A DNA stretch of 64,000 nucleotides from a virus: IMG/VR virus record IMGVR_UViG_3300045988_175036, positions 32,001-96,000 of that record. The stretch is one strand, 5' to 3'. This document shows, piece after piece, positions 1 through 64,000 of this stretch. The position numbers were made by a program, and so were the translations under genes. Numbering within the stretch: position 1 is the first letter of the stretch; every line of letters starts with the position of its first letter. The notes under the pieces were generated by a model, which saw only the letters and a program-made list of their open reading frames with translations, ran no database searches and was not told the DNA's origin.

Positions 1-3000
1 ATCAATGATTTGACAGTTGGAACTACAGAATGGAAAAATGCACTTCTTGATGTAAATAATCAAGTTTTGGAACTCTTGGATAAGTATCCTCAATTAGCAT
101 CTTATTTGACTTCTGAAAATGGTGTATTAGGAATTTCAGAGGAAGGTATCCAGAAGGCTACAGATATTGCACAAGAGCAAGCACGTAGAGCTCAAGCCTT
201 ATCCGTTACGAGTCAGTATGCTGAAACAACCAATCAGAGAAGAATTGCTCAAAAAGCATATCAACAAAACTTCTGGTCTTATGACCAATATACTGGTAAT
301 GTTATCACAAACCCCGAAGCAGCAAAAGCTTTTTCAAATTATCTCAAAGAAAATCCAGATATGACAGCCGAAGATTTTCAGACTTTGGCTGGAGGCGCAG
401 GGGAAGAACTCTCCAAATTGGCTGATATTACTGGCCTTACTGTCAATCAAATGGCGGATTTAGTAGATATTACTCGTTCTTATAATAAAGATATGGTAGC
501 TTATGGTCTTCAAGAAGAAAATTACCGTAATGCTTTGGGAGTTTTAGCGGGGGATGTTTCTTCTAATAAACGTTGGAGTATGGTCACTCAAATGTTTAAC
601 CTGGATGAGACTGCTTCTGAAATAGACGCCGCGCGTGATAAATTGGATACGACAATTTCTGAAATGGCTCGTGACTTGAAAGATCAAGGTTATACAAGTA
701 TTATGGATTTGACCGGAAGTGACGCCACTTACCGTCAAGTTTATGAAGCCGTTACAGGTCAAAGTTCAGAGGGCGTTGATATTGACAGTATAAAGGATTA
801 TTTAGCTCAATTCCAAGTTTTGAATGGCCAAGTTGAAGAAGCTATTCCAATTCTAAATAAGTTGACATCAATGAAAAATCAAGGCCTAGCTGATGAAATT
901 GCTGGACGAATTGCTGGTGGAACTGGCCTAACGCGAGCTCAAGCAGAAAAACCACTTACAAAAGCTGACTTGCAGGAAATGGCATCTCAAATGGGATATG
1001 CTAATGACGATGAAATGGCAAAAGCTTTTGGATTTGATGATTGGACGGCTCTTTTCAATCAGTGGTCACAGGACGCCGCTTCAATTGCTTCACAGTTTGA
1101 GGAAAAGGAAGCAACTGCTGCTAATGTTATTGGTCAAAATCAAGTAGAAAAAGCAAGCTCTTTGATGGGAGATAAAGACTTCCAAACCTACTCCAAATAT
1201 CTTGAACAATTGGCAACTCTTTATGCTAAAGCGGGGGTAAATGGCGCGCAAGCGGTTGATTTGTTCCAAAGTTCTCTTGAAGCTTTGATTTCTAATAATC
1301 CTCAGTATGAGAAAGAAATCAAAGATATTATTGGAATGACCGACCTTTCTGACTATGACAGTGTCGAAGCAGCAATTTCTGATATAAAAGAACTTATTCC
1401 TGGAGTTGGAGACGAACTCAATAATTTTGAGACAGCTCTTATTCAACTAGGTAAAGCCACTAAAAAAGTCAACTTGAAAACCACAATGTCTGATTTGACT
1501 TCGATGTTAGACTTAGCAGATGAGATTTCTTCCCGCTCTCGTTCCGAAGGCATTACTCAAGACGAACTAGAACAAATTGTATCTAGTGGTGCTGCTGACT
1601 ATTCTGATTTTATGTTTACAGGTCAGGAATTTATTCCAGTGACTTCTACTATGGACGACCTGGCCGAAGCAGTGCGCGCGAACACTCAAGCCGCTATTGA
1701 AAATACTTTAGCGCTTTTGAAGCAAGCAATTAGTGAGGGCGAATATGTTGAAGAAATGTTCAATCAAGAGGAATCTTGGAAAGGGATTTCTGACGAGCAA
1801 AAAAATCGAATTCTAAGCGGAGAAGCTAGTGCGACGCTTGATGCGAATGTAATTCGAGATGTTCTTCAATTAGACAAGAGTGCCTCTACGGAAGAGGTTA
1901 TGTCTAAATATCGCGCCTATATGCCAGATTATTTGAATTTAGCTGATAATCGTTCTCAAGCAGAAAATTATCAGAGTTATATGGACCAGGCAGCCGCTTG
2001 GAACACCGACGCGCAAAATCTCCTTCTACAAGGAAATACAGATGCTCTCGATGATATTGTCAACGCGCGTGAATTGAGTGGAACCGTTGAAAAACTAACG
2101 GATGATTATGAAGCCAATACAGAAAACGGCGAAGCCAACTCTGACATGATGAAAACTCAAGGTGTCAGATATACAGAGAATGAGAAAAAAATAAAAAAAC
2201 TTTGTGAAGGTATTGAAGACGTAAAGGATGCTTTTGATAAAGGAACTGAAGCTTTGGCCAACGGTGAGACTCCTGCTGACGATTATTGGCAAGCTCTTTC
2301 TAAAATTGAGAGTAAAGGCCGCCAAGTCTTTGGTGAGAATTTTACTCAAGATTTCATCCAGCAAAATGCTGATTTGATTTCTCAGCTGACCGAAGGCGGA
2401 GAAGTTGGCGAACAAGCTTTTATTTCCCTTCAACAGAAAATTTCTGAAGCCACTCAGCAAGCAGTTGAAGATTTGACTTATTTTGATACTAATCTCCAGC
2501 AAGTTAGAAGTGCACTTGACGGGTTAGATGGAGTAAAAGCCGAGTTCAAGGTCAATGGCACTGCTGATGTATCTCAATTAGTTCAACAACTAATCCTTGC
2601 TGGTAACACAGCGGCTGAGGCCGCGCGGATTGTTGAGTCTTTGACAGGTTCAACTGTTACTTATACTGTTGATTGGCAGTGGGTTACTCTTCCTACTTCG
2701 TTAGCAATGAGTTCCACTTATGCCGGTCTTGAGAAGGCAGGCGCGAGTGGCGGTTTTACTTCTGTAAAAATTCCTAAAGTTATTCAGGCAGTTGGCACAA
2801 AAAATAATTATAGCGGCTCTGGATACTCCGGTTCTTCTAGCGGAGGCGGCGGAGGAGGAGGAAGTTCTTCTAAAGATACCGTTTGGGAGAATCCTTATGA
2901 TAAGCTTTATAATTTGACGGAGCAAATCAATGAGGCTCTACGTCAGCGCGAAAAACTTGAAAGAGAGTATGACAGAATTCTTGAGCGCAGAGGTTCGACT

Positions 3001-4713
3001 TTCAAAGAACTTCGTGCGAACTACAATGCTCAAGTCAAGTCTCTTGAAGAAGAAATTAAACTCCAAGAGAAACTGCGCGCGGGTCGTAAGGGACAGCTTG
3101 ATGCGATTAGTAATGAAAAATATACGGATAGTGAAGGAAATCGTAAGACGTTCGCGCAGACCGGAGCAACAAAATATGCACGATATGACCAAAGTCTAAA
3201 TCGTATTATTATTGATTGGGATGCTATTGATATGATTACTGATGATGACCTTGGTTCTGCTGTCGAGGCTTATGTCAGTCGGTTAGAAGAACTTCAAGAC
3301 CAATTTGAAACAACAGATGAAACAATTGAAGATATGAAAGATACTCTTGATGAGTTACGCAAAAGTCAAATGTCTGATTATCTTGATTTTGAACAAAGTG
3401 TCTATGACGCTCTTGTAAATGCTCAACAGAAGCTTATTGACGAGTATCAATCTCTATCTGATAGTATTGCTGATTCAAATTCTAAAATTTTGGAAAATCT
3501 TCAAGAAAGTATTGATTTAGAGCGTCAAATTCGAGATAATACAAAAACAGAAGAAGATATCAATGAGAAAGAAGCTCGTTTAGCTTTCTTGCGACGTGAT
3601 ACTTCAAACGCCAACGCTTTAGAAATCAAAAAATTGGAAGAGGAATTGAGCGACGCTAGGGAAGATTATTCTGATAGTTTAGTTGACCAACAGCTTGAAC
3701 GCCTTACTCAACAAAATCAAGATGCACAAGAAGCACGTGAAAAGCAAATTGAACTTATGCAAGCTCAACTTGATTATGCTTCTGAGAATGGCGAATTCTG
3801 GAATAGAGCATATGAATTGATAAATGAAGGCTTCGCGGCAGATGGTTCTCTCAATCAAGCAGCTCAATTATGGGAACTCCTCAAAGCTGATGAAGGCTGG
3901 AATGGTCTAAGCAAATTTGGCCAGCTGAATTGGCAAGAAGAAATTTCTAAGGCGATTATCGCTGCCAGCCAAGGCTATGCTAACTGGAACATGTATAAAG
4001 CTGAACAAGTGGACAAGTCTTTGGTTCTACCAGATGGAACTCTATTGACTTATGATGGGAAGCAATGGAAAGATAGTAATGGCAATGTTTATAATGGAAT
4101 TGATTTTGATTCTAATAAAAATCAATTTACCTATGGTTCGATTGATTATACTACACCACCAACACCAGGAGGGGGCAGTACCGGTTCATCCAGTGGAGCC
4201 GAGAAGAAAGAAATTTCTGTTGGCAGCACATTCAATGCCACTGGTGCTCCTATCTATCCATATCCGGGCGGCTCGGCTCAGCGGCAATATTTTGCTAATG
4301 ACCCTTATTATGTAGCAATTGGTGAATCTGGCGATTATTGGCTTGCTCGTTGGCATGGAGCTTCTTCTGGCTCAACTGGTTGGTTCAAGAAAACAGATGT
4401 AAAAGCATATAGGACTGGTGGCTTAGCTGATTTCACCGGGCCCGCTTGGCTTGATGGAACAAAATCTCATCCAGAATTAGTTCTCAATGCTAAAGATACT
4501 CAAAACTTCCTCATTCTCAGGGATATTTTGAGTTCTGCTGTCAAAAATGCTGGAACTTCAAATAATGGCGGAGATAATTATTATGATATAAACATTTCTG
4601 TTGATGAAATTGCTTCTGATTATGATGTTGACCAACTCGCGCGCCGTGTCAAGGAACAAATTGTAGAAGACAGCATTTATCGTAATGTCAACACAATAAG
4701 TTTTATCAGATAA
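1..4713 (+). CDS. tail tape measure protein (5' end outside window)
   Basis: Frame is open from base 1. Over 1560 aa with a long coiled-coil-like Q/E/A/L-rich body and a G/S linker (GSGYSGSSSGGGGGGGSSS). C-terminal TGPAWLDGTKSHPELVLN-type motif. Followed by Dit/Tal-like genes. Confidence 0.8.
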   Translation: MNDLTVGTTEWKNALLDVNNQVLELLDKYPQLASYLTSENGVLGISEEGIQKATDIAQEQARRAQALSVTSQYAETTNQRRIAQKAYQQNFWSYDQYTGNVITNPEAAKAFSNYLKENPDMTAEDFQTLAGGAGEELSKLADITGLTVNQMADLVDITRSYNKDMVAYGLQEENYRNALGVLAGDVSSNKRWSMVTQMFNLDETASEIDAARDKLDTTISEMARDLKDQGYTSIMDLTGSDATYRQVYEAVTGQSSEGVDIDSIKDYLAQFQVLNGQVEEAIPILNKLTSMKNQGLADEIAGRIAGGTGLTRAQAEKPLTKADLQEMASQMGYANDDEMAKAFGFDDWTALFNQWSQDAASIASQFEEKEATAANVIGQNQVEKASSLMGDKDFQTYSKYLEQLATLYAKAGVNGAQAVDLFQSSLEALISNNPQYEKEIKDIIGMTDLSDYDSVEAAISDIKELIPGVGDELNNFETALIQLGKATKKVNLKTTMSDLTSMLDLADEISSRSRSEGITQDELEQIVSSGAADYSDFMFTGQEFIPVTSTMDDLAEAVRANTQAAIENTLALLKQAISEGEYVEEMFNQEESWKGISDEQKNRILSGEASATLDANVIRDVLQLDKSASTEEVMSKYRAYMPDYLNLADNRSQAENYQSYMDQAAAWNTDAQNLLLQGNTDALDDIVNARELSGTVEKLTDDYEANTENGEANSDMMKTQGVRYTENEKKIKKLCEGIEDVKDAFDKGTEALANGETPADDYWQALSKIESKGRQVFGENFTQDFIQQNADLISQLTEGGEVGEQAFISLQQKISEATQQAVEDLTYFDTNLQQVRSALDGLDGVKAEFKVNGTADVSQLVQQLILAGNTAAEAARIVESLTGSTVTYTVDWQWVTLPTSLAMSSTYAGLEKAGASGGFTSVKIPKVIQAVGTKNNYSGSGYSGSSSGGGGGGGSSSKDTVWENPYDKLYNLTEQINEALRQREKLEREYDRILERRGSTFKELRANYNAQVKSLEEEIKLQEKLRAGRKGQLDAISNEKYTDSEGNRKTFAQTGATKYARYDQSLNRIIIDWDAIDMITDDDLGSAVEAYVSRLEELQDQFETTDETIEDMKDTLDELRKSQMSDYLDFEQSVYDALVNAQQKLIDEYQSLSDSIADSNSKILENLQESIDLERQIRDNTKTEEDINEKEARLAFLRRDTSNANALEIKKLEEELSDAREDYSDSLVDQQLERLTQQNQDAQEAREKQIELMQAQLDYASENGEFWNRAYELINEGFAADGSLNQAAQLWELLKADEGWNGLSKFGQLNWQEEISKAIIAASQGYANWNMYKAEQVDKSLVLPDGTLLTYDGKQWKDSNGNVYNGIDFDSNKNQFTYGSIDYTTPPTPGGGSTGSSSGAEKKEISVGSTFNATGAPIYPYPGGSAQRQYFANDPYYVAIGESGDYWLARWHGASSGSTGWFKKTDVKAYRTGGLADFTGPAWLDGTKSHPELVLNAKDTQNFLILRDILSSAVKNAGTSNNGGDNYYDINISVDEIASDYDVDQLARRVKEQIVEDSIYRNVNTISFIR

Positions 4714-4773
4714 ATCGAGGCAACCAAGGATAAAGCAACTTATAAAAAGATTGAGTAAAGGAGGAAAAAATAG

Positions 4774-5658
4774 ATGGGCGTTTTAGGCGGAGACTTCATT
4801 GGCTTCTCTTTTGATGGTCATCATTCCTCCGACCTTGGGATTATGAGAGTAAGTGATGGAAGCAGGTATGCTGATTACCTGCTTCCCACTTCTCAGGATT
4901 TGACGGTCCAAGTTCCGGGCGGAGATGGAACCTACTATTTTGGTTCGTATGACACATCAAAAGTTTTTTCTATTTCTATTGCCTTTGATAGTCTAAAAGA
5001 AGAACAAATTAGTAATCTCCGAAAGATTTTTGGAGAAAAAAAGATTGGCAAGCTTATATTTGATGAAATGCCATATAAATATTATATGGTAAAAATTACA
5101 GGCCAGCCGCAATTGAAATATATTTGCTTTGGAAAAACTGGGCAAGAACGCATTTATAAAGGCGAAGGTACAATTCAATTTACTGCTTATTATCCTTATG
5201 CCAAGAGCACCGCACTTTTTCTTGGTGCTACTAATCTTACATCACTTGAAAATAAGGACGAATGGGCTGCGGCAAGTCGCTTACCACAAACCGCGCCGAC
5301 TTTGACTGGTAGTTCAATCCCTGTTTATAACGTTGGCGACCTACCAATGGACTGGCGCGCGCGGTATATATTCCCTAATGTCCCAACTGACATTTATATG
5401 GATGGGGTTGGAATGCTAAAATTTTCAGCCATTGCCAAGCAAGGTAGCGATGAATTTATTGAGGTAAATTCAAAAACAAACCTGATAGAAGGTTTGGATA
5501 CAAATGGAGAAAAGACTGGAAATATTTATAATAAATTCATGACCGGCGGAACTTTTTTCAAAATTCCTCCTATGGCAAGTGAGTCAGAGAAAAAGAATTT
5601 TATTTCGGTTGGCACTTCTTCTTGTTGGAAATTACTATACGACTATATCTATTACTAA
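4774..5658 (+). CDS. distal tail protein (Dit-like, siphovirus tail family)
   Basis: GGAGG RBS. N-terminus FSFDGHHSSDLGIMRV resembles phage tail (Dit) proteins. Lies directly after the tape measure. Confidence 0.65.
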   Translation: MGVLGGDFIGFSFDGHHSSDLGIMRVSDGSRYADYLLPTSQDLTVQVPGGDGTYYFGSYDTSKVFSISIAFDSLKEEQISNLRKIFGEKKIGKLIFDEMPYKYYMVKITGQPQLKYICFGKTGQERIYKGEGTIQFTAYYPYAKSTALFLGATNLTSLENKDEWAAASRLPQTAPTLTGSSIPVYNVGDLPMDWRARYIFPNVPTDIYMDGVGMLKFSAIAKQGSDEFIEVNSKTNLIEGLDTNGEKTGNIYNKFMTGGTFFKIPPMASESEKKNFISVGTSSCWKLLYDYIYY

Positions 5659-5668
5659 GGAGGTTTGA

Positions 5669-8600
5669 ATGAAAAAAGATATTTATCAAATCTCTTTATG
5701 GGAAGATTATGTAGTTCCGGCAACTGATACTGTCCCAGAGCATTATGAAGAACAACTTCTAGGCATTATTGGCTCCGATACGATGACAGCAGAATATCGT
5801 GCAACAGAGCCAAAGTTGATTCAAAATATCAACGGAACAAATACTCTTACTTTCAAAGTCTACTATACCTATATTGATACAGAGACCGGAGAGCGTCAAG
5901 ATAATCCTTTTATAAAACTTCTAGTAAACGAACGGAAAGTAAAATGTTTATGGAAAGGACAATGGTATGACTTCGTAATCAAGTCAATTCAAGAAGATAG
6001 CTCTGGTAAATCAATTACTTATACTTGTAAAGACTTATATATAAATGAGTTGAGCAAAACTGGTTTCAACTTAGAATTTGATAATGAGCTTGAGAACAAT
6101 CAAGGAACGGCGCAAGAATTAGGAGCAAAAATATTAGAAGGCACAGACTGGCAAGTAGCGTCTGAAGGACAGGATATTGTTCAACAGACAATTGAAGAAC
6201 CACTTTTTTTAGTCCAAATTCAAACTGCCATTACGGTCTATAAGAGTAATGGAAAAGACACATATGAAATTCCTTCTAGTAAAAAAATACTTGTGCCATA
6301 TTCTGTTACTCAAACTCCTTATCCTCAAATTTTTCAATTCTTCTATGACGAAGATGAAAATTATGCCAAATATCAAGAAGATAATAGTGTTCATCTTACC
6401 GGATTAGATTGTTCATTACTCAAAAATCCAATTTATTCTGTAACAGACGATGGAACTTTTACTCTAAAATTTGGAACCACTACCGTTCTAACAATTCCAA
6501 ACACTCAACCATTATCAGATTGGCGTGCTGATAGACCAATCCGCGCGCCTCTACAAGAGTATAGTTCTCTAGTTGGCAGATATTGTTATGTCTATAAAGG
6601 ATACGCCGGAAAGAAAATTTATAAATATATTACTACAGAATATAACGACCCGACAGTGGTTTTGAATTTAGTTGTCAATAATAAAGAGTTCAAGGACACT
6701 ACAGGTTGGATTGGTGAGGGGATGAGTTGGCAACTTTATCCTCCTTATACAGACATTAGTAATATAGAGTCCTATAGTGCTACTACCTATTTGGGTCTTC
6801 AAGGCGGAAAGACTATCTATAATGCCGGCCTTCAAAAATCTTCCATGTATATTGAAGGTGGGTTTCAGAAAGGCGAAAAATATATTTTCCGCGTGAAGGG
6901 GTATCAGACACTTGGTGGCGCAAAACTAACAACTAATTATCACATAGACCCCAAAGTCTGTTCTCATGATAATAACTTTACTCCATTAGCAACTTCTGAT
7001 GCTAATTATATCAATTACTTTGACGTTGGAACGGCAATTCAAAATGGTGATTGGATTGAGTATCCAATGACTTGCCAGGTTTCAATCCCTCGCTCTAAAA
7101 TTACAACCTCAAATATTGGTTTATTTATTACTCCTGTTGTTAGCTGTTGGATTGAAGAATTTCAATTCTTCAAAGAAGTTTATGGCAAAGATAGTGATGG
7201 CAATTCTACAAGAATAAATCCAGGCGAGATGGATAAAAATAGTGTTGCAACTGAAGTTTATTGCTATTTTGACTCCGCTACAACAGTGCTTGATGAGAAA
7301 GATATAGAATATCTTTGGAAGGCTACCTCTGACTGGTCTGGGAGTAGCGTGCCAGAACCTCAATATTCTATTGACGCAGATGGTAATTATACTTACGAAA
7401 AAATTCGTAGTATTACTGGAAAAAATTCGAATCGTTTCAATCTTTTACAATCTGTTGCCGAGACTTTTGAGTGTTGGGTTCGTTTTGAAATAAAGCATAA
7501 TGAGAATACGGGTAAAATTCTTTATGAAGATGGGAAACCGCAAAAATTTGTTTATTTCAAAAATGAAGTGGGAGAAGAAAACGGATGCGGATTCGTTTAT
7601 GGAATTGACTTAAAAACAATTTCTCGTTCTATCAATTCAGACCAAATCACTTCAAAAGTTGTTGTTGTTCCTAATACCACTCAATATGCAGAAAACGGTG
7701 TGTGTGAAATAGCGCAATCAGAATACAACCCTTGTAAGGAGAACTTCATTCTCAATTTTGATTATTATATAAATCAAGGATTGTTAGATGGTGGAGCAGC
7801 AAATAAAGATTTGTGGCTTTCTTCAGCTTCTGGAGGTCTTGGATATTATCCTTCCCTCAAAGAAAAGAATGAAGAATATTATAAGTCTGTTGAAGAGAAC
7901 GTCGCAAGAAAACTTGAACATGATAAACAGAATTCAACTCTTCAACTTTATCAGCAGTATTTGACTTCGACGACAGAACAGATTACTTCAACGAAGTCTG
8001 ACATCGCTAGATTGGCAGGTCTATTATCATATGATGCCGCGCGAGTTACTAGCTATGTGAAAGAACATCCTGGTTTTGAAAAGCTAGAAACTCTTATTGT
8101 TACTCTAAAAACTTTAGAAGGACAGAAGACAGATTATCAAGGAATCTATGGAAATCTAAAGAAAAGTGTTGACGCTCTTGAAAAAGCAATTGAAGCAGCA
8201 GAAGCCCGACAAACAAAGCTTTTGGAAGAAATAGATACGCTTCATAAAGCCTTTTATGAAAAGTATTCTCGTTTTATTCAAGAAGGTTCCTGGACCTCTC
8301 AAAACTACTTAGATGAGAATCTTTATTATCTGGATGCAAAGTCTGTAGCTTATACAAGCGCGCGCCCTCAAATTTCGTATAATATTTCTGTTCTAAGATT
8401 GAGCGCACTTGATGAATTCAAGAACAAAGTTTTTAGAATTGGTGATATAAGCTATATTGAAGACACTGAATTTTTTGGATATACTTATATTGCCACCGAA
8501 AGTGGAAAAGTAAGAAGTCCTTATCGTGAGAAAGTTCTAATTAGTGAAATCACTTCTAACTTTGATAGCCCCGAAAAAGATAGCTTCAAAGTTCAAAATT

Positions 8601-11600
8601 ACAAAACTCAATTTGAAGACCTTTTCCAGAGAATTACAGCTACGACTCAGTCTCTTCAATATTCAGTGGGTGAATACCAACGAGCCTCTGATGTAGTTGA
8701 AGGAACAGGTGTAATCAATAATGAGACGCTTCAATCGAGTATCGCGCGCAATGAACAGCTAATCTTCAGCTCTCAAAATAATACAATAGTCAAAGATGCT
8801 ACAGGTTTGACAGTCATCGACGCGAGTAATCCATCTAATCAGACAAAAATTACCGCCGGTGGCCTTTTTATCACAACGGATGGCGGATTGACCTGGAAGA
8901 ATGCTATTCGTGGTGAAGGTATTGCCACTCAGTATTTGACCGCGGGGGCAATCAATACAGAGAATATTACAATACTTGATGGCATCAATCCATCTTTTCG
9001 ATGGGATAGCTATGGTATTACGGCCTATAAAAAGAATGTCTCAGATAACGGTATCTTACTTGGATATACTTCAAACCAATTTGTCCGATATGACCAGTAT
9101 GGTATTTATGGCGTAAAGGATATTACAATCCAAGACGCTTCTGGTGAGTATAAACCTTCAAGTGAAGATCAGATTTGGAATGATGCTTCTTTCGGCCTGA
9201 CTTGGAAGGGTTTCTTTCTAAAAAATAAATATGGCGCAGGTCTTGTCGAAATCTCTTCAGAAAAAGATATCAATATAAGTGATGGTACTAATGACCGTAT
9301 TCGTATAGGTAAGCTCTCTGGAGATGGAACCACTGAGAATCCTTATACCTTTGGTATTAGAATAAATGATGCCACTGGCGCGATCGTCATGGAGACAAAT
9401 AGTGATGGAACTCTTTGGCTCAAGGATAGTTTGAATGTAGAGACAACGGATAGCGGTCTAAAAGTAGCAATCGGTAAACTTGGAGAAAGAGATGATAGTG
9501 GTCTCGCGCAAGTTATAAATGCCAATGACGCTTTTATTGTCTACGAAGACGGGTCAGTCCGTGCCCTCAATGGTAACTTTACTGGTGTTATAAATGCCAC
9601 AGATGGCTTTTTCAGTGGCGTTATCAATGCTACTGATGGTTCCTTTACTGGTGTTATAAATGCGACTGGTGGTACAATTGGCTCCATTCAGATTACCAAT
9701 GAAGGATTGACAGTAGGAAATGGTGGCTTTGAGATTACAAAGACTGGCGTAGACGGCACTATTGAGAAATTACTCTATGTCGATGACGAAGGTAATCTGA
9801 AAATTACTGGTGACTTAGAGGGTGCTGGTGGTTATTTTAGTGGAGAGCTCCGCGCGCCGACTGGTACAATTGGTGGCTTTGTAATTGAAGAAAATCTTTT
9901 ATACTCTCTTGGGCAAGATGAGAATGGTTCACCAAACATAGTCTTAAAAGGAACCGAAGGCAAGATTGTTGCGCGCGACATTGAATTAGGTGTCGGCGCG
10001 GTTATCAAAGATTATATCAAGTTAGGTAACGCTTTTCTTCAAAATCCTGATATCCATGATAATAAATTTATTGAAATCAAAGATGAAAATGGCCAGCCAA
10101 TTATTTCACTAACAGACACTGGAATTTTTACTCTTGGCTCTCTCGTTTTCAATGGTATCAATTCAACTATCAGTGGAAAGAATTGGGGAATTACTCCAGA
10201 CGAGGCTCGTTTTGGAAATGTCATCGCTCAAGGTGGCACAATTGAAAATGTAATTTTCAAAACTTCTTCTATTCAAACTCTTGGTGGCCTTATGATTTTC
10301 AAACCAACAAGTCATGGAGTAGGAGAGGGAAATATTTTTACGCTTGATGAAGAAAATAGCTTTTTCCAAAAAGGAGATTTTGTTAGTATAACTTCTGTTG
10401 GAGAAAGAAGTTTTTCCATTGAGACTTATATTGTTGATAAAAATGGCTTAGAAGTTACTTTAGCAGATAATGTTGAAGGTGCAGAAGCAATTACAAAATT
10501 AGCTTCAGCTTCTTGGGTGGATGGTAGAGCTGTATCCCTATCAGATGAATTACTTATTGGTATAAATCCAAACCCGGCTGGTCTTGGTAAAGATGCTCAT
10601 CTATTTAGAAGTGGTTTTTCATTTGTTGAGCCTGAACTTGGCGAAGATGGCAAATCTCTGGAATATAATGCTCCAAGCCTTTTCTTGGGCAATCTTTCTT
10701 CTCTTGGTATTCAAAATGTTTCAGGTTTTGGTCTTTATGGTGATAATGTTTTTCTAAAGGGTACTTTGACAACAAAAACTGGTGCAGACACCTATGCTGG
10801 TATCAATACTTTGAGTGGAGTACTCTCTAATAAAGTACGCTTCACAACTCAAGGTAAAATTGTTATTTGGGCTGGTGCAAGTAATTTTGATGAAAGTTCT
10901 ATCCAGAATGCTCCTTTTTTTGTAACTGATAATGGTAATTTATTTGCACGCCAAGGTGTGTTTGAAGGTTCGATTCTTACTAATTCAACAATTCAAGGTG
11001 CAGATATCTATGCTGCGCGCATTCATGGTGGAACTCAGGAAAGTGATGGCGTTGCAGCCCTGACCATCTATGATACCGCCGCAGGTATTATTTTCAAGAA
11101 GAATTTTGATGAAAATAATAAAGAGAATGGTGGTCAAGAAACCTTTAGAATTAGTGCTGATGGCTTCATTCAAAATGGAATTGAATTTATTTCCTTTGAA
11201 GATGAGGGCGTTCAATTTTCAGGCAATCGCGCGCGGATGGTTCAATTCCAAACTCAATTTGAAAATGCTTCTCTTATTATGAAAGGGACTTCTCTTTATA
11301 AGGGAATTTCGGTTGATAGTGGTAATACACAAGTTCTTTCAAAAATTGATTTTTCTACTGGAGATAAGGAACAAATTGATTTTATAGTAGGAGAGAGAAT
11401 TGCTTCATTTACTAATGAAGAGGCAATTTTTGATAAGAAAACAGTTTTACGAGACAATGTTCTTATGGGAGACATAAATACTGTTTATGTTTCTTACCAA
11501 AAAGTTGCTAAGGGCTATGATGTTTATGTTTATACCAATGAGAATGTTGATGTAAGTTCGAATATTGTTGATATCGCAGTTGCAGGTTATGCGATTGCTG

Positions 11601-11605
11601 GATAA
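5669..11605 (+). CDS. tail-associated protein / tail fibre (Tal-like, 1978 aa)
   Basis: Lies after Dit, with a GGAGG RBS. Very large beta-rich protein with a C-terminal fibre-like region carrying GVINATDG repeats. Confidence 0.6.
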   Translation: MKKDIYQISLWEDYVVPATDTVPEHYEEQLLGIIGSDTMTAEYRATEPKLIQNINGTNTLTFKVYYTYIDTETGERQDNPFIKLLVNERKVKCLWKGQWYDFVIKSIQEDSSGKSITYTCKDLYINELSKTGFNLEFDNELENNQGTAQELGAKILEGTDWQVASEGQDIVQQTIEEPLFLVQIQTAITVYKSNGKDTYEIPSSKKILVPYSVTQTPYPQIFQFFYDEDENYAKYQEDNSVHLTGLDCSLLKNPIYSVTDDGTFTLKFGTTTVLTIPNTQPLSDWRADRPIRAPLQEYSSLVGRYCYVYKGYAGKKIYKYITTEYNDPTVVLNLVVNNKEFKDTTGWIGEGMSWQLYPPYTDISNIESYSATTYLGLQGGKTIYNAGLQKSSMYIEGGFQKGEKYIFRVKGYQTLGGAKLTTNYHIDPKVCSHDNNFTPLATSDANYINYFDVGTAIQNGDWIEYPMTCQVSIPRSKITTSNIGLFITPVVSCWIEEFQFFKEVYGKDSDGNSTRINPGEMDKNSVATEVYCYFDSATTVLDEKDIEYLWKATSDWSGSSVPEPQYSIDADGNYTYEKIRSITGKNSNRFNLLQSVAETFECWVRFEIKHNENTGKILYEDGKPQKFVYFKNEVGEENGCGFVYGIDLKTISRSINSDQITSKVVVVPNTTQYAENGVCEIAQSEYNPCKENFILNFDYYINQGLLDGGAANKDLWLSSASGGLGYYPSLKEKNEEYYKSVEENVARKLEHDKQNSTLQLYQQYLTSTTEQITSTKSDIARLAGLLSYDAARVTSYVKEHPGFEKLETLIVTLKTLEGQKTDYQGIYGNLKKSVDALEKAIEAAEARQTKLLEEIDTLHKAFYEKYSRFIQEGSWTSQNYLDENLYYLDAKSVAYTSARPQISYNISVLRLSALDEFKNKVFRIGDISYIEDTEFFGYTYIATESGKVRSPYREKVLISEITSNFDSPEKDSFKVQNYKTQFEDLFQRITATTQSLQYSVGEYQRASDVVEGTGVINNETLQSSIARNEQLIFSSQNNTIVKDATGLTVIDASNPSNQTKITAGGLFITTDGGLTWKNAIRGEGIATQYLTAGAINTENITILDGINPSFRWDSYGITAYKKNVSDNGILLGYTSNQFVRYDQYGIYGVKDITIQDASGEYKPSSEDQIWNDASFGLTWKGFFLKNKYGAGLVEISSEKDINISDGTNDRIRIGKLSGDGTTENPYTFGIRINDATGAIVMETNSDGTLWLKDSLNVETTDSGLKVAIGKLGERDDSGLAQVINANDAFIVYEDGSVRALNGNFTGVINATDGFFSGVINATDGSFTGVINATGGTIGSIQITNEGLTVGNGGFEITKTGVDGTIEKLLYVDDEGNLKITGDLEGAGGYFSGELRAPTGTIGGFVIEENLLYSLGQDENGSPNIVLKGTEGKIVARDIELGVGAVIKDYIKLGNAFLQNPDIHDNKFIEIKDENGQPIISLTDTGIFTLGSLVFNGINSTISGKNWGITPDEARFGNVIAQGGTIENVIFKTSSIQTLGGLMIFKPTSHGVGEGNIFTLDEENSFFQKGDFVSITSVGERSFSIETYIVDKNGLEVTLADNVEGAEAITKLASASWVDGRAVSLSDELLIGINPNPAGLGKDAHLFRSGFSFVEPELGEDGKSLEYNAPSLFLGNLSSLGIQNVSGFGLYGDNVFLKGTLTTKTGADTYAGINTLSGVLSNKVRFTTQGKIVIWAGASNFDESSIQNAPFFVTDNGNLFARQGVFEGSILTNSTIQGADIYAARIHGGTQESDGVAALTIYDTAAGIIFKKNFDENNKENGGQETFRISADGFIQNGIEFISFEDEGVQFSGNRARMVQFQTQFENASLIMKGTSLYKGISVDSGNTQVLSKIDFSTGDKEQIDFIVGERIASFTNEEAIFDKKTVLRDNVLMGDINTVYVSYQKVAKGYDVYVYTNENVDVSSNIVDIAVAGYAIAG
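9578..9673 (+). repeat. three tandem ~33 bp in-frame repeats (FTGVINATDG / FSGVINATDG / FTGVINATGG)
   Basis: The direct repeat is seen both in the DNA and in the translated Tal sequence NFTGVINATDGFFSGVINATDGSFTGVINATGG. Confidence 0.8.
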
Positions 11606-11617
11606 AAGGAGATATAA

Positions 11618-14600
11618 ATGGCAACTACTGGTTATTTTGATGGCGCAAAGACGAGTAGGGGCTGGTATGCGCGCCTTGAGTGGTCATACACTCAAGGCAC
11701 CTCTACCACTATTACCCTTACGTTGAAAGTGTATAATGGAACTGCGCCCTCTTATAATAATTTCACAAATTCTGCTTATTACATACTAGCTGGCAATAAA
11801 ATATACAAAACTTTCAATTGGACTTCAGTTGGATGGAATACACTAGGAACGACCACAGCTGTGGTAGAGGGTTCTAAAACTTCTTATTCTGCTAGTGCGC
11901 AATGGGTAAGTGGAGTAACTTCAGCATATACTCCTGCATCACTATCTGTGAATGGAGTTATTACTTTCCCTGCCTGTACATCTAACGTAGGTGCGCCTTC
12001 TGGAGCTTATGTTAGAACTCCTTATTGGGATAAAGGCTCTATTATTCCTCCTACGACTACTAATATGACAGTGGCTTGGTGGCCAGCTTCTGACGGAAAT
12101 GGAGGCAATACTGTTTCTTCATATAAAATTTATTTTCTAATTAGTTCCTCAGGAGCAGTTCCATCTGAAAGCAATTATTCCAAAGTATTTACAACAACAG
12201 ACTTGACAAGAGAGGCTGATGGTTCAATTAGAAGGACTTTTAGCTTACCGGTATCAACTTCACAAAGAGGACAGACCATTCGTGCCGCTATTCAAGCAAT
12301 TGGTTCTTTAGGAATGAATTCTGCGCTTGTGGCTTGCTCTACAGTGATAACTGTAAATAAGAAACCTTCCGCGCCGACTGGCCCAGTGTCTCTTTTATAT
12401 AGTTCTACTTATACAGAATGTCATCCAGAAATTATTGTTGGCAATTCAAATGATGCTTCGCAAACGCCTACATTATATTATAGCTTAAATAATTCAACAA
12501 CTAAAAATCAATATACTTCTTCAACAAAACTTCCTCTTATGGCTTCTTCGCAGTCTTATAACTTTTACACCTTTGATGGACTAGAATATAGCGATAGTTT
12601 TACTTGTGTTATTACAAAAAATATAAAACCGATATTATCCAACGTAACAGTGACGATTTCCGAGACAGCAGTCACAAAAAACAGTGCTTTTTCTACAAAT
12701 TCTATATACGCGACAAAAATAAAAATTAGTGGTAATTCTTCTAAATCTAATGGTTACTTCAAAATCCAGCTAAAATATCAAAATTATGCAGCTTCGCCAA
12801 CTTTATATAATAAAGCAGTCGAAATTCAAAGAATAGATGGAGGTCTTTTGAAGAATAAAGAAATCTCTATTCTAAGCTATGTCCCTTATGGAATTAGTTA
12901 TGGAGTTTCTTTAGTTTATAATGATGGAATAGAAAATTCTTCAGAAGTATTTATTGATACCATTCAGGGGAAAAAACTTTCAATTGCACCTTATCCAACA
13001 CTTCAAAAGACATATAATCAGTTTGATTTTTCAAATATTAGTGGAACAAAAGAAAATGAATTTTGGAATAAAATTCGTTTTTGTTATACTTATGATAGCA
13101 CGTTTGTAGGAGATAAAAGCAGATTTTTCTTATCTGGCAGTGCTCTTGAAGTATTAGACGTCCAAACTGGAGCAGATAATAACAAGAACTATATATATTA
13201 TGATGCTACTTTTGCTGATACAATTCCTTCTGGCTCATATACTCTTAGTGCAGTGTTATATGACACGCGCCATCAAGATAGTTCAATTACAGATATTACA
13301 AAGGTAGAGGCAAAAGCAATTTCTTCAATTTTGCCAATTTTGACTTCTTCTACTCAGTTAAATGTATATACTGGCGGCGCAAATGATACTTTTACAATTA
13401 CTTTTACAAAGTTTTACGCAGACGGAGAAAGTCTTGAGGATTGGTCGATTACTTCTTTGAACTCAAGTGTCACTGCTTATTTTGTATATGAAGGAACTTA
13501 CTATATAATTAGTGAGCCGGTAATAGCCGCAGCTGCTTCAGAAGATTTGGTTAGAATCACTTTCAAGAAAAGCGCTGTTCCTGGAATATTTCAAAATTTT
13601 CCAAACAAAAATGGTTTATATGCGATGAATTGCGCAATAAAAATTGTAAATCTGTATGGTCGAGAATTTGATTTTATAGGAACTTCTTCGGTTGGCGTCA
13701 ATTTCAATTCTAGTCCGACAATATCTTTTGAAAAAGCTAATGTAAAATATCAATATAATAATAGTAGTTATCCTCTCAATGATAATCCTATTAGAGAAAC
13801 ATTAGTTCTTTGCTTCTCTCCCACTATCAAAGGTTATAATAACTCTCAGATAAATTTCTTTATAGATGTTTCAAGAGCAACAAGCTCCGGCCCCTGGGAT
13901 CTATTCACAAAAGGAACTTGTTTTAGAAGTGGTGAGCCATCTTATAATTCGCCTTCAGAGTTTAGTTCTTATGGGATCGGGCGTACTTCAATAAAAGAAA
14001 TTACAGATAATAATGCTTGCTGGTTCAGAGTTAGAATAAATGACGGTTATAATAATGAAGTAACGAGCTCTGTTGTAGGTCCTTTTTCTCGCGCGAAACA
14101 TATCGCTATGGATTTGACATTATCAGAATTACAGTATGCTTCAAATAAATTTACCTTCAATTATAAAATAAATGACTTAGGTCTAGCTCAAAGTTCTCTC
14201 ACGGATGGAACAATAATAATTCAACATTCAGAAGGAGCCCTTCAAGAGCAAACTTCTGGCATCGCGTGGGTTCCACATAATTTTTCTTGGGTTTCTTTTA
14301 TTTCTGGGAAATCTTCATCTGTCAGTTATTCAATGTCCGGAGATTTTGAATATGTCCGAGCGAAAATAACTACATTGTTTACGACAGATTATCCTTCAGG
14401 TCTTTCTATTACAACTAGAAAAATTTCTTATTCTAATAGTGATTTAGTTTATAACGTCACTCCAACTTTTGCTATAAGAAGGAATCAGTTGGGAATAAAT
14501 GTTGTTGAACCAACTGATTATGCTGATGGTGCTGTGGTTATTGGCGCGGCGACTGGTAAGAAAATGGTATATTTTTTGAGCGCAAACGGTATGGCTACCA

Positions 14601-14656
14601 TTGATATGGAAAATCTTTCAATCAATAATTTTATTATTGATGGCGGCAGTTGGTAA
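11618..14656 (+). CDS. putative receptor-binding / tail fibre protein (1012 aa, S/T/N-rich)
   Basis: RBS AAGGAG. Last large gene of the tail module, with beta-rich low-complexity composition. No catalytic motif recognised. Confidence 0.45.
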   Translation: MATTGYFDGAKTSRGWYARLEWSYTQGTSTTITLTLKVYNGTAPSYNNFTNSAYYILAGNKIYKTFNWTSVGWNTLGTTTAVVEGSKTSYSASAQWVSGVTSAYTPASLSVNGVITFPACTSNVGAPSGAYVRTPYWDKGSIIPPTTTNMTVAWWPASDGNGGNTVSSYKIYFLISSSGAVPSESNYSKVFTTTDLTREADGSIRRTFSLPVSTSQRGQTIRAAIQAIGSLGMNSALVACSTVITVNKKPSAPTGPVSLLYSSTYTECHPEIIVGNSNDASQTPTLYYSLNNSTTKNQYTSSTKLPLMASSQSYNFYTFDGLEYSDSFTCVITKNIKPILSNVTVTISETAVTKNSAFSTNSIYATKIKISGNSSKSNGYFKIQLKYQNYAASPTLYNKAVEIQRIDGGLLKNKEISILSYVPYGISYGVSLVYNDGIENSSEVFIDTIQGKKLSIAPYPTLQKTYNQFDFSNISGTKENEFWNKIRFCYTYDSTFVGDKSRFFLSGSALEVLDVQTGADNNKNYIYYDATFADTIPSGSYTLSAVLYDTRHQDSSITDITKVEAKAISSILPILTSSTQLNVYTGGANDTFTITFTKFYADGESLEDWSITSLNSSVTAYFVYEGTYYIISEPVIAAAASEDLVRITFKKSAVPGIFQNFPNKNGLYAMNCAIKIVNLYGREFDFIGTSSVGVNFNSSPTISFEKANVKYQYNNSSYPLNDNPIRETLVLCFSPTIKGYNNSQINFFIDVSRATSSGPWDLFTKGTCFRSGEPSYNSPSEFSSYGIGRTSIKEITDNNACWFRVRINDGYNNEVTSSVVGPFSRAKHIAMDLTLSELQYASNKFTFNYKINDLGLAQSSLTDGTIIIQHSEGALQEQTSGIAWVPHNFSWVSFISGKSSSVSYSMSGDFEYVRAKITTLFTTDYPSGLSITTRKISYSNSDLVYNVTPTFAIRRNQLGINVVEPTDYADGAVVIGAATGKKMVYFLSANGMATIDMENLSINNFIIDGGSW

Positions 14657-14657
14657 T

Positions 14658-14686
14658 TTGATTTTTCTTTTATTTTTTGATATAAT
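14658..14686 (+). promoter_or_regulatory. sigma-A-like promoter (TTGATT-N17-TGaTATAAT)
   Basis: -35 at 14658-14663, extended -10 TG at 14678-14679, TATAAT at 14681-14686. Sits upstream of 14708. Confidence 0.6.
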
Positions 14687-14707
14687 AAATCAAAAGGAGA
14701 TGATAAA

Positions 14708-15091
14708 ATGAATCTAACAATGTCGCAAATTCTTGCTCTAAACGAGCAGAAAAAAGCTTTTGAAAAGCTTTCTTTACCAATCAAAACTTCATATAAACTT
14801 ACAAAACTTTTTTCTTCGATTGACCAAGAAATAGATTTCTATACAAATAAAATGAAAGAAATTATTACAGCATATTCTCAGAAAGATGAGAACGGAGCCC
14901 CTATTTGGTCAGAGGATGGCACTTATATAAAAGTTATTCCAGAAAAAATGACTGAATGTCAATCCGAAGTTCTACAATTGAACGCATTGGAGATTGCGCC
15001 GCCTGATATTTCATTTTCTATTGAAGATTTTGGAGAAGTAAATTTATCACCAGAAAATCTTCAAGTGATTTTACCTTTTATCAGGGACTAA
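14708..15091 (+). CDS. hypothetical protein
   Basis: ORF with AAGGAG RBS, followed by a strong terminator. Confidence 0.6.
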   Translation: MNLTMSQILALNEQKKAFEKLSLPIKTSYKLTKLFSSIDQEIDFYTNKMKEIITAYSQKDENGAPIWSEDGTYIKVIPEKMTECQSEVLQLNALEIAPPDISFSIEDFGEVNLSPENLQVILPFIRD

Positions 15092-15100
15092 TATAATAAA

Positions 15101-15160
15101 AGAGACTAAAGTTGTAGCTTTTCACCAAACTTGTTACAACTTTAGTCTCTTCTTTTTATT
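15101..15160 (+). terminator. rho-independent terminator
   Basis: 16 bp perfect stem (15101-15116 pairs with 15135-15150), followed by TCTTTTTATTTT. Confidence 0.85.
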
Positions 15161-15211
15161 TTATCAATTCCTAAGCTTCTTATATATAGAAGGAGTAAAG
15201 GAGGAATAAAA

Positions 15212-15541
15212 ATGGCAGGTTATAACCCTTATCAAACCAACTCTTATCAAGCGACACAGTTCTTTCCGCAACCACAGGGAAATGTTTATATAATAAATAA
15301 TTCTATGGAAATAGCTAATATTCCTGTCGGTGGAGGGATTTCAGTAGCATTATGTCCTAGTGAAGCAATAATGTTTTTGAAATCAATGCAGAATGGAGCG
15401 CCAACACTTCTGGCATATACTCTAACTCCATGTGAAACTCGCGCTAATCAAACCTCTGATGAACGGGTGGCAGCTCTTGAAAAAGAAGTAGCTGAACTAA
15501 AAAAGCAGCTAAAAGGAGGAAAATTGAATAATGAACTCTAA
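15212..15541 (+). CDS. hypothetical protein (C-terminal coiled coil)
   Basis: RBS AAGGAGG. Contains ERVAALEKEVAELKKQLKG. Confidence 0.6.
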   Translation: MAGYNPYQTNSYQATQFFPQPQGNVYIINNSMEIANIPVGGGISVALCPSEAIMFLKSMQNGAPTLLAYTLTPCETRANQTSDERVAALEKEVAELKKQLKGGKLNNEL

Positions 15542-15740
15542 TCCATTACAAATGATGATACAAATGAGTCAAAAACAGCAACGACCTCAAAATCCGCCTA
15601 TTGACCCTCAACGTTTTTGTCAGATGGCACCAAAATTGACAAAAGAAAACCTTGTCCAACTAGCTCAACAGGCTCGCGCGCAAGGTATACCTGATGAACA
15701 AATTGAACAAGGTTTAAATTTCCTTTTGAACCTAAAATAA
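15531..15740 (+). CDS. hypothetical protein
   Basis: ORF overlaps the previous stop, suggesting translational coupling. Confidence 0.5.
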   Translation: MNSNPLQMMIQMSQKQQRPQNPPIDPQRFCQMAPKLTKENLVQLAQQARAQGIPDEQIEQGLNFLLNLK

Positions 15741-15799
15741 GTTGTCGTCCGGAAGACAAATTATTTTTGGAATATATATTTTAGGAGGTTTCTATTACA

Positions 15800-16507
15800 A
15801 TGATGGGAACTGAAGGTTTATCTGCTGGCGATATTCTCGCCCTAACAAAAGATAACGATAACGGTATGAGCGGAGCATGGAACAATCCTTTTATCTATTT
15901 GGTTTGGCTAGCTCTTCTCGGTGGAAATGGCGGTCTATTTGGTAACAGAAATGCTGACGCTGCTGTTCAAGGCGCGCTAACTCGTTCCGACCTCTTTGAA
16001 GGCTTCAACAATCAAGATGTCAATAGTCAACTCCGTGGTATTACTAATGGCGTCTGTGATGGCTTCTATGCAATCAATAGTGGAATGAAAGACGGCTTCT
16101 ATGGTAATCAGGCCGTAGTCAAGGACGGCTTCTATTCCACTCAGTCCGCTCTGGCAGAGAACAGATTTGCTCAACAGCAATGCTGCTGTGAAATCAAGGG
16201 TGGCATCAAAGACCTTTCTTCCGAAGGTTACAAGAATACCTGCGAAATTACAACTGCCATCCATGCTGAAGGTGAAGCAACTCGTGCGCTAATCAACGCA
16301 AATACGATGCAAGACCTTCGCGACAAACTAGCCGACCGCGACCGAGACCTAATGAATGCGCAGTTCCAGCTTTCTCAACAGACTCAGAACGCTACTCTTA
16401 TTGGGACGTTACGTCCATTTCCACAGCCTGCGTATATTACTTGCAGCCCTTATCAGTCAGTAGGTGGCACTTGCGGCTCTAGTTACAATTGCGGCTGCGG
16501 CATCTAA
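15800..16507 (+). CDS. hypothetical protein with Cys-rich C-terminus
   Basis: RBS TAGGAGG. Repeated DGFY motifs, a CCC triplet, and a C-terminal GGTCGSSYNCGCGI. Confidence 0.55.
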   Translation: MMGTEGLSAGDILALTKDNDNGMSGAWNNPFIYLVWLALLGGNGGLFGNRNADAAVQGALTRSDLFEGFNNQDVNSQLRGITNGVCDGFYAINSGMKDGFYGNQAVVKDGFYSTQSALAENRFAQQQCCCEIKGGIKDLSSEGYKNTCEITTAIHAEGEATRALINANTMQDLRDKLADRDRDLMNAQFQLSQQTQNATLIGTLRPFPQPAYITCSPYQSVGGTCGSSYNCGCGI

Positions 16508-16549
16508 CAGCTATTACCGAGAGTACAAATTCGTATCGGAGGTAATAAA

Positions 16550-16966
16550 ATGATTGAAAGTTATACAAATACTTCTCAAACCATAGCGCCAGAAGGGCTA
16601 CTATCTTTCGCAACAAATGATGTCCTGACTGGTTGCACTGTGCTTCATTCTGCTGGTTCTACTTCGTTTACCCTAAAACGTCCAGGTTTTTACTATGTTT
16701 CTTTTACAGGCACTGGTGCTATTACTGGCGCGACCGCTGGCGCAATTACTGTAAATTTACTGAAAAATGGTGTAGCTCTGCCAGGAGCAACAGCCACTCA
16801 AACATCAGCTTCGGCCACTGATATTCGTACAGTAAATTTTTCAAAAATTGTCCAAGTACTTCCTTCCTGTTGTGCCATAAATAACACTACCACTCTAACC
16901 TTCCAAAATGCGGGTTTAGATACTACTTATTCCAATGTCAATGTAGTAATTACAAAACTCGCATAA
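16550..16966 (+). CDS. putative BclA-C-terminal / C1q-TNF-like jelly-roll domain protein
   Basis: 138 aa. The pattern HSAGSTSFTLKRPGFYYVSFTG...TVNLLKNG resembles BclA-type C-terminal domains as recalled from memory, not searched. Confidence 0.3.
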   Translation: MIESYTNTSQTIAPEGLLSFATNDVLTGCTVLHSAGSTSFTLKRPGFYYVSFTGTGAITGATAGAITVNLLKNGVALPGATATQTSASATDIRTVNFSKIVQVLPSCCAINNTTTLTFQNAGLDTTYSNVNVVITKLA

Positions 16967-16978
16967 GGAGGTCCTGAA

Positions 16979-17278
16979 ATGAAAAAATACAAAGCGCTTT
17001 ATAAGGGAATGTATGACGATTTGAAAGATTCGGAAATGATGATTGATTATGCTTTTTGTATCCGAGAAGAAGGTGACAAAACTCTCGCGGATGAAATAGC
17101 AAAGTACGCGCAATATCGTCTTCAACATTTCTCTGATTTTCACAAATTATTTGAACAAGAAGTTTCGAAAGAAAAGGAAATTTCGATGGAAACTGTTCAT
17201 AAATGTATGTGGGAAGAGGCTCATGAAGCTCTACAAGAATGGCATGATAAAATAGAAAGAAAAGTCAAATCTTATTGA
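16979..17278 (+). CDS. hypothetical protein
   Basis: RBS AAGGAGG, followed by a terminator. Confidence 0.55.
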   Translation: MKKYKALYKGMYDDLKDSEMMIDYAFCIREEGDKTLADEIAKYAQYRLQHFSDFHKLFEQEVSKEKEISMETVHKCMWEEAHEALQEWHDKIERKVKSY

Positions 17279-17282
17279 AATT

Positions 17283-17311
17283 GGGAGAGGAGCTTCGGCT
17301 CCTCTCTTTTA
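17283..17311. terminator. bidirectional terminator between convergent genes
   Basis: GGGAGAGGAGC-TTCG-GCTCCTCTC stem with a UUCG loop, followed by TTTTATT. Confidence 0.8.
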
Positions 17312-18031
17312 TTCCCATTGAACAATTTCTTTATGAGGAAAGTTTCTATCAGAAACAAATTTTCCAATTCCAATGGCGTCCGCGCAGTCATCATTTACAC
17401 TTACGTCATACCATTGTTTTACTAGATTTTTCATTGAAGCTTTTCGGTCGCTTCTTGAGCGCCCCTTTACGCCACAGTGCGCGCGCCATGTATTTGTTGG
17501 ACATATTTCAAAAGAGATACCACGCGCGAAGCACGTTTCCATCAAAATTCCTTGAAGGCGTGCGAGTGTTTGAAATGTCGTAACTCCATAATTCTGCTCA
17601 TATTGAATTCCTTCAATACCAACAAAATCAATTTCAAAAGTAGAAATAATTGACATCATCCATTCTTTTATGCGATGGTCACGCGCAATTTCATCTGTAT
17701 TTTCAGGCGCATCGAAGTATCCATACTTTATCAATTTTTTATCTTCAAAGATTGAAAAGCCACTTCGTTTTGTCGCTTGGTCAAGCCCAAGAACACGAAA
17801 ACTTCCTTTTTTCTTTGGAATTGCTTCTAATTTTATTTCTTTATATGGATTGTCTTTACAGAAAGGACATTCGCGCCGCATACGAATCTTTTTCCATGGC
17901 GCGAATACTTGATGTCCCTCTGAGCACACAAATTCCATTATAGTATCAAGATTTTTATACTCTGTAGAAATGAGTTTCCAGCCGTCTTTTTCGATTTCGG
18001 CTTTTATGTCGTCCAATTGTATCTTAGCCAT
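17309..18031 (-). CDS. RuvC-like Holliday junction resolvase with N-terminal zinc-finger region
   Basis: Motifs VLGLDQATKRSGFSIF, FVGIEGIQ and NDDCADAIGIG match the RuvC acidic residues. N-terminal CSEGH...CPFC. Confidence 0.75.
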   Translation of the reverse strand: MAKIQLDDIKAEIEKDGWKLISTEYKNLDTIMEFVCSEGHQVFAPWKKIRMRRECPFCKDNPYKEIKLEAIPKKKGSFRVLGLDQATKRSGFSIFEDKKLIKYGYFDAPENTDEIARDHRIKEWMMSIISTFEIDFVGIEGIQYEQNYGVTTFQTLARLQGILMETCFARGISFEICPTNTWRAHCGVKGRSRSDRKASMKNLVKQWYDVSVNDDCADAIGIGKFVSDRNFPHKEIVQWE

Positions 18032-18048
18032 TCACTCACTTCCGTTAT

Positions 18049-18930
18049 TTACTTTAGGTTAGTGGAGCCAAAACCTCCATTACCTCTTTCTGTGTCATCA
18101 AGATTTTCAACTTGGAAAAGAACTGCCTTAGGGACTTCCATTAGAACAAGTTGCGCGAACTTTTCGCCTTTTCCAATTGTCATATCACTACCTCTAAGAA
18201 TTGAGGTAATGATAGGGCGGCCATTATCATCAAAATCATAAGTGATATCCTTGATAGGAGGCTCAATATTTTCAATAATTACTTGAAGCTCCCCTCTAAA
18301 TCCAGCATCAACCGTCCCAATTGAATTAGCAATTCTCATTTTTGTCTTGAGGGCGCGACCACTCTTTGGACGAATTTGAATTTCATAACCATTTGGAACA
18401 GCCACCTTGATGCCAGTTGGAATAAGCTTTGTTTCGCCGGGATGAATCACATAGTCATCCACTGCATAAACATCCATTCCACTATCATCGGGATGCGCAT
18501 ACTCAGGCATTTTTGCGTCTGGATGGCACTTTACAAAAGGAATTTGGATATAACGTTTTGCGATACCTTCTGTTTCACTAATAGCCGTATTGATGCCGCG
18601 CAGTAGCTTTTTGAGAAAATCTCGCTTTGGTGCAGTCAGGTCAGTAATTACATCAATTTCATTTACCAATTGGAGAAATTCGTCCTGGACGCTTTCTGCT
18701 GTAGAGCCAGTGGCATTGATAGACTGCGCAAGCATTAGGCGCGCGTTCGTAGTATTGAGACTACGAAGGAAACTATCCAGAATGCCAGGGGACACTAATT
18801 CAAATTGAGCATCATCCATTGATAACAGAACAGCAATAGCATCAATAGAATTTCCATCAAGACTATTTAGTTGAGAAAGCGCGTCGCGCACTTCTTCAAT
18901 AACTTTTTTAGAATTTGGTTCTACGTTCAT
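18049..18930 (-). CDS. dut: dUTPase with ~130 aa N-terminal extension
   Basis: DSGMDVYA, IRPKSGRA, GTVDAGFRGEL and the C-terminal RGNGGFGST motifs of trimeric dUTPases. Confidence 0.9.
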   Translation of the reverse strand: MNVEPNSKKVIEEVRDALSQLNSLDGNSIDAIAVLLSMDDAQFELVSPGILDSFLRSLNTTNARLMLAQSINATGSTAESVQDEFLQLVNEIDVITDLTAPKRDFLKKLLRGINTAISETEGIAKRYIQIPFVKCHPDAKMPEYAHPDDSGMDVYAVDDYVIHPGETKLIPTGIKVAVPNGYEIQIRPKSGRALKTKMRIANSIGTVDAGFRGELQVIIENIEPPIKDITYDFDDNGRPIITSILRGSDMTIGKGEKFAQLVLMEVPKAVLFQVENLDDTERGNGGFGSTNLK

Positions 18931-19151
18931 TCGGCCTCTTCACCCCACAGAGAGCAATATGTCATTTGAATTTTGCAGACCCAAATTTCATCCACAACAA
19001 TTCCCTTTTGCTTCTTCGTTTTATAAGTGTAACCGGCTGCTGTAATCTGAAAGCCTTCTTCACGAGCCTTTTCCCGGTATGCTTCAATAGTTTCTTTTGC
19101 TTCGTTTTCGTTTAGGGTAATTAGTTCTTCTGTCTTTTTATAGAGTGTCAT
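18927..19151 (-). CDS. hypothetical protein (start moved to internal ATG)
   Basis: The ATG at 19151 is preceded by GGAGG. The longer track ORF (to 19235) would overlap the upstream gene by about 100 nt. Confidence 0.5.
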   Translation of the reverse strand: MTLYKKTEELITLNENEAKETIEAYREKAREEGFQITAAGYTYKTKKQKGIVVDEIWVCKIQMTYCSLWGEEAE

Positions 19152-19986
19152 TATTTTTTGCCTCCACTTGATAGCTTGTATTTTCATTACAGTTGCACGT
19201 AGTATACCACGGATTACTAGGAGTGCCAATTTCATAAGGTTTTGGCGTATAAGGAACAGTTGCAGGAGAAGTTACAATTAGCGGACTATTAGTAATCTTG
19301 TCCTCAATTTTTGTTAGTCGTTCCATAACTTGGTCAAGCGTAATTGCGCTACTGGTTTTCTTTTCTTCCTTTTCATAGCAAATCAAATCTTTAGCATAAG
19401 GAAGTGTCTCAATCCACTTACAAAATTCTCTCCATTCCGGCAGCTTATGGCTACGACGCTGACGCCAGATATTCTTCAAACAACGGTAATTTGTGGTAAG
19501 CCGCGCTGTAAGTTCAAAGCCAGGAGGAATATTATACAAAATTTCAAGATAAAGTTCTGTTTTCTGTTTCGAGAGACTTTGCTTTGCTTCCTCGTTTTGT
19601 CCTTTTAGCGCAGAAAGTCGGTTGTATTCATTGATTTTTCCTTGGACAATATCAATGATGCGTGAATCAACATATCTATTGCATTGTTCTTTTAGGGAAA
19701 ATTTTGTGGCACAGTGCATAGTGGATTGTGAACTAACAAAAAATTTGAAGATATACCTCTCCATTTCAATCCACGCTTTATTAGAAAAGCGCAAGTCAAA
19801 ACTCACGAGAATACCTGTAAGGAATTGGTCGTGCGCGCCAACCCAATCAGCGGCGTGAGATAGGTTCTTCGCTCGTTTTAGCGCGGCTTCTACTGTCTCT
19901 TCCCAATCGGTTGTAGTTCTCAAAGGATACCCTGAAGCATGAAGACTTTCTTCTAAATCATAGACCTTTACATTTTCAACTCTCAT
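19138..19986 (-). CDS. divergent ThyX-like (flavin-dependent thymidylate synthase fold) protein
   Basis: GAHDQFLTGILVSFDL...W.EMERY...SSQSTMH and TTNYRCLKNIWRQRRSH..PEWREF parallel ThyX blocks. The recalled RHR...S.RY signature is replaced by ERY...STMH. Has an extra ~80 aa C-terminal tail. Confidence 0.45.
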   Translation of the reverse strand: MRVENVKVYDLEESLHASGYPLRTTTDWEETVEAALKRAKNLSHAADWVGAHDQFLTGILVSFDLRFSNKAWIEMERYIFKFFVSSQSTMHCATKFSLKEQCNRYVDSRIIDIVQGKINEYNRLSALKGQNEEAKQSLSKQKTELYLEILYNIPPGFELTARLTTNYRCLKNIWRQRRSHKLPEWREFCKWIETLPYAKDLICYEKEEKKTSSAITLDQVMERLTKIEDKITNSPLIVTSPATVPYTPKPYEIGTPSNPWYTTCNCNENTSYQVEAKNNDTL

Positions 19987-20506
19987 TTAGCAACTCCTCA
20001 AAAATTAAATCTTTTGGCAAAAAATTATTACATATGTATATACTAGCAAACGAAACTCCTTTTACTATCTTCGTATAATCTTCATCTTGATAAAAATTTA
20101 TTCTTTTATCAAAGATAAGGGCTTGTTTATTTTGTAAATAGGGAAAACGTTTTTGTCCTTGTAAGGTAGGCAGCGGAAAAAGCATTGCATAAGGTTTTTG
20201 GAGTTCTTCTAGCCTTTTTAAGATATCGTCTTTACAAGAGAATGGAGGATTAGAAATGATAATATCATATTTATCAGGAGAATAGTAAAAAAAGTTTTTC
20301 CCCAAGTCAATATGGGAAAATATTACTTTATTCCCATTCTGTAAAAAAATTTGAACATATTTACTATTCTCCTTATCAAAAGGACACCAAATGATATCCT
20401 CTTTTGAGACATATTTTAATAAGGGGGTAATAGCGTTAGGTGGGGTATAGTATTCATCAGAAGCTTTATCCGTTTTTGCTGTTAAATAACCTTTATTTTG
20501 TCCCAT
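19976..20506 (-). CDS. DNA N6-adenine methyltransferase (small phage Dam-like)
   Basis: DEYYTPP and IISNPPFS motifs. Confidence 0.7.
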   Translation of the reverse strand: MGQNKGYLTAKTDKASDEYYTPPNAITPLLKYVSKEDIIWCPFDKENSKYVQIFLQNGNKVIFSHIDLGKNFFYYSPDKYDIIISNPPFSCKDDILKRLEELQKPYAMLFPLPTLQGQKRFPYLQNKQALIFDKRINFYQDEDYTKIVKGVSFASIYICNNFLPKDLIFEELLNES

Positions 20507-20925
20507 TATACCTCCACGATTTTATAGTCGCATCCATCAATAGAACGGATATAATTTAAAACATCTTTATATTCTGGTTTTGTAAACCAGTTATTGAGAA
20601 GATAGGTATATGTAACTTTCTTAGCTTTTAAAGCCCTTCCAATTTTTTGATATTGGAGAAGTTTGAAAGCACAAGTTTGTAATTTTTCATCAACTGAGCC
20701 GGCCACTTGTTGATATTTCTTCTCATAAATTTTTAGTTCTCCATTTACAAAATAAGCCTCATCTGGCAATAGCTTCTTAGAAATTAGTTTTCTCCAATCA
20801 ATCTTTTCTTGAGACAAATACTTATATAGATTATGCTTAGATAAATCTATGCCTTCTTTTTGAGCTTGACAGATTTCTTCCCAAACTAAACCACTAGAAG
20901 TATCTCTAATCATATTCTTCATCAA
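20506..20925 (-). CDS. hypothetical protein
   Basis: ORF tightly packed in the operon, with ATGA-type overlaps on both sides. Confidence 0.55.
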   Translation of the reverse strand: MMKNMIRDTSSGLVWEEICQAQKEGIDLSKHNLYKYLSQEKIDWRKLISKKLLPDEAYFVNGELKIYEKKYQQVAGSVDEKLQTCAFKLLQYQKIGRALKAKKVTYTYLLNNWFTKPEYKDVLNYIRSIDGCDYKIVEV

Positions 20926-21341
20926 ATAATTTTCTCCTTTACATAATCTCCACTTTCATTCAAATAATAAACTGTCTTTATTCCTAGGTCTCGTATCAGT
21001 CGCGCGCACGCCGCGCAGGGTCTGCTACAGCCTCTTTCTCCATTTTTGTGTTCTCTATAAACATAGATATTGACTTTATCCCATTCAATATCTTTCCCAA
21101 TAAGAGGAGAAAGTGCAGCGACCTCTGCGTGTTCTCGCGCGATTGAATTCTCGTAGTCATCAAAATTTCGATAAATATTATAACGGTGCTGAAGAGGACG
21201 AGTCTTCTGACTATTACAAGCAGAAGAAAGAATCCTGTTGCCACTGACAACAACCGCGCCGACCTTTGTCTGCTTGAAATCAGATAAATAACTGACTTCA
21301 CGCGCGATATTGAAAAAGCGTTCTTCTTTGTGCGTCATCAA
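20922..21341 (-). CDS. dCMP deaminase
   Basis: HAEVAAL and PCAACARLI zinc-binding motifs of the cytidine/deoxycytidylate deaminase family. Confidence 0.9.
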   Translation of the reverse strand: MMTHKEERFFNIAREVSYLSDFKQTKVGAVVVSGNRILSSACNSQKTRPLQHRYNIYRNFDDYENSIAREHAEVAALSPLIGKDIEWDKVNIYVYREHKNGERGCSRPCAACARLIRDLGIKTVYYLNESGDYVKEKII

Positions 21342-21384
21342 ACTAGTCCCCTTTACTCTTTATAAAAATATTATATCAAAAATT

Positions 21385-21600
21385 TTAGTTTTTTTCAAAT
21401 TCTTGCTTTGCTTGTAGATAGCCATTTGTATATGCATCCTTCAATGCCTTTTGGACGTTAGTCCAGACACTAGGGAAAAGACGCATTATGACATAGGAAA
21501 ATTTTATTGGATAGTCAGTTGGATAGAGAAGCAAACTTTCTGAAAGTTTTGTAATCTTTTCTTTTGTTGTGGTGACTTCATTTATTTCTTTACTTTCCAT
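21385..21600 (-). CDS. hypothetical protein
   Basis: ORF with an RBS, in operon context. Confidence 0.5.
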   Translation of the reverse strand: MESKEINEVTTTKEKITKLSESLLLYPTDYPIKFSYVIMRLFPSVWTNVQKALKDAYTNGYLQAKQEFEKN

Positions 21601-21611
21601 ATTATTCCTCT

Positions 21612-23840
21612 TTAGTTACAGTGAGAGTAACCGCATTCCTTACAGATATCGCAGCCGCCGCTATGCTCCAAAACCGCGTCGCACTCTGGACAACGCTCTC
21701 CGAACTTTTGTGATTTCTTTTTCTTTGGTTCCTCTAAATATCCCAATTCTTCTTGAACTTCTTTCCACATATCCATCAGTGCATTGCCTATTGCCATTGG
21801 GCAACACGCGCCCTTAGATGTATCATGCTTTGTGGCTGTCCTAATAGCATAACTAGGACAAGCACCAGTTGAATTGAGCTGGTCTTGAATATCATTTATG
21901 CTAACTCCAGCTCTACAGGCAAGAGAAACCATTCGAGATAATCCAACCATATAGTTGGAACATCCCCCCAAACTACCTTTTGTAAAGAACACTTCAACTA
22001 AATCACCATAAACTGGTTCAAAGAACCCAAGAACATGAGTTGAGCCGCAACCATTGATTATTTTTCTTTTCTTTCCAATCAAGTCGTCCGCACACTTCAT
22101 AATTTCTCCACGTTTTAATTCTTTATGAGAAATTTCTTCTTCTTTTTTATTTTCTGTAGTCAAAATGCCAAGGCGCTTACAACCATCTCTGAACATGGTA
22201 ATACCTTTACACCCAGACGACCAAGCAAGTAGATACATATGTGCAATATCATCTTTAGTTGCAGAATTTGGCATATTTACTGTAGAACTAATTGCTGTAT
22301 CAACATGTTTTTGCATTACAGCTTGTGTTAGCACTCTACTCTGCCAAGAGATATCAGCTGAACCGACAAAATAATCTGGTAGCTCTTTTGTATTATTTAT
22401 CTCCATATATTCGCGTGCTGCTTTACAATAAACATCGTAGTAGGCATCTTCTCCATCTGTCATGCCTACTGTTCTTCTTGTATATTTTAGCGCAAATTCT
22501 GGCTCACAACCACCACTTTCTCCTAGTAGAGTAGCTAATGAACCAGTTGGAGCAATTGAAACTAAACTACAATTTCTTAAGCCATATTCTTTTAGTTTAG
22601 TTATTTCATCAGGACTAAAATGAAATTTTATGATATCACTATCAAAAATTTCTTCTTTGTATTTTGGATACGGACCGAACTCTTTTGCCAATTCGTTGCT
22701 TGCAAGGACCGCGCGTCTAAAGATAAGAGAAAAGACATCATCAGTAAATTCAATAGCCTCTGGCGAGCCATATCGGAAGCCGAGCTTCATAAGGGCCGTT
22801 GCATAGCCAAAGATACCTAGGCCAATATTTCTATAGTTATAAGACATATCTCTTTGCTGTTGTAAAGGGTGTCTGTTATAATTTTCATCAATAAGTTTAT
22901 CAAGAGTTTTAATACCAACATCAATTGCCGATAGTAAGTCCGCTGTATTGAGGTGAGCTTGTGGTGTATAAGGGTTTACAATAAATTCAGAAAGATTCAG
23001 GGAAGATAGACAGCAAGCGCCATGTTTGGGGAGCGGTTGCTCGCCACAAGGATTACAAGTCTCAATCTCATAATCTTCATCGAATTGCATCAAATTATAA
23101 TTTCTAAATTTGTTGGTAAAGAGGCAAGCGGGGTCAGCCCAATCATAACAATTATCAACTAGCATTTTGAAAATTTCGATTGGGGTAACATCATATTCTA
23201 TTTCATGCCCGGAGTAGTTTCGCTTTTCGTGTAGTACTACAACTTCTCCAGTGTCATAATATTTCTCAACAGCTCGCATAAATTCGTCATCAAGTTCAAG
23301 AGACAAATTGGCTTTTTCAATTTCCCCTTCTTTTGACTTTATTTTTATAAAAGTCTCTGCTTCTTTATGCCGTGCGTCAATAGAAAGCATTAGCGCACCC
23401 TTGCGCGCACCTCCTTGTGAAGTTCCCGCTGTGACTTCATTGAAAATTTTCATAAAAGGAACAATTCCATCAGAATAGTATTCAGTTTTTATTGGAGTTC
23501 CCTTTGGGCGTAATTTTGTAAGAGAAATTCCTTGGCCGCCTTGTGCTTTGAAAGTAATGCCAATGTCTTTTGCGGCATCCATAATGTCGTAGTAATCATC
23601 TTCAATATACCCTCTTGAATAACAATTGAATAAACTGCCAGTATTATTAAGACCTCTATTTGCTAAAGTGCGCCCGCCCATCAAGAACTTTTTCTCGATA
23701 ATTAGTTTTCGTAATTCATTATCTCCTGCACTTACTCTATCTAGCCATTCTTCAAAACTTTCATTATTGTGTCGATATTTACGTTGCCAGATGTCTTGCG
23801 CGAGTTGATTATTTTCTCCAAGCCAATCCTTTACGGTCAT
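21612..23840 (-). CDS. nrdJ: class II (adenosylcobalamin-dependent) ribonucleotide reductase with C-terminal zinc ribbon
   Basis: TCNPCGEQPLP active-site block. C-terminal CPECD...CDICKECG. Start taken at ATG 23840, which follows GGAGG. Confidence 0.9.
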   Translation of the reverse strand: MTVKDWLGENNQLAQDIWQRKYRHNNESFEEWLDRVSAGDNELRKLIIEKKFLMGGRTLANRGLNNTGSLFNCYSRGYIEDDYYDIMDAAKDIGITFKAQGGQGISLTKLRPKGTPIKTEYYSDGIVPFMKIFNEVTAGTSQGGARKGALMLSIDARHKEAETFIKIKSKEGEIEKANLSLELDDEFMRAVEKYYDTGEVVVLHEKRNYSGHEIEYDVTPIEIFKMLVDNCYDWADPACLFTNKFRNYNLMQFDEDYEIETCNPCGEQPLPKHGACCLSSLNLSEFIVNPYTPQAHLNTADLLSAIDVGIKTLDKLIDENYNRHPLQQQRDMSYNYRNIGLGIFGYATALMKLGFRYGSPEAIEFTDDVFSLIFRRAVLASNELAKEFGPYPKYKEEIFDSDIIKFHFSPDEITKLKEYGLRNCSLVSIAPTGSLATLLGESGGCEPEFALKYTRRTVGMTDGEDAYYDVYCKAAREYMEINNTKELPDYFVGSADISWQSRVLTQAVMQKHVDTAISSTVNMPNSATKDDIAHMYLLAWSSGCKGITMFRDGCKRLGILTTENKKEEEISHKELKRGEIMKCADDLIGKKRKIINGCGSTHVLGFFEPVYGDLVEVFFTKGSLGGCSNYMVGLSRMVSLACRAGVSINDIQDQLNSTGACPSYAIRTATKHDTSKGACCPMAIGNALMDMWKEVQEELGYLEEPKKKKSQKFGERCPECDAVLEHSGGCDICKECGYSHCN

Positions 23841-24031
23841 TCTTTTTCCTCCGTGTAACAATATTCACAATAGCCATTTATAAAATTGTGCTGACATTGT
23901 GCTTGAAGTTTTTTATTTTCTTCTAATAATTTAGCAACAGTATTATTTAGGGTGAATTTATTTGGTGTTACTAGCTGTTCAATAATACTATTATTTTCAT
24001 CTATTTTTTGTTTTATTTCTAAATTAGTCAT
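23837..24031 (-). CDS. hypothetical protein
   Basis: Small ORF coupled to nrdJ by an ATGA overlap. Confidence 0.5.
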   Translation of the reverse strand: MTNLEIKQKIDENNSIIEQLVTPNKFTLNNTVAKLLEENKKLQAQCQHNFINGYCEYCYTEEKE

Positions 24032-25160
24032 TTATAAACATCTCCTTTTCATAATGGACAGAGATTGTCTCGTAGAACATCTTGAAAAGTTCATAATTCT
24101 TTTCACGAATATATATAAAGCTTTTCCGATTTTCCTCAAGGGAAGTCTTTGGAGAGAGAGATTTCTCTGTAAAAATTGGACCAGAATTATACTGAGATTT
24201 TGCTTTTAGGTAATAATATAATGTGGTCAGTTTTCTATCTTGGCTTTTTTGAAAAAATTCATTCCAAAGTCGAAAAAGGTTTTCTAACTCTTGTGAAAAT
24301 GGAGATTCTCTACCAAGAGTAAGTAGAAAATTTATCTTATGAGTAGATAAGTATAAACACTGTCTGTATACAATAGGTAGTGTTTCTAGGATTTGCTCAT
24401 CACAAGATGTTGTGGAAAACGGATTATATATAATTTTCCGCGCAGTTCTAGCAGGAATATCATCACATAGTTCTTTTACCATTTTATCAGGCATCAGGTC
24501 TTCATATTGAACTTGGAAAATACCTGAAAGAGGTGGAAGACTAAGCCATTCATAGAGTTCTTCTTTTGTGCTTACAGTTGGCGGAAATTTCATCCCAATT
24601 GGCAACACGTGAATTTTTTCAGGATTATTTACACCAAAACGAGAATTAGATAACTCTTTCAGGAAACTAACGGCTCCTTCAACTTGTCCAAGGTTATAAT
24701 CATGAAGAATAATACCTGATGTTTTTGGAAAAATCTGTGCTTTGAGTTGCTTTTCCACAAAGCTATCAATACCATGGCCTTCACGCGAAAGACGTCCATG
24801 TCCTGCGCGTAAAATCCTCTTAAAAGTAGCCTTATCTACTCCGAAGTAACTTTCATATTTTTCATACGGAGAAAAATCAGGGACAATACTTTCAATTTCT
24901 TTTGAAAAAGGAACATAATTTTCTAATGATACCGCGCGACCACCATATCCTACATTAGGTAAAAAAAGTTCTTTTGGATACAATCTATCCTCGTAATCTT
25001 TTCTTACAAAAAAAGAATTATAGCGTTCTGGCTCCAAAGTAGGAGCCAAAAGCGTTATATCTCTTTTCTTCTTGTAGTAGGCAAGAAGCTTCGCACACTC
25101 AAGATTTGGCATTACATTCCAATAATGAAAAAAATCATAATCATGAATTCCAACTATCAT
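24024..25160 (-). CDS. hypothetical protein (378 aa)
   Basis: Long ORF between dnaE and nrdJ. No motif recognised. Confidence 0.6.
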   Translation of the reverse strand: MIVGIHDYDFFHYWNVMPNLECAKLLAYYKKKRDITLLAPTLEPERYNSFFVRKDYEDRLYPKELFLPNVGYGGRAVSLENYVPFSKEIESIVPDFSPYEKYESYFGVDKATFKRILRAGHGRLSREGHGIDSFVEKQLKAQIFPKTSGIILHDYNLGQVEGAVSFLKELSNSRFGVNNPEKIHVLPIGMKFPPTVSTKEELYEWLSLPPLSGIFQVQYEDLMPDKMVKELCDDIPARTARKIIYNPFSTTSCDEQILETLPIVYRQCLYLSTHKINFLLTLGRESPFSQELENLFRLWNEFFQKSQDRKLTTLYYYLKAKSQYNSGPIFTEKSLSPKTSLEENRKSFIYIREKNYELFKMFYETISVHYEKEMFIND

Positions 25161-28100
25161 TCATCTAACTCCAACCTTGGGCGCATTTTTATTTTACCAT
25201 CTGGATAAACTTCTTCAATCAATTCACAAAGATGGTAGGGGGTTGCTTTATATTTTTTCGCGCGGAAGCTATCACCATCACGAATTCCACACACTACAAT
25301 TTTGTTTCCACGTGCAAAAGTAGATTTTTCTTTGACGTGTTTCTTGCCATCCACACCTTTTTCAGAAATTTGGCGATCATAGATATTGAAGACTTCACCA
25401 AAAATCTTTACTGTAACAACCCCATCTGGCGTCAAAAGTGTCACTAATTTCTTCATCTTATCACGGTCAAGAACGGTTCCATAGATACGATGAATTTTGA
25501 AGATTGGAACACGTTTACCCTTGATTTCAAAAACTCGCTCAATCTCTGGTTCTTCTGCTAAGTCAAAGAAGTTCGAGAAGCCATAATATGTGTTATCGAC
25601 ATGTGCGAGTTCGTGTTCATGGAAATAACAAGAAACGCTGTCCATTTCCCATTTACTTATATTTCCAAGGCAATACTTATTCCACACATCTTCTGTCAAT
25701 CGACTATTTACAGAAGAAAGAAGTTTTTGATTATTCTCTTTGACGTAGGGACGAATTCTATCCATTACTTCATCATAGATTTTTTTCCACGTGATTTGCT
25801 TTATGCCAAAGCCACTTTCCGCGCGAGCGTCCTCAACCAGCTTGTCGATTGAGAAGTTCTTATCAAAGAAAACCATCGCAATGTTATCTAAAAGGAATAA
25901 ATCATCTACTTTGGATGTCTTTAGATATTTGTTGAAGTTGAAGACCCGGCGAACAAAATCGTATTCGCTTGGAATAAGTCCAAAATCAATCAACATTTTC
26001 ATATTTTGGAGAGTAATACGTTTCTTTGCGTCGCTAATAAGGTTGATATATTCGTGCATCACTTGTTCGCGTTGGCCGAAACTGTCGAAAGCGCCGCACT
26101 TTATGAGATTTACCATTTGAGGCTTGTTGATTTTTACTTTTGAGAGGAAGTCTGGGATTGAAGTGTAAGGACGATTTTCGATTATTTGTTTTACAATATC
26201 TTGACCGATTTTTGTAATACCATTCATACCAAAACGAATAATTGAATTTTCAACATCTGGAGAAAATGTAAAAGTGGATTTATTTATATCTGGTGGAGCA
26301 ACTGTAATTCCAGCTGCTTGCATTTTTCCAAGCGCCGCGGCAATTTTACCGTAATTACTTACTTTTACTTTTTTCTTCTTTTTAGTTGTTAAGACTTTAT
26401 TGACTTCAGTATCATCTTCTTCATCTTCTTCATCGTCATCATCGAATTCTTCTATGCAATCAGTATATTTTTCTATTGTGAACGTGTCCTCTTCTTCATT
26501 TCCATCGTTATCATCACCCTGTTGTTCATTGCCACCACTGTCACTAATTAAGCAAGCACAATTCCAAAAAATAATTGGAAAGCGATAAGCCAAATTCATT
26601 TCTTGCAAAGCCACAAGAGAATATGAAAGGGTGTGCGCACGACAAAATGAGTAACCACGCTGAACACGAAGTAAAATGTCCCAGACATAATGAACAAGTT
26701 TCATATCACATTTTTTTTCTTGAGCATTTTCAAAATAAGCCTTTTCACATTCGTCAAAAAGCTTACCTTGTTTTTTTGCAATTGCCTTACGGCATTTGTC
26801 TGCAAAGGTCAGACTATTACCACCAAGTTGTTCTTCTTGTAGAAGCTGCATCATTCCTTCTTGACTTTCACAAATACCATCGGTAATAGCGTTGTGCGAC
26901 ATTAGCCAATCAATATTGACCTGACTTAGGCCATACGTGCACATCTCTCGTTCCCATTCTATGATATTGGAACGATATCTGGCCCACATATCAAGAGGTT
27001 GTTCTGCACCCTTTTCAGGAGCCATGAGACGAATAACTGAATTCAAAACCGCTAATTCACTGACACTTTTTGGATGCGTTAGCGCGATACCATTGATACC
27101 ACTTTGTTTTTCCATTTGAAAAAGACTGGTAATTTTATGCTCCCAAACCATTTGCCACATTTTTGGGGCGGTGCGCTCAAGATTATAAATTCCAATGATT
27201 TTCTCATAGGTTTCTCGTAATGTTGCTTCTGGTTTTATATAGCCATATTCTACTAATAAATCTAACTCATTATGAATTTTATCAAGGGCTTCAATAGAGA
27301 GCATGTCAATTTTAATGAGTGATACATCCTCGCAATCATGTAACTCAAAAGCAGTAATAATCGTACCATCTGGCGCGCGCATTAGAGCCGTAGAATTAGT
27401 GAAAGGTTCATCAACAAAAATTACTCCGCCAGCATGTATTCCAACTCCACAAATCAGTCCTTCAATTTTAGAAGCTACTGCCCAAACTTCTGGATAATTT
27501 TCCGTCATTTCAAAAACAAATTGTTTGATTGGCTTGAAGTCCTTCTCTTCGTCACCATTCATGCATTGTGATAAAGACCGTAACTGGCCGCGGTCGGATG
27601 GAATTAGTCCAGCTAGATAAGAAGCAATATCAACCTCAATATTGAGGCCGCGACAGGCAGTTAGAATAGCAGACTTGGATTTTTCGGTTTTGAAGGTTGC
27701 CACATTAGACACTCTGTCTTCGCCATAAAAGTCTCGAAACTTTTGAAGGACTTGTGCACGCTTACTTCCTTCGATATCTGTATCACAGTCAAGAACCGAA
27801 GCTCGATCAGGGTTCAAAAAGCGCCAATGGAATACTTTCGTCTCTTCAAGAAGCGGGTTTATTTGAGTAATTCCAAGTACGTATAGTAGAATAAATCCTG
27901 CACCAGAACCCCGCCCTGGCCCAACAAGAGAACCAGCCTCCCAGCACAAATCAATATTTTTTTGAAGATTTAGATAATATGCAGACCAATGAGCATTATT
28001 TTTGATAGAAGAACGCCAAGTATCATCGAGACACACATTTATTTCTTTATAAGCCTCATCCGTTTGAAGCCCGCGTCGAGATTTTATACCATCAATAACT

Positions 28101-29155
28101 GCCCAAACAAGATGTCTATCACCAATATAATTAGAATTATAAAAAGTTTCAAGAAGTGGGATTTTATTTTTATAGAAAAGATATTCATCTTTATTTTGTG
28201 GATACTTGTACCACTCTAATTCTGGAATTCTTAGAGGTTTTAGTAGGCTATAATCTTCACAGGTTTCTCTAATCTTAAGGATATTTCTATATGCTTTTTC
28301 TAATTGTTCCCTTGAAAAATATCCAAAATAACTTTCAAGTTCTTCCGTATTCATCATATACGTAGACACGTAAAAGTCATCAACTTCACGGTCGCCATTT
28401 TGAGCATTTAGATATGCTTTATGGATAGTGCGGTCTTCTTTCTTTAGGTAATGACTATCAGTTGTAATAATATAGGGGATGTCTAATTCTTCTGAAAGTT
28501 CAAAGAGTCGTTGATTTACATAGACTTGATCTTTATTATGGCTTGGTTGCATTTCAAAGAAAAAATTACCATGTCCAAATAAGTTATCTAATTGACTAAT
28601 CCAATTATAAATTTTTGGTAACAACTCTGGTTCAGTCTTCGCACGAAGGAGTTGAGTAGGAAGACAGCCACCCAAACACGCTGATGAACCAATAATATGT
28701 CCTGGGTTAGCACCAATTATCTCAAATAAATCGCTATAATAAGTCGGAACACGTCTCATGCCTCGCGCCGTATAGCTACGAAGCCAAGCACGCGTAGAAA
28801 GTTCACGGATTTGTTGGTGACCAATTGCATCTTTTGCAAGAAGAATAAAGTGATAATATTTGTCTTGACCTGCTTTATAATTAGAAGCATTGAGGCCATT
28901 GCGGCAAAGATAAATCTCATTTCCTAGAATAAGCTTAAAATCAGGATTCTTTTCTTTTACCTTTCGATAATATTTCTCAGCGCGAACTGCGCCAGAGACG
29001 GTTTCATGGTCAGTAATGGCTACTACTTGATGTCCTAGTTCAATTGCATAATCAATCAAATCTTCAGTCTTAATGATACAGTCACGAAGACGTTCATTTG
29101 ACCAGTCAAGATGATTATGTAGAGAACCAGGGTACTTTAGTTTTCGTTCGTCCAT
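25157..29155 (-). CDS. dnaE: DNA polymerase III alpha subunit (DnaE-type, PHP domain)
   Basis: PHP motifs (SLHNHLDWS, ITDHETVSG) and GPGRGSGAGFILLYVLGITQINPL. Contains an acidic/basic insert (EEFDDDDEEDEEDDTE...KKKKKVK). Confidence 0.95.
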   Translation of the reverse strand: MDERKLKYPGSLHNHLDWSNERLRDCIIKTEDLIDYAIELGHQVVAITDHETVSGAVRAEKYYRKVKEKNPDFKLILGNEIYLCRNGLNASNYKAGQDKYYHFILLAKDAIGHQQIRELSTRAWLRSYTARGMRRVPTYYSDLFEIIGANPGHIIGSSACLGGCLPTQLLRAKTEPELLPKIYNWISQLDNLFGHGNFFFEMQPSHNKDQVYVNQRLFELSEELDIPYIITTDSHYLKKEDRTIHKAYLNAQNGDREVDDFYVSTYMMNTEELESYFGYFSREQLEKAYRNILKIRETCEDYSLLKPLRIPELEWYKYPQNKDEYLFYKNKIPLLETFYNSNYIGDRHLVWAVIDGIKSRRGLQTDEAYKEINVCLDDTWRSSIKNNAHWSAYYLNLQKNIDLCWEAGSLVGPGRGSGAGFILLYVLGITQINPLLEETKVFHWRFLNPDRASVLDCDTDIEGSKRAQVLQKFRDFYGEDRVSNVATFKTEKSKSAILTACRGLNIEVDIASYLAGLIPSDRGQLRSLSQCMNGDEEKDFKPIKQFVFEMTENYPEVWAVASKIEGLICGVGIHAGGVIFVDEPFTNSTALMRAPDGTIITAFELHDCEDVSLIKIDMLSIEALDKIHNELDLLVEYGYIKPEATLRETYEKIIGIYNLERTAPKMWQMVWEHKITSLFQMEKQSGINGIALTHPKSVSELAVLNSVIRLMAPEKGAEQPLDMWARYRSNIIEWEREMCTYGLSQVNIDWLMSHNAITDGICESQEGMMQLLQEEQLGGNSLTFADKCRKAIAKKQGKLFDECEKAYFENAQEKKCDMKLVHYVWDILLRVQRGYSFCRAHTLSYSLVALQEMNLAYRFPIIFWNCACLISDSGGNEQQGDDNDGNEEEDTFTIEKYTDCIEEFDDDDEEDEEDDTEVNKVLTTKKKKKVKVSNYGKIAAALGKMQAAGITVAPPDINKSTFTFSPDVENSIIRFGMNGITKIGQDIVKQIIENRPYTSIPDFLSKVKINKPQMVNLIKCGAFDSFGQREQVMHEYINLISDAKKRITLQNMKMLIDFGLIPSEYDFVRRVFNFNKYLKTSKVDDLFLLDNIAMVFFDKNFSIDKLVEDARAESGFGIKQITWKKIYDEVMDRIRPYVKENNQKLLSSVNSRLTEDVWNKYCLGNISKWEMDSVSCYFHEHELAHVDNTYYGFSNFFDLAEEPEIERVFEIKGKRVPIFKIHRIYGTVLDRDKMKKLVTLLTPDGVVTVKIFGEVFNIYDRQISEKGVDGKKHVKEKSTFARGNKIVVCGIRDGDSFRAKKYKATPYHLCELIEEVYPDGKIKMRPRLELDE

Positions 29156-29169
29156 TCTCTTCCTCCTTT

Positions 29170-29463
29170 TTATTCGCCAATTATATGGAAAGTTTTATCT
29201 GGAAATACCTTCTTTATTCTAACCCTATCATCATGTTCGGCCACGTCAAAAAAGCTCCATCCCTTATGTAAGCTCATTATTCCTACAATTCTCCATGGTT
29301 CTTCATCAATTAAATAATAAAGTTCGTCTATTTGAATTTTTTTATAGATATTTTCGTCTTCAAAAAGAATATAATTTTCAATTTCTTCTAAAGATTGAAG
29401 AGTATTAGGGAGTGAAGCAACTAATTCTTTTGTAAAATTTTCAATTTTATAAATTTTTATCAT
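29170..29463 (-). CDS. hypothetical protein
   Basis: ORF overlaps the methylase stop. Confidence 0.5.
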   Translation of the reverse strand: MIKIYKIENFTKELVASLPNTLQSLEEIENYILFEDENIYKKIQIDELYYLIDEEPWRIVGIMSLHKGWSFFDVAEHDDRVRIKKVFPDKTFHIIGE

Positions 29464-30253
29464 TTTCTTTCTCCCATTGTTCTTTTAGCCATTTGCGGAG
29501 TCTCCATGCAGGCAAATTTGGCGAAGCAACACATTGAAGTAAATTTTTATAATTACATTCTTTTAGCTTTTTTTCTAACCACTCTTTTATATTATCGTCA
29601 CATCTAAAAACTATTTCATTAGGACAGGTTTCACCTTCATCCAATAGCTTTATTGTCCCCCAAGCGGAAACACGGAAGTCCCAAGGATAATTTAATATAT
29701 CATCTGGGTGCTTATATTTACCAGTCCGAAAGATATGCCTGCATTCTAAAATTCCTGAAATGTCATAATTTTGTTTATGTCCATTCTTACAATAATGATA
29801 TATATTCAAGCAACAATGAATTTTTCTTCCGCTATAAGGTAAAATTCCTAAGTCTTCACTATATAATAGTTCAGTGTCTTTCATTGTTCTATTTTGATTT
29901 AATTGACTAATTGGCTGAATGAGTGAAATATATGGCGAATGAGTTAAAGAAGCCTTTATAAATTGAACAGAAAGTTTATTAGCTCTACCAAAAGGGGGGT
30001 TGCCAATCACAAGAGATTTTTCTTCATAAGGGAGTTTTATATCTCTATAATCAGCTTGAATAATATTTGGGCCTTCAGGCAAAATATCATAAGCTAATGT
30101 GTTATTTGGCAAATAAGCCAGATATGCCCCAGCTCCTGCTGATGGCTCAATAATTCTGTCCCAATCTGTTCCAAGAATTTCAAAAGTTTTTTCAACGCAG
30201 TACTTGGCTATACTATTTTCAGTATAATATTTATCATTTGCAATTTTTCCCAT
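29447..30253 (-). CDS. N6-adenine-type DNA methyltransferase
   Basis: IIEPSAGAGAYL (AdoMet motif I) and VIGNPPFGRAN (motif IV). Confidence 0.8.
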   Translation of the reverse strand: MGKIANDKYYTENSIAKYCVEKTFEILGTDWDRIIEPSAGAGAYLAYLPNNTLAYDILPEGPNIIQADYRDIKLPYEEKSLVIGNPPFGRANKLSVQFIKASLTHSPYISLIQPISQLNQNRTMKDTELLYSEDLGILPYSGRKIHCCLNIYHYCKNGHKQNYDISGILECRHIFRTGKYKHPDDILNYPWDFRVSAWGTIKLLDEGETCPNEIVFRCDDNIKEWLEKKLKECNYKNLLQCVASPNLPAWRLRKWLKEQWEKENDKNL

Positions 30254-30254
30254 A

Positions 30255-30770
30255 TCATACCTCTAAGAATTTATTTAGCTCGGAAAAAGTCATAAAACGG
30301 TATTTAGAAAAAGATTGTTTATTTTTCTTGGTTGAGCCAGAAATTGTATAACAGCTTTCTTCTATCCTAGAATGTTGTTTACTTTTAGAAAATAATTGTT
30401 CATTTATAATATCTCTACTAGGAATAAAAAATATCTCTTCTCCGCCATTTTCAGTATCATAATTAACGAAAAGAAAATATTCACACTCATATGGATGACA
30501 TTGATTATAAGTAATTGTTTTCAACGGCAGCCGAGCAGATTTGACCTCTACTCTACCATATTTTTCAGAAAACATATCATGACCAGCGGAGTTATCTTTT
30601 CTCAGAGCTGGAACTTGGCTAAGAATATACGGCTCGCTCCATTCTTCACCAAAGGCTTTATTGGATAAACTTTTTAAGTTTCCATAAGGATTTAATTCTG
30701 AAATTCTTTTTTCACATTCTGCAATAATTTGTCTCAATTCTGAGACAGAAGTAATTTTTGATAAATCCAT
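30255..30770 (-). CDS. putative PD-(D/E)XK nuclease, possible restriction partner of the adjacent methylase
   Basis: GHDMFSEKYGRVEVKSAR gives a D-x9-E-V-K pattern. Ends 1 nt upstream of the methylase and has its own promoter. Confidence 0.35.
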   Translation of the reverse strand: MDLSKITSVSELRQIIAECEKRISELNPYGNLKSLSNKAFGEEWSEPYILSQVPALRKDNSAGHDMFSEKYGRVEVKSARLPLKTITYNQCHPYECEYFLFVNYDTENGGEEIFFIPSRDIINEQLFSKSKQHSRIEESCYTISGSTKKNKQSFSKYRFMTFSELNKFLEV

Positions 30771-30802
30771 AAGAAAATTTCCTTTCCAATTTCTTTATTT
30801 CT

Positions 30803-30831
30803 ATTATATCACAATTTTCTCTAAAAAGCAA
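30803..30831 (-). promoter_or_regulatory. promoter for the nuclease-like/methylase cassette (TTGCTT-N17-TGaTATAAT on minus strand)
   Basis: Reverse complement reads TTGCTT...TGTGATATAATAGAAAT. -10 at 30803-30808, -35 at 30826-30831. Confidence 0.5.
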
Positions 30832-32539
30832 ATCTACTATCTTCAATCTCCAAATCAGTTATGAAGATTTGAGGGGTTGTTTTACCTCCCCATTCGTTTA
30901 GATTTGGCTTGCCAACTAAAGTAATATCCATATCACCTGGAAAGTCTTTTAGCTCTCTAATCAAATCTTTCGCGCGGAACTTTACATAGGTAATTCCATT
31001 CTTCTCAATTCGTAAAGTGTCTAAATTCTTTCCAATAATTTTTACATTGTTCTGAGAAACATTCAAATTGGTAATTGCCATAACCGGTTCTTCATTTTGT
31101 TGTCCATAAACTTGCTCAATTGCGCAAAGCTCTTCAATGGCTTCTTCAATTTTTTGGTCGTCAGCGCGCATCACAAAATCTACGTCATAGTAATTTTCGC
31201 CGAAATCAATTTTTGAGAGTTCTTTATTGGCAATTTCATGGAAAGTAGAAAGATTGCGGTCAAGAATACTTACTCCAAGAGCTTGGTCGTGACCAAGCGT
31301 ATACTCAAATAGTTTAGTACTAGCCATGAAATTTTTGAAAGATTTTAGTTCTGTATTTCCAGGCGCGCGAGCACTCCCTCGAATATATCCTTCATTATTG
31401 AGACGAGCTACGATTGTAGGGCGTTTATACTTCGATGCGATGCTCATTGCCAGAAGTCCATTCAGTTCTGCGGGAAATACATCATCATCCTCTAGCCGAA
31501 TAAATAGAACTTGGTTAGATAATAAATCCTTCTTGAAAATTTTGGCTTCAAGTTTCTCAACCATCTGCTCTTTCATTTTATCTTGGTGAGACTTAGCGTT
31601 CACGCACTCGCGCGTGCTTTCAACACAAAGACGTTCTTTTGTGCCTTTCGCGCCTCGCTTATGACAATCAACCATTACCTCGGGCATTACAAAAGATAGA
31701 TATAAGCGTTCTTTCTCATCCATTGACCCAACTCTAATCATGGCATTGATTAGCGGCACAATATAGAAAGCGACTGTGATTGGAGTGATTTTCCCGCCCA
31801 TTGAATAGTCTTGCTTTTCAAGCAAAGTCCTAAACATTTTATTCTTGATATTTTTGAAGCCAGTTTGAACAAGATATTGATTTTCAACCTCTAACATTGA
31901 CATCATATCTGCGACAATGCCTAAAGCACATAAATCAATGTATTCCCAAGCAAGGTCTTTTATAAAAAAGTCGTCAAGCGCGCGACACAGCTGCCAAGTG
32001 ACACCAGCCCCACACAAGTCTTTATTCTTATAATTAGGCGAAGTTTGATTATTTACTAAAATCATATTTGAAGGAATAATTGTATTCTCTTCCTTGATAT
32101 GGTGGTCCACGCACAATACCGGACAACTAAAACGGGAAATATATTCGCCGTCATTTGTGGCACTATCTGGCGCAATAATTATACTCCAATCTTTATCTTC
32201 TAACTGTTCCATCAAATCAGAAAAGCCGTGCTGTTTTCCAGAATGAATAAAGTATTGAATTTCTTTTTCTGGATTTAGCCTTTTCAAATATTGATAGATA
32301 ATGGCAGATGATGTCGCGCCATCAACGTCGCAATCAGCAATTAGTGCATATGGACGTACATCATTGATTGTTAGCTCTATCGCTTTCACTGCTCTTTCAA
32401 TATTTTCTAAGTCGCGCCAGCTTTGAAGGCAACTTTCGTCTGGATGACAAAACTCTTGAATGTCTTGGACTCCTCTCGCGCGAAGGAGGTTTTCTCCAAA
32501 ATTTTCTTTTATTTCTGGATTTTTTAGTCGATATCTCAT
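30821..32539 (-). CDS. recJ: RecJ-like ssDNA exonuclease (DHH family)
   Basis: DCDVDGATS, VLCVDHHI and LGHDQALG (DHH motifs I, III, IV). Confidence 0.85.
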   Translation of the reverse strand: MRYRLKNPEIKENFGENLLRARGVQDIQEFCHPDESCLQSWRDLENIERAVKAIELTINDVRPYALIADCDVDGATSSAIIYQYLKRLNPEKEIQYFIHSGKQHGFSDLMEQLEDKDWSIIIAPDSATNDGEYISRFSCPVLCVDHHIKEENTIIPSNMILVNNQTSPNYKNKDLCGAGVTWQLCRALDDFFIKDLAWEYIDLCALGIVADMMSMLEVENQYLVQTGFKNIKNKMFRTLLEKQDYSMGGKITPITVAFYIVPLINAMIRVGSMDEKERLYLSFVMPEVMVDCHKRGAKGTKERLCVESTRECVNAKSHQDKMKEQMVEKLEAKIFKKDLLSNQVLFIRLEDDDVFPAELNGLLAMSIASKYKRPTIVARLNNEGYIRGSARAPGNTELKSFKNFMASTKLFEYTLGHDQALGVSILDRNLSTFHEIANKELSKIDFGENYYDVDFVMRADDQKIEEAIEELCAIEQVYGQQNEEPVMAITNLNVSQNNVKIIGKNLDTLRIEKNGITYVKFRAKDLIRELKDFPGDMDITLVGKPNLNEWGGKTTPQIFITDLEIEDSRFAF

Positions 32540-33594
32540 TACACTTTTACTCTCTCCTTTATCAGTTGACGAAAGATTTCTTCTCCTTCATCAGCTGGGC
32601 TGTCTTTCTTTTTTGTTATATTTTTTCTGTCATAAACAAAAGAAAATCTACAATAATTTTTATATTTATTACAAATCTTCCAAAGTTTTTCAAAATATTC
32701 TGTGCTTCCTTCTTTTTCTTCGTTATCCAAACAAAGAATAATTTCTCTTGGGTGCGCGAACCGCATCAAAAGGTCAACTTGGTATTTATTGAACTGACTG
32801 CCACAAATGGCCACCGCACAATTCGGTGTAGAAAAATTTTCAGAAAGAAGTACAGACTTTTCCGCTTCAAACACATAGCAAATGCCTCTTTCTTCAATAT
32901 TTTTCCTATTCTGAAAAAGTCCATACAAATTGAAAGAGAGAGGATGAGAATACCAAGTATTTTCTACCTGAATTGGCATATATTTACCAACATTTTCAAC
33001 TTCCCATTCATCGAGCGCGCGCCCTCTAATTCCAACTAGTTTTCCATTTACATCAAAATGAGGAATAATAATTTTATTCTGAATTGGTGAATAAAGTATC
33101 CCATACTTATCCATTGTTTGTGCCGTAATTCCTTCTTCCAACCATTCAACTGGATAATAATGTTGAAAAGTTTCAAGAACCTTAGAAGAAAATTCTGGGA
33201 GTTCACGTCGGAGTTTTTGTCCGACATACTTGTCTTTATTACTTTTATATTTTGTTTTTAGCTCTTTTTCCTCAGCAAAGTAAGATTGGTTATAGCTTTG
33301 GATAAAACTATAAATATCTTGATACCAATCAAAGACTACTTCACGCGTCTCATACCAATGTTCAACAAATTGAAATATTGACATTGCACCGCACGAACTA
33401 TAGCAGTAAAAAAGATGGGTGTTCTTATAGTAATAAAGTTTCCAAGAAGCCTCGTCTACATTTAGATTGTGACAAGCTGTTTTACAAAGTAAAAAATCTC
33501 CTTTATCAATCCAAGGAACTTCTAACTTATCTAAAATTTTTTCAATATCCTCTGGTTCAAGATTTTCAATTATTTCTTTATAATTGATTGCCAT
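32539..33594 (-). CDS. dnaG: DNA primase (DnaG-like, zinc finger + Toprim)
   Basis: CKTACHN...CYSSCG zinc finger. VFEAEKSVLL and LCLDNEEKEG Toprim motifs. Confidence 0.8.
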   Translation of the reverse strand: MAINYKEIIENLEPEDIEKILDKLEVPWIDKGDFLLCKTACHNLNVDEASWKLYYYKNTHLFYCYSSCGAMSIFQFVEHWYETREVVFDWYQDIYSFIQSYNQSYFAEEKELKTKYKSNKDKYVGQKLRRELPEFSSKVLETFQHYYPVEWLEEGITAQTMDKYGILYSPIQNKIIIPHFDVNGKLVGIRGRALDEWEVENVGKYMPIQVENTWYSHPLSFNLYGLFQNRKNIEERGICYVFEAEKSVLLSENFSTPNCAVAICGSQFNKYQVDLLMRFAHPREIILCLDNEEKEGSTEYFEKLWKICNKYKNYCRFSFVYDRKNITKKKDSPADEGEEIFRQLIKERVKV

Positions 33595-35156
33595 CAGTTC
33601 TTTCCTTTCTTGTTGATTTCTTTTAAGAACTCTTCATCTTCTTTTGAAAGCTCCCAATTTACGAGGCCGCGCGCCTCATCTTCTGTGAGTTCTGGTATAG
33701 GCCGCATATAACGGTCTGTCACAAAAAGATCACGTTTGCGAAGCGTTCCAGCATTGAATTGACTCCAAATTCTAACCTGTGTCCATCGACCAGAACGAAC
33801 TTTGAAAACGTCTGTTACCATATCTGGAATAATACCTTGGTCAAGAACTCCATCTTGATTGAGAATTTCAATTTCATCTTTTGTTGGTCGTGCACAAATT
33901 ACACCATTGTCTGCTTTGTTGATGGTTGCTCGACCGCCAGCAAGAGAAGCTTCGTTTCGTATATCAGTATTATCATCAGCTTTTGCATTGACTTGAGTTG
34001 AAGTAAAGACACAGACGTTTTGTTCAATTGCAAGGTCTTTGAGAGCAGTAGTCATAAGTAAAAGCAGTTCATCATTACGCAATGAGTGCCCACGAAATTC
34101 TTCAAGCAGTTTTGGAGAAATAAAGATATAATCATAAAATACATATCGACTTCCATAAAGGATTACCTGTTCACGCACCATATTTTTGATTTGTTCAATT
34201 GATGGGTCGGGAATTCTCATCAACTTCAATGTCTTATAATGCTTGATAATCTTGCGCGCAGTCTCTATTCTCTCTAATTCGTCTTTTGAAAAATCTCCAT
34301 AACGGAATCTACTTCTTTCAATTCCGGTCAAATATCCTAGAACCATTTGAATAATTTGTTCTGGCTTTTGCTCTGTCATTATGAAAAGAACTGGTTCTGT
34401 ATTACCTACTCTAATCCATTTTCTTTTATAGTCATCATAATAAAAAGGAAACGCTAATCGACAAGCATCAGCTACAGCCTGCGCGCTCTTGCCTCCACCA
34501 CTTCCACTACTACGGATAGTTAGCGCACCAAGTTCCGCCCCATTTATGATATGAGAAAAAATATCTCCATTTACTGGAAGACCAATTCCTTCTGAAGCTC
34601 CGAAGCTATCAATCACATCATCTACTTCTTCTTCTAGGTTCCACGACTGTATTTCATCATTTTCGCTATAATTTTGTTCTAGCTTTAGAATTTTAGACTT
34701 AACCTTTTGAAGGATTTTTTCAATTGTTAATTCTTCAAAGTTCTTGTTGACTTCAAAGGCTTCTGGCTTTGTTTCATCTTCAATAAAAAACTCACTTGTG
34801 TCAACGCCCATTTTTTGAAGAGAATTCAATAAGCTAATCTTTTTTAGACGGCGATAATAAAGAAGAAAATTATCTTCGTCTGTATAGTATTGCGCGTCTT
34901 GGAGGTATTCGATACCATGAGCCGTTTCAAAAGTAACGCGTGCAGACGCATTATTTTTTAGATAACCTTCAATATCAATAGGGGCAATACGTGTCGCGCC
35001 GTTTCGGTAAAGACCGTCGATTGCGGCGAAAATATATTTATCAAGTTTTGTTTGAAAGTCATCCGGAGTTAGTATATATTTGTCTGTATGACTAAGATAT
35101 TGGGGCTTTGCCATAAGTGCGCCGAGAACTTGCAGCACTGTATTTTTATCTGTCAT
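33594..35156 (-). CDS. dnaB: replicative DNA helicase (DnaB family)
   Basis: N-terminal VLQVLGALMAKPQYL. Walker A SGSGGGKSAQ. Sits next to the primase. Confidence 0.85.
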   Translation of the reverse strand: MTDKNTVLQVLGALMAKPQYLSHTDKYILTPDDFQTKLDKYIFAAIDGLYRNGATRIAPIDIEGYLKNNASARVTFETAHGIEYLQDAQYYTDEDNFLLYYRRLKKISLLNSLQKMGVDTSEFFIEDETKPEAFEVNKNFEELTIEKILQKVKSKILKLEQNYSENDEIQSWNLEEEVDDVIDSFGASEGIGLPVNGDIFSHIINGAELGALTIRSSGSGGGKSAQAVADACRLAFPFYYDDYKRKWIRVGNTEPVLFIMTEQKPEQIIQMVLGYLTGIERSRFRYGDFSKDELERIETARKIIKHYKTLKLMRIPDPSIEQIKNMVREQVILYGSRYVFYDYIFISPKLLEEFRGHSLRNDELLLLMTTALKDLAIEQNVCVFTSTQVNAKADDNTDIRNEASLAGGRATINKADNGVICARPTKDEIEILNQDGVLDQGIIPDMVTDVFKVRSGRWTQVRIWSQFNAGTLRKRDLFVTDRYMRPIPELTEDEARGLVNWELSKEDEEFLKEINKKGKN

Positions 35157-35692
35157 TCAATGTCCTCCAAGTTCCACTTTGGTTTTGCTTGAGTCTTTTC
35201 TTTTTTGACTTTACGGAGAGGAGCTTTCGCGCGGAGCTCTTCACGTTTTTTGATTTCTTCTTCAATAGAAGCAACGATGCCACGATTTTCTTGTTCTTTG
35301 CGCGACCAGTATTCGGTAGATTTGGCGTAAACATATGGAATAATTCCAAGGCCGCCATAGCTTTTCTCCCTATCTCCACCTTGAATTTCATAAAAATATT
35401 TCAAAGCAAAATAACATCCTTTATATGTTCCTTTTTTCTCTGATTTGATAAAGCTTTTGAAGAAAGCTTCGCATTTGAAAAAATCATATTTGATTTTTAG
35501 GTCGTGCGCGAGATAGTCATAAATACGGTCGCGCCATTGGTCGTCCTCATTTAGATTCGCTTTCTTCCAATTATCATAACAGGTTTTATGATAATAATAA
35601 TTCTTTGCAGGCATCACATAAATGGTGTCTAATCCATCAAGTTGGGCATCAAAGTATTGCCCACATAGTCGGCATTTGACTTCGTGTTTCAC
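35153..35692 (-). CDS. hypothetical zinc-ribbon protein (start moved to GTG 35692)
   Basis: CRLCGQ...YYHKTCY. The track ATG at 35764 lies inside an upstream terminator hairpin and upstream of the promoter. GTG 35692 follows GGAG. Confidence 0.5.
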   Translation of the reverse strand: MKHEVKCRLCGQYFDAQLDGLDTIYVMPAKNYYYHKTCYDNWKKANLNEDDQWRDRIYDYLAHDLKIKYDFFKCEAFFKSFIKSEKKGTYKGCYFALKYFYEIQGGDREKSYGGLGIIPYVYAKSTEYWSRKEQENRGIVASIEEEIKKREELRAKAPLRKVKKEKTQAKPKWNLEDIE

Positions 35693-35723
35693 TCTATCAA
35701 CTCCAATTCTTTTCCTTTCTAAT

Positions 35724-35752
35724 ATTATATCATAAATTTCGTAAAAATACAA
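35724..35752 (-). promoter_or_regulatory. promoter (TTGTAT-N17-TGaTATAAT on minus strand)
   Basis: -10 at 35724-35729, TG extension at 35731-35732, -35 at 35747-35752. Confidence 0.6.
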
Positions 35753-35786
35753 ATTCAGAGGCATAGTCTTACACTATGCCTCTGAA
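35741..35786 (-). terminator. rho-independent terminator after the Sak4-like gene
   Basis: 13 bp stem (35754-35766 pairs with 35774-35786), then TTTGTATTTTT on the minus strand. Confidence 0.75.
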
Positions 35787-35797
35787 CATATATCTAT

Positions 35798-36700
35798 TTA
35801 GTTCATGCTGTCACGTAGATCGCGCAGGTCAAGAAGAGCTAAGTATAGAAGGTCTACTTGATCTTCAGTAACTTCCGAAAGCTTCATCTTTCGGCCAAAA
35901 ATCATCTCAACCTTCTTTGACATTGTGCGAACAATATCCGTCTTATCCTCGTCCGTTTGTGCCTTATTTACAAGCGAAGTCCAAATTTCACGAGCTTCGC
36001 TCATGGTGGCGTTGAAGTCGTGCTTTTCATTGGTAATAATTGGAGCATTGTCAACAACACGTGCGCCATTCTTTTCTTCCATATCAATTGCATCAGCCAA
36101 AGCTTTTTCAAACTCATGGAAGCCAAAGGGAATACGTGGCGATAAAAAACGGAAACGACTTCCTGCTGTAACCGTCGGAGTAGAGCGAGTTTGTATCCAG
36201 CGCTCACTTTCACCCTTCTCATTCCATGTCTGCGTGATAATCGCGATGACATCGACGAGGCTATTGACGATTTTTAAACAACGGTTATTAAGGTCAGGCT
36301 TCGCACTAATAAGCTTGCCCTCCTCGTCATAAGTCTCTTTCAAGTGACACGTCATAAGAAGGCCATACCGTATCATAGTAATTTTGCGGAGGGAATTTTC
36401 AAATTCTTTCGACAGTTGAGCATATCCCCCGCCATAGGGGATGTCCCCAATCTTAGATACTCCATTTTGCGCACAAACAAATTGTTCACACAAATCAAAC
36501 AATATGCCAATAGTATCAATGCAAATCGTCTGATATAGTTCTTTTGCTTGCGGTTTTTCAAGCTGTCGAAGAACAAGTTTCCACTCGCTCCAAGTAGTAA
36601 CTGGCTGAACCATCGCATTGCCTTGAGCGTTGGTTCCAATCTCAGTCGCTATGATGAGAGCTTTGTCGCTTTGGCAACAAAATTCTGTTTTACCTATCTT
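35798..36700 (-). CDS. Sak4-like / AAA_24 recombination ATPase, exon 2
   Basis: Begins KIGKTEFCCQ..., the second half of a Walker A. ICIDTIG is Walker-B-like. The track start TTG 36703 is preceded by an in-frame TAA. Confidence 0.75.
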   Translation of the reverse strand, partial: KIGKTEFCCQSDKALIIATEIGTNAQGNAMVQPVTTWSEWKLVLRQLEKPQAKELYQTICIDTIGILFDLCEQFVCAQNGVSKIGDIPYGGGYAQLSKEFENSLRKITMIRYGLLMTCHLKETYDEEGKLISAKPDLNNRCLKIVNSLVDVIAIITQTWNEKGESERWIQTRSTPTVTAGSRFRFLSPRIPFGFHEFEKALADAIDMEEKNGARVVDNAPIITNEKHDFNATMSEAREIWTSLVNKAQTDEDKTDIVRTMSKKVEMIFGRKMKLSEVTEDQVDLLYLALLDLRDLRDSMN

Positions 36701-36952
36701 CAATTATGTTATCGTAAGGGCTTTTTATCCCTTACTTCTTATACTTCATTTCGTATAAGTTCAGCATATCTTTTCACCCGCTATTGTGCGGGGACGCGGC
36801 CTCTTGGATGGATTATATCTTTTCACCATCTATGCGTTGCGGCTGGGCTGACTTTACCAGTCCTTCGCCTCTGATTAGCGTCTCAGCTTTCCAGTTTTTC
36901 TCCGCGTTTCTCTATTGATTGTTACCAATCAACCGCCCCAGATTATGGTCGA
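36701..36952 (-). ncRNA. 252 nt group I-like intron splitting the Walker A of the Sak4-like gene
   Basis: 5' exon ends in U (..GCGCCU). Intron ends in G (..AUAAUUG). Intron GGGCG can pair with exon CGCCU (P1 with a U-G pair). Many hairpins, e.g. UUGAUUG-GUAA-CAAUCAA, CCCGC/GCGGG, GUAAGGG/CCCUUAC. ACGCGG/CCGCGU is a P3-like long-range pair. No sense-strand ORF. Confidence 0.65.
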
Positions 36953-37036
36953 AGGCGCGCCTGCCAAGAGCAGATATTTGCCACGAAGGTCCCTCGAAAT
37001 AACATTTGGTTGTAAAGAAAGAATATCAATACCCAT
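36953..37036 (-). CDS. Sak4-like ATPase, exon 1 (28 codons)
   Basis: ATG 37036 follows AGGGGGTAAGGGGA. Encodes MGIDILSLQPNVISRDLRGKYLLLAGAP. Joined to exon 2 it gives LLLAGAPKIGKTEF, a complete GxxxxGKT. Confidence 0.65.
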
Positions 37037-37053
37037 TCCCCTTACCCCCTAAA

Positions 37054-37974
37054 TTAGAAGCCTAGGTCGGCTCCAACATTAGAAAGGGAACTAGTTTGCG
37101 CGGGAGCCTTATGAGCACTCTTCTTACCTGCATCTGCCTTCATCTGGTCAAGACGAGCCTTGCGCTCGCGCATTGCCTGGACAAGGTCATCCATATCGTA
37201 TGCGGCATCACCTTCAAACGGTTCCTGAGAACCAGCAATTACAACCAGCTCCTTCACAGAAGTGGTCTTCATACGCTCCTGCGGCTCACCAAAACCAATC
37301 TGCTCAATAATCTTCTCAGTCGTAGAGGAGAAGTTGAGACGAACTGTTGCTTTAAAAGTCTTATCAGTCTCCCAATACTGCTCAATTGCTGCAACGACGT
37401 TGGGATTAGTGGCATGAAGCTTCATAATATCAACCTTGCCGCCATACTGCGGAACAATAGTAGTAATCTCAAGCTTCTTGGGGTCAAGTTCAACACCCTG
37501 CTCATCAACCATCGGCTTGATACTAGAAATAGCAAACATAATAGTAAATTCACAGGATGGCTTGAATTCGCCAGTCGCCTTATTTACAAAGGAAGCTTGG
37601 ATACGAGGAGTAGACACAAAACGTCCTTCTTGAGTATAGAACTCATTCATCTTAAGGGTCGCGCCAGTGATACGAATACGATCAGCCTCTTCTCTACCAA
37701 CGGCGGCAACGGACTTATACTCCTTCATCACAGTCTCAATACTCGTGTAAGCAGGATTTAGGGTCTTTCCATCCTTCTTATACTTCTGAGCATAAAGAGA
37801 AACTGGAATCTGATAAGTGACAGGTGCACCATTGACTTCCTTGTCAACTTCAACGGTAATCTCGCCGCCGACAGTATCAACCTTCTGTCCATTCTTCTCA
37901 AAAGAGCCATACTTTAGATTTGTCTCTAGTAGAATACCTTCAATCTTACCTCTATTTTCAGCTTGCTTTAGCAT
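37054..37974 (-). CDS. putative phage single-stranded DNA-binding protein
   Basis: Lies between the recombinase ATPase and a DNA-binding gene. 306 aa with a disordered tail ending ...VGADLGF, like SSB tips. No firm motif. Confidence 0.4.
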   Translation of the reverse strand: MLKQAENRGKIEGILLETNLKYGSFEKNGQKVDTVGGEITVEVDKEVNGAPVTYQIPVSLYAQKYKKDGKTLNPAYTSIETVMKEYKSVAAVGREEADRIRITGATLKMNEFYTQEGRFVSTPRIQASFVNKATGEFKPSCEFTIMFAISSIKPMVDEQGVELDPKKLEITTIVPQYGGKVDIMKLHATNPNVVAAIEQYWETDKTFKATVRLNFSSTTEKIIEQIGFGEPQERMKTTSVKELVVIAGSQEPFEGDAAYDMDDLVQAMRERKARLDQMKADAGKKSAHKAPAQTSSLSNVGADLGF

Positions 37975-38056
37975 TTATTTTTTTCTCCTTTTCAATTATT
38001 ATATTTGGCTCTTCAAATGGCGAGGCCAATAATAGCCTCGCCTATATGAATTCAAT

Positions 38057-38308
38057 TTACTCTGCGTCGTCAGAAGGGACGAAAGTCTTGCCAGCGTCAG
38101 TTAGAATGGCATATGCGACGGGCTTCTCGGCGCCCTCAACCTCTTCCTTCTCACGAACAACAAGATCCTTCTTAGTAAGGTCGAGAACGCTCGCGCCAAT
38201 AGAACGAGCGGAACGACCAGTAGCGTTAGCTAGCTCCTCGATAGACACTTTACCGCCATTATTCTTTAGATACTCAAAAACAATTTGACTCTTTTCAGTT
38301 AGCTTCAT
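38057..38308 (-). CDS. winged-helix DNA-binding protein
   Basis: VSIEELANATGRSARSIGASVLDLTKKDLVVRE is an HTH-like segment. Confidence 0.5.
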   Translation of the reverse strand: MKLTEKSQIVFEYLKNNGGKVSIEELANATGRSARSIGASVLDLTKKDLVVREKEEVEGAEKPVAYAILTDAGKTFVPSDDAE

Positions 38309-38415
38309 AATAACAATTTACTCCTTTTTTATTATAAAAATATATATTATAAATGAGCTTATGCCTCATTTATTCCATATCAAATAAGTTGTCACTCAAC
38401 TCATTTCATAATAAT

Positions 38416-38444
38416 ATTATACTCAAAATTCAAAAGAAAATCAA
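38416..38444 (-). promoter_or_regulatory. promoter (TTGATT-N17-TATAAT on minus strand)
   Basis: -10 at 38416-38421, -35 at 38439-38444. Upstream of 38308. Confidence 0.55.
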
Positions 38445-40801
38445 GAATTCAATCCAACTAAATTCTGAATTTTTTCTTTATCTTTCAATTTCATTACCTT
38501 CACGCCCATCGTTGCGCGCGATAATAAAGGAATTTCATTTATCTTTAGCCGAATTTGAGAAACATTAGAGACTACCAAAACTTCTTTGTCATCAATTAGC
38601 GGTAAGAAATCACAAAGTTTATCTGATTGCTGAATTGATTTTCCTTTTGTTGCGCGGCCGGTCAGCCCAAATTCTTCAATTGAAGTTCGTTTTGCTGAAC
38701 CATCTTCAGAAATTGATAAAATCTCTTTAGTCTCTTTTGGAATAACTCGCGCGGAAACAACATAGTCTCCTTCATTGAGCTTCATTCCTACAACGCCGCG
38801 CGTAACTCGTCCAATCGGACGGATATCAGAAGTGGAAATCATAATAAAGTTGCCAGAGTGGGACAAGACTCCAATATTTTCATCTCTTAAAATCAAAACA
38901 GAGACAATTGTATCATTTTCATCGAGTTTTATTGCCTGTGCACCATTACCTCTTTTTAGGTTATACTCAGACAAGGAAGATTTCTTCAAAATTCCATTCT
39001 TCGTAATAAAGACGATGTTAGAGGCTTGTTGTTCTTTCGATAAAATGACACTAGCACGCACCTGTTCATCTGACTGAAAAGACACAAATGTATTGAGGTA
39101 TTGCTTTTCACCAACTGAAAAATCGCCCATCTTCATTACATAAAAATGACCCTTATCAGTAAAGAACAGAATTTCATTTGTATTTTCTCCAACAAGCGTA
39201 TCAACCACATATTCACCTTTATCAAGTTTGAACTTTTGGCCGACGCCGTTGCGCCGTTGAGAATAAAGAGTTGACGTTTCATTGACGAAAACCGCACCGT
39301 CATTTGTAAAGGAGAGAGCTAGTTGCTTACGTTCGATTGTTTCTTCTTCGTTCGAGATATTCAAAATTTTTGTGCGCCGCGCGTCACCAAATTTCTCAGC
39401 GACTTCGCGCAGTCCTCTTTCAATTTCTTTCTTCAAAAGATTTTCATCAGCAAGAATTGCTTCAATGCGTGCGAGTTCTTTTTCTAGTTCTGTCTTTTCA
39501 CTCATCAACTTAGAAACATCAAGATGGGTGAGACGAGAGAGTTTTAGGTCAAGGATTGCTTTTGCTTGGGTTTCATCAATATCTAATAGCCGCTGAAGTC
39601 CAATCGACGCATTTTTTGTATCCGCAGCCTTTTTGATAGTCTCAACAACTTTATCAATCATTGAAATCGCTTTGATAAGTGCTTCAAGGATATGAAGTCG
39701 CGCACGAATTTTGCGTCGATCAAACTGAAAACAATTTATATAAACAGTTTTCTCGTGGTCAAGGTGCGATTGGAATAGCGCACGCTGTCCCATCACAACA
39801 GGATAGAGGCCCTTATCAAGAACCGTCATATTGATGGCAAAGAAAGTTTCAAGAGAAGTATTCTTATAAAGATATTTCAAAACTCTCTCAGGAGAAGACC
39901 CTTTCGAGAGAAAAATTCTCAAGTCTGCGTGTTCACCGGTATAGTCAGCAAAATCACGAATACCACAGCTTTCATTTTCTTCAATTAGATTTGCAAGTTC
40001 TTTACAGATGGTATTTGTAAAAGTTGAATACGGCATTTCTCTAACGATAAAACATCTATCTTTTGATTCCCATTCGATGCTCGCGCGCACTTTACACGCG
40101 GAACCATTTCCAACTAAAAGACTTTTTCTAACTTCATCTTTATTTAGAAGTGTCGCGCCTGTTGGAAAGTCTGGGTAACAAAGAATTTCATCATCTGGAA
40201 TATTAGGGTTCCAAAGAAGCTTTATCATTGCTTCATTGGTTTCTCTAAGATTAAGTGGTGGCAAACTACTTGACATACCACTGCCAATCGAAATACAACC
40301 ATTGACGCCATTCCAAAAACCTTTCGCGGGAAGTACTTTTGGGAATTTTCCTTCCATATCATAGGTGTCTTCCCATTCATCAATAATTCCTTTTTCCAAG
40401 TCTTTCAAAAGTTGATATGCAATTTCAGACCCGCGCAGTTCAACATAACGGTCAGCAGAGTGGTCATTCGGGTTCATCAAAGTACCATAGTTGCCATTAG
40501 CTTCTTGGAGGGGAACTCGATAAGCAAAAGGTTTAGCCATACGAATAAGTGTGCCATATGCAGAGGCAGGTCCATGTGTATAACTAAAGCTAGTAGCCTG
40601 TGCGACTGACTTTGCGGCCTTTTTGAAAGGCTTATCATAAGTGAGCTTTGCAAGGTATTGCGCATGAAGAAGCTTTCGCGCGCCCCACTTACAGCCATCG
40701 CGCGCGTCAGGTAGTGCGCGGCGTTGGAGGTTATAGCCAGCAAAATCGAGGAAATCTTCCTCAAAGACTTCTTGTGCATCTCTATCAATAAAATCTTCCA
40801 C
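38441..40801 (-). CDS. type IIA DNA topoisomerase subunit A (GyrA/ParC-like)
   Basis: PDARDGCKWGARKLLHA, HGPASAYGTLIRMAKPF, and the active-site Tyr context DRYVELR. C-terminal repeat domain. Confidence 0.9.
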   Translation of the reverse strand: MEDFIDRDAQEVFEEDFLDFAGYNLQRRALPDARDGCKWGARKLLHAQYLAKLTYDKPFKKAAKSVAQATSFSYTHGPASAYGTLIRMAKPFAYRVPLQEANGNYGTLMNPNDHSADRYVELRGSEIAYQLLKDLEKGIIDEWEDTYDMEGKFPKVLPAKGFWNGVNGCISIGSGMSSSLPPLNLRETNEAMIKLLWNPNIPDDEILCYPDFPTGATLLNKDEVRKSLLVGNGSACKVRASIEWESKDRCFIVREMPYSTFTNTICKELANLIEENESCGIRDFADYTGEHADLRIFLSKGSSPERVLKYLYKNTSLETFFAINMTVLDKGLYPVVMGQRALFQSHLDHEKTVYINCFQFDRRKIRARLHILEALIKAISMIDKVVETIKKAADTKNASIGLQRLLDIDETQAKAILDLKLSRLTHLDVSKLMSEKTELEKELARIEAILADENLLKKEIERGLREVAEKFGDARRTKILNISNEEETIERKQLALSFTNDGAVFVNETSTLYSQRRNGVGQKFKLDKGEYVVDTLVGENTNEILFFTDKGHFYVMKMGDFSVGEKQYLNTFVSFQSDEQVRASVILSKEQQASNIVFITKNGILKKSSLSEYNLKRGNGAQAIKLDENDTIVSVLILRDENIGVLSHSGNFIMISTSDIRPIGRVTRGVVGMKLNEGDYVVSARVIPKETKEILSISEDGSAKRTSIEEFGLTGRATKGKSIQQSDKLCDFLPLIDDKEVLVVSNVSQIRLKINEIPLLSRATMGVKVMKLKDKEKIQNLVGLNS

Positions 40802-40812
40802 TATAATCCTCC

Positions 40813-42684
40813 TTATTCACAAATATTTGAAAAATCAACATTCTTCATAATAAATTGCTTTCTTTCTTCTACGTTTGGTCCCATCAGCATATTCATCATC
40901 TCTGAATATCTTTCAAAGTCTTCAATTTGAACGCGTTCCCACCTGCGCTGGGCGCCAAAAACACTTTCTTTTGTTTCTTGAGGCGTATTCTCACCAATAC
41001 CTTTTTTACGACTAATTTCTTTTGGCTTTCCATTTTTCTTTAGAAGCATATCTCTTTCTTCTTCACTAAACGCATAGAGGGTCTTATCTTTATATCGTAA
41101 AACAAAAAGGGGCATTTTCATTCTAAACAAACGCCCTTCTTTTATAAACTGAGGACACATATAGAAGAAAAGCGTTGTAATTAGATTTGAAATGGATGCA
41201 CCATCAACGTCAGCGTCAGAAGCGCAAGCGACATATTGGTAACGAAGCTTTTTTGAGTTATAATTATTGAAGAAACCACAGCCTAGCGCAGAAAAAATTG
41301 CCTTGACTTCCTCATTCTGTAGAATTTTTTCTTGGTCATGCTTCAGAGCAGAAATGATTTTGCCTCGGATGGGAAGAAGGGCTACTCGATCGATAGGTCG
41401 GCCTTGGGCGAGTGCGCCAAGAGCACTATCACCCTCTGTTATAGCTAAAATTGAGCCGTTCTCTGGCCCATGAATTTGGCAGTCCTTCAATTTATCGGCA
41501 AGAATTGCACGTTTTTTCTTTTCGTTGTTGATTTCTTTTTCTGTCTCTAAGACTTGGCGGCGCGCACGTTCCGCAGCAGCATCGGCTTTTACTTCTTTCA
41601 AAAGTAAGTCCAAAATTTTCTGAAATTCATCAGAATGTTTTCGCTCAAAATCTTCAAGCATTTGGGTGGTCGCGCGCTGGCAGAGACCTCTAAGTTCAGG
41701 CGTATTTACCTTCGTCTTGGTTTGATTAGCAAAAGACGGATTTGGTACTTTACAGCTGACAGCATAAAGTAAACCTTTGCGTAAAGTATCAGGAGAGCCT
41801 TCTCCTTTGATTTTCTTCTTGAAGAAGTTCGTCAAAGCTGTTTTTACGCCAGTTAGAGATGTTCCACCATTCGAATTTTCAAGTCCATTCGTAAAAGTAA
41901 AAGAAGTCTCAGCACGACTATCTGTCCATTCCATTACAATTTCAGTTTCAATTTGGTCTTCCTTTAGAATAATATGAAGTGGAGTCTTGTGAATTGTCTT
42001 CGCACCACTATTTTTGAGAAAATCAAGTAAACCATTTTTAGATTGGTACTCTATTTTTTCACCCGTCAAATCATTATTGAGAATGAAAACAATTTGAGGA
42101 TAAAGATATGACCAATCACGGCACATTTTTTTAATATCTTCAAATTTTATTGAAATTGGTTCAAGATGATATACTTCTTGAGATGGGATGAAGGAAACAA
42201 TTGTCCCATGATATTTTGAGTCAGTGGGAGAAATCATAAAACTTTCTTTGATACCTTTTTCTAGGCAGAGATAAGCCACTTGCCCATCACGAGTACTCCA
42301 CACTTCAAAGATATCACTAGTGAGAGCAGTGCCTTTTGCTCCAATACCGTTCAATCCGGCCACGTTCTGATAAACTTTATCAGAAAATTTACCGCCAGAA
42401 TGGGGCATTGTATAAATAGCTTCAAGGGCTTCTGTGCCATCCTCACGCTTACCAAATGGCGCGCCACGTCCATTATCGCGGATTGTAACTCGATTATTTT
42501 TAGAAAGAGTGACTTCAATTTCATTGCCATAGCCCATAGTCGCTTCGTCTATGGAATTCGTAATAATTTCACGGATACATTGAAGAACACCTTGATTATC
42601 TTCACTACCCATATACATTGCCGCGCGCGAGCGTATTGCATCACGGAATGAGAGCGTTTCTATCGAATTAGCATCATAACTCAT
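40813..42684 (-). CDS. type IIA DNA topoisomerase subunit B (GyrB/ParE-like)
   Basis: EIITNSIDEA, GLNGIGAKG, Toprim ITEGDSALG, and SDADVDGASI. Confidence 0.95.
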   Translation of the reverse strand: MSYDANSIETLSFRDAIRSRAAMYMGSEDNQGVLQCIREIITNSIDEATMGYGNEIEVTLSKNNRVTIRDNGRGAPFGKREDGTEALEAIYTMPHSGGKFSDKVYQNVAGLNGIGAKGTALTSDIFEVWSTRDGQVAYLCLEKGIKESFMISPTDSKYHGTIVSFIPSQEVYHLEPISIKFEDIKKMCRDWSYLYPQIVFILNNDLTGEKIEYQSKNGLLDFLKNSGAKTIHKTPLHIILKEDQIETEIVMEWTDSRAETSFTFTNGLENSNGGTSLTGVKTALTNFFKKKIKGEGSPDTLRKGLLYAVSCKVPNPSFANQTKTKVNTPELRGLCQRATTQMLEDFERKHSDEFQKILDLLLKEVKADAAAERARRQVLETEKEINNEKKKRAILADKLKDCQIHGPENGSILAITEGDSALGALAQGRPIDRVALLPIRGKIISALKHDQEKILQNEEVKAIFSALGCGFFNNYNSKKLRYQYVACASDADVDGASISNLITTLFFYMCPQFIKEGRLFRMKMPLFVLRYKDKTLYAFSEEERDMLLKKNGKPKEISRKKGIGENTPQETKESVFGAQRRWERVQIEDFERYSEMMNMLMGPNVEERKQFIMKNVDFSNICE

Positions 42685-42878
42685 TTATCTTCCTCCAAAA
42701 TTTGATATCCTTCAAATCTATCGTGATACATTGGATAATAGAATTTATCATCAAAGAAGTAACCAACAATTTTAAGTGGTGGGATAGTATTTGGAAAGAC
42801 GACTAAATCCAAGGGATATTTTTCTTTTGCTTCCTCTAGCGTAGCAAACTTTCTCATTTTATTCTCCTTTCTATCCAT
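42681..42878 (-). CDS. hypothetical protein (first gene of leftward operon)
   Basis: RBS AAGGAG. ATGA overlap with the topoisomerase B subunit gene. Confidence 0.55.
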   Translation of the reverse strand: MDRKENKMRKFATLEEAKEKYPLDLVVFPNTIPPLKIVGYFFDDKFYYPMYHDRFEGYQILEEDK

Positions 42879-42886
42879 TTTCTTTT

Positions 42887-42915
42887 AGTATAACATAAAA
42901 AGAGGAAGAAATCAA
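42887..42915 (-). promoter_or_regulatory. leftward promoter (TTGATT-N17-TGtTATACT on minus strand)
   Basis: -10 at 42887-42892, -35 at 42910-42915. Confidence 0.6.
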
Positions 42916-42938
42916 ATTTCTTCTATATTCATTATAAA

Positions 42939-42959
42939 TGCGCGCGTCGCGCCTGCGCG
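42939..42959. promoter_or_regulatory. GC-rich CG-repeat cluster between divergent promoters (possible operator)
   Basis: GCGCGCGTCGCGCCTGCGCG is embedded in very AT-rich DNA between the leftward and rightward promoters. Confidence 0.3.
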
Positions 42960-43002
42960 TAATCTAAATTCATTCAAAAATCAAATTTCTATTTGAAAAA
43001 AT

Positions 43003-43031
43003 TTGAAAAAAGCCTGAAAAAGGACTATAAT
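43003..43031 (+). promoter_or_regulatory. rightward promoter (TTGAAA-N17-TATAAT)
   Basis: -35 at 43003-43008, -10 at 43026-43031. Confidence 0.6.
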
Positions 43032-43061
43032 ATAGATAGAAACTAGAAAGAAGGTGAAAAT

Positions 43062-43220
43062 GTGAAAAAAGATATGATAATTCGTTTTATGCTTGATGCA
43101 GAGTTAGACGCACGAATTCGCGAATATTGTGAAGAAAACGACATGAAGATTAGTTATTTTTTGAGAGTAGCCGCGCGCGAGTATATGAAAAATCATCCGA
43201 CAGAAGAGGAGTGGACATGA
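43062..43220 (+). CDS. ribbon-helix-helix (CopG/Arc-like) regulator, 52 aa (not in ORF track)
   Basis: GTG start after AGAAAGAAGGTG. MIIRFMLDAELDARIREYCEENDMKISYFLRVAAREYM fits a beta-strand plus two helices. Stop overlaps the next ATG. Confidence 0.5.
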   Translation: MKKDMIIRFMLDAELDARIREYCEENDMKISYFLRVAAREYMKNHPTEEEWT

Positions 43221-43537
43221 AAGACTATCTTTTGATTGATAAAAAAGAATATTTGAGAATGAATGAAGTTCGAGAGCGTTTTGGAGATGACTATGCTATG
43301 GACTTTGCCTTTGGACTTCTTGATAATGCTTTTGAAAAATCAGAAAAGCAAAAAAAAGAAAAAGAAAAAGTCTTTGAATGTTATAGCATCGGCCTTTCAA
43401 ACTTTCTAACTAAAAAGGGCTTCCAAATTATTGGAACTCGTCCTAACACAAAAAATCCAAATTGGGATGTTTGGCTTTTTGAACGGACGCCAGATATTGA
43501 ACGCGCGCAGTCTGAGTATTCTCACCGCAAGAACTAA
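43217..43537 (+). CDS. hypothetical early protein
   Basis: ATG 43217 overlaps the upstream stop (ATGA). Confidence 0.55.
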   Translation: MKDYLLIDKKEYLRMNEVRERFGDDYAMDFAFGLLDNAFEKSEKQKKEKEKVFECYSIGLSNFLTKKGFQIIGTRPNTKNPNWDVWLFERTPDIERAQSEYSHRKN

Positions 43538-43540
43538 GGG

Positions 43541-44227
43541 GTGAAGACTGTGAGTGTTCCAAATCAAAAAATTATTAGAATAGAAAAAGATAAATATCAA
43601 AGTAGATTTCTTCAAATCGGAGATGAACAATGGAAAAAAGCTTTTCAGTCTATGAGGCCAACTGTATTTGGTTTGTATTTATACTTGGCTTCAAATAAAG
43701 ATGGATATTTATTAGAGCTTAGCGCCGCGGCCGTCGAGCGAGAAATCGGCATAAAGAAAACTGCGTATCATACTGCTCTCAAAGATTTGGAAGAAAAAGG
43801 ATATTTGAAGAAAGAGCAAGGAAACACTTATGCTTTTTCACCTTCGCCAAAGTTCGCAAACACGAACTCCGCAAATACGAACTCCGCATTTGCGAACTTA
43901 GAAGTTCACAAATGCGAACTCCCGACTCCGCAAATGCGAACTTCCTACTCCGCAAATGCGAACTTAGAAGTTCGCGGGCGCGATATAGAAATAGATAATA
44001 TAAATAAAATAAATAAAATAGATATTACAGATATTGAAAAGGAAAAATTGGAAGGGTTATTTGGAAAGGACGGTGCGCTTCTCAAAGGAGAAGGCTGGAT
44101 TGATACTTATATCCCTAATTTTTACGACCTCGCGCGCGAAAAGCAAATCGAAGTGCTTTCTACTACTCCAATTTTTGATTTGGCAGTTTCTCAAGCAGAA
44201 TATGTAGTTGATAAAATTTTGAATTAG
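43541..44227 (+). CDS. putative replication initiator (wHTH N-domain, iterons inside the gene)
   Basis: VEREIGIKKTAYHTALKDLEEKGYLKKE looks like a wHTH. An internal iteron array plus AT-rich tract recalls lambda O. The start may be GTG 43550. Confidence 0.45.
   Translation: MKTVSVPNQKIIRIEKDKYQSRFLQIGDEQWKKAFQSMRPTVFGLYLYLASNKDGYLLELSAAAVEREIGIKKTAYHTALKDLEEKGYLKKEQGNTYAFSPSPKFANTNSANTNSAFANLEVHKCELPTPQMRTSYSANANLEVRGRDIEIDNINKINKIDITDIEKEKLEGLFGKDGALLKGEGWIDTYIPNFYDLAREKQIEVLSTTPIFDLAVSQAEYVVDKILN
43851..43975. repeat. iteron array (at least 6 copies of (A/G)CGAACT-ended 15-22 bp units)
   Basis: CCGCAAATGCGAACT is exact at 43928-43942 and 43950-43964, with variants at 43869, 43884 and 43906. 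TAGAAGTTC occurs twice. Units are spaced 15, 15, 22, 22, 22 bp. Confidence 0.8.
43981..44040. promoter_or_regulatory. AT-rich tract next to the iterons (candidate DNA unwinding element)
   Basis: GATATAGAAATAGATAATATAAATAAAATAAATAAAATAGATATTACAGATATTG. Confidence 0.4.
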
Positions 44228-44289
44228 AATTTTATCCTAAGTGGCATAACATCATGATATGCCACACTACGAACTCGAAAGGAGCTAAA

Positions 44290-44523
44290 ATGGAAGATAT
44301 TGAAAAGCGCGAACAGCTAATCAAAGGTTACGAAGGTCAGATTCGTTACCTTCAAAAGCGTATTCAAAAAAATGCAAACAATAAAGCAAAAAATCGACGA
44401 ACAAAGCGTGATCCCGACAAAGATACTGCGCATTGTCACTTACTTATCGAAAAATGGCAAGAGCGCATTGACAAATGTAAAAATGGAGAACCGCTTGATT
44501 TTCTAGGCAAATCTTTGCTCTAA
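44290..44523 (+). CDS. hypothetical protein
   Basis: ATG 44290 follows AAAGGAG. Basic, helical sequence. Confidence 0.5.
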   Translation: MEDIEKREQLIKGYEGQIRYLQKRIQKNANNKAKNRRTKRDPDKDTAHCHLLIEKWQERIDKCKNGEPLDFLGKSLL

Positions 44524-44535
44524 GGAGAAAAAAAT

Positions 44536-44895
44536 ATGACAAAATATGAAATTTACGATACAATCATTTCGCGCGCGATTATCAACCTAATTAGTCTCGC
44601 GCGTCGGCATAACAACGAAATAATCCTCAAAAATTTTCATCCTCATAATATTATTCATCTTTTTATGTTTGAAATGGCGGCCATTGCTTCTAATAATTAT
44701 GAACATGAGAAAATTACACTAAAACTAGAGATGCCATGGTATAGAAAAATTTTCGCGCCGAAACGTATTCGTTGCGTGCAGTCAGTTCGCGCAGTTGAAG
44801 ATGGCATCAATATTCAAGAATTTCTTGATTTTACAAAGAGCGAATTTGAAGATATCTCATATGAAGAAATTTGGAAGGAGTATTACGCCCAATGA
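44536..44895 (+). CDS. hypothetical protein
   Basis: RBS AAGGAG. Confidence 0.55.
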   Translation: MTKYEIYDTIISRAIINLISLARRHNNEIILKNFHPHNIIHLFMFEMAAIASNNYEHEKITLKLEMPWYRKIFAPKRIRCVQSVRAVEDGINIQEFLDFTKSEFEDISYEEIWKEYYAQ

Positions 44896-45356
44896 ATTAT
44901 TCAATTTACACGGATGGCGCGTGTTCTAATAATGGGAAAGAAAATGCAGCTGGAGGTTTTGCTTTTATTATTGTTGACAGCGAAGGCATACTCAGATATG
45001 AATTTGCCATGCCTGTAGAAAATGCTACTAATAATATTTGTGAACTTTCTGCTGTTTTTGGAGCTTGTAGCTTCTTCGATGCTTACACCCCCAAAGAGAA
45101 CACCGCTATCATTTATAGTGATAGCGCCTACATTATCAATTGTATTACTCAAAAATGGTATAAGAAATGGCAAACTAATGGTTGGCGCAACTCAAAGAAA
45201 GAACCAGTTGCAAATCGTGAACTTTGGGAACGTCTTATTCCCTATTTTGAAAATCCACGTTTTTCTTTTGAGAAGGTAAAGGGCCATTCTGGCAAAAAAG
45301 ATTGGAATGACTATGTAGATAGACTTGCTGTGGAGGCGAAGAAAACAAAACTATGA
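44892..45356 (+). CDS. rnhA: ribonuclease H (type 1)
   Basis: IYTDGAC, NNICELSA, IYSDSAY and KGHSG...NDYVDRLA motifs. ATGA overlap with the previous gene. Confidence 0.9.
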   Translation: MNYSIYTDGACSNNGKENAAGGFAFIIVDSEGILRYEFAMPVENATNNICELSAVFGACSFFDAYTPKENTAIIYSDSAYIINCITQKWYKKWQTNGWRNSKKEPVANRELWERLIPYFENPRFSFEKVKGHSGKKDWNDYVDRLAVEAKKTKL

Positions 45357-46318
45357 TTACTATAGGTATTCCTGTCTATAAGGCACGCGACACTCTTCCC
45401 TATTGCCTTGATGCTTTAGTAGCTCAAACGCGTAAAATGTTCCTAGTTACTTTGTGTCAAGACTGTGACGGAGAAGATTATAGCGATATTATTGAGACAT
45501 ATCGTGCGCGCGGGCTTCATATTCGTCTAATTTCTACTCTTGAAAATAGCGGACCAGGCGTCGCGCGTCAAACAATTATTGACAATGAAACCCAGAGTGA
45601 CTACATTATGTTCTGTGATAGTGACGACATACTTCAACCTCGTGCAGTTGAACAACTTTATCGTGAAGCAAAGCGAAATAACGCTGATGTAGTCTGTGGC
45701 TCATTTATACATGAAGAGAATTTTGGGCCAGGGCCTTCTCTCCCAGTAGATAGAATTCCTTGTACTTGGCTGCATGCCAAAATATATCGTCTTGATTATT
45801 TGAGAAAAAATAATATCCGTTTTCTCCCTGAGCTTCGACTCAATGAAGACAGTTATTTCAATTTAGTAGCTTGTAACTGTACTGATAAGATGTATAAATT
45901 AGACGAATATTTTTATATTTGGCGCTCAAACCCAAATTCGCTTACTCGTCAAGACAAAGGAACTTTTTTCCAACGCAGTAATGGTCAATACATCTATGGT
46001 CAGGTAAAGGGCTTGAAAAAAATTTATGAGATTAGAGGAGACATTCCTGCACCAGTTTTATGTCAGACTCTCATCAATATTTACAATGCTATGATGGAGC
46101 AAGTCTATCGTAAAGTTGATGACTATTCTTATTTAGATGAGCTTCTTTCTCTAAAACAGAATTCATTTATTCAAGATTTTCTAAAAGATGGAAACAACTG
46201 GCCCTATTTCGTCAATAACGTGAAAGCTGCGTGCATCTATGATAATGAAGTTGTATACTTCTACAAGTTGCGTTTCGTTGATTTTATCACTAACTATATA
46301 ATGGAGGATAAAAAATGA
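45353..46318 (+). CDS. family 2 glycosyltransferase
   Basis: IGIPVYKARDTLPYCLDALVAQT and FCDSDDIL (DxD). Confidence 0.8.
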   Translation: MITIGIPVYKARDTLPYCLDALVAQTRKMFLVTLCQDCDGEDYSDIIETYRARGLHIRLISTLENSGPGVARQTIIDNETQSDYIMFCDSDDILQPRAVEQLYREAKRNNADVVCGSFIHEENFGPGPSLPVDRIPCTWLHAKIYRLDYLRKNNIRFLPELRLNEDSYFNLVACNCTDKMYKLDEYFYIWRSNPNSLTRQDKGTFFQRSNGQYIYGQVKGLKKIYEIRGDIPAPVLCQTLINIYNAMMEQVYRKVDDYSYLDELLSLKQNSFIQDFLKDGNNWPYFVNNVKAACIYDNEVVYFYKLRFVDFITNYIMEDKK

Positions 46319-46914
46319 TTTATGTTGTAAATGGTGCTCCTCGCTCTGGTAAAGATACGTTTTGCTCAATGACCGCCAAATTTATGGGAGAAGGATATGT
46401 AAGAGTTTATTCTACTGTTGATTATGTAAAAATAATTGCGGCTACTGCATTCGGATGGAATGGAGAAAAGACGCCTCGCGCGCGTAAATTTCTCAGTGAC
46501 TTGAAGGACCTTTTGACCGAATGGAACGATATTCCCTTTAAAGACATTCAGAAAAAAGTATATGAAACAACAGAGGATTGGGATTATTACGGAATCGATA
46601 GTAAAAGATGCGCAATTTTTATTATGTGTCGTGAACCAGAGGAAATAAAAAAAATTGTTGAACGACTGGATGCGCGAACGATTCTTGTAAGGCGGAACAG
46701 TGCTGAATGCGAAGAAGTTTCAAACCATGCTGATGCAGAGATTCTTGATTATAAATACGATATTGAAATTGAGAATAATGGTTCTTTGAAAGATTTGGCT
46801 TTTGAGGCTTTGAAGTTTGTTGAGGATGAAGACTTAATGTTCAGGCATTGGGTTACTTTTCATGTAAAAGATAGTGGTGAAGTTATTGAAGTAGAAAAGG
46901 AGCTAAACTTTTGA
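46315..46914 (+). CDS. deoxynucleoside monophosphate kinase-like P-loop protein
   Basis: VVNGAPRSGKDTF P-loop, typical of phage dNMP kinases. Confidence 0.55.
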   Translation: MIYVVNGAPRSGKDTFCSMTAKFMGEGYVRVYSTVDYVKIIAATAFGWNGEKTPRARKFLSDLKDLLTEWNDIPFKDIQKKVYETTEDWDYYGIDSKRCAIFIMCREPEEIKKIVERLDARTILVRRNSAECEEVSNHADAEILDYKYDIEIENNGSLKDLAFEALKFVEDEDLMFRHWVTFHVKDSGEVIEVEKELNF

Positions 46915-47189
46915 CTAATCGAGAATTTTTGAAAAATTTTTCTGAGAAGGATTTTGTGAGATGGCTCGCCGGTTTTGAACTAGTTGAGAACGCGCCATGG
47001 TTTCAGTGGTTGGATAAGGAATATTGTCAGAAATGCCCTCCAATTATAGGACGCTTGGAGGGTCACGACTACGACCAGTCGTTTGCACCATGCGAGTTTG
47101 AAGTGGATGAGTGTCCCTATGGAGTGGCAGATTTGACAAATGAAGAGTTGATTGAAATGTGGCTAGATGCTAAAAGGGAAGAAATTTGA
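46911..47189 (+). CDS. hypothetical protein (TTG start)
   Basis: ORF coupled to the upstream stop. Cys-rich (CQKCP...C..E.DECP). Confidence 0.45.
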   Translation: MTNREFLKNFSEKDFVRWLAGFELVENAPWFQWLDKEYCQKCPPIIGRLEGHDYDQSFAPCEFEVDECPYGVADLTNEELIEMWLDAKREEI

Positions 47190-47206
47190 ATTCTTCCCTT
47201 CTTTTT
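47176..47206 (+). terminator. rho-independent terminator
   Basis: GGGAAGAA / TTCTTCCC 8 bp stem, then TTCTTTTT. The loop carries the -35 of the next promoter. Confidence 0.7.
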
Positions 47207-47214
47207 GATATAAT
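47186..47214 (+). promoter_or_regulatory. promoter (TTGAAT-N17-TGaTATAAT)
   Basis: -35 at 47186-47191, -10 at 47209-47214. Confidence 0.6.
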
Positions 47215-47238
47215 AAAAGAAAAAGGAAGTGATAGAAT

Positions 47239-48294
47239 TTGGAGCTAAGCAAAACTCAAGAAGAAATTTTGGCGTCATCTGCTTCTGTTGTATTTGTTCA
47301 ATCTTGTGCGAGTAGCGGGAAAACGAGATTATTGACTGAGAAAATTCGCCAATCTATCTCGCGTGCGAAAAAGCTGGTAGCTTTTACTTTTACAAACATG
47401 GCGGCAGCAGAAATTCGTAGTAGATTGAATGTTGAAAATAGTGATGTAATTTGGATCGGCACTATCCATTCTTACTGCGCGAGATGCTTGTTGCGCGCGG
47501 GAATTACAGAAGCAGGAAAGTATTTGAATAATGAAAATTTTGATGGTCTTTTTGACCTTGCGCGAAGCCATCCAAGGGCTTTTCCTTCTTTAGACATTTG
47601 CCTACTGGATGAAGCGCAGGATAGTAATGAAGATCAATTCAATTTTATTTTTTCAATTATCAAAAGTGCGGAATACTTTGTAGTTTATGATGAGCGGCAG
47701 TCTATTTATCGATGGAATGGAAGTAGACCAGATCTTTTGAAATATTGGGCTTACGAACTAAACGCTTCTATTTATTCAATGGATGAAAATTATCGTAATG
47801 GTAGCGATATTCTTGATTTTGCGCGGGATATTATTAGAAAAAATAAAATGAGTGATTTATCTATTCCGATGCGTGGAGTGCGTGGGAGGGTCATTGAAGT
47901 TCCTTTTTCTATCAAGTATCTTGTTGATGAAATCAAGTCCACTTCTAATTATGGCGATTGGATGGTGCTCGCGCGCACGAATGCGGAAGTAGATAATATT
48001 TTTGATAAGTTGACTGATGCTGGAATTCCATGCGATACATTCAAGCAAGGTGACCTGTCAAAAGATGAGCTAAGCGAAAAAATGAAAGCAGATACTGTGA
48101 AGGTTCTTACCATTCACTCAAGCAAAGGACTTGAGACACGCTATGTAGCTGTATATGATAGCCGGATGTGGAACGAAGAAGAAGTCTGTATTTCTTATGT
48201 TGCGGCGACTCGCGCGCGTGATCGCCTAATTTGGTTTACTAAACCAGTTGTAAAAAAGAAACCTCGAAGAAACTCAATGACGAGTTGGGAGTAA
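47239..48294 (+). CDS. UvrD/Rep-like superfamily 1 DNA helicase (compact)
   Basis: CASSGKTRLL (Walker A), LLDEAQD, TIHSSKGLE and YVAATRARDRL. Confidence 0.85.
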   Translation: MELSKTQEEILASSASVVFVQSCASSGKTRLLTEKIRQSISRAKKLVAFTFTNMAAAEIRSRLNVENSDVIWIGTIHSYCARCLLRAGITEAGKYLNNENFDGLFDLARSHPRAFPSLDICLLDEAQDSNEDQFNFIFSIIKSAEYFVVYDERQSIYRWNGSRPDLLKYWAYELNASIYSMDENYRNGSDILDFARDIIRKNKMSDLSIPMRGVRGRVIEVPFSIKYLVDEIKSTSNYGDWMVLARTNAEVDNIFDKLTDAGIPCDTFKQGDLSKDELSEKMKADTVKVLTIHSSKGLETRYVAVYDSRMWNEEEVCISYVAATRARDRLIWFTKPVVKKKPRRNSMTSWE

Positions 48295-48296
48295 AT

Positions 48297-49223
48297 ATGG
48301 AAAAAATATCAGCATTACTTTTTATGGTTTCTGCTGTTGTTTTTCTAATTCTTTTCATTGGACAAAAAAAGAAAATAAAGCAAAAAAATTATGAAATTGA
48401 GCAACTAAAAGAAAAGAATAAAAAAGATGCTGAAAATTTTTGGAAAGACTTGGATGTGGCAGAACAAAAAGTTTATGAAGATAATCACAAAAAGAGAAAT
48501 GAGCGACTTCAGCAATTGAATGAAATTATTGCTAAGCAAGAAACTTTTCAAGTGAATAGAAAATCTTCAATTGAAGAAGAAATCCAAGAACTCCGTTTAC
48601 AAAAGCTTCAGCAGCTTCAAAATCAGCTTATCATAGATAAAGCGCAAATTGACCAAGATAAAAGAGATTATGAATTAGAACTTGAAAAGGTGAAGTGCGA
48701 ACTTTCTCAATTTCAAGCAAAGCGCCAAGCAGTGAATGAAGCGATTCGGCGCGAGCGTGAAGTTGAGGAAAAAGAGGATTTCTATCGCATTTGTCTTTTG
48801 CCAGAAGAAATTGAAGATATAGAAGTCTTGAAAAGTTTGGCACCAAGGCTTCGGCATCGTGAAATAGTTCCAAAACTAATGTGGGATACAATGGTTTCGC
48901 GTGCGACGAAGGAAATGATAAAGCGAGTAACAGGTGGCCGCGCAGTTGGTGGTATTTACAAAATTACCTATATTCCAACTGGTGAATCTTATATTGGGAA
49001 AACGACTGATTTTGGAACACGTTGGCAATCACACGTCCAAACCGCGCTTGGTATGGAGAAAGTTGCTCGTTCAACTCTTCATGTACATATGGCTTCTCAT
49101 GGAATTCAAAACTATACTTTTGAAATTTTGGAAGAGGTTGCGCGCGAAAAGCAAACAGAAAGAGAAAAATTTTATATTGAGCTTTATGGGACGCAAAAAC
49201 AGTTGAATATGAGGATTGGTTGA
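48297..49223 (+). CDS. GIY-YIG nuclease domain protein with N-terminal TM helix and long coiled coil
   Basis: ISALLFMVSAVVFLILFIG (TM helix), a ~170 aa E/K/Q-rich coiled coil, and a C-terminal GGIYKITYIPTGESYIGKT...REKFYIELYG. Confidence 0.65.
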   Translation: MEKISALLFMVSAVVFLILFIGQKKKIKQKNYEIEQLKEKNKKDAENFWKDLDVAEQKVYEDNHKKRNERLQQLNEIIAKQETFQVNRKSSIEEEIQELRLQKLQQLQNQLIIDKAQIDQDKRDYELELEKVKCELSQFQAKRQAVNEAIRREREVEEKEDFYRICLLPEEIEDIEVLKSLAPRLRHREIVPKLMWDTMVSRATKEMIKRVTGGRAVGGIYKITYIPTGESYIGKTTDFGTRWQSHVQTALGMEKVARSTLHVHMASHGIQNYTFEILEEVAREKQTEREKFYIELYGTQKQLNMRIG

Positions 49224-49534
49224 TGGATTTCAAAGTATTAGTAATTACAGATAAACCTGATTATTGGTTTGATTATTTTCGAGAAGGGCTGCATGACTTT
49301 TGTATTATTTCAGGCTCTAGCAGGAATATAAAAGCAAAGAATGGTTTCTTTTCAGCTAAAATTTGTAGAAATTATAATGATGGAATGAGAGGGTATGACC
49401 CAGATAAAATTATTTTTGATAAAGATGTTTCAGTTGAAGATTTTTGCTCAATTAGCGCTTTACTTGCTCATAGGAAAAGAATAGCGTTTACAAAAAATTC
49501 CACTAGACAGTCAGTGTATGTTGAGGAGTTTTGA
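49220..49534 (+). CDS. hypothetical protein
   Basis: ATGA overlap with the upstream gene. Confidence 0.5.
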   Translation: MMDFKVLVITDKPDYWFDYFREGLHDFCIISGSSRNIKAKNGFFSAKICRNYNDGMRGYDPDKIIFDKDVSVEDFCSISALLAHRKRIAFTKNSTRQSVYVEEF

Positions 49535-49535
49535 T

Positions 49536-49778
49536 ATGAGTAATGAATATAAAGATTATTATGAAGGAATAAAAAGCGTAAATGATGATATTTATGGTCA
49601 ACTAATAGAAGGCGATGTTTGTCTTAATATGGAAGATTTAGCATACTTTTTACCTGAACTTAATACCTATGGAATTCATCAACTCCGAATTGACCAGATT
49701 GATAAAGAATATTTTGTAATTGATGTTGACGATAAAACAAGGTGGGAGTGGAACAATAATGAAGAAAATTCTATGTGA
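49536..49778 (+). CDS. hypothetical protein
   Basis: ATG follows GAGGAG. Confidence 0.5.
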   Translation: MSNEYKDYYEGIKSVNDDIYGQLIEGDVCLNMEDLAYFLPELNTYGIHQLRIDQIDKEYFVIDVDDKTRWEWNNNEENSM

Positions 49779-49989
49779 TTTGTGTAAAAGAGACATCAAA
49801 GAAGAGAAAGATATATGGTATATCCAAATTCCTTTTTATCAAAAAGATGGCGTTTATGTAAATGGTAAGCTTATTGGTGAATTTGGTTCTTACTTAGGCT
49901 ATAAGATAATTGAGCTTTGTCCAACTTGTGCGGATTCCTTCGCACGATGTATCGAAGAGCAAATGAAGGAATTAGGAATGGAAATTTGA
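49759..49989 (+). CDS. hypothetical zinc-ribbon protein
   Basis: ATG 49759 follows GGTGGGAG. CDLC...CPTC. Confidence 0.5.
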   Translation: MKKILCDLCKRDIKEEKDIWYIQIPFYQKDGVYVNGKLIGEFGSYLGYKIIELCPTCADSFARCIEEQMKELGMEI

Positions 49990-50013
49990 TTTCTATCTTT
50001 TTTCTGATATAAT
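49986..50013 (+). promoter_or_regulatory. promoter (TTGATT-N16-TGaTATAAT)
   Basis: -35 at 49986-49991, -10 at 50008-50013. Confidence 0.55.
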
Positions 50014-50039
50014 AAAAGAAAAAGAAAGGAAGATTTGGA

Positions 50040-51131
50040 ATGAGTTTTATAATTGATGGCGTTGATTTTGAAAATCTTGAAGCTGAGAAGTATTGGAGTT
50101 TTACTTCTTCCTATACGCCTGAAAGAAAGAAACGAGAAGCAATCAACATGGTTTATTCTGGAGATTATCTTGGGGCGCGGAAGATGGACGGAGCGTATTA
50201 TCGAGCTATAATCTCTGAGGATGGCGAACTTCGTCTACAAGGCCGATCTAAGTCCGTAAAGGGAGGATACCTAAACAAAATTGATTGGGTTCCTCATTTG
50301 AAGTCTTTCTTTGAGGCTCTTCCGCGAGGAACCTGTTTACTTGGCGAAGTCTACTTCCCAAAGAATGAAGGTTCTTATAACACAACTACAATTATGGGCT
50401 GTCTTGCGCCTAAAGCAGTCGCGCGCCAAGAAACAGGAGAAAAACTTCACTATTATGTTTTTGATATTTGGGCTTATGACGGAGAAAGCTATTTGAATAA
50501 GACAGCAGAAGAGCGTTTTACAATGATTCAGAATCTTCCCAAGTCAGATTATGTTGAGTTTGCTCAATACTATGAAGGCGCTGAGTTGTGGCAGAAATAT
50601 CAAGAAATTTTGGCTGAAGGTGGAGAAGGTGTTGTTATTACTCGACGTGATTCTAAACCACAACCCGGTAAACGCAGCGTGCGGAAGACTCTTAAACTGA
50701 AGAAAGAACTTCAAGAAACACTTGATGTCTTTATCTATGGTGGAAATCCTCCGACCCGTCTTTATTCTGGAAAAGAAATCGAAAACTGGCAGTATTGGCA
50801 AAATACTGTTACGCATGAACTTATGTGCGGCGACCATTATAAGGAATATTTTGAGGGTGATACAATTGAACCTGTCACAAAAATGTATTATATGCGTGGT
50901 GCTGGTAGTCTAAAGATTGGCGCGTATAAGGATGGAAAACCGGTTCAGATTGGTAGTTTGAGTGGTTTAGATGATGAGATTTTGTTGAATTGGAAGGACT
51001 ATATTGGGAAGGTCGCAGAGGTTACTTGTATGGAGGTTCTGCCTACAGGAGGATTGCGCCATAGTCGTTTCTTAGGTTGGCGCGTCGATAAGGTTCCTCG
51101 CGATTGCCAGTGGGAGACAATTTTTGGTTGA
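50040..51131 (+). CDS. ATP-dependent DNA ligase
   Basis: Adenylation motif ARKMDGAYYR (KxDG), plus LLGEVYF, EGVVITR and LKLKK. Confidence 0.85.
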   Translation: MSFIIDGVDFENLEAEKYWSFTSSYTPERKKREAINMVYSGDYLGARKMDGAYYRAIISEDGELRLQGRSKSVKGGYLNKIDWVPHLKSFFEALPRGTCLLGEVYFPKNEGSYNTTTIMGCLAPKAVARQETGEKLHYYVFDIWAYDGESYLNKTAEERFTMIQNLPKSDYVEFAQYYEGAELWQKYQEILAEGGEGVVITRRDSKPQPGKRSVRKTLKLKKELQETLDVFIYGGNPPTRLYSGKEIENWQYWQNTVTHELMCGDHYKEYFEGDTIEPVTKMYYMRGAGSLKIGAYKDGKPVQIGSLSGLDDEILLNWKDYIGKVAEVTCMEVLPTGGLRHSRFLGWRVDKVPRDCQWETIFG

Positions 51132-51529
51132 GTAAATTTGAAGAAAAAATCGCGCGTATCCTTACAGATGCGCGCGTCCCTTTTATAAGGGAAAAGACTT
51201 TCAAAGACCTCAAGCATGGCTATCTTCGTTTTGATTTCTATCTCCCTCAAAAAGAGGTTTGCTATGAACTAGATGGGTTCCAGCACTTTGAGTATACAAA
51301 ATTTTTCCACAAAAAGCGAAGTGATTTTACAAAGGCACAAGAGCGCGACCGTATAAAAAATTCTTACTGTCTCGCGCATAAGATATCTCTTTATCGGATT
51401 CCTTATTGGGAAATAGATAATGTTCATTGCGTAGACGACTTATTTCAAGAGAAGTTTCTTGTCCATTCAAAATATCATAATGACGACATCTATCGAGAGT
51501 ATCGCAAAAGAATGAAGGAATCTAAATAA
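51104..51529 (+). CDS. Vsr/DUF559-like PD-(D/E)XK endonuclease (start uncertain)
   Basis: YLRFDFYLPQKEVCYELDGFQH block. Overlaps the ligase 3' end. Alternative starts are GTG 51110 and TTG 51128. Confidence 0.5.
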   Translation: MPVGDNFWLSKFEEKIARILTDARVPFIREKTFKDLKHGYLRFDFYLPQKEVCYELDGFQHFEYTKFFHKKRSDFTKAQERDRIKNSYCLAHKISLYRIPYWEIDNVHCVDDLFQEKFLVHSKYHNDDIYREYRKRMKESK

Positions 51530-51573
51530 TTTTCGACTTCTCTTTGGGAAGAAATAAGCGGGAGGAGTTCCAA

Positions 51574-52032
51574 TTGAATTTTTCTAGTATTGCCAGCGCA
51601 ATTGGTGGGTTCCTTGTTCTAATTTATTTAGTGTGGCAAGTTGTTGTAAAATTCTGCGGAGAAAAAGAATGGTTTAGTAAACGTCGAAAAGAGCGTCAAA
51701 AACAAAAGGAAGAAGAAAATAAAAAGCAGTTCAAAGAGACTATCAAAGAAGTAATTGAGCCAATGCTTTTGGAACTAAAAGAAAGAGACAACGAACAAGA
51801 TAGAAAATTGACTTGTCTTATTCATTCTTCTAATGATATGATGCGCGCGGAAATAGTAAAAATTTATTATCGTTATCTTCCACATAAGAAAATGCTTCAA
51901 CACAGCCGCGAGCTCTTGAATAAGCTATTTCATGATTATCACGACCAAGGTGGTAATAGTTTCATTGAAGATATGTATAATGAAATGAAAACTTGGCCAG
52001 TTGTTAATAATGACAAAGATTTGAGGGAATAA
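51574..52032 (+). CDS. membrane-anchored hypothetical protein
   Basis: TTG start after GGAGG. N-terminal TM helix IASAIGGFLVLIYLVWQVVV, then a charged region. Confidence 0.45.
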   Translation: MNFSSIASAIGGFLVLIYLVWQVVVKFCGEKEWFSKRRKERQKQKEEENKKQFKETIKEVIEPMLLELKERDNEQDRKLTCLIHSSNDMMRAEIVKIYYRYLPHKKMLQHSRELLNKLFHDYHDQGGNSFIEDMYNEMKTWPVVNNDKDLRE

Positions 52033-52035
52033 AAA

Positions 52036-52070
52036 GAAAGGACACATCGAAAGACGTGTCCTTTTCTACT
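52036..52070. terminator. bidirectional terminator between convergent genes
   Basis: AAAGGACAC / GTGTCCTTT stem with T-rich flanks. Confidence 0.65.
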
Positions 52071-52354
52071 TATTTACCTTTTACGCGCTCAATGATTTCA
52101 GCCACTGCGCTGGAACCTGACATTAGGACTAGGCCAGTCATAATTTTACCTGCTATAGTCGTCGCTTTGACAAGACCGCACGCGAGAATGAGGTCAAGAT
52201 TGAAGGAGAAGACTAGCGCGAAAGCAAATATTGCGGAAACACCAATAGTAATCCATTTGCTGAAAGAGAATTTGCCCCAAATTTCGTCTTTTCCTCTTTG
52301 AATCAAATACCACATAACACTAGAAAGCGCAATAATAAGTGTTAAAACATTCAT
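52070..52354 (-). CDS. putative holin (three hydrophobic segments)
   Basis: ATG 52354 follows GGAGG. VLTLIIALSSVMWYLI, ITIGVSAIFAFALVFSF and IAGKIMTGLVLMSG, with a charged C-terminus. Confidence 0.45.
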   Translation of the reverse strand: MNVLTLIIALSSVMWYLIQRGKDEIWGKFSFSKWITIGVSAIFAFALVFSFNLDLILACGLVKATTIAGKIMTGLVLMSGSSAVAEIIERVKGK

Positions 52355-52355
52355 T

Positions 52356-52991
52356 TTATTTTCCTCCATTTTTCCAAGTATATCCACCAGCCGTTAGACG
52401 TTTTCCACGGCAGACTTCGCTAATATGATTATACCAAATCCCAGTAGCTAATTGTGCGTCTTTATATGAAGTATATGAAGCTATAAAATTTCCTTGTAAG
52501 TCATACTGCTCTACAATATGCTTTTGTTTTGCAGTGCGAATAGCATAGCCTCTTTTCTTAATATCTTCTTCTGAAAGTTTTAATTCTTGTTTTATATAAA
52601 AAGAAATTGTTTCTATAGTTGAATTGGTTAATTTTCGAATATCTCTAATACAATATCCGTTTTGATATAAATCAATTATAGTTGAAATTTCTTTTTGGGT
52701 TAGGAAGCGAGTTCCTTCGCCGCCTCTAGTTGAATTATAACCTTCTTCATAAGAATTATAAAAATCAATCCAATAAATTTCTCGTTCATTGATAATATCA
52801 TTAGAACATTCTTCAATTGATTCAATAGAAAAGTTTTTTACTCCATATTTTCTAAAGGCCCGATAGATTTTGAAATCTTTATCTTTAATACTATTAAGAT
52901 GTTCTTTCCATCGTTCTTCAATAGTTCTGGTTGTTTTTCCAACGTAAACTTTATCATTTATAGTATTTGTAATTTTATAAATAAATCCCAT
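52356..52991 (-). CDS. free-standing GIY-YIG homing endonuclease (I-TevI/Seg-like)
   Basis: GFIYKITNTINDKVYVGKT, EREIYWI and GYNSTRGGEG. C-terminal DNA-binding-like CRGKRLTAGGYTW. Confidence 0.85.
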   Translation of the reverse strand: MGFIYKITNTINDKVYVGKTTRTIEERWKEHLNSIKDKDFKIYRAFRKYGVKNFSIESIEECSNDIINEREIYWIDFYNSYEEGYNSTRGGEGTRFLTQKEISTIIDLYQNGYCIRDIRKLTNSTIETISFYIKQELKLSEEDIKKRGYAIRTAKQKHIVEQYDLQGNFIASYTSYKDAQLATGIWYNHISEVCRGKRLTAGGYTWKNGGK

Positions 52992-53119
52992 AAGTCCTCC
53001 ACCTTATAATAAATGATGACGCTTATCCTGGAGGGGATATTGCTCCATAAGTAGCTAATTTATGGCTCCCGTCATATTTCTAAAGAAAAGAGGTCTCACA
53101 TATTCCATAATCCATAAAT

Positions 53120-53148
53120 TTGAAACTTTTGAAAAATTTTGATATAAT
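53120..53148 (+). promoter_or_regulatory. promoter (TTGAAA-N17-TGaTATAAT, followed by ATTTATAGAAA box)
   Basis: -35 at 53120-53125, -10 at 53143-53148. Confidence 0.65.
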
Positions 53149-53177
53149 ATTTATAGAAAATAAAGGAGGCAGAAAGA

Positions 53178-53468
53178 ATGGCTCGTGTAACACAAGAGGA
53201 TATAATTCATATCAATGATGTTTATTATAAGTGTCGAACTTATGCAGAAACTGCGCGGCAGACTGGTTTTTCTGCCTCTACAGTAAAAAAGTATGTTATT
53301 TCAGGTTATGAGCCAGCAGAGACAGTCAAAGTAGAAAAATTTGATAGACCTTTGCCTAAGTTTGACCCAATGATTTTTGTTCAAAAAGAGGATTGGGCTT
53401 CATTCTGTGAATATACGGTAGAAGAGGCTGCGCGCATTGAAGAGCTTTGGAAGGAGATGGCGTTATAA
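53178..53468 (+). CDS. HTH DNA-binding protein (possible transcription regulator)
   Basis: RTYAETARQTGFSASTVKKYV looks like an HTH. RBS AAGGAGG. Confidence 0.45.
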   Translation: MARVTQEDIIHINDVYYKCRTYAETARQTGFSASTVKKYVISGYEPAETVKVEKFDRPLPKFDPMIFVQKEDWASFCEYTVEEAARIEELWKEMAL

Positions 53469-53839
53469 TGGAGAAGTATTTTTATCTTGAGGAAAGCCCC
53501 TATCTTCCTACTTACTGTATGCTTTATACCAATATTGAGAAGATGCCTTTTCCAAATGGAATTAGAGGCTCTTATTCAATGATGGCTGCGCGGGTTCTTG
53601 GATTAGATTATGCAGACTTCTTGAGGTTTGCGCGCGACATCCTTGAAGCAAAGATTATGGGTAAAGGTGAATGCTATCCTCGTGCATATTTTAGAAAAAC
53701 TCCTGAAGTCCTTCAGATGGTAAAGCTATTGAATAAGCGGATGGAATTGATTATGGATATGCGCGCGAAGCCATACAATTTAGAAAAAAGAATTGATGGG
53801 TCAATCATAAAGGAGAATTTTGATGTATCTAACAGTTGA
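53468..53839 (+). CDS. hypothetical protein
   Basis: ATG 53468 follows AAGGAG and overlaps the upstream stop. Confidence 0.5.
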   Translation: MEKYFYLEESPYLPTYCMLYTNIEKMPFPNGIRGSYSMMAARVLGLDYADFLRFARDILEAKIMGKGECYPRAYFRKTPEVLQMVKLLNKRMELIMDMRAKPYNLEKRIDGSIIKENFDVSNS

Positions 53840-54737
53840 GTTGCTACGAAAATATGGTGCGCATCAAGATAAAATCCAAGAATTTGTTGGAAGATTTCCA
53901 AATGGTGTTGAAGCACTAGACTTTCTTGAAGAAATTGGCCCTGAAGCGATTGCTGGTAATTATAGTCCATGGCTTGAGGCATTATACTGGGGTTACCGAA
54001 TGCTACCCTGGACCACCAAAGAAAAAGAGAAATACTGTGAAGTTTTGAATATTGATAGTTCTTCTAGCGTCTATGAAAGTTATGATGTAGAAGAAAGTGA
54101 AAAAGTTATTCATTCTGATCACATTTATTTGAGCGGAAACATTGATAACTGTAGTAATATTAGAAATAGTAATTACGTTGCTTCTAGTGCTACAGTTGAA
54201 GGAAGTGACGGTGTCCTAAAGTCAGAATATATTGTGAATAGTAGTCTAGTTGATACTGGAATGGACATTCAAAGTTCAAAAGAAATTTATAAAGCATCAC
54301 ATGTGAAGAAAAGTCAGAAGTGCGCGCGAGTCGATAGTATTGAGAATTGCGTCGGAATTTTCAGTTCTTCTGGATGTGAAGAGGTCTATTACTCTTCTTT
54401 TATGAAGAATTGTCATCATTGTCTTTTCTGTGATGATATTGAGGATGCTTCTTTTAGAATCTTCAACCAACCAGTGCCTGAGAAGGATTTCTTCGTAATT
54501 CTTTCGATGGTTGAGAGCTATTTTGATAACAAGCTTGAACCTTTGATTGAAACTACAGTAAATGACGAATTTTATTTTGGCCTTGATTGGCATGTTTCGA
54601 CGCACTTTACAAAGATTTACAGAAGCCTGTCGCAGGAGGTTTTCAATCAACTTTATAGACTACCTGGTTATAATGACTGGCTGATGTATCAGATTACATT
54701 GAATACTCTGAGTTTTCGAGATTTGAAAAATAGCTAA
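53823..54737 (+). CDS. hypothetical protein (Cys/Ser-rich repeat region)
   Basis: ATG 53823 follows AAGGAG. Repetitive S/N/V-rich middle section with CHHCLFC. Confidence 0.55.
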   Translation: MYLTVELLRKYGAHQDKIQEFVGRFPNGVEALDFLEEIGPEAIAGNYSPWLEALYWGYRMLPWTTKEKEKYCEVLNIDSSSSVYESYDVEESEKVIHSDHIYLSGNIDNCSNIRNSNYVASSATVEGSDGVLKSEYIVNSSLVDTGMDIQSSKEIYKASHVKKSQKCARVDSIENCVGIFSSSGCEEVYYSSFMKNCHHCLFCDDIEDASFRIFNQPVPEKDFFVILSMVESYFDNKLEPLIETTVNDEFYFGLDWHVSTHFTKIYRSLSQEVFNQLYRLPGYNDWLMYQITLNTLSFRDLKNS

Positions 54738-54751
54738 ATTTCGAGTATAAT
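54723..54751 (+). promoter_or_regulatory. promoter (TTGAAA-N17-TATAAT, followed by ATTTATACAAA box)
   Basis: -35 at 54723-54728, -10 at 54746-54751. Drives the first RNA segment of the island. Confidence 0.6.
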
Positions 54752-54785
54752 ATTTATACAAAATGGTTGAGGAAAGGAAAAAGAA

Positions 54786-54920
54786 ATGACTTATCATTGG
54801 AAGACAGAAGTAGCAATTCTTGAAAATCGCATCCATCTTCTTGAACAGCGTGGAGATAACGTGCCAATTGTCTCAAAGTTGAAGCGACGACTAAGAAAGC
54901 TATTATCTAGCTCTTATTGA
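54786..54920 (+). CDS. possible 44 aa ORF (or 5' part of the downstream structured RNA)
   Basis: ATG follows GAGGAAAGGAAA. Encodes MTYHWKTEVAILENRIHLLEQRGDNVPIVSKLKRRLRKLLSSSY. Too short for the ORF track. Confidence 0.3.
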   Translation: MTYHWKTEVAILENRIHLLEQRGDNVPIVSKLKRRLRKLLSSSY

Positions 54921-55544
54921 GCTATTTGGCGCACGACAGAAACTTACCGTGAATGTCTGAAGTGGCCTCAGTTGGGAAGGCTTACCAGCTTTATAAAAAC
55001 CGAGCAATCAAGACAAAGTATTAGCTACACTTTGAGGAAGCAAAGAGGTGGGCGGGAGTCGGCTCTCCCGTAGCTAGAAACCGATTACAGGGTTAAGCGC
55101 AAGACGCTTAGGCCAAGCTATGATGTCATATTTCCGGGGCAATTTCGGTAGTATGACGGAGCTTTTGTCAAGGGTTAGGAGATTTCCACAGATTGCCTAG
55201 GGGTCTACCTCGTAGGAGACTACCGAAAGAAAATCTCCATCTTTATCCTGCCTTAGCACAACGGTAGTGCAACCGGTTTATGCCCGGCATACGGCTCCAG
55301 ATTAGGGCGCGATCTCGGTTCGAATCCGAGGGGCAGGACCAAAGGTATCCAAACTACCTTAATCGTTTGGTGAGGACTCAAGTTACTAAAGTTAGGTCAG
55401 CTTGACATCCAACAGAGACGACCTACACAGGTGAGACAGGTGAGAATGACGGCTTAGTCCTTTCTTGAATAAACAGAACCTGACCCGTTTTGGCGCCAAG
55501 GGTGAACGCTGCTTGAAGGTAAAGAAAGGCAATAAATTTTATAT
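54921..55544 (+). ncRNA. large structured RNA candidate A (~620 nt, contains an internal cloverleaf)
   Basis: No ORF in any frame and visibly higher GC than its flanks. Helices: TAGCTAC/GTAGCTA, CGGGAG/CTCCCG, TAAGCG/CGCTTA, GGAGATTT (55178-85)/AAATCTCC (55231-38), AGGACT/AGTCCT. Promoter at 54723. Ends at tRNA-Asn. Confidence 0.55.
55247..55341 (+). tRNA. tRNA-like cloverleaf with 25 nt extra arm, anticodon-loop UUUAUGC (UAU), CCA encoded
   Basis: Acceptor CCTGCCT/GGGCAGG, D arm GCAC-AACGGTA-GTGC, T arm CTCGG-TTCGAAT-CCGAG, then A-CCA. The anticodon stem has only 4 bp plus an A-C mismatch. The long variable region folds poorly. Confidence 0.45.
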
Positions 55545-55621
55545 GGGAGCATAGCTCAGTTGGTTAGAGCGCATGACTGTTAATCATGATGTCGAAGGTT
55601 CAAGTCCTTCTGTTCCCGCCA
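55545..55621 (+). tRNA. tRNA-Asn (GTT)
   Basis: Canonical cloverleaf: GGGAGCA/TGTTCCC acceptor, CATGA-CTGTTAA-TCATG anticodon arm, GAAGG-TTCAAGT-CCTTC T arm, G-CCA end. Confidence 0.9.
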
Positions 55622-55906
55622 AATGATGGCGAGTAGTGCGAATAGAAAAGATAAGAACGAAATAGTACCTTTTATGGTGGATAAACCTATTATTCACTTA
55701 TTGAATCTATTGGAGTCACGCACGGCTCCGCTTGCTATCATTACCAACGGATAAAACTTGTTGTGAGCAAACTTACAAGTTACCTTTTTGACCTCACAAA
55801 CAACTATGCAAGCATATCTTACGCGCAAACTAGATATGACTCCCTCTGGGAGAAAGGTGATTGCGCGGCCGGTTAGCGCTCCTGTCTAAGTTCAAAGCGC
55901 GTTATA
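55622..55906 (+). ncRNA. structured spacer RNA candidate B (~285 nt)
   Basis: ORF-free. Helices include GTTGTGAG/CTCACAAC and ACTTGT/ACAAGT. Lies between tRNA-Asn and a cloverleaf. Confidence 0.35.
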
Positions 55907-55973
55907 TCCCCTTTTAGTGTAATGGTTAGCACAGCAATTGAGGGCAAGAGTGGTTCGATCCCACAGAGGGGAG
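55907..55973 (+). tRNA. tRNA-like element lacking a normal anticodon arm (pseudo-tRNA or mimic)
   Basis: Acceptor TCCCCTT/GAGGGGA, D arm GTGT-AATGGTTA-GCAC, T arm GTGG-TTCGATC-CCAC. Only 15 nt lie between D and T arms, forming UUG-AGGG-CAA. Confidence 0.4.
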
Positions 55974-56053
55974 TCAAAGATAAAATTATCTTTTCTACAC
56001 GGAGAAACTATTGATTCCGAAAACTATCCAATACAAATTGAAAGGAAATTTTT

Positions 56054-56314
56054 ATGGAAAAGATTTTTGAACTCTGTAAAGAGCGTGATATCAGGTGTTA
56101 TTTCAGTTATTGGAAGCTCGACGATTCTATTCATTTTGCTTTCACTAGAACATTTGCTGGCCAAGATTGTAAATTTATACAGGTCGTTCCGATCAAGGAT
56201 ATTAATAATAATTCTCATGTTATCGGACAGTACATTGCAGAACTTATTGAAGACAAGCTGTCGGATGAGAATTGTAGAAAAATGATTCTCGACAGAATTG
56301 AAAAGCTTCTTTGA
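56054..56314 (+). CDS. hypothetical protein (86 aa) inside the RNA island
   Basis: ATG follows AAAGGAAA. Protein-like composition. Sits between two cloverleaves. Confidence 0.45.
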   Translation: MEKIFELCKERDIRCYFSYWKLDDSIHFAFTRTFAGQDCKFIQVVPIKDINNNSHVIGQYIAELIEDKLSDENCRKMILDRIEKLL

Positions 56315-56387
56315 AATCTATTTTTATAATAAGAAAAATAGGTACACTACTTCTTTTATGTTTCGTAGTAGCTGGATTTATAAATAT

Positions 56388-56463
56388 CCTCTATTGGTGT
56401 AATGGTAGCACACTTCCCGTCAAGGAAGAGGGGTCGGTTCGATTCGATATCCTGCATAGAGGA
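56388..56463 (+). tRNA. aberrant tRNA-Asp-like cloverleaf (GUC in a 6 or 8 nt loop, irregular T arm)
   Basis: Acceptor CCTCTAT/ATAGAGG, D arm GTGT-AATGGTA-GCAC, CTTCC-CGTCAA-GGAAG. The T region GTCG-GTTCGATT-CGAT has 7 extra nt before the acceptor 3' strand. Confidence 0.35.
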
Positions 56464-56650
56464 CGGCTTGACACAGCCGGAGTGTTATCTCTGGCATACG
56501 GATTAGCGTATGCAAAGCATTTGTCTTCGGATGGTAAAATGCGAGAGAAGTCATCCCCTTGAACTTCTCACTACATACATCCCCAGCGGTTGTTATGCTG
56601 AGACCGATGGCGCGACGGTCGTTTATAATATCGCGCCATTTGTCTAAAAT
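56464..56650 (+). ncRNA. hairpin-rich spacer C
   Basis: Hairpins CGGCT/AGCCG, GCATACG/CGTATGC, GAGAAGT/ACTTCTC and ATGGCGCGA/TCGCGCCAT. No credible ORF. Confidence 0.35.
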
Positions 56651-56686
56651 GCGGGTGTAGTATAATGGTTATTATGTCTGCCTTCC

Positions 56687-57150
56687 TTCTAAACTTAATG
56701 CGTTAGATATATATGGAGCAATTATCAACTCAATTTAAAGGCGATGTGACTGAACTTTTAGTTAGTGCATATTTACTAAAATTAGGTTATGTAGTATCTA
56801 AACCTTTAACCCAAGATAGTAAATATGATTTAATTGTAGATATTAACCATAAGTTAATTCGTATTCAGGTTAAAACTGCAAGACTAAATGATCGGACCAT
56901 TGGCAAAAGTATTAAGTTTAATTGTAGAAGTACCACAAACAATGTAAGAGAATGCAAACAGCGATATTATTCGCCAGAAGATGTAGATTATTTTGCAACA
57001 TATTGGGATAATGTAGTATATTTAATCCCAGTTACTGAATGTAGTGCTGAGAAAATTTTATGGATAGATAAGCCTACATATAAAAACAGTTGTTTTGCAA
57101 ATGATTATCTGGCAGAGGAGGTATTACAACGCATTTAAGCATTGGAAGGG
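56687..57150 (+). mobile_element. 464 nt endonuclease-carrying intervening sequence in the tRNA-Gly anticodon loop
   Basis: Inserted after C36. Only 26 nt upstream and 12 nt downstream are outside the ORF and its stop codon. The ends pair: CCTTCC (56681-86) with GGAAGG (57144-49), and CTTAATGCGTT (56694-704) with AACGCATTTAAG (57128-39). Confidence 0.7.
56713..57138 (+). CDS. PD-(D/E)XK homing endonuclease (I-Ssp6803I-like)
   Basis: GDVTELLVSAYLLKLGYVVSKPLTQDSKYDLIVD...IRIQVKT matches the E...G..V..P...YDLIVD...QVK pattern of the tRNA-intron endonuclease family (from memory). Located inside a tRNA anticodon loop. Confidence 0.65.
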   Translation: MEQLSTQFKGDVTELLVSAYLLKLGYVVSKPLTQDSKYDLIVDINHKLIRIQVKTARLNDRTIGKSIKFNCRSTTNNVRECKQRYYSPEDVDYFATYWDNVVYLIPVTECSAEKILWIDKPTYKNSCFANDYLAEEVLQRI

Positions 57151-57273
57151 AAGCAGAAGATGGGGCTTCGATTGCCCTCACTCGCTCCACCGCCCCATGG
57201 GAAGTTTGCCTCCAATAAGTCTCATGACCACTACTAGATTGCACTAGTTGACTGAATAAAGGTGGTTTTATAT

Positions 57274-57350
57274 GCACTTGTAGCTCAGTTGGTAGTAGCA
57301 ATTGCCTTTTAAGCAATGGGTCGGGCATTCGAGTTGCCCCAAGTGCACCA
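57274..57350 (+). tRNA. tRNA-Lys (TTT)
   Basis: GCACTTG/CAAGTGC acceptor, ATTGC-CTTTTAA-GCAAT anticodon arm, GGGCA-TTCGAGT-TGCCC T arm, A-CCA end. Confidence 0.9.
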
Positions 57351-57430
57351 CTTTATTTGGAATCAATAGCTTGTCCACCTTTGGGCGACCCGTAATAGCC
57401 GGACATTTGAAAATTTCTTCTCGTAAATGT

Positions 57431-57459
57431 TTGAAATTTTTCTGATTTTTTGATATAAT
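57431..57459 (+). promoter_or_regulatory. promoter (TTGAAA-N17-TGaTATAAT, followed by ATTTACAGAAA box)
   Basis: -35 at 57431-57436, -10 at 57454-57459. Confidence 0.65.
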
Positions 57460-57485
57460 ATTTACAGAAAGTGAGGGAAACGAAA

Positions 57486-57662
57486 ATGGAAACTGAAACT
57501 CCGTGGAAGCCCGAAGTAAAGAAAATGTCTCCCGAACAACTTGAGAAGTGGACGGCGCTCCGTAAAAAGTGTCAAGTCTTTCCTTCTCGAAAACCATATT
57601 CGCGCAAAATCAAACATAAAAATCGAGAAAAAGAAAAAGAAAAAGAAGAAAACGAAATTTGA
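57486..57662 (+). CDS. small basic hypothetical protein (58 aa)
   Basis: ATG 57486 follows GTGAGGGAAA. K/R/E-rich C-terminus. Confidence 0.45.
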   Translation: METETPWKPEVKKMSPEQLEKWTALRKKCQVFPSRKPYSRKIKHKNREKEKEKEENEI

Positions 57663-57687
57663 AAAACTTCTAAAATTTTGGTATAAT
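57659..57687 (+). promoter_or_regulatory. promoter (TTGAAA-N17-TGgTATAAT, followed by ATTTATACAAG box)
   Basis: -35 at 57659-57664, -10 at 57682-57687. No protein gene for about 1.6 kb downstream. Confidence 0.65.
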
Positions 57688-57704
57688 ATTTATACAAGAT
57701 GAGA

Positions 57705-57746
57705 GAGAGAGGAACTGGTCTTTTCCTTTCTACCAGTTCCTCTCTC
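57705..57746 (+). other. 15 bp perfect hairpin at the 5' end of the promoter-proximal RNA
   Basis: GAGAGAGGAACTGGT (57705-19) pairs with ACCAGTTCCTCTCTC (57732-46). No T-run follows, so it is not a terminator. Confidence 0.7.
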
Positions 57747-57778
57747 AGAAAGTCCTAATGTGGCTTACTTGAAAACTA

Positions 57779-57852
57779 TCCGATGTAGTTCAACTGGTTA
57801 GAACACCGCATTGATAAAGCGGAGCTGTCGGTTTGAGATCCGGCCTTCGGGT
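57779..57852 (+). tRNA. probable tRNA-Ile (GAT) with 8 nt T loop and mismatches
   Basis: Acceptor TCCGATG/CTTCGGG (6/7 paired), D arm GTTC-AACTGGTTA-GAAC, CCGCA-TTGATAA-AGCGG (A-A at 31:39), T arm GTCGG-TTTGAGAT-CCGGC. No CCA encoded. Confidence 0.5.
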
Positions 57853-58248
57853 AGTTGGTAAGCAGTCCCAAGCCTGCATAAACACAGAGGGAGACTAATA
57901 GCGGTATTACAGTGGCCAATGTAATATCCAAAATTTCGAGACAGGCAAGTCTTCAGGCAGTAGATGTCTGATAAAACAACGACGGCGAAGGAGTCGCGAC
58001 CTTCGGAGGAGCCGAGATAAACCTACGGGGAACCGCCATCGGAGAAAAGGAATTTATTAGTCAAATCAGTTTCGTGGTTCTGGGACTCAAAACCACCTCG
58101 CGCAGTTCTTACGGCGCAATATAAATAGGATGGGCGCTATCTGACATGGCGTGACGTTCAGAAGTTTCGATGCGTGGGCTTACCTATAAAACTCATGCTG
58201 GGTCTTTGGAGCCTTTTACCTCCTGTGTGAAACAAAAGGCTCGTATAT
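57853..58248 (+). ncRNA. large structured RNA candidate D (~400 nt)
   Basis: ORF-free and GC-enriched. Contains the GTGGTT/AACCAC hairpin. Bounded by the Ile-like tRNA and tRNA-Leu, in the transcription unit of the 57659 promoter. Confidence 0.45.
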
Positions 58249-58334
58249 GCAAGTGTGGTGGAAATGGCATACACATCTGATTCAAGCTCAGATGCCCACT
58301 GGGATTAAGGGTTCGACTCCCTTCACTTGTACCA
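58249..58334 (+). tRNA. tRNA-Leu (CAA), type II
   Basis: GCAAGTG/CACTTGT acceptor, 3 bp D stem, TCTGA-TTCAAGC-TCAGA anticodon arm, extra arm CCC-ACT-GGG, T arm AAGGG-TTCGACT-CCCTT, A-CCA end. Confidence 0.85.
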
Positions 58335-59282
58335 GAAATTCGTGTCCCGCTAAGCTCTATAATGATTGTGGCGAGGCTAAGGCGTTGGCAGATAAGGGGC
58401 AACCGCACGAATTAGAATATTGCGCAGGTCGTCTAACAGTAGGACGCCAGACTCATTATCTGGAGACAACGTGCAACTCGTTCGTGCGCAACCATTCGCT
58501 TTGGCGAAACTCTCGTAGAGGATGGATTTTACGGTTCAACTACCACCGGCTTCCGAGCCCGACCGCTATGGCTGACAACGAAGATATGTGGCTTTGTCAT
58601 TTGCCGAGAGTATAATAAATAAAAACGAAAGCAAACCGTTTATTTGTTCCTTGAAAATAAAATATCTTAGAACTCGATGACAAACATTCTGTGACTAGGA
58701 ATGTCGAGGCGTTTTGAAAAGGGCGGCAGACAACGAACAAGGATACTTGTGGATACTGACCGGTGCGCGTGACGTGAGTTGCGTGCCAGAGAGGATGGAC
58801 TCCCAACCCTAAGAGGCGGCATCGAGATTAACGCGAGTAAAGGTAGGACGCGCGTCGCTGGCGTAATAGAGGCTTTCAAGATAATTGAGAGCTGAATCCT
58901 AATCTCCCTTAGTTGGTGACTGTGGGTAAATCATTTGATTAGGAAATAACCACAAGCCAGTTTGTTGTGAAGCGAAGAAATTCGTGTATAAGACGTGTAT
59001 GTGGCCTCTGAGTAGCCAAAGACAAGCACAATAATGATTATTGATAATAAAAATCAAGAACTTGCTGAATGGCTGGTGAAAGGTTCTGGTAATCAATCCA
59101 GAAGAGACTACGCGCACGAAGGTGCGGCTATGGGAAGTATGCGCGGGACGCTGCGTATGCTCAGCCCCATGGTGCTCTTGACTGAATATACTTGAAGTTA
59201 GTTTTCGGTAGGTTGAAGAACCCATAGATATTTTATTTTCAGGGAACAAATCCCTTTTGACGGAAAGGAACGTCAAAATTTT
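58335..59282 (+). ncRNA. large structured RNA candidate E (~950 nt, possibly two RNAs)
   Basis: Only short overlapping ORFs without an RBS, and about 50 percent GC by eye. Helices: AATTCGTG (58337-44)/CACGAATT (58406-13), TTCGC-TTTG-GCGAA, CGCAC-GAAG-GTGCG. Ends with hairpins AGGGA/TCCCT and TTGACG/CGTCAA plus a T-run. Confidence 0.5.
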
Positions 59283-59305
59283 GAAATGATAGGAGAGGAA
59301 CTATT

Positions 59306-59596
59306 ATGGCAAGATTTTATAGCGATATTACAAACAAGCTCTACGATAGCATGGATGACCTTGAAGAGGCTGAAAAGAAGATTATCGCAAAACAAGAAGA
59401 GAAAAGAGTGGCAGAACAGAAGCGTGCAGACGAGCGCAAAGTTCGCGCACAGGAAATTGATGAACTGCAAAAGACTTATGTAGAGGCACGAAAGGCGTAT
59501 ACAGAAGCTCTTGAGAAATTCTGTAATGATTACGGAACTTTTCACACCTCCATTTCTTCTGATAATCTTTTCGATTTTCTTTGGAGTTGGATGTAA
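59306..59596 (+). CDS. hypothetical coiled-coil protein
   Basis: RBS AGGAGAGG, followed by a terminator. Confidence 0.6.
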   Translation: MARFYSDITNKLYDSMDDLEEAEKKIIAKQEEKRVAEQKRADERKVRAQEIDELQKTYVEARKAYTEALEKFCNDYGTFHTSISSDNLFDFLWSWM

Positions 59597-59603
59597 TAGG
59601 AAC

Positions 59604-59630
59604 GCGCCCTTGACTGGGCGCTTTCTTTTT
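59604..59630 (+). terminator. rho-independent terminator
   Basis: GCGCCC-TTGACT-GGGCGC stem-loop, then TTTCTTTTT. Confidence 0.75.
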
Positions 59631-59660
59631 ATCAAAATAGAAATATAAAGGAGAAAACGA

Positions 59661-59861
59661 ATGACGCTTTATTTCGACAATGGATATGAGCCGAGGCGGC
59701 CTATTGGTCATCCTAGCACTAAGGAAAGTGCGTATCAACTGGTTTACAAGTTTTTAGAGGAGCACAACTATAAGGCCCCCTATACAAGAGAATGGACAAA
59801 TGACATCAATGAGACTTGGATTGATGTTGGAAGCCACACAGAATTCTTTATTTGGTGCTAA
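59661..59861 (+). CDS. hypothetical protein
   Basis: RBS AAAGGAG. Confidence 0.55.
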   Translation: MTLYFDNGYEPRRPIGHPSTKESAYQLVYKFLEEHNYKAPYTREWTNDINETWIDVGSHTEFFIWC

Positions 59862-59933
59862 TTTATCAAGATTATTTGGCGCGCGACTACTTAGGGATAG
59901 AAAGAAAAATATATCCCAGAAAAGGAGAATAGA

Positions 59934-60572
59934 ATGAAGAAAAATGAAGATATCGGACTACTACCGCTAGTCCAAATTCCAGAAAGCGCGAATTATTCAC
60001 TTCCCGACGATAATCTCCTGTCGTTCTACAATGATTTGGAAGAACGATTACTTTGGGTAACAGATGGAATTGATAGCTGTTCCTTGAATATTATTCATTA
60101 TATTTTGAAGTGGAATCGTGAAGATAAGGGGATTGAGCTTTCCGCGCGAAAGCCTATTCGTCTTCTCATTTTTAGCCCCGGTGGAGAGCTTGATGTTTTT
60201 ACTGCCATCGGCAATATTATTCGCCTTTCAAAAACTCCTGTTATTGGTATCAATATTTCGTGCGCTTATAGTGCCGCGGCGATGATACTTTTAATGTGTC
60301 ATAAGAGATATGCTTTGAGCAGTGATGTTTCTGTTCTTTTCCATCAAGGAAGTTGTTCCGGCATTCAGGGAACTTATGATCAGATTGCTAATTTTATGAA
60401 AGAATATGATGAGCAAGTTTCTCGTCTTTCTCAGGTTATTCTCGATAGAACTTCATTTACAAAAGAAGAAGTAGATGAAAAGATGAAGAGCGATTGGTAT
60501 GTATCCGCGCGCGAAGGCGTTGAACGCGGCGTATATGATGGTATTATTTCTTCTATCGATGAATTGATTTGA
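59934..60572 (+). CDS. clpP: ClpP-family serine protease
   Basis: LLIFSPGGELDVFTAIGNII, SCAYSAAAMILL and VLFHQGS match the ClpP Ser/His blocks. Confidence 0.8.
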   Translation: MKKNEDIGLLPLVQIPESANYSLPDDNLLSFYNDLEERLLWVTDGIDSCSLNIIHYILKWNREDKGIELSARKPIRLLIFSPGGELDVFTAIGNIIRLSKTPVIGINISCAYSAAAMILLMCHKRYALSSDVSVLFHQGSCSGIQGTYDQIANFMKEYDEQVSRLSQVILDRTSFTKEEVDEKMKSDWYVSAREGVERGVYDGIISSIDELI

Positions 60573-60582
60573 GGAGGACTTT

Positions 60583-61401
60583 ATGGATTATACTGGCATT
60601 AGGGATTTGAAGCTAAATTCAGAGGAATTAGCTCAATTTTATCAAGGTGACTATCCAATTCGAGACTTATTAGAGAATCAATATGTTTTTATCAGAGACG
60701 AAACTGATAAGATAGCTGATAAGTTCTTTTGGCGCGCGGGGCACTTAGAAAGAGTTCCGTTTCTTACAATCAAAAATGATTTCTGTGGCACTATTAAGCC
60801 GCGCAATCCATATCAAGAATGCGCGATACATATGTTGAATGATAGAAAAGCGCCAGTAAAAGTTTTTACGTCTGTTTATGGTGGAGGCAAAGACTTCTTG
60901 ATGTCCGCGCAGGCTCTCTCTCTAATCGAAAAAGGAGTTTTTGAAAAGCTCGTTTATATTCGTCCAAATGTTTCATTAGGAGATATCCCAGATATTGGAT
61001 ATTTGAAGGGCGATGAGTTTGCGAAATTGAGCTGGACACTGGCTCCACTTTGGGATAAGTTTGGTGGTCGAGAAACGGTTGAAGAAATGTGCCAAAATAA
61101 CCAGATTGAACTTGTTCCATTACCGCATATTCGTGGTCGCTCATTCAATAATGCACTTGTTTATGTAAGTGAGGCGCAAAACATTACAAGAGAAATCGCA
61201 CGCCTTATCATTTCTCGTATTGGTGAGAACAGCGAAATTTGGTATAATGGAGATTATCGCCAGGTTGATAGACGAATGTATGATGCAGATAACGGTTTGC
61301 GCGCGACTATTGACAGTTTGGCAGGTAATTCTCTTTTTGAAATGGTTTATTCTCCTGTTACAGAGCGCTCCATGGTTGCACGATTGGCGGAAATAATTTG
61401 A
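60583..61401 (+). CDS. phoH: PhoH-like protein with degenerate Walker A
   Basis: KPRNPYQECAIHML, GYLKGDEFAKL, HIRGRSFNNALVYVSEAQN and NGDYRQVD. The P-loop reads YGGGKD instead of GTGKT. Confidence 0.8.
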   Translation: MDYTGIRDLKLNSEELAQFYQGDYPIRDLLENQYVFIRDETDKIADKFFWRAGHLERVPFLTIKNDFCGTIKPRNPYQECAIHMLNDRKAPVKVFTSVYGGGKDFLMSAQALSLIEKGVFEKLVYIRPNVSLGDIPDIGYLKGDEFAKLSWTLAPLWDKFGGRETVEEMCQNNQIELVPLPHIRGRSFNNALVYVSEAQNITREIARLIISRIGENSEIWYNGDYRQVDRRMYDADNGLRATIDSLAGNSLFEMVYSPVTERSMVARLAEII

Positions 61402-61445
61402 AAATCAGCACCGGCTTCCTGCGGCGCTGTCTATATATATCGTAG

Positions 61446-61475
61446 GGAGAGGGCGTGAGTCCTCTCCTTATTTTA
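61446..61475 (+). terminator. rho-independent terminator
   Basis: GGAGAGG / CCTCTCC stem, then TTATTTTA. Confidence 0.65.
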
Positions 61476-61488
61476 TGGAGTGAGATAA

Positions 61489-63171
61489 ATGGCATATCAA
61501 TCTGTCTATTGGAAAAAATATGATAGGTCAAAGATGTTTTCTCAAATGGATGTCTTTTATAATTATCTTGGAGAAGACCCCGCGCGGCCTTCACTGGCAG
61601 TTTTGAAAGGAATGGCAGAAGACAGTTTCAATCGCCACTTGAATCAGATAAGAGAAATCTCAAAAAATGTTGAACCTTACAGGCGTATTGCTGAGACAGA
61701 AAAGGAAAAGGAATTAGCTCTTTTGCGCGAGGTATTTGGGCAAGACCTTCATATAAATCTTCAAGACCAAAATGATGTAAAGTCGTTGATTGAGGCATTG
61801 AACAGTGTTTTGAATATAAAAGATGTATATAATAGGAATGTTCGAACTTTGGAGCTTTCTAAGGGTGGTATGAAAAGCGTTGTATCTTTCTTCCCAACCT
61901 ATTTTCTCCAAGTTTGGAATGAACAGTGGGAAGACATCTATTTAGCGACTTGTGACATGTTCGCGCGAGGAAAAATTACATTGGAAGATGCCTTGAAAAA
62001 AGAGGTCAATAAAAGAATTGATAATATGACAATTGAAGCAATAGAGAGAATGTTGTCCGCGCGAGCTGAGATGAAGGATATGCGCGAAGACGATAAATAT
62101 AATAAAGCTTACCAAGAATTACTTGACGCAATTAGGGCTCTTCCAAGGTATAGAAATGAAATCATCGAAAGAATTCGTTCAATTTATCAGCTAGACAAGC
62201 TAAGCGACAGTATTACAGAGCAAATCAAAGGGGAAGGGCATATAACAAAGAAACAAATAGAAAAGAAACTAAAAAATTCTGCTAAAAAACCAGTTGAAAT
62301 TCAATCAGCTTCGCGCGGAGGATTGACTTTAGAGGCTATTGAGAAAATGGTTTTCAATATGATTGGAGACAAAATAGAAGCCAATGGTGGAATGGCTAGA
62401 ACCATTCATACTGGTAAGATTGGTAATATGAAAGCAGATAATATTATGACAATCGGTCTTGCTCCTTCCATCATTGATGAATGGATTGATGACATTATGG
62501 AGATTTCTGGTTCATCGCGTGCAGATAATATAGAAAGAATTCGACGTCTTGGAGAATTGACACAAAATGCAGATAAAGGTTTTATAATCTATTCTAGTGA
62601 TAAAAATTATACTTTGAATCAAAGGTTTCGTGAGCAATTTGGTTTTTCTGCCGGATCGGCACTGTCCGCTCAATCATTCTATGATGTCACGCGCAATGTA
62701 AATAAGAACGCGCGCACTTTTACTGGTTTATTGGTCAATACAATTGGCGGAGCTATAATGGATACCGAAGGAACACGTGACCGCTTAGCAGAGATTATTG
62801 CAGAGGACATTGCTGTAATGCTTTTTGATGATTATCAGACAATTGGTGATTTTAGAGGGAAAGTAGGAGCTAGTGCTATTCATATAATGAATTTAGGTAA
62901 TATAATGATACCACTTTCCGTCTTTTTGACGATGTTTGCTAATGCAGTCGAGCAAGCGGAGAGTGAACCTTCTGATTTTGTGAAGGTCGCAATTATGACA
63001 CCTGAAATTGAATTCAAAACATATTCAGAGCAACTGGAATGGCAGGCTAGGAATGAGGCGACTTCTAGTGAAGCTTGGAGCTTCCAGCGGGAGCAAACTT
63101 TACAAAAGATTCGTATTTCGGTTCGTTTCTTCCGAGAATTCCGTTCTTTCATCACCACGCTCGGTCAATAA
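61489..63171 (+). CDS. hypothetical protein (560 aa)
   Basis: Long ORF with RBS GGAGTGAG. No motif recognised. Confidence 0.6.
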   Translation: MAYQSVYWKKYDRSKMFSQMDVFYNYLGEDPARPSLAVLKGMAEDSFNRHLNQIREISKNVEPYRRIAETEKEKELALLREVFGQDLHINLQDQNDVKSLIEALNSVLNIKDVYNRNVRTLELSKGGMKSVVSFFPTYFLQVWNEQWEDIYLATCDMFARGKITLEDALKKEVNKRIDNMTIEAIERMLSARAEMKDMREDDKYNKAYQELLDAIRALPRYRNEIIERIRSIYQLDKLSDSITEQIKGEGHITKKQIEKKLKNSAKKPVEIQSASRGGLTLEAIEKMVFNMIGDKIEANGGMARTIHTGKIGNMKADNIMTIGLAPSIIDEWIDDIMEISGSSRADNIERIRRLGELTQNADKGFIIYSSDKNYTLNQRFREQFGFSAGSALSAQSFYDVTRNVNKNARTFTGLLVNTIGGAIMDTEGTRDRLAEIIAEDIAVMLFDDYQTIGDFRGKVGASAIHIMNLGNIMIPLSVFLTMFANAVEQAESEPSDFVKVAIMTPEIEFKTYSEQLEWQARNEATSSEAWSFQREQTLQKIRISVRFFREFRSFITTLGQ

Positions 63172-63172
63172 T

Positions 63173-63201
63173 TTGAAAATCAAAAAAAATTATGATATAC
63201 T
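63173..63201 (+). promoter_or_regulatory. promoter (TTGAAA-N17-TGaTATACT, followed by ATTTATAGAAA box)
   Basis: -35 at 63173-63178, -10 at 63196-63201. Confidence 0.6.
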
Positions 63202-63233
63202 ATTTATAGAAAGTAGAAAGGAAAGAGAATATC

Positions 63234-63887
63234 ATGAAGCCTTCTTTTGAATTGGTTGCCTCTATTATTGATGAGCTTATTGAAGATACTGATTATGGTA
63301 ACATTTATGATTATGTTTTCGACGGTGCTAGTGATATTAGTTGTTGGCTTTACGAGGTAGAGAACTATACTCATTTTGAGATGGCACACGGTTATACAAA
63401 AATTGTCATTGAAAGCGATAGATTAGGTGATTGGGTTTTGAAAATTCCCATCATCAGGAAAAGAAAAGATTTTTGCGCAATCGAGGTTGCTAATTATAAA
63501 GCCGCCTGTGAGGCTGGACTTGAGAGATTTTTTGCTCCTACTTTTTTCTTTGCTGAAATTTCAAATATTCCAGTTTATATTCAGAAAAAAGTTTATTGCT
63601 GCGAAGGCGATGTTAGTGATAACTTCTATGATTGGACTGCACGACAGATGGAAGAAAGTCGCTACGAGTATGATACCGATGATGAATTTGATGATGCCGT
63701 TTATGAAGAGGCTTCTAATCTAACCACCCAGAGTTCTTTGCGCGCGATGTTTGAAGAAACAAATGACCTTGAAGACATTGATAAGCTTTATTGTTTTTGT
63801 AATAAATTTCATATCAACGACCTTCATTCTGGAAATTACGGTTTTGATAACGGCCGCGCGGTTATTATAGATTTCTCTGGTTTCTAA
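63234..63887 (+). CDS. putative protein-kinase-like fold protein
   Basis: WVLKIPI (VAIK-like Lys), INDLHSGNYGF (catalytic-loop-like D..N) and VIIDFSGF (DFG-like). Confidence 0.4.
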   Translation: MKPSFELVASIIDELIEDTDYGNIYDYVFDGASDISCWLYEVENYTHFEMAHGYTKIVIESDRLGDWVLKIPIIRKRKDFCAIEVANYKAACEAGLERFFAPTFFFAEISNIPVYIQKKVYCCEGDVSDNFYDWTARQMEESRYEYDTDDEFDDAVYEEASNLTTQSSLRAMFEETNDLEDIDKLYCFCNKFHINDLHSGNYGFDNGRAVIIDFSGF

Positions 63888-63957
63888 TTTTTAGAGAACA
63901 CTAAAGAAAAACCCACTTTAGAATAAGGTCTATTGATTTCGTCGAAAAGGAGGAAAA

Positions 63958-64000
63958 ATGAAAGTAAGAAAAGTGATTATTGCTTTGATACTTTCTTTTC
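63958..64000 (+). CDS. start of a membrane/secreted protein (truncated by window end)
   Basis: ATG follows AAGGAGG. MKVRKVIIALILSF is hydrophobic. Confidence 0.4.
   Translation, partial: MKVRKVIIALILSF

Follow-up and report, generated by a model that had tools for sequence, protein, structure and literature searches.

The analysed window is a 64,000-nt stretch of a viral genome (IMG/VR record IMGVR_UViG_3300045988_175036, positions 32,001 to 96,000), and on its plus strand it carries a tRNA-Gly(UCC) gene that is interrupted by a long insert. The 5' exon (56651..56686, +) comprises tRNA nucleotides 1-36 and ends with the complete anticodon U34 C35 C36, and the 3' exon (57151..57189, +) supplies nucleotides 37-73 and the CCA end. 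As described in the first-pass annotation, which was made from the sequence alone, the two halves join into a 75-nt tRNA-Gly(UCC) with G1:C72, C2:G71, G3:C70, U73 and CCA. After removal of the insert the cloverleaf of a bacterial tRNA-Gly(UCC) is obtained, C35 and C36 included, and ARAGORN called tRNA-Gly(tcc) on both the spliced candidate and the intron-less allele. The insert itself (56687..57150, +) is 464 nt long, lies between tRNA nucleotides 36 and 37 (hereafter 36/37) and is not accompanied by a target-site duplication.

The comparison with intron-less alleles, proposed in the first-pass annotation as a check, showed that an uninterrupted tRNA-Gly gene is present in 13 IMG/VR phage contigs (L116-L128), where 71-75 of its 75 nucleotides are identical to the predicted join and its 5' part to the 5' exon. 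Four of these contigs are 95-97% identical to the window across ~1.4 kb of flank, and in phages with such flanks the uninterrupted allele matches the join in 75/75 positions. Because related phages carry an uninterrupted gene identical to the join, the boundaries of the insert are exactly 56687-57150, and the position of the splice junction is fixed by DNA evidence, beyond loop geometry alone. The alternative U(-1)/G(omega) junction yields a Pro(UGG) anticodon, as had been stated, and is also the output of ARAGORN in its intron mode, but it is refuted by the intron-less alleles. One more contig, L130, was rejected as an intron-less allele; other DNA replaces the whole tRNA-Gly region there.

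Within the insert, a 141-aa ORF and its stop codon (56713..57138, +) leave 26 nt upstream and 12 nt downstream, that is 38 nt of non-coding sequence, in agreement with the first reading of the locus. The same holds for the assignment of the product to the PD-(D/E)XK homing endonucleases of the I-Ssp6803I type. The protein matched Pfam PF11645 (PDDEXK_5) with an E value of 1.3e-23 (84 bits against a cutoff of 26) as well as PHROG 5018, and its best match both by sequence (E 8e-10) and by fold (TM 0.79 over the full length; model pLDDT 88.6) was I-Ssp6803I, PDB 2OST. Residues D39, Q52 and K54, the latter two forming the Q-x-K motif, are invariant among 26 homologs (alignment A1), the same alignment contained no invariant His or EndA-type triad in the ORF, and the match to EndA was only local (E 0.5). 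The analyses showed that the insert is a mobile homing-endonuclease element of the I-Ssp6803I (PD-(D/E)XK) family, its mobility being seen in the precise presence and absence at the target among close relatives, including the contigs with 95-97% identical flanks.

The analysis of the RNA structure showed that in the transcript the short non-coding ends of the insert pair with each other and with nucleotides 33-36 of the anticodon loop. They form a rod that extends the anticodon stem coaxially, with the ORF as its terminal loop, and that measures ~26-30 bp, anticodon stem included. In rod helix 1, nucleotides 33-36 and intron nucleotides i1-i6 (56683..56692, +; UUCC before and UUCUAA after the junction) pair with 57142..57151 (+; UUGGAAGGG up to the junction and A beyond it), stacked on an intact anticodon stem, according to both the minimum-free-energy fold and the covariation among 52 homologs (alignment A2). 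The GGG at 57148-57150 is paired with the anticodon, and A37 is paired with U33. A 1x2 internal loop follows, and then rod helix 2 of 11 bp with one bulged U, in which CUUAAUGCGUU (56694..56704, +) pairs with AACGCAUUUAAG (57128..57139, +), the strand that holds the ORF stop codon (57136-57138). This helix is likewise indicated by fold and covariation, and the sequences of the homologs differ here with the pairing retained (e.g., CUCAGU/ACUGAG). Two sequence motifs of the rod are conserved. The 5' motif YAAAC-UU (56690..56696, +), with an unpaired A at 56693, occupies near-invariant columns of A2 and is found in Gly-, Thr-, Ser- and Asn-hosted copies. The 3' motif AAGCAUUG (57137..57144, +), with an unpaired C-A at 57140-57141, also stands in conserved columns, and it is independent of the reading frame because it is retained even when the ORF ends at the TGA within GCATTGA (L012, L033, L093 and L103).

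The rod RNA structure is under clear selection. The fold of the whole precursor was better than that of 100/100 shuffles (z = -2.9), and in alignment A2 92.3% of the cells were paired, against 61.9% in shuffles (0/500 reached the observed value) and 29-45% when the partner strand was slid. Changes on both sides were found for 21 of the 22 rod pairs across the 52 distinct homologs, the pairs 35:iN-1, 36:iN-2 and i1:iN-3 are formed in all 52, and U33, A37 and A38 are invariant. The last three intron bases act as an "anti-anticodon" that tracks the host tRNA, G-U variants included: GGG or GGA for UCC, ACA or AUA for UGU, AGC for GCU and GUU, AUG for CAU, UGG for CCA, UCA for UGA and GCA for UGC. 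Both exon-intron junctions thus lie inside a continuous helix, on opposite strands and 3 bp apart. The helix between the insert ends had been noticed in the first-pass annotation and proved real, but the register given there, CCTTCC/GGAAGG, was rejected in favour of the coaxial one on the grounds of fold and covariation, as it would break C31:G39. The wording "terminal inverted repeats", used there for a possible dead gene, was also wrong, since the repeat extends into the exon and follows the anticodon by means of G-U pairs and is therefore an RNA-level feature. No mini versions of the rod lacking the ORF turned up when 576 kb of the loci were searched for the motifs at a spacing of <200 nt.

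Over 100 phage loci from gut and rumen share this architecture, as does the cultured Enterococcus phage EFP01. At least 13 tRNA species host the element, and the position is always 36/37. A valid tRNA was called by ARAGORN at 89 of the 109 homologous loci with complete flanks once the insert was removed in a first pass, and also at 12 of 13 recoded loci that failed this pass, after their recoded stops were read through. The endonuclease ORFs of the recoded loci have in-frame TAG where the homologs have Q and TGA where they have W, and these genes have therefore evolved in place. Up to four tRNAs per array are split, with anticodons that none of the 15-30 intact tRNAs of that array has, and in several arrays the split tRNA is the only Gly tRNA. 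The host tRNAs of the inserts appear to be kept functional. In L001, the tRNA pair G19:C56 is replaced by A:U, and three copies (L067, L079 and L143:10001) lie in decayed or chimeric tRNAs.

The element in L039 is 95% identical and resides in a quite different tRNA-Gly allele, which shows frequent transfer of the element; a pattern scan for an intron-less allele of the HNH-bearing tRNA of the same locus gave only an unrelated tRNA. In the Enterococcus Schiekvirus group the insert occurs only in EFP01 among the 30 distinct phages matched, and in the others the two flanking pieces lie 158 nt apart in total, with a tRNA-Asn mostly annotated there. The EFP01 record has no tRNA-Asn annotated at the insert site. 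EFP01 was found by a protein-level search, the nucleotide search of cultured phages having given only tRNA-sized matches. The exons of both the window and EFP01 are identical to intron-less alleles. The setting is bacterial, as judged from EFP01, from metagenome bins named as Bacillota and from replication and lysis genes of bacterial type. ROOL or drum RNAs did not consistently co-occur with the inserts.

The insert was shown to lack a group I ribozyme core. The non-coding length is 38 nt in the window, with a median of 37 and a maximum of 48 nt over 58 distinct loci, and the first-pass annotation was right in considering it too short for such a core. Its suggestion of a core hidden inside the ORF is disfavoured, as synonymous sites are unconstrained and neither omega-G nor U(-1) is conserved. 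The third-codon-position entropy along the ORF stays at background in 79 distinct homologous ORFs, with ratios of ~0.6-1.4 bar isolated codons and values below 0.4 only at codons 3-4 and 118. The last intron base, G in the window, is A in 29, U in 12, C in 11 and G in six of the 58 loci, varying to pair with nucleotide 34. Nucleotide 36, at position -1 of the 5' junction, is C in the window, as had been noted, and U, C or G in 38, 19 and one of these loci, respectively; the pair 36:iN-2 is U:A (34) or C:G (18) in the 52 homologs and never a wobble. The end of the 5' exon pairs with the 3' end of the intron, not with a 5'-proximal guide, and the reported lack of an internal guide was borne out, no complement of CUUCC being found in the first 26 intron nucleotides (56687-56712). 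Rfam searches at E<=10, with 5 kb and with the insert alone, returned no group I or self-cleaving ribozyme, a silence that was not counted as evidence because the Intron_gpI model also missed the insert of the control locus L002. This control is a probable classical tRNA-Leu(UAA) intron.

The intron in tRNA-fMet of Synechocystis PCC 6803 has a length of 655 nt, of which a 150-aa ORF leaves ~200 nt, and is self-splicing (PMC1995217). It shares with the insert the endonuclease family (PF11645; 2OST) and the target, a tRNA anticodon loop, and one of the phage loci, L143, has a tRNA-fMet-like gene with a rod-type insert after CAU (36/37). However, the Synechocystis intron has a ribozyme core of ~200 nt where the insert described here has 38 nt of non-coding sequence, and the latter is devoid of omega-G, of the U-G pair, of an internal guide and of constrained RNA inside the ORF.

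The insert also lacks a bulge-helix-bulge (BHB) motif. Two 3-nt bulges separated by 4 bp, tried by hand, could not be drawn at 36/37 because nucleotide 30 would have to pair with nucleotide 38, breaking the anticodon stem. Archaeal BHB introns of rRNA and tRNA, which EndA and RtcB splice, resemble the insert in carrying an endonuclease gene, in having no ribozyme, in the intron-exon helix and the pairing of the intron with the anticodon, and in the presumed route of protein cleavage followed by ligation. In contrast to them, the junctions here are 3 bp apart in a continuous helix, the position is 36/37 and not 37/38, the setting is bacterial, and the ORF is of the PD-(D/E)XK and not the LAGLIDADG type. 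We know of no EndA in the bacterial setting of these phages, and no EndA-type splicing endonuclease was seen in the window or in the neighbourhoods examined.

In the intervening sequences of bacterial 23S rRNA, a long stem of the insert ends is the processing signal for RNase III, a duplex-specific nuclease, and the stem is excised at its base. The rod has the length of an RNase III substrate, a helix of insert ends of at least ~20 bp, but not the 2-bp stagger without re-ligation: the intron-less allele places the junctions 3 bp apart, and a 2-bp stagger would yield a 6- or 8-nt anticodon loop. Moreover, the 23S rRNA fragments stay unligated and the rRNA works in pieces, whereas a tRNA nicked in the anticodon loop is not expected to decode. 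Sealing a break in the anticodon loop of a folded tRNA, the last step of the route proposed below, is the task of the phage pathways of tRNA repair (T4 Pnkp and Rnl1; RtcB), and insert-bearing phages encode ligases (RtcB, Rnl1-family and PF09414) as well as kinases and phosphoesterases. That repair answers host-nuclease damage at a single site, whereas two programmed cuts would here remove ~460 nt. SOS splicing of DNA transposons from animal mRNAs, which involves the RTCB ligase and AKAP17A/CAAP1, resembles such a removal in that excision is triggered when the inverted ends of a mobile element base-pair in the transcript and is independent of the usual splicing machinery, but it is eukaryotic, acts on mRNAs, protects the host and is imprecise, unlike the precise junction specified by the element here (PMC12779559). 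A free-standing PDDEXK_5 gene of the same protein family in Vibrio phage River4 also has a tRNA-array neighbourhood; it lies between tRNA-Asp and tRNA-Pro and has no such rod, whereas the gene described here is embedded in the anticodon loop, with ends that pair with the exon.

Taken together, protein-dependent excision and ligation of the insert is the best reading of the locus, and we give it a probability of about 0.5. At the DNA level, the ORF product would cut intron-less tRNA genes at the anticodon, and repair would copy the element in (homing). At the RNA level, proteins and not the RNA of the element itself would remove the insert: an endonuclease would recognise the rod and cut both strands at the junctions, the tRNA halves would be held together by the folded tRNA body, and RtcB, or an Rnl-type ligase with end-healing enzymes, would reseal the anticodon loop. 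Candidates for the nuclease are the endonuclease of the element itself and duplex-specific RNases of the host or the phage. A protein-dependent, BHB-like route had been among the possibilities of the first-pass annotation, and only its second part fails, with no BHB to be drawn. The protein-dependent route fits best because the anticodon-including rod covaries strongly across many host tRNAs, because the split tRNAs stay cloverleaf-competent even with recoded TAG/TGA endonuclease genes, because up to four tRNAs per array are split and because carrier phages encode RtcB or Rnl ligases.

The phage EFP01 encodes RtcB (gp162; 201.7 bits) and two metallophosphoesterases, and in the two-thirds of its record that were read no RNA ligase other than RtcB is annotated. 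A Rnl1-family ligase is present in L142, a PF09414 RNA ligase and a metallophosphoesterase in L143, and a kinase, Thg1 and a phosphoesterase in L134. RNA-repair genes are common in phages with tRNA arrays, with or without these inserts. For the phage of the window (genome ~117 kb), no RNA ligase was found within the 64 kb and ~10 kb downstream, the only ligase in the window being a DNA ligase (50040-51131), and queries of the Rnl1 and Rnl2 types gave no match on window-like contigs. Two neighbouring proteins (53820-54737 and 61489-63171) were considered as RNases and rejected, with just a weak HEPN_AbiU2 match (E 0.019) and no PDB relatives.

Several points speak against excision. The 5' junction lies between strictly conserved Watson-Crick pairs, and enzymes leaving cyclic-phosphate ends normally require unpaired nucleotides. 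RtcB cannot join 5'-P/3'-OH ends, the kind produced by PD-(D/E)XK DNases and RNase III. The stagger of RNase III is 2 nt, and to our knowledge no enzyme cuts an RNA duplex with a 3-bp stagger. Recurrent, recent homing, and not functional tRNAs, could be the cause of the intact exons.

The main rival reading, possible though on the whole unlikely, is that the insert is never removed: the tRNA would be inactive, homing drive would maintain the endonuclease gene, and the rod would serve the element. The rod might then be, e.g., an RNase III processing site or an end-protecting stem by which the endonuclease mRNA is released from the polycistronic tRNA transcript or stabilised, borrowing the anticodon stem as a part of the helix. 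Such a dead gene would agree with the finding that neither a ribozyme nor a known bacterial splicing enzyme fits the structure; however, a stem serving the element needs no exon bases, yet the anti-anticodon has been adjusted anew to each host tRNA, and all 52 homologs keep the pairs on either side of the 5' junction. The free-standing homolog has no such stem, and related free-standing endonuclease genes of tRNA clusters sit between and not inside tRNA genes. The sporadic, recent-looking distribution (EFP01 alone among the matched Schiekvirus phages), the exons identical to intron-less alleles and the frequent transfer seen in the L039 allele are consistent with inactivation, and so are the decayed or chimeric host tRNAs of the three copies named above. 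This tRNA-Gly is moreover dispensable for some relatives, because its whole region is replaced in L130. Against this, inactivation would cost an array up to four of its ~20 tRNAs, among them, in several arrays, the only Gly tRNA, and endonuclease genes old enough for recoded TAG/TGA still lie within intact tRNAs in 12 of 13 cases.

Rather improbable is a specific version of protein-dependent excision in which the element's own PD-(D/E)XK endonuclease would also cut the RNA rod, 3 bp apart, and an Rnl-type ligase would seal the 5'-P/3'-OH nick. The rod would here rebuild the left half and the central triplet of the DNA target as an RNA duplex, with nucleotides 27-36 paired with 43-37 and the anti-anticodon; the intron side of the rod, however, is unlike the right half of that target. 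The endonuclease is the sole component that always accompanies the element into phages of very different hosts, U33, A37 and A38 are invariant, and the conserved rod motif suggests sequence-specific recognition. I-Ssp6803I leaves 3-nt 3' overhangs on DNA, and the junctions flank exactly 3 bp of the anticodon, but this offset is not independent evidence because it follows automatically from an insertion at 36/37 in a 7-nt loop. The fold of EndA, the splicing endonuclease of archaea, is derived from that of PD-(D/E)XK proteins; the ORF, however, has neither an invariant His nor an EndA-type triad, and its EndA match is the local one mentioned above. We know of no metal-dependent PD-(D/E)XK DNase that cuts A-form RNA duplexes, and the product ends would be unsuited to RtcB, the RNA ligase annotated in EFP01.

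Self-splicing, whether by a strongly reduced group I-like core that overlaps the ORF or by a small ribozyme of unknown type that the rod would form, is very improbable: the rod does resemble a P1 helix, with the 5' junction within a duplex, the insert of the L143 tRNA-fMet-like gene follows CAU, presumably the position of the Synechocystis group I intron, and the group I silence of Rfam means little after the miss of L002, but the 38 nt of non-coding sequence, the lack of any run of synonymous constraint, of omega-G and the U-G pair, of a guide close to the 5' end and of an Rfam ribozyme match at E<=10 all stand against it, and a regular helix at the junctions does not favour in-line attack.

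The tRNA introns of bacteria and phages are textbook group I ribozymes, and splicing of tRNAs by proteins is considered a feature of archaea and eukaryotes. Ribozyme-less, endonuclease-bearing tRNA inserts as widespread as these, with over 100 loci, no fewer than 13 tRNA species and as many as four inserts in one array, would challenge that view. At somewhat less than even odds, the elements may form a first class of introns in Bacteria and their viruses that contain no ribozyme and are spliced by proteins, with the rod marking both splice sites for a nuclease that cuts duplexes, possibly the element's endonuclease with RNA as a substrate, and RtcB or Rnl sealing the tRNA. The phage tRNA-repair ligases RtcB and Rnl would then gain a programmed, routine substrate. 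If the inserts are spliced, bacteria or phages own an unrecognised splicing route; if they are not, selfish genes routinely disable phage tRNAs while evolving exon-matched RNA stems, which would also be new. The elements are relevant, too, to the proposal that protein-spliced introns arose from group I introns via core loss. Standard tRNA finders and annotators overlook these genes, and ARAGORN misses or mis-calls them. The cultured phage EFP01 makes the splicing question directly testable: in its tRNA-Asn(GUU), the predicted ligated junction joins ...ACUGGCUGUU to AACCAGU...

The split tRNA-Gly gene reported by the first-pass annotation was found at 56651-57189, and joining its flanking pieces gives a 75-nt tRNA-Gly(UCC). 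As had been described, the 464-nt insert (56687-57150) contains a single ORF (56713-57138) with 26 and 12 nt outside it. ARAGORN missed the gene in default mode; in intron mode it chose the U(-1)/omega-G junction and called tRNA-Pro(UGG). An uninterrupted tRNA-Gly gene is present in 13 IMG/VR phage contigs, with 71-75 of 75 positions identical to the predicted join, and in one contig ARAGORN calls this allele tRNA-Gly(tcc). The comparison loci L116, L117, L119 and L123, which carry the uninterrupted gene, are 95-97% identical to the window over about 1.4 kb of flanking DNA. The comparison with intron-less alleles, proposed earlier as a check, thus fixes the junction by the relatives' DNA: because the uninterrupted alleles match the predicted join, the insert lies exactly between C36 and A37, and no bases are duplicated at this site. 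Judged from the sequences, such a duplication-free insertion is the signature of homing.

The protein-guided searches returned 115 loci with a homologous ORF. The candidate insert was removed from each, and an ARAGORN tRNA with an anticodon ending at the junction was then required, which gave a solution for 89 of the 109 loci whose flanks were complete; most unsolved loci failed solely because their ORF has an in-frame TAG or TGA. The host tRNAs are Gly(UCC), Gly(GCC), Thr(UGU), Thr(AGU), Ser(GCU), Ser(UGA), Asn(GUU), Lys(UUU), Pro(UGG/GGG), Ala(UGC), Gln(UUG), Trp(CCA), Asp(GUC) and an initiator-like Met(CAU). The insertion site lies between nt 36 and 37 in all solved loci; where a U32-A38 pair is possible, the helix can slide by one position, and the junction was set by tRNA geometry and analogy with the unambiguous cases. 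The inserts are 439-659 nt long (median 466), with a non-coding total of 37 nt at the median and 48 nt at most.

The only cultured phage found with such an insert is Enterococcus phage EFP01 (L138, NC_047796), whose ORF, 37% identical, lies inside a tRNA-Asn(GUU) gene at about 105,230-105,770, unannotated in the public record. Its junctions, marked here by slashes, read ...ACUGGCUGUU/UUUUCUGACC...GUAGAAAGC/AACCAGU. In the record, gp109 begins 44 nt after the likely ATG, and no tRNA is annotated there. The other 29 distinct Schiekvirus phages give two flanking matches, 158 nt apart in total, and a tRNA-Asn is annotated at that site in most of these insert-less phages.

When the two strands are printed against each other, a single structural plan, a long helix or rod, appears in all solved loci. 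The anticodon stem (27-31:39-43) is extended coaxially via 32.38 and U33:A37, and nt 34-36 are paired to the intron's final three bases, the anti-anticodon. Then come 6 or 7 intron-intron pairs, a small internal loop of conserved sequence (5'-CAA[A]CU / 5'-AG[CA]UUG) and a second helix of 6-11 bp that includes the stop codon. In the window the plan comprises helix 1 (56683-56692 with 57142-57151), the internal loop (56693 and 57140-57141) and helix 2 (56694-56704 with 57128-57139), in agreement with the minimum-free-energy fold. Covariation was analysed on 52 distinct mini-precursors, composed of real ends and an artificial GAAA linker. Paired cells amounted to 92.3%. Shuffled controls gave 61.9%, with 0 of 500 reaching the observed value, and sliding the partner lowered the figure to 29-45%. 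Both sides change in 21 of 22 rod pairs, of which the five anticodon-stem pairs were pre-selected as paired and the remaining 17 carry the new information. With i1 as the first and iN as the last intron nucleotide, pairs 35:iN-1, 36:iN-2 and i1:iN-3 are present in all 52 mini-precursors and 34:iN in 42. Some anti-anticodons match their anticodon through G-U pairs (GGG for UCC in the window, AUA for UGU, AGC for GUU), so the complementarity is selected in RNA and not in DNA. Moreover, the GCAUUG motif is retained with the ORF stop inside or outside it, and a free-standing homolog between two tRNA genes of Vibrio phage River4 lacks this stem. We conclude that the element is real, has exact boundaries, recurs and is under selection at the RNA level.

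The window ORF matches Pfam PF11645 (E 1.3e-23) and, by sequence, the structure 2OST of I-Ssp6803I (E 8e-10), the homing endonuclease of the Synechocystis tRNA-fMet group I intron. The fold comparison of its AlphaFold model (pLDDT 88.6) with 2OST gave a TM of 0.79 over the whole length, followed by Holliday-junction resolvases, while the archaeal splicing endonuclease gave a local, non-significant match only (E 0.5). D39 and Q52-x-K54 are invariant in 26 diverse homologs; the PHROGs entry for the family carries no function. In-frame TAG occurs at homologs' Gln positions, including the catalytic Q52, in 11 loci (L023, L043, L049, L050, L054, L061, L091, L102/L032, L104, L111 and L114), and in-frame TGA at Trp positions in two (L080 and L099). 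These loci are from stop-codon-recoded phages, inside which their endonuclease genes therefore evolved. CUA-anticodon tRNAs were seen in the arrays of loci L136, L142 and L144.

Within the regular helix, the two junctions fall on opposite strands, three anticodon pairs apart. This 3-bp offset follows from an insertion between nt 36 and 37 of a 7-nt loop together with helix stacking, and is thus not independent evidence for any enzyme. It excludes a BHB motif, such as the BHB-like route considered in the first-pass annotation would need, and RNase III cutting on its own, which gives a 2-nt stagger. From the sequence data we propose, with a probability of about 0.5, that the insert is removed by protein-dependent splicing. 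A protein nuclease reading the rod would excise it, cuts at both junctions would leave 3-nt 3' overhangs, and the tRNA halves, kept together by the tRNA body, would then be ligated. One candidate nuclease is the element's own endonuclease, which always travels with the insert; it is of DNase type, and its ends are unusable by RtcB. RNase III, a second candidate, would have the wrong stagger and likewise leave ends unusable by RtcB. A third would be an enzyme leaving cyclic phosphates, the difficulty being that such enzymes usually require unpaired bases. EFP01 encodes RtcB (201.7 bits) and two metallophosphoesterases, with no further RNA ligase annotated in the two-thirds of its record examined. 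Locus L142 has an Rnl1-family ligase, and L143 a PF09414 RNA ligase and a phosphoesterase; the window's 64 kb and the next 10 kb of the ~117-119 kb genome yielded no RNA ligase. An AAA_33 kinase, a Thg1-like protein, a metallophosphoesterase and PIN/PhoH at 18330-20429 of locus L134 look like a tRNA end-repair cassette, which adjoins a ROOL RNA (17142-17732).

That the insert is not spliced appears rather unlikely. In its favour, the window and EFP01 exons do not differ from intron-less alleles, which makes these insertions recent, and a 95%-identical element within a clearly different tRNA-Gly allele (L039) indicates frequent transfer. Three rod-type inserts sit in decayed or chimeric tRNAs (L067, L079 and L143 10001-10432), the anticodon and T arm being partly deleted in L067 and chimeric meaning mismatched anticodon-stem strands. 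In L130 (3675-4056) the whole tRNA-Gly segment is replaced by ~380 bp with a 90-aa ORF, in surroundings 95-99% identical. However, the exons still yield a valid tRNA in 12 of the 13 recoded loci. Up to four split tRNAs occur per array alongside 15-30 intact ones, and they carry anticodons otherwise missing there, including the sole Gly tRNA of L142, L136 and L144. The exon changes G19-to-A and C56-to-U in L001 (ORF 99% identical) preserve a tertiary pair.

A cryptic ribozyme is highly improbable. The self-splicing Synechocystis intron has 655 nt and a 150-aa ORF, so a core of ~200 nt (PMC1995217), whereas the window insert has 38 non-coding nt. A core overlapping the ORF would be expected to leave conserved nucleotides within it. 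At the conserved residues of 79 distinct ORFs, the third codon position is as variable throughout the gene as background codon usage (entropy mostly 0.6-1.4 of background); values under 0.4 are confined to codons 3-4 and the isolated codon 118, so no continuous stretch is constrained. Across homologous loci the last intron base varies (A29/U12/C11/G6), nt 36 is U or C, and the 5'-junction base pair is a wobble in none; the window insert lacks a guide sequence close to its 5' end. The element thus fails the defining tests of group I membership and is not a group I intron. The Rfam scan of the insert gave no match, a result given little weight since the same model (Intron_gpI), even at E<=10, missed the tRNA-Leu(UAA) insert of L002, probably a classical group I intron. 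This insert (L002 1732-2168, 349 nt without ORF; L069 1454-2275, 736 nt with an HNH ORF) lies between U34 and A35 with U(-1) and omega-G and a common 3' end; a RAGATH-33 RNA (L002 2182-2310, 126.8 bits) adjoins the gene. The remaining probability falls to something other than protein splicing, no splicing or a cryptic ribozyme.

By descent, the closest relative is the Synechocystis group I intron, with which the endonuclease family is shared. By presumed logic, the closest are archaeal BHB introns with homing-endonuclease genes, but the window element fails the defining BHB tests. The closest animal parallel is 'SOS splicing', which is hairpin-triggered and RTCB-dependent (PMC12779559). The literature searches turned up no account of tRNA genes in bacteria or phages with endonuclease inserts that lack a ribozyme; a 2026 gut jumbo phage paper counted 80 PDDEXK_5 genes as stand-alone, with tRNAs unmentioned (PMC12880540). 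Among tRNA introns with endonuclease genes the element constitutes a new variant and, if splicing is confirmed, would represent a new class for bacteria and phages. Directly upstream of the split tRNA-Gly in L039, a second tRNA (757-1434) carries a 602-nt insert, nearly all HNH endonuclease ORF (178 aa) with ~65 nt non-coding, whose ends pair too (AUGUAAUU/AAUUACAU). Its anticodon arm, CUUGA/UCAAG, gives Lys-UUU or Trp-CCA by junction choice; an intron-less allele was searched for and not found. It may represent a second family of core-less tRNA inserts.

The tail of the window phage is of siphovirus type, and its genes include those for DNA polymerase III alpha, gyrase, DnaB, ribonucleotide reductase, DNA ligase, ClpP and PhoH; human gut and rumen samples are the source of its close relatives. 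Homing-endonuclease genes abound in the region of its two GIY-YIG genes, one with a NUMOD1 domain (48285-49223, plus strand; 52356-52991, minus strand). A weak plus-strand tRNA-like match at 56393-56450, possibly from ~56360 (22.5 bits, below threshold), has the anticodon loop CGUCAAG (UCA anticodon, G at position 33) and a possible acceptor 5' strand, GCAGGAU, ~17 nt from the D arm; it may be a degenerate or oddly interrupted tRNA. A plus-strand tRNA at 58422-58490 (Rfam 43.7 bits) is absent from the ARAGORN output. The twister-P3-like match at 57855-57931 (plus strand, 22.8 bits against a gathering score of 39.9, E 0.32), beginning 2 nt after tRNA-Ile(GAU), is probably due to chance. The tRNA array also includes ROOL and drum RNAs. 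The full-length ROOL (58649-59242, plus strand, 285.9 bits, E 1e-65) follows the split tRNA at a distance of ~1.5 kb; ROOL is also present in L129 and L134, but in L142-L144 none lies less than 10 kb from the split tRNAs. The array of L142, with ~32 tRNA genes, contains a tmRNA gene (11612-11959, 112.7 bits). The drum RNA of the window (55115-55242, plus strand, 56.9 bits, above the gathering score), also seen in L136 and L129, ends 4 nt before a 95-nt plus-strand tRNA called Ile(UAU) (55247-55341), whose variable arm of ~22 nt is unusual for an Ile tRNA.

What the first reader, a model, noticed from the sequence alone, without database searches (positions are those of the whole stretch)
57659..59282. 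1.6 kb promoter-driven unit without protein genes: hairpin leader, Ile-like tRNA, ~400 nt RNA, tRNA-Leu, ~950 nt RNA
Seen:
- Promoter at 57659-57687.
- A 15 bp perfect hairpin at 57705-57746.
- tRNA-like 57779-57852, an ORF-free GC-rich 57853-58248, tRNA-Leu(CAA) 58249-58334, then 58335-59282.
- That last segment has the long-range pair 58337-44/58406-13, several tetraloop hairpins and terminal hairpins with a T-run.
- The six-frame ORFs here (58193-59635) overlap each other and the tRNAs, lack an RBS and have odd composition.

Inference: one or two further large non-coding RNAs. The 57694-58248 span is close to the roughly 0.6 kb I recall for ROOL, and the 3' segment is longer than any bacterial RNA class I can assign by eye.
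Basis: partly seen in the sequence, partly recalled or inferred. Interest (0 to 1): 0.75.

Follow-up and report, generated by a model that had tools for sequence, protein, structure and literature searches.

The report
Twister ribozyme carrying a tRNA, plus ROOL
This protein-free stretch of a gut phage is one transcription unit that contains a known giant RNA (ROOL), two tRNAs, and an undescribed ~0.5 kb RNA that starts with a self-cutting twister ribozyme with a tRNA-shaped domain built into one stem.

Summary

- **ROOL:** it lies at 58649-59242 (Rfam 285.9 bits, full length), inside the "950 nt RNA", not in 57694-58248.
- **The 3' segment is composite:**
- **The "Ile-like tRNA" sits inside a complete type-P1 twister ribozyme (57748-57899).**
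  - Every highly conserved twister nucleotide is present.
  - P1, P4, the base of P3 and pseudoknot T1 covary across 20 distinct homologues.
  - The predicted cut is U57756^A57757, which would remove the hairpin leader.
  - The cloverleaf is a 93-nt extension of stem P3.
  - The cloverleaf's anticodon and T-loop drift or are deleted among relatives, while the ribozyme core is almost invariant.
- **The downstream RNA (57892-58248):** 13 helices, 17 pairs with compensatory changes, no Rfam family.
- **Distribution:** the module was found only in one lineage of ~100-120 kb phage contigs from metagenomes; the labelled ones are human gut.

ROOL is already known. The tRNA-bearing twister fused to a new structured RNA is a new variant. 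Self-cleavage and function are inferred, not shown.

The parts
57659..57687 (+). Sigma-70-type promoter (TTGAAA, 17-nt spacer, TG-extended TATAAT). The transcription start is inferred at about 57694.
   Evidence: Conserved in all related loci.
57705..57746 (+). Leader hairpin: 15 perfect pairs and a 12-nt loop. It ends 1-4 nt before twister P1 and may be the optional P0 stem of twisters. It would be removed by the predicted cleavage.
   Evidence: The B and C types keep the pairing through two compensatory changes, CUGGU/ACCAG to CAGGA/UCCUG.
57748..57768 (+). Twister 5' part. P1 5' strand 57748-57754 (AGUC 57751-54 pairs in this copy). Junction C57755. Predicted scissile bond U57756^A57757. 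P2 5' strand UGUG 57759-62. T2 strand GC 57763-64. P3 base UUAC 57765-68.
   Evidence: Mapped onto the Rfam twister-P1 consensus. Pair counts.
57769..57861 (+). P3 extension of the twister. Linker. Helix AACUA 57774-78 with UAGUU 57852-56. tRNA-derived cloverleaf 57779-57852 (anticodon GAU, 8-nt non-canonical T-loop UUUGAGAU, invariant U-U mismatch in the acceptor stem). P3 base 3' strand GUAA 57858-61.
   Evidence: About 30-fold more variable than the ribozyme core.
57862..57899 (+). Twister 3' part. P4 GCAG 57862-65 with CUGC 57874-77. Loop L4 UCCCAAGC 57866-73, where CCC 57867-69 forms T1 and GC 57872-73 forms T2. AUAAA 57878-82. P2 3' strand CACA 57883-86. GAGGG 57887-91. Junction A57892. 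P1 3' strand GACU 57893-96 (extending to 57899).
   Evidence: (sub-threshold twister-P3 hit, 22.8 bits).
57892..58248 (+). Conserved structured RNA domain of no known family; 13 helices were scored. In window coordinates: H1 57903-11/57920-28; H2 57938-42/57949-53; H3 57954-59/57965-70; H4 57980-86/57993-98; long-range helix 58011-16/58038-43; 58049-54/58068-73 with an inner helix 58056-58/58064-66; 58074-79/58091-96; 58100-06/58111-17; 58141-45/58156-61 (two scored segments); 58172-78/58192-98; terminal hairpin 58209-17/58234-42; and a possible closing helix 57893-96/58201-04 that reuses the P1 3' strand.
   Evidence: No Rfam match at E<=10. No ORF.
58249..58334 (+). tRNA-Leu(CAA), with a long variable arm.
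   Evidence: 50.8 bits.
58335..58415 (+). 81-nt element closed by the 8-bp stem 58337-44/58406-13; predicted to fold as a four-way junction. Unassigned.
   Evidence: Present only in some relatives.
58422..58490 (+). Degenerate tRNA-Met-like gene (anticodon CAU, T-loop UGCAACU).
   Evidence: 43.7 bits. ARAGORN calls tRNA-Met(CAT) at the same place in relatives.
58491..58648 (+). Spacer upstream of ROOL. It is optional: relatives carry either this 158-nt version or a 63-nt one. Unassigned.
58649..59242 (+). ROOL RNA, full length (Rfam RF03087, model positions 1-574).
   Evidence: 285.9 bits against a threshold of 99.1. Found in 10 of the 11 related loci scanned.
59241..59282 (+). Two hairpins (59241-55 and 59256-77) followed by AUUUUG: a weak terminator-like end of the unit. 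The ribosome-binding site and ATG of the next gene follow at 59306.
   Evidence: The scan listed the second hairpin only on the minus strand.

Best explanation
The unit is a phage operon of non-coding RNAs, read from one strong promoter and cut into separate RNAs.

**Order of elements (shown from sequence)**
1. A 63-nt leader with a 15-bp hairpin.
2. A complete type-P1 twister self-cleaving ribozyme whose P3 stem is prolonged by a tRNA-derived cloverleaf.
3. A ~355-nt multi-helix RNA of no known family.
4. tRNA-Leu(CAA).
5. An 81-nt stem-closed element.
6. A degenerate tRNA-Met-like gene.
7. A spacer.
8. A full-length ROOL RNA.
9. A weak terminator.

**Processing (inferred)**
- The twister cuts itself between U57756 and A57757 while the RNA is being made.
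- This discards the leader hairpin as a fragment with a 2',3'-cyclic phosphate.
- It leaves a ~490-nt RNA (57757-58248) whose 5'-OH end is buried in the compact ribozyme fold.
- RNase P cleavage at the 5' end of tRNA-Leu sets that RNA's 3' end.
- Processing of the two downstream tRNAs releases the remaining pieces; the transcript's weak terminator lies just past ROOL's 3' end.

**The cloverleaf in P3 (more likely than not)** is a structural, tRNA-mimicking domain and no longer a decoding tRNA.

**Unknown:** what the ~490-nt RNA and ROOL do for the phage.
For: **ROOL and the tRNAs**
- ROOL scores 285.9 bits against a threshold of 99.1, full length.
- The tRNAs are called; the promoter.

**Twister identity**
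- Read against the Rfam twister-P1 consensus ccuuUAAcgCcGCC[P3]GcCGGUCCCAAGCCCGggUAAAgGcgGAGGGaagg, the window reads AGUC-C-UAA-UGUG-GC-[UUAC...GUAA]-GCA-GUCCCAAGCC-UGC-AUAAA-CACA-GAGGG-A-GACU.
- Every upper-case (highly conserved) consensus position is present, except that the third base of GCC is U, which here opens P3.
- The core motif occurs once in 64 kb, against 0.06 expected by chance.

**Twister covariation**
- On 20 distinct homologues, 89.3% of cells pair, against 34-40% when the partners are slid.
- 18 of 52 pairs carry changes on both sides; shuffles give a mean of 7.1, and 0 of 500 reach the observed value.
- P1 exists in three unrelated complementary versions: AGUC/GACU, AUGGAUU/AAUCCAU and GGGUAUG/CAUAUCC.
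- P4 covaries: GCAG/CUGC, GCGG/CCGC and ACGG/CCGU.
- Pseudoknot T1 covaries: C-G to U-A.

**Conservation pattern**
- Mean pairwise difference among 18 A-type copies is 0.005-0.006 in the ribozyme core.
- It is 0.154 in the cloverleaf and 0.04-0.05 in the promoter and leader.

**The cloverleaf as mimic**
- The anticodon is GAU, GGU, or sits in a 6- or 8-nt loop in different relatives.
- The T-arm is deleted in L010/L148, and the T-loop is non-canonical in the window copy.
- The acceptor stem has no free end. It continues into covarying helices.

**The downstream domain**
- 79 pairs in 13 helices, 94.6% paired against 35-41% slid.
- 17 pairs carry double changes; 0 of 500 shuffles reach this.

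**Not coding:** no ORF is conserved.

**Constant module:** the leader-twister-domain module is present in all 34 loci that carry it, while the downstream cassettes are mosaic.

**Literature**
- ROOL and GOLLD lie near tRNA islands in phages (PMC5737381, PMC12286853).
- Ribozymes placed in cis with gut-phage tRNAs are thought to process them (PMC10879173).
- Bacterial twisters have been proposed to process polycistronic transcripts (PMC6765202).
Against: - No Rfam twister model reaches its threshold. The best is twister-P3 at 22.8 bits against 39.9, so the identification rests on my mapping plus covariation.
- The homologues fall into only three or four lineages. The compensatory changes are therefore few independent events.
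- In this window's type, P1 has only 4 Watson-Crick pairs, and one unpaired nucleotide on each side of the core (C57755, A57892) that the consensus lacks.
- The minimum-free-energy fold prefers GCUUAC/GUAAGC. That helix would sequester T2 and half of P4.
- There are no expression or cleavage data.
- Some relatives keep a canonical T-loop and a GAU anticodon, so a working tRNA-Ile is not excluded there.
- The function of the 355-nt domain is unknown.
Confidence: 0.7

Rival explanations
1. The cloverleaf is a working tRNA-Ile(GAU). The twister would then be a cis-acting tRNA-maturation device, comparable to the theta ribozymes of gut phages. It would trim the 5' leader, and RNase P and a 3' nuclease would then excise the tRNA, splitting the ribozyme.
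For: - ARAGORN and Rfam both call it a tRNA.
- The D-arm and anticodon stem are well kept.
- Several relatives have a canonical GGTTCRAATCC T-loop and a GAU anticodon.
- There is a precedent for ribozyme-tRNA pairs in gut phages (PMC10879173).
Against: - The anticodon changes to GGU or is lost among copies that are more than 90% identical.
- The T-arm is deleted in L010/L148 and is non-canonical in the window copy.
- There is an invariant U-U mismatch and a U1-G72 wobble in the acceptor stem.
- There is no discriminator or CCA; instead the acceptor stem continues into covarying pairs.
- The twister cut lies 22 nt upstream of the tRNA 5' end, so it does not make a mature end.
- The cloverleaf is about 30 times more variable than the ribozyme.
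Confidence: 0.25
2. The twister-like motif no longer cleaves. It would serve only as a compact structural module, a double-pseudoknot scaffold, at the 5' end of the large RNA.
For: - The Rfam score is below threshold.
- There are extra junction nucleotides next to P1, and P1 is short in the A-type.
Against: - All catalytic and highly conserved nucleotides are retained, including the U-A site and the G after P2.
- The core is nearly invariant.
- P1 complementarity is maintained through complete sequence replacement. That is hard to explain if the P1 5' strand were not needed.
Confidence: 0.08
3. One reading: 57694-58248 is ROOL, and 58335-59282 is a single unknown RNA of about 950 nt.
For: Only the length of the first span (~0.55 kb) resembles ROOL.
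Against: - The Rfam ROOL model matches 58649-59242 end to end.
- It gives no hit in 57690-58660 at E<=10.
- The 3' segment contains a tRNA-like gene and optional cassettes.
Confidence: 0.01
4. The region 57900-58248 is merely a transcribed spacer or decayed tRNA remnants, with no function of its own.
For: - The region around it is a mosaic of tRNA cassettes and homing-endonuclease insertions.
- Single-sequence folding energy is not exceptional (z = -1.09).
Against: - It is present in every locus that has the twister, and always in the same place.
- 17 pairs show compensatory changes in 13 helices.
- It has long invariant single-stranded stretches.
- No tRNA-like Rfam hits occur inside it.
- The B and C types keep the 3' half while replacing the 5' half.
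Confidence: 0.1

Closest known systems
Type-P1 twister self-cleaving ribozyme (Rfam RF03160, clan CL00120)
   Same: - The same order of P1, the UAA site, P2, T2, P3, P4/L4, UAAA, P2', GAGGG and P1'.
- Identical conserved nucleotides.
- The double pseudoknot T1/T2 is supported by covariation.
   Different: - P3, normally a short hairpin, carries a 93-nt insert that folds as a tRNA cloverleaf on a 9-bp extension.
- One extra nucleotide on each side between P1 and the core in the A and B types.
- It is fused to a 355-500-nt structured RNA.
- It scores below the Rfam threshold because of the insert.
Theta (minimal HDV-like) ribozymes next to tRNAs in gut phages (PMC10879173)
   Same: - A small self-cleaving ribozyme placed in cis with a tRNA-type element in mammalian-gut tailed phages.
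- A proposed role in processing.
   Different: - A different ribozyme class: no HDV-like Rfam hit here.
- Theta ribozymes sit downstream and trim the 3' trailer.
- Here the tRNA-like element is inside the ribozyme, and the cut is 22 nt upstream of it.
ROOL RNA (Rfam RF03087)
   Same: - 58649-59242 is a full-length member.
- It lies in a phage next to tRNAs, as described for the family (PMC5737381, PMC12286853).
   Different: Nothing unusual in ROOL itself. Here it is the last gene of an operon headed by a twister. One relative (L011) has lost most of ROOL but keeps the twister module.
GOLLD RNA with tRNAs in its linker region (PMC12286853)
   Same: A large phage non-coding RNA that has a tRNA embedded in its own sequence and lies in a tRNA island.
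   Different: - No sequence or structure match to GOLLD.
- The embedded element here is inside a ribozyme stem and appears to be losing its tRNA identity.

Membership tests
Twister ribozyme, type P1 | Highly conserved nucleotides: UAA at the cleavage site, GC of T2, loop GUCCCAAGCC, UAAA, GAGGG. | tested here: met
   The window sequence against the Rfam consensus printed: all present and in the right order. The core motif is unique in the window.
Twister ribozyme, type P1 | Helices P1, P2 and P4 and pseudoknots T1 and T2 can form and are kept in relatives. | tested here: met
   P1 has 5 pairs with double changes, P4 has 2, T1 has 1. P2 and T2 are invariant and 100% paired. Slid controls give 34-40% paired.
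Twister ribozyme, type P1 | Covariance-model score at or above Rfam's gathering threshold. | tested here: not met
   The best clan hit is twister-P3 at 22.8 bits against 39.9, covering only the 3' half. This is attributed to the 93-nt insert in P3. A normal twister in L144 scores 67.9 against 67.2.
Twister ribozyme, type P1 | Site-specific self-cleavage that yields a 2',3'-cyclic phosphate and a 5'-OH. | not testable with these tools
   Needs in-vitro transcription or 5'-OH end mapping.
ROOL RNA | Full-length match to the RF03087 covariance model above threshold. | tested here: met
   285.9 bits against 99.1, model positions 1-574. 272-286 bits in 10 relatives.
ROOL RNA | Phage or prophage context next to tRNA genes. 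| tested here: met
   Phage replication genes in the window. Five ARAGORN tRNAs plus one Rfam-only tRNA nearby. The family's context is described in PMC5737381.
ROOL RNA | Homo-octameric nanocage. | not testable with these tools
   A cryo-EM property reported in PMC12286853.
tRNA (decoding), for 57779-57852 | Cloverleaf recognised by tRNA detectors. | tested here: met
   ARAGORN Ile-GAT. Rfam 44.7 bits against 29.
tRNA (decoding), for 57779-57852 | Canonical 7-nt T-loop (TTCRANY). | tested here: not met
   The window has the 8-nt loop UUUGAGAU. The arm is deleted in L010/L148. It is canonical in only some relatives.
tRNA (decoding), for 57779-57852 | Anticodon conserved among close orthologues. 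| tested here: not met
   GAU, GGU, a 6-nt loop (L151) and an 8-nt loop (C type) are all found among closely related copies.
tRNA (decoding), for 57779-57852 | Free acceptor end with a discriminator base (and CCA). | tested here: not met
   The acceptor stem continues directly into a 5-bp and a 4-5-bp helix that covary. No CCA is encoded.
Theta / HDV-like ribozyme | HDV-like nested double-pseudoknot fold adjacent to a tRNA. | tested here: not met
   No HDV-family Rfam hit in 54500-59700 at E<=1.

The most novel reading that the evidence does not exclude
RNA 57757-58248 (twister core, tRNA mimic and 13-helix domain) could be a new class of large phage non-coding RNA.
- The ribozyme would act as a maturation switch rather than only as a trimming device.
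- After the leader is cut off, the freed P1 3' strand (GACU 57893-96) would re-pair with GGUC 58201-04 and close the domain into its active fold.
- The tRNA-shaped arm would recruit host tRNA-binding factors.
- The RNA would act together with the co-transcribed ROOL cage.
Probability: 0.25. Interest if true: 0.85.

Novelty: new variant of a known kind. Interest (0 to 1): 0.64.

Why it matters
- **Open questions it touches.** What twister ribozymes do in bacteria and phages is still unsettled (PMC6765202). What ROOL does is also unknown, although its nanocage structure is solved (PMC12286853).
- **A concrete case to test.** Here a twister sits at a defined place in a non-coding RNA operon, wrapped around a tRNA-shaped domain, heading a new ~0.5 kb structured RNA and co-transcribed with ROOL.
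- **The prediction.** A 5'-OH end at 57757 is directly testable.
- **Link to recent work.** It extends the recent observation that gut phages pair ribozymes with tRNAs (PMC10879173) to a second ribozyme class and a different geometry.
- **A caution for annotation.** Standard covariance-model scans miss ribozymes that carry large inserts. Other "tRNAs" in phage genomes may likewise be parts of larger RNAs.

Tried and rejected
**Searches for a known family or close relative**
- Rfam at E<=10 on 57690-58660 found nothing for 57932-58248. The weak rli22, sau-5971 and microRNA hits on the leader hairpin are noise.
- blastn against 50,697 phage records hit only tRNA-Leu. tblastn with the 560-aa neighbouring protein found nothing.

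**Searches for the module outside this lineage**
- Twister-specific patterns in IMG/VR returned the same lineage only.
- A generic pattern for type-P1 twisters with an 85-115-nt P3 found one real twister with a large non-tRNA P3 (L143), two ordinary twisters, and chance hits.
- A T-loop followed within 12-40 nt by the twister loop motif gave 58 hits outside the lineage, and none is a twister.
- A pattern from the domain gave only chance hits in GTDB genomes and one chance viral hit.
- The twister pattern gave no hit in GTDB genomes, so no host was identified.
- A PhoH-guided locus search returned only close relatives.
- A relative whose downstream protein is 65% identical (L280) has no twister module.

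**Tests of alternative readings**
- Complementarity of 11 nt or more between the RNA and the rest of the window is at chance level.
- Protein coding is rejected: no ORFs on the plus strand of the domain, and the mechanical ORFs are broken in relatives.
- My first reading of the weak hit as a P3-permuted twister, with P1 = UAAUA/UAUUA, was rejected. L010 shows that 57903-57928 is an independent hairpin, and the true 5' half lies upstream of the tRNA.

**Literature**
- Searches of the held library found no report of a tRNA inside a twister. The original twister paper is not held.
Full report
**What is at the coordinates**

The window region 57400-59900 was read directly.
- Promoter: a sigma-70-type site at 57659-57687 (TTGAAA, 17-nt spacer, TG-extended TATAAT, 11 of 12 matches).
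- Hairpin: a perfect 15-bp hairpin at 57705-57746.
- tRNAs: tRNA-Ile(GAT) at 57778-57853 and tRNA-Leu(CAA) at 58249-58334 (ARAGORN; Rfam 44.7 and 50.8 bits).
- Long-range pair: 58337-44/58406-13 is AATTCGTG/CACGAATT.
- End of the unit: two terminal hairpins followed by a short T run at 59241-59282.
- Composition: G+C is 0.47-0.53 across the unit against 0.30-0.40 in the flanks.

**ROOL is in the other segment**

- Rfam places a full-length ROOL RNA (RF03087, model positions 1-574) at 58649-59242. It scores 285.9 bits against a gathering score of 99.1.
- Nothing ROOL-like is found in 57690-58660 even at E<=10.
- Rfam also finds a third tRNA-type gene at 58422-58490 (43.7 bits).
- In relatives, ARAGORN calls tRNA-Met(CAT) at the same place.
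  - an 81-nt stem-closed element;
  - a degenerate tRNA-Met-like gene;
  - a 158-nt spacer that some relatives replace with a 63-nt one;
  - ROOL;
  - a weak terminator.
- ROOL next to tRNA islands in phages is the described context of the family (PMC5737381). ROOL is known to form an octameric nanocage of unknown function (PMC12286853). This part is already known.

**Related sequences**

- No deposited phage genome is similar beyond the tRNA-Leu.
- Homologous loci came from several sources:
  - the 96-aa protein encoded just downstream;
  - DNA patterns in IMG/VR;
  - DNA patterns in metagenomes (three records are labelled human gut).
- In all, 34 loci carry the module, on contigs of up to ~120 kb.
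- The window encodes ribonucleotide reductase, RecJ, a DnaB-like helicase, primase, topoisomerase II, ClpP, PhoH and a ligase. It is a large phage.
- No host was found in GTDB genomes.

**The 'Ile-like tRNA' lies inside a twister ribozyme**

How it was found:
- Rfam gave only a sub-threshold hit to the P3-permuted twister model at 57855-57931 (22.8 bits against 39.9).
- My first attempt to fit that permuted architecture failed. Locus L010 shows four to five compensatory changes that define 57903-57928 as an independent hairpin.
- The missing 5' half is upstream of the tRNA.

The mapping:
- The Rfam type-P1 consensus, obtained from a genuine hit in another phage contig, is ccuuUAAcgCcGCC[P3]GcCGGUCCCAAGCCCGggUAAAgGcgGAGGGaagg.
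- Against it the window reads AGUC-C-UAA-UGUG-GC-[UUAC ... GUAA]-GCA-GUCCCAAGCC-UGC-AUAAA-CACA-GAGGG-A-GACU.
- All highly conserved nucleotides are present and in order.
- The predicted scissile bond is U57756^A57757.
- The core motif occurs once in the 64-kb window, against 0.06 expected by chance.

Covariation on an alignment of 20 distinct sequences (A5):
- The full model, including both pseudoknots, is 89.3% paired against 34-40% when the partners are slid.
- 18 of 52 pairs carry changes on both sides. Shuffles give a mean of 7.1, and 0 of 500 reach the observed value (smaller sets).
- P1 occurs in three unrelated but complementary versions: AGUC/GACU, AUGGAUU/AAUCCAU and GGGUAUG/CAUAUCC.
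- P4 covaries: GCAG/CUGC, GCGG/CCGC and ACGG/CCGU.
- T1 covaries: C-G to U-A.
- P2 and T2 are invariant.

Conservation among 18 copies of the window's type:
- The ribozyme core differs by 0.005-0.006 per site.
- The promoter and leader differ by 0.04-0.05 per site.
- The cloverleaf differs by 0.154 per site.

Twister architecture, with P0, P3 and P5 as optional stems, is described in PMC6154101. The leader hairpin ends 1-4 nt before P1 and may correspond to the optional P0. That last point rests on my recollection of the family diagram and was not tested.

**The cloverleaf is an extension of P3, and probably a tRNA mimic**

- After T2 the chain forms UUAC/GUAA (UUAUC/GAUAA in the C type).
- It then forms AACUA/UAGUU, which covaries (GCCA/UGGC and ACCA/UGGU in relatives).
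- It then runs straight into the acceptor stem.
- There is no free acceptor end, no discriminator base and no CCA.
- Across close relatives the anticodon loop reads GAU, GGU, a 6-nt loop, or an 8-nt loop.
- The T-arm is deleted in L010/L148. The window copy has a non-canonical 8-nt T-loop.
- The C type has a damaged acceptor 3' strand.
- The D-arm, the stems and an invariant U-U mismatch in the acceptor stem are kept.
- This is the pattern expected of a structure under selection for shape, not of a decoding tRNA. Copies with a canonical T-loop and GAU could still be functional, so I keep that as a rival at 0.25.

**The downstream RNA is real and unclassified**

- From 57892 to 58248 there is no plus-strand ORF of 30 codons and no Rfam match.
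- The mechanical ORFs elsewhere in the unit are broken in relatives.
- On 17 distinct sequences (A6), a model of 13 helices and 79 pairs is 94.6% paired against 35-41% slid. It has 17 pairs with double changes, and 0 of 500 shuffles reach this.
- Two other types exist. The B type (L004, L018) and the C type (L283-L285) replace the 5' part, and the C type has a variable (GCU)n run. Both keep the 3' half with compensatory changes.
- The four nucleotides of the P1 3' strand can also pair with 58201-04 in all 17 sequences. A helix swap after cleavage is therefore possible, but this is speculation.

**How it most likely works**

Shown:
- One promoter, no internal promoter-like site on the plus strand between 57687 and 59019 (one weak 9/12 match lies inside ROOL at 59019-59048), and a single terminator-like end.
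- The leader-twister-domain module is constant, while the downstream cassettes are mosaic. They include homing-endonuclease insertions and, in L011, loss of most of ROOL.

Inferred:
- The twister cleaves co-transcriptionally and removes the 63-nt leader.
- The ~490-nt product keeps the whole ribozyme fold at a 5'-OH end.
- RNase P at tRNA-Leu defines its 3' end.
- Processing of the downstream tRNAs releases the remaining pieces, including the stretch that carries ROOL.

The closest concept in the literature is the theta (HDV-like) ribozymes placed in cis with tRNAs in gut phages (PMC10879173). A processing role in polycistronic transcripts has also been suggested for bacterial twisters (PMC6765202). 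tRNAs embedded in the GOLLD linker are a further parallel (PMC12286853).

**How unusual it is**

- Three pattern scans of IMG/VR were designed to find other twisters with a tRNA or a tRNA-sized insert in P3. They found only this lineage, plus one twister with a large non-tRNA P3.
- Text searches of the held literature found no description of such an arrangement. The original twister paper could not be read.
- These scans use exact patterns, so divergent examples would be missed.

**Verdict**

- ROOL and the tRNAs are ordinary for such a phage.
- The twister with a tRNA-shaped P3 fused to a new structured RNA is a new variant of a known ribozyme class attached to an unclassified RNA.
- The identification is well supported in silico. 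It is unproven biochemically, and the function is unknown.

Noticed in passing
window 55115-55341: A drum RNA (RF02958, 56.9 bits) ends 4 nt before an unusual 95-nt tRNA. That tRNA has a long variable arm, anticodon UAU and an encoded CCA. The same drum-tRNA pair recurs in the relatives that cover that region. The function of drum is unknown (PMC5737381).
   Followed up: partly
L011 5652-5826 (equivalent to window 58203-59131): One near-identical phage contig lacks tRNA-Leu(86 nt), the 81-nt element, the tRNA-Met-like gene and all but the last ~110 nt of ROOL. It keeps the twister module. ROOL therefore seems dispensable, unless this is an assembly artefact.
   Followed up: partly
L006 3766-4374 (also L010); L287 3485-4297: Homing-endonuclease genes are inserted between the non-coding RNA cassettes in some relatives. 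One is a 202-aa ORF with an HNH-type motif (HHIDGD...CPNCH) between the domain and tRNA-Leu. Others are GIY-YIG genes elsewhere in the region. This fits the mosaic make-up of the region.
   Followed up: partly
L283 ~3636-3656, L284 ~3655-3669: The C-type version of the structured domain contains a (GCU)n run whose copy number differs between otherwise ~95% identical contigs.
   Followed up: no
window 58335-58415: An 81-nt element between tRNA-Leu and the tRNA-Met-like gene is closed by an 8-9-bp stem and is predicted to fold as a four-way junction, possibly a decayed tRNA. No Rfam hit. It is too conserved among the six loci that have it to test covariation.
   Followed up: partly
window 54723-54751, 57431-57459, 57659-57687: Three near-identical strong promoters (TTGAAA-17-TATAAT) lie in 3 kb. 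They sit in ~49-nt blocks that are ~81% identical and recur elsewhere in the relatives, so each RNA or small-gene cassette seems to carry its own copy.
   Followed up: no
window 57784 and 57846: A U-U mismatch in the acceptor stem of the embedded cloverleaf is invariant in all 20 distinct sequences, while the anticodon and T-loop vary. This suggests a specific structural or recognition role.
   Followed up: no
window 58008 and 58037 (columns 122 and 153 of alignment A6): A lone G-C to A-U covariation in two separate lineages (L007 and L286) lies outside any helix in my model of the domain. It may be a tertiary or pseudoknot contact.
   Followed up: no
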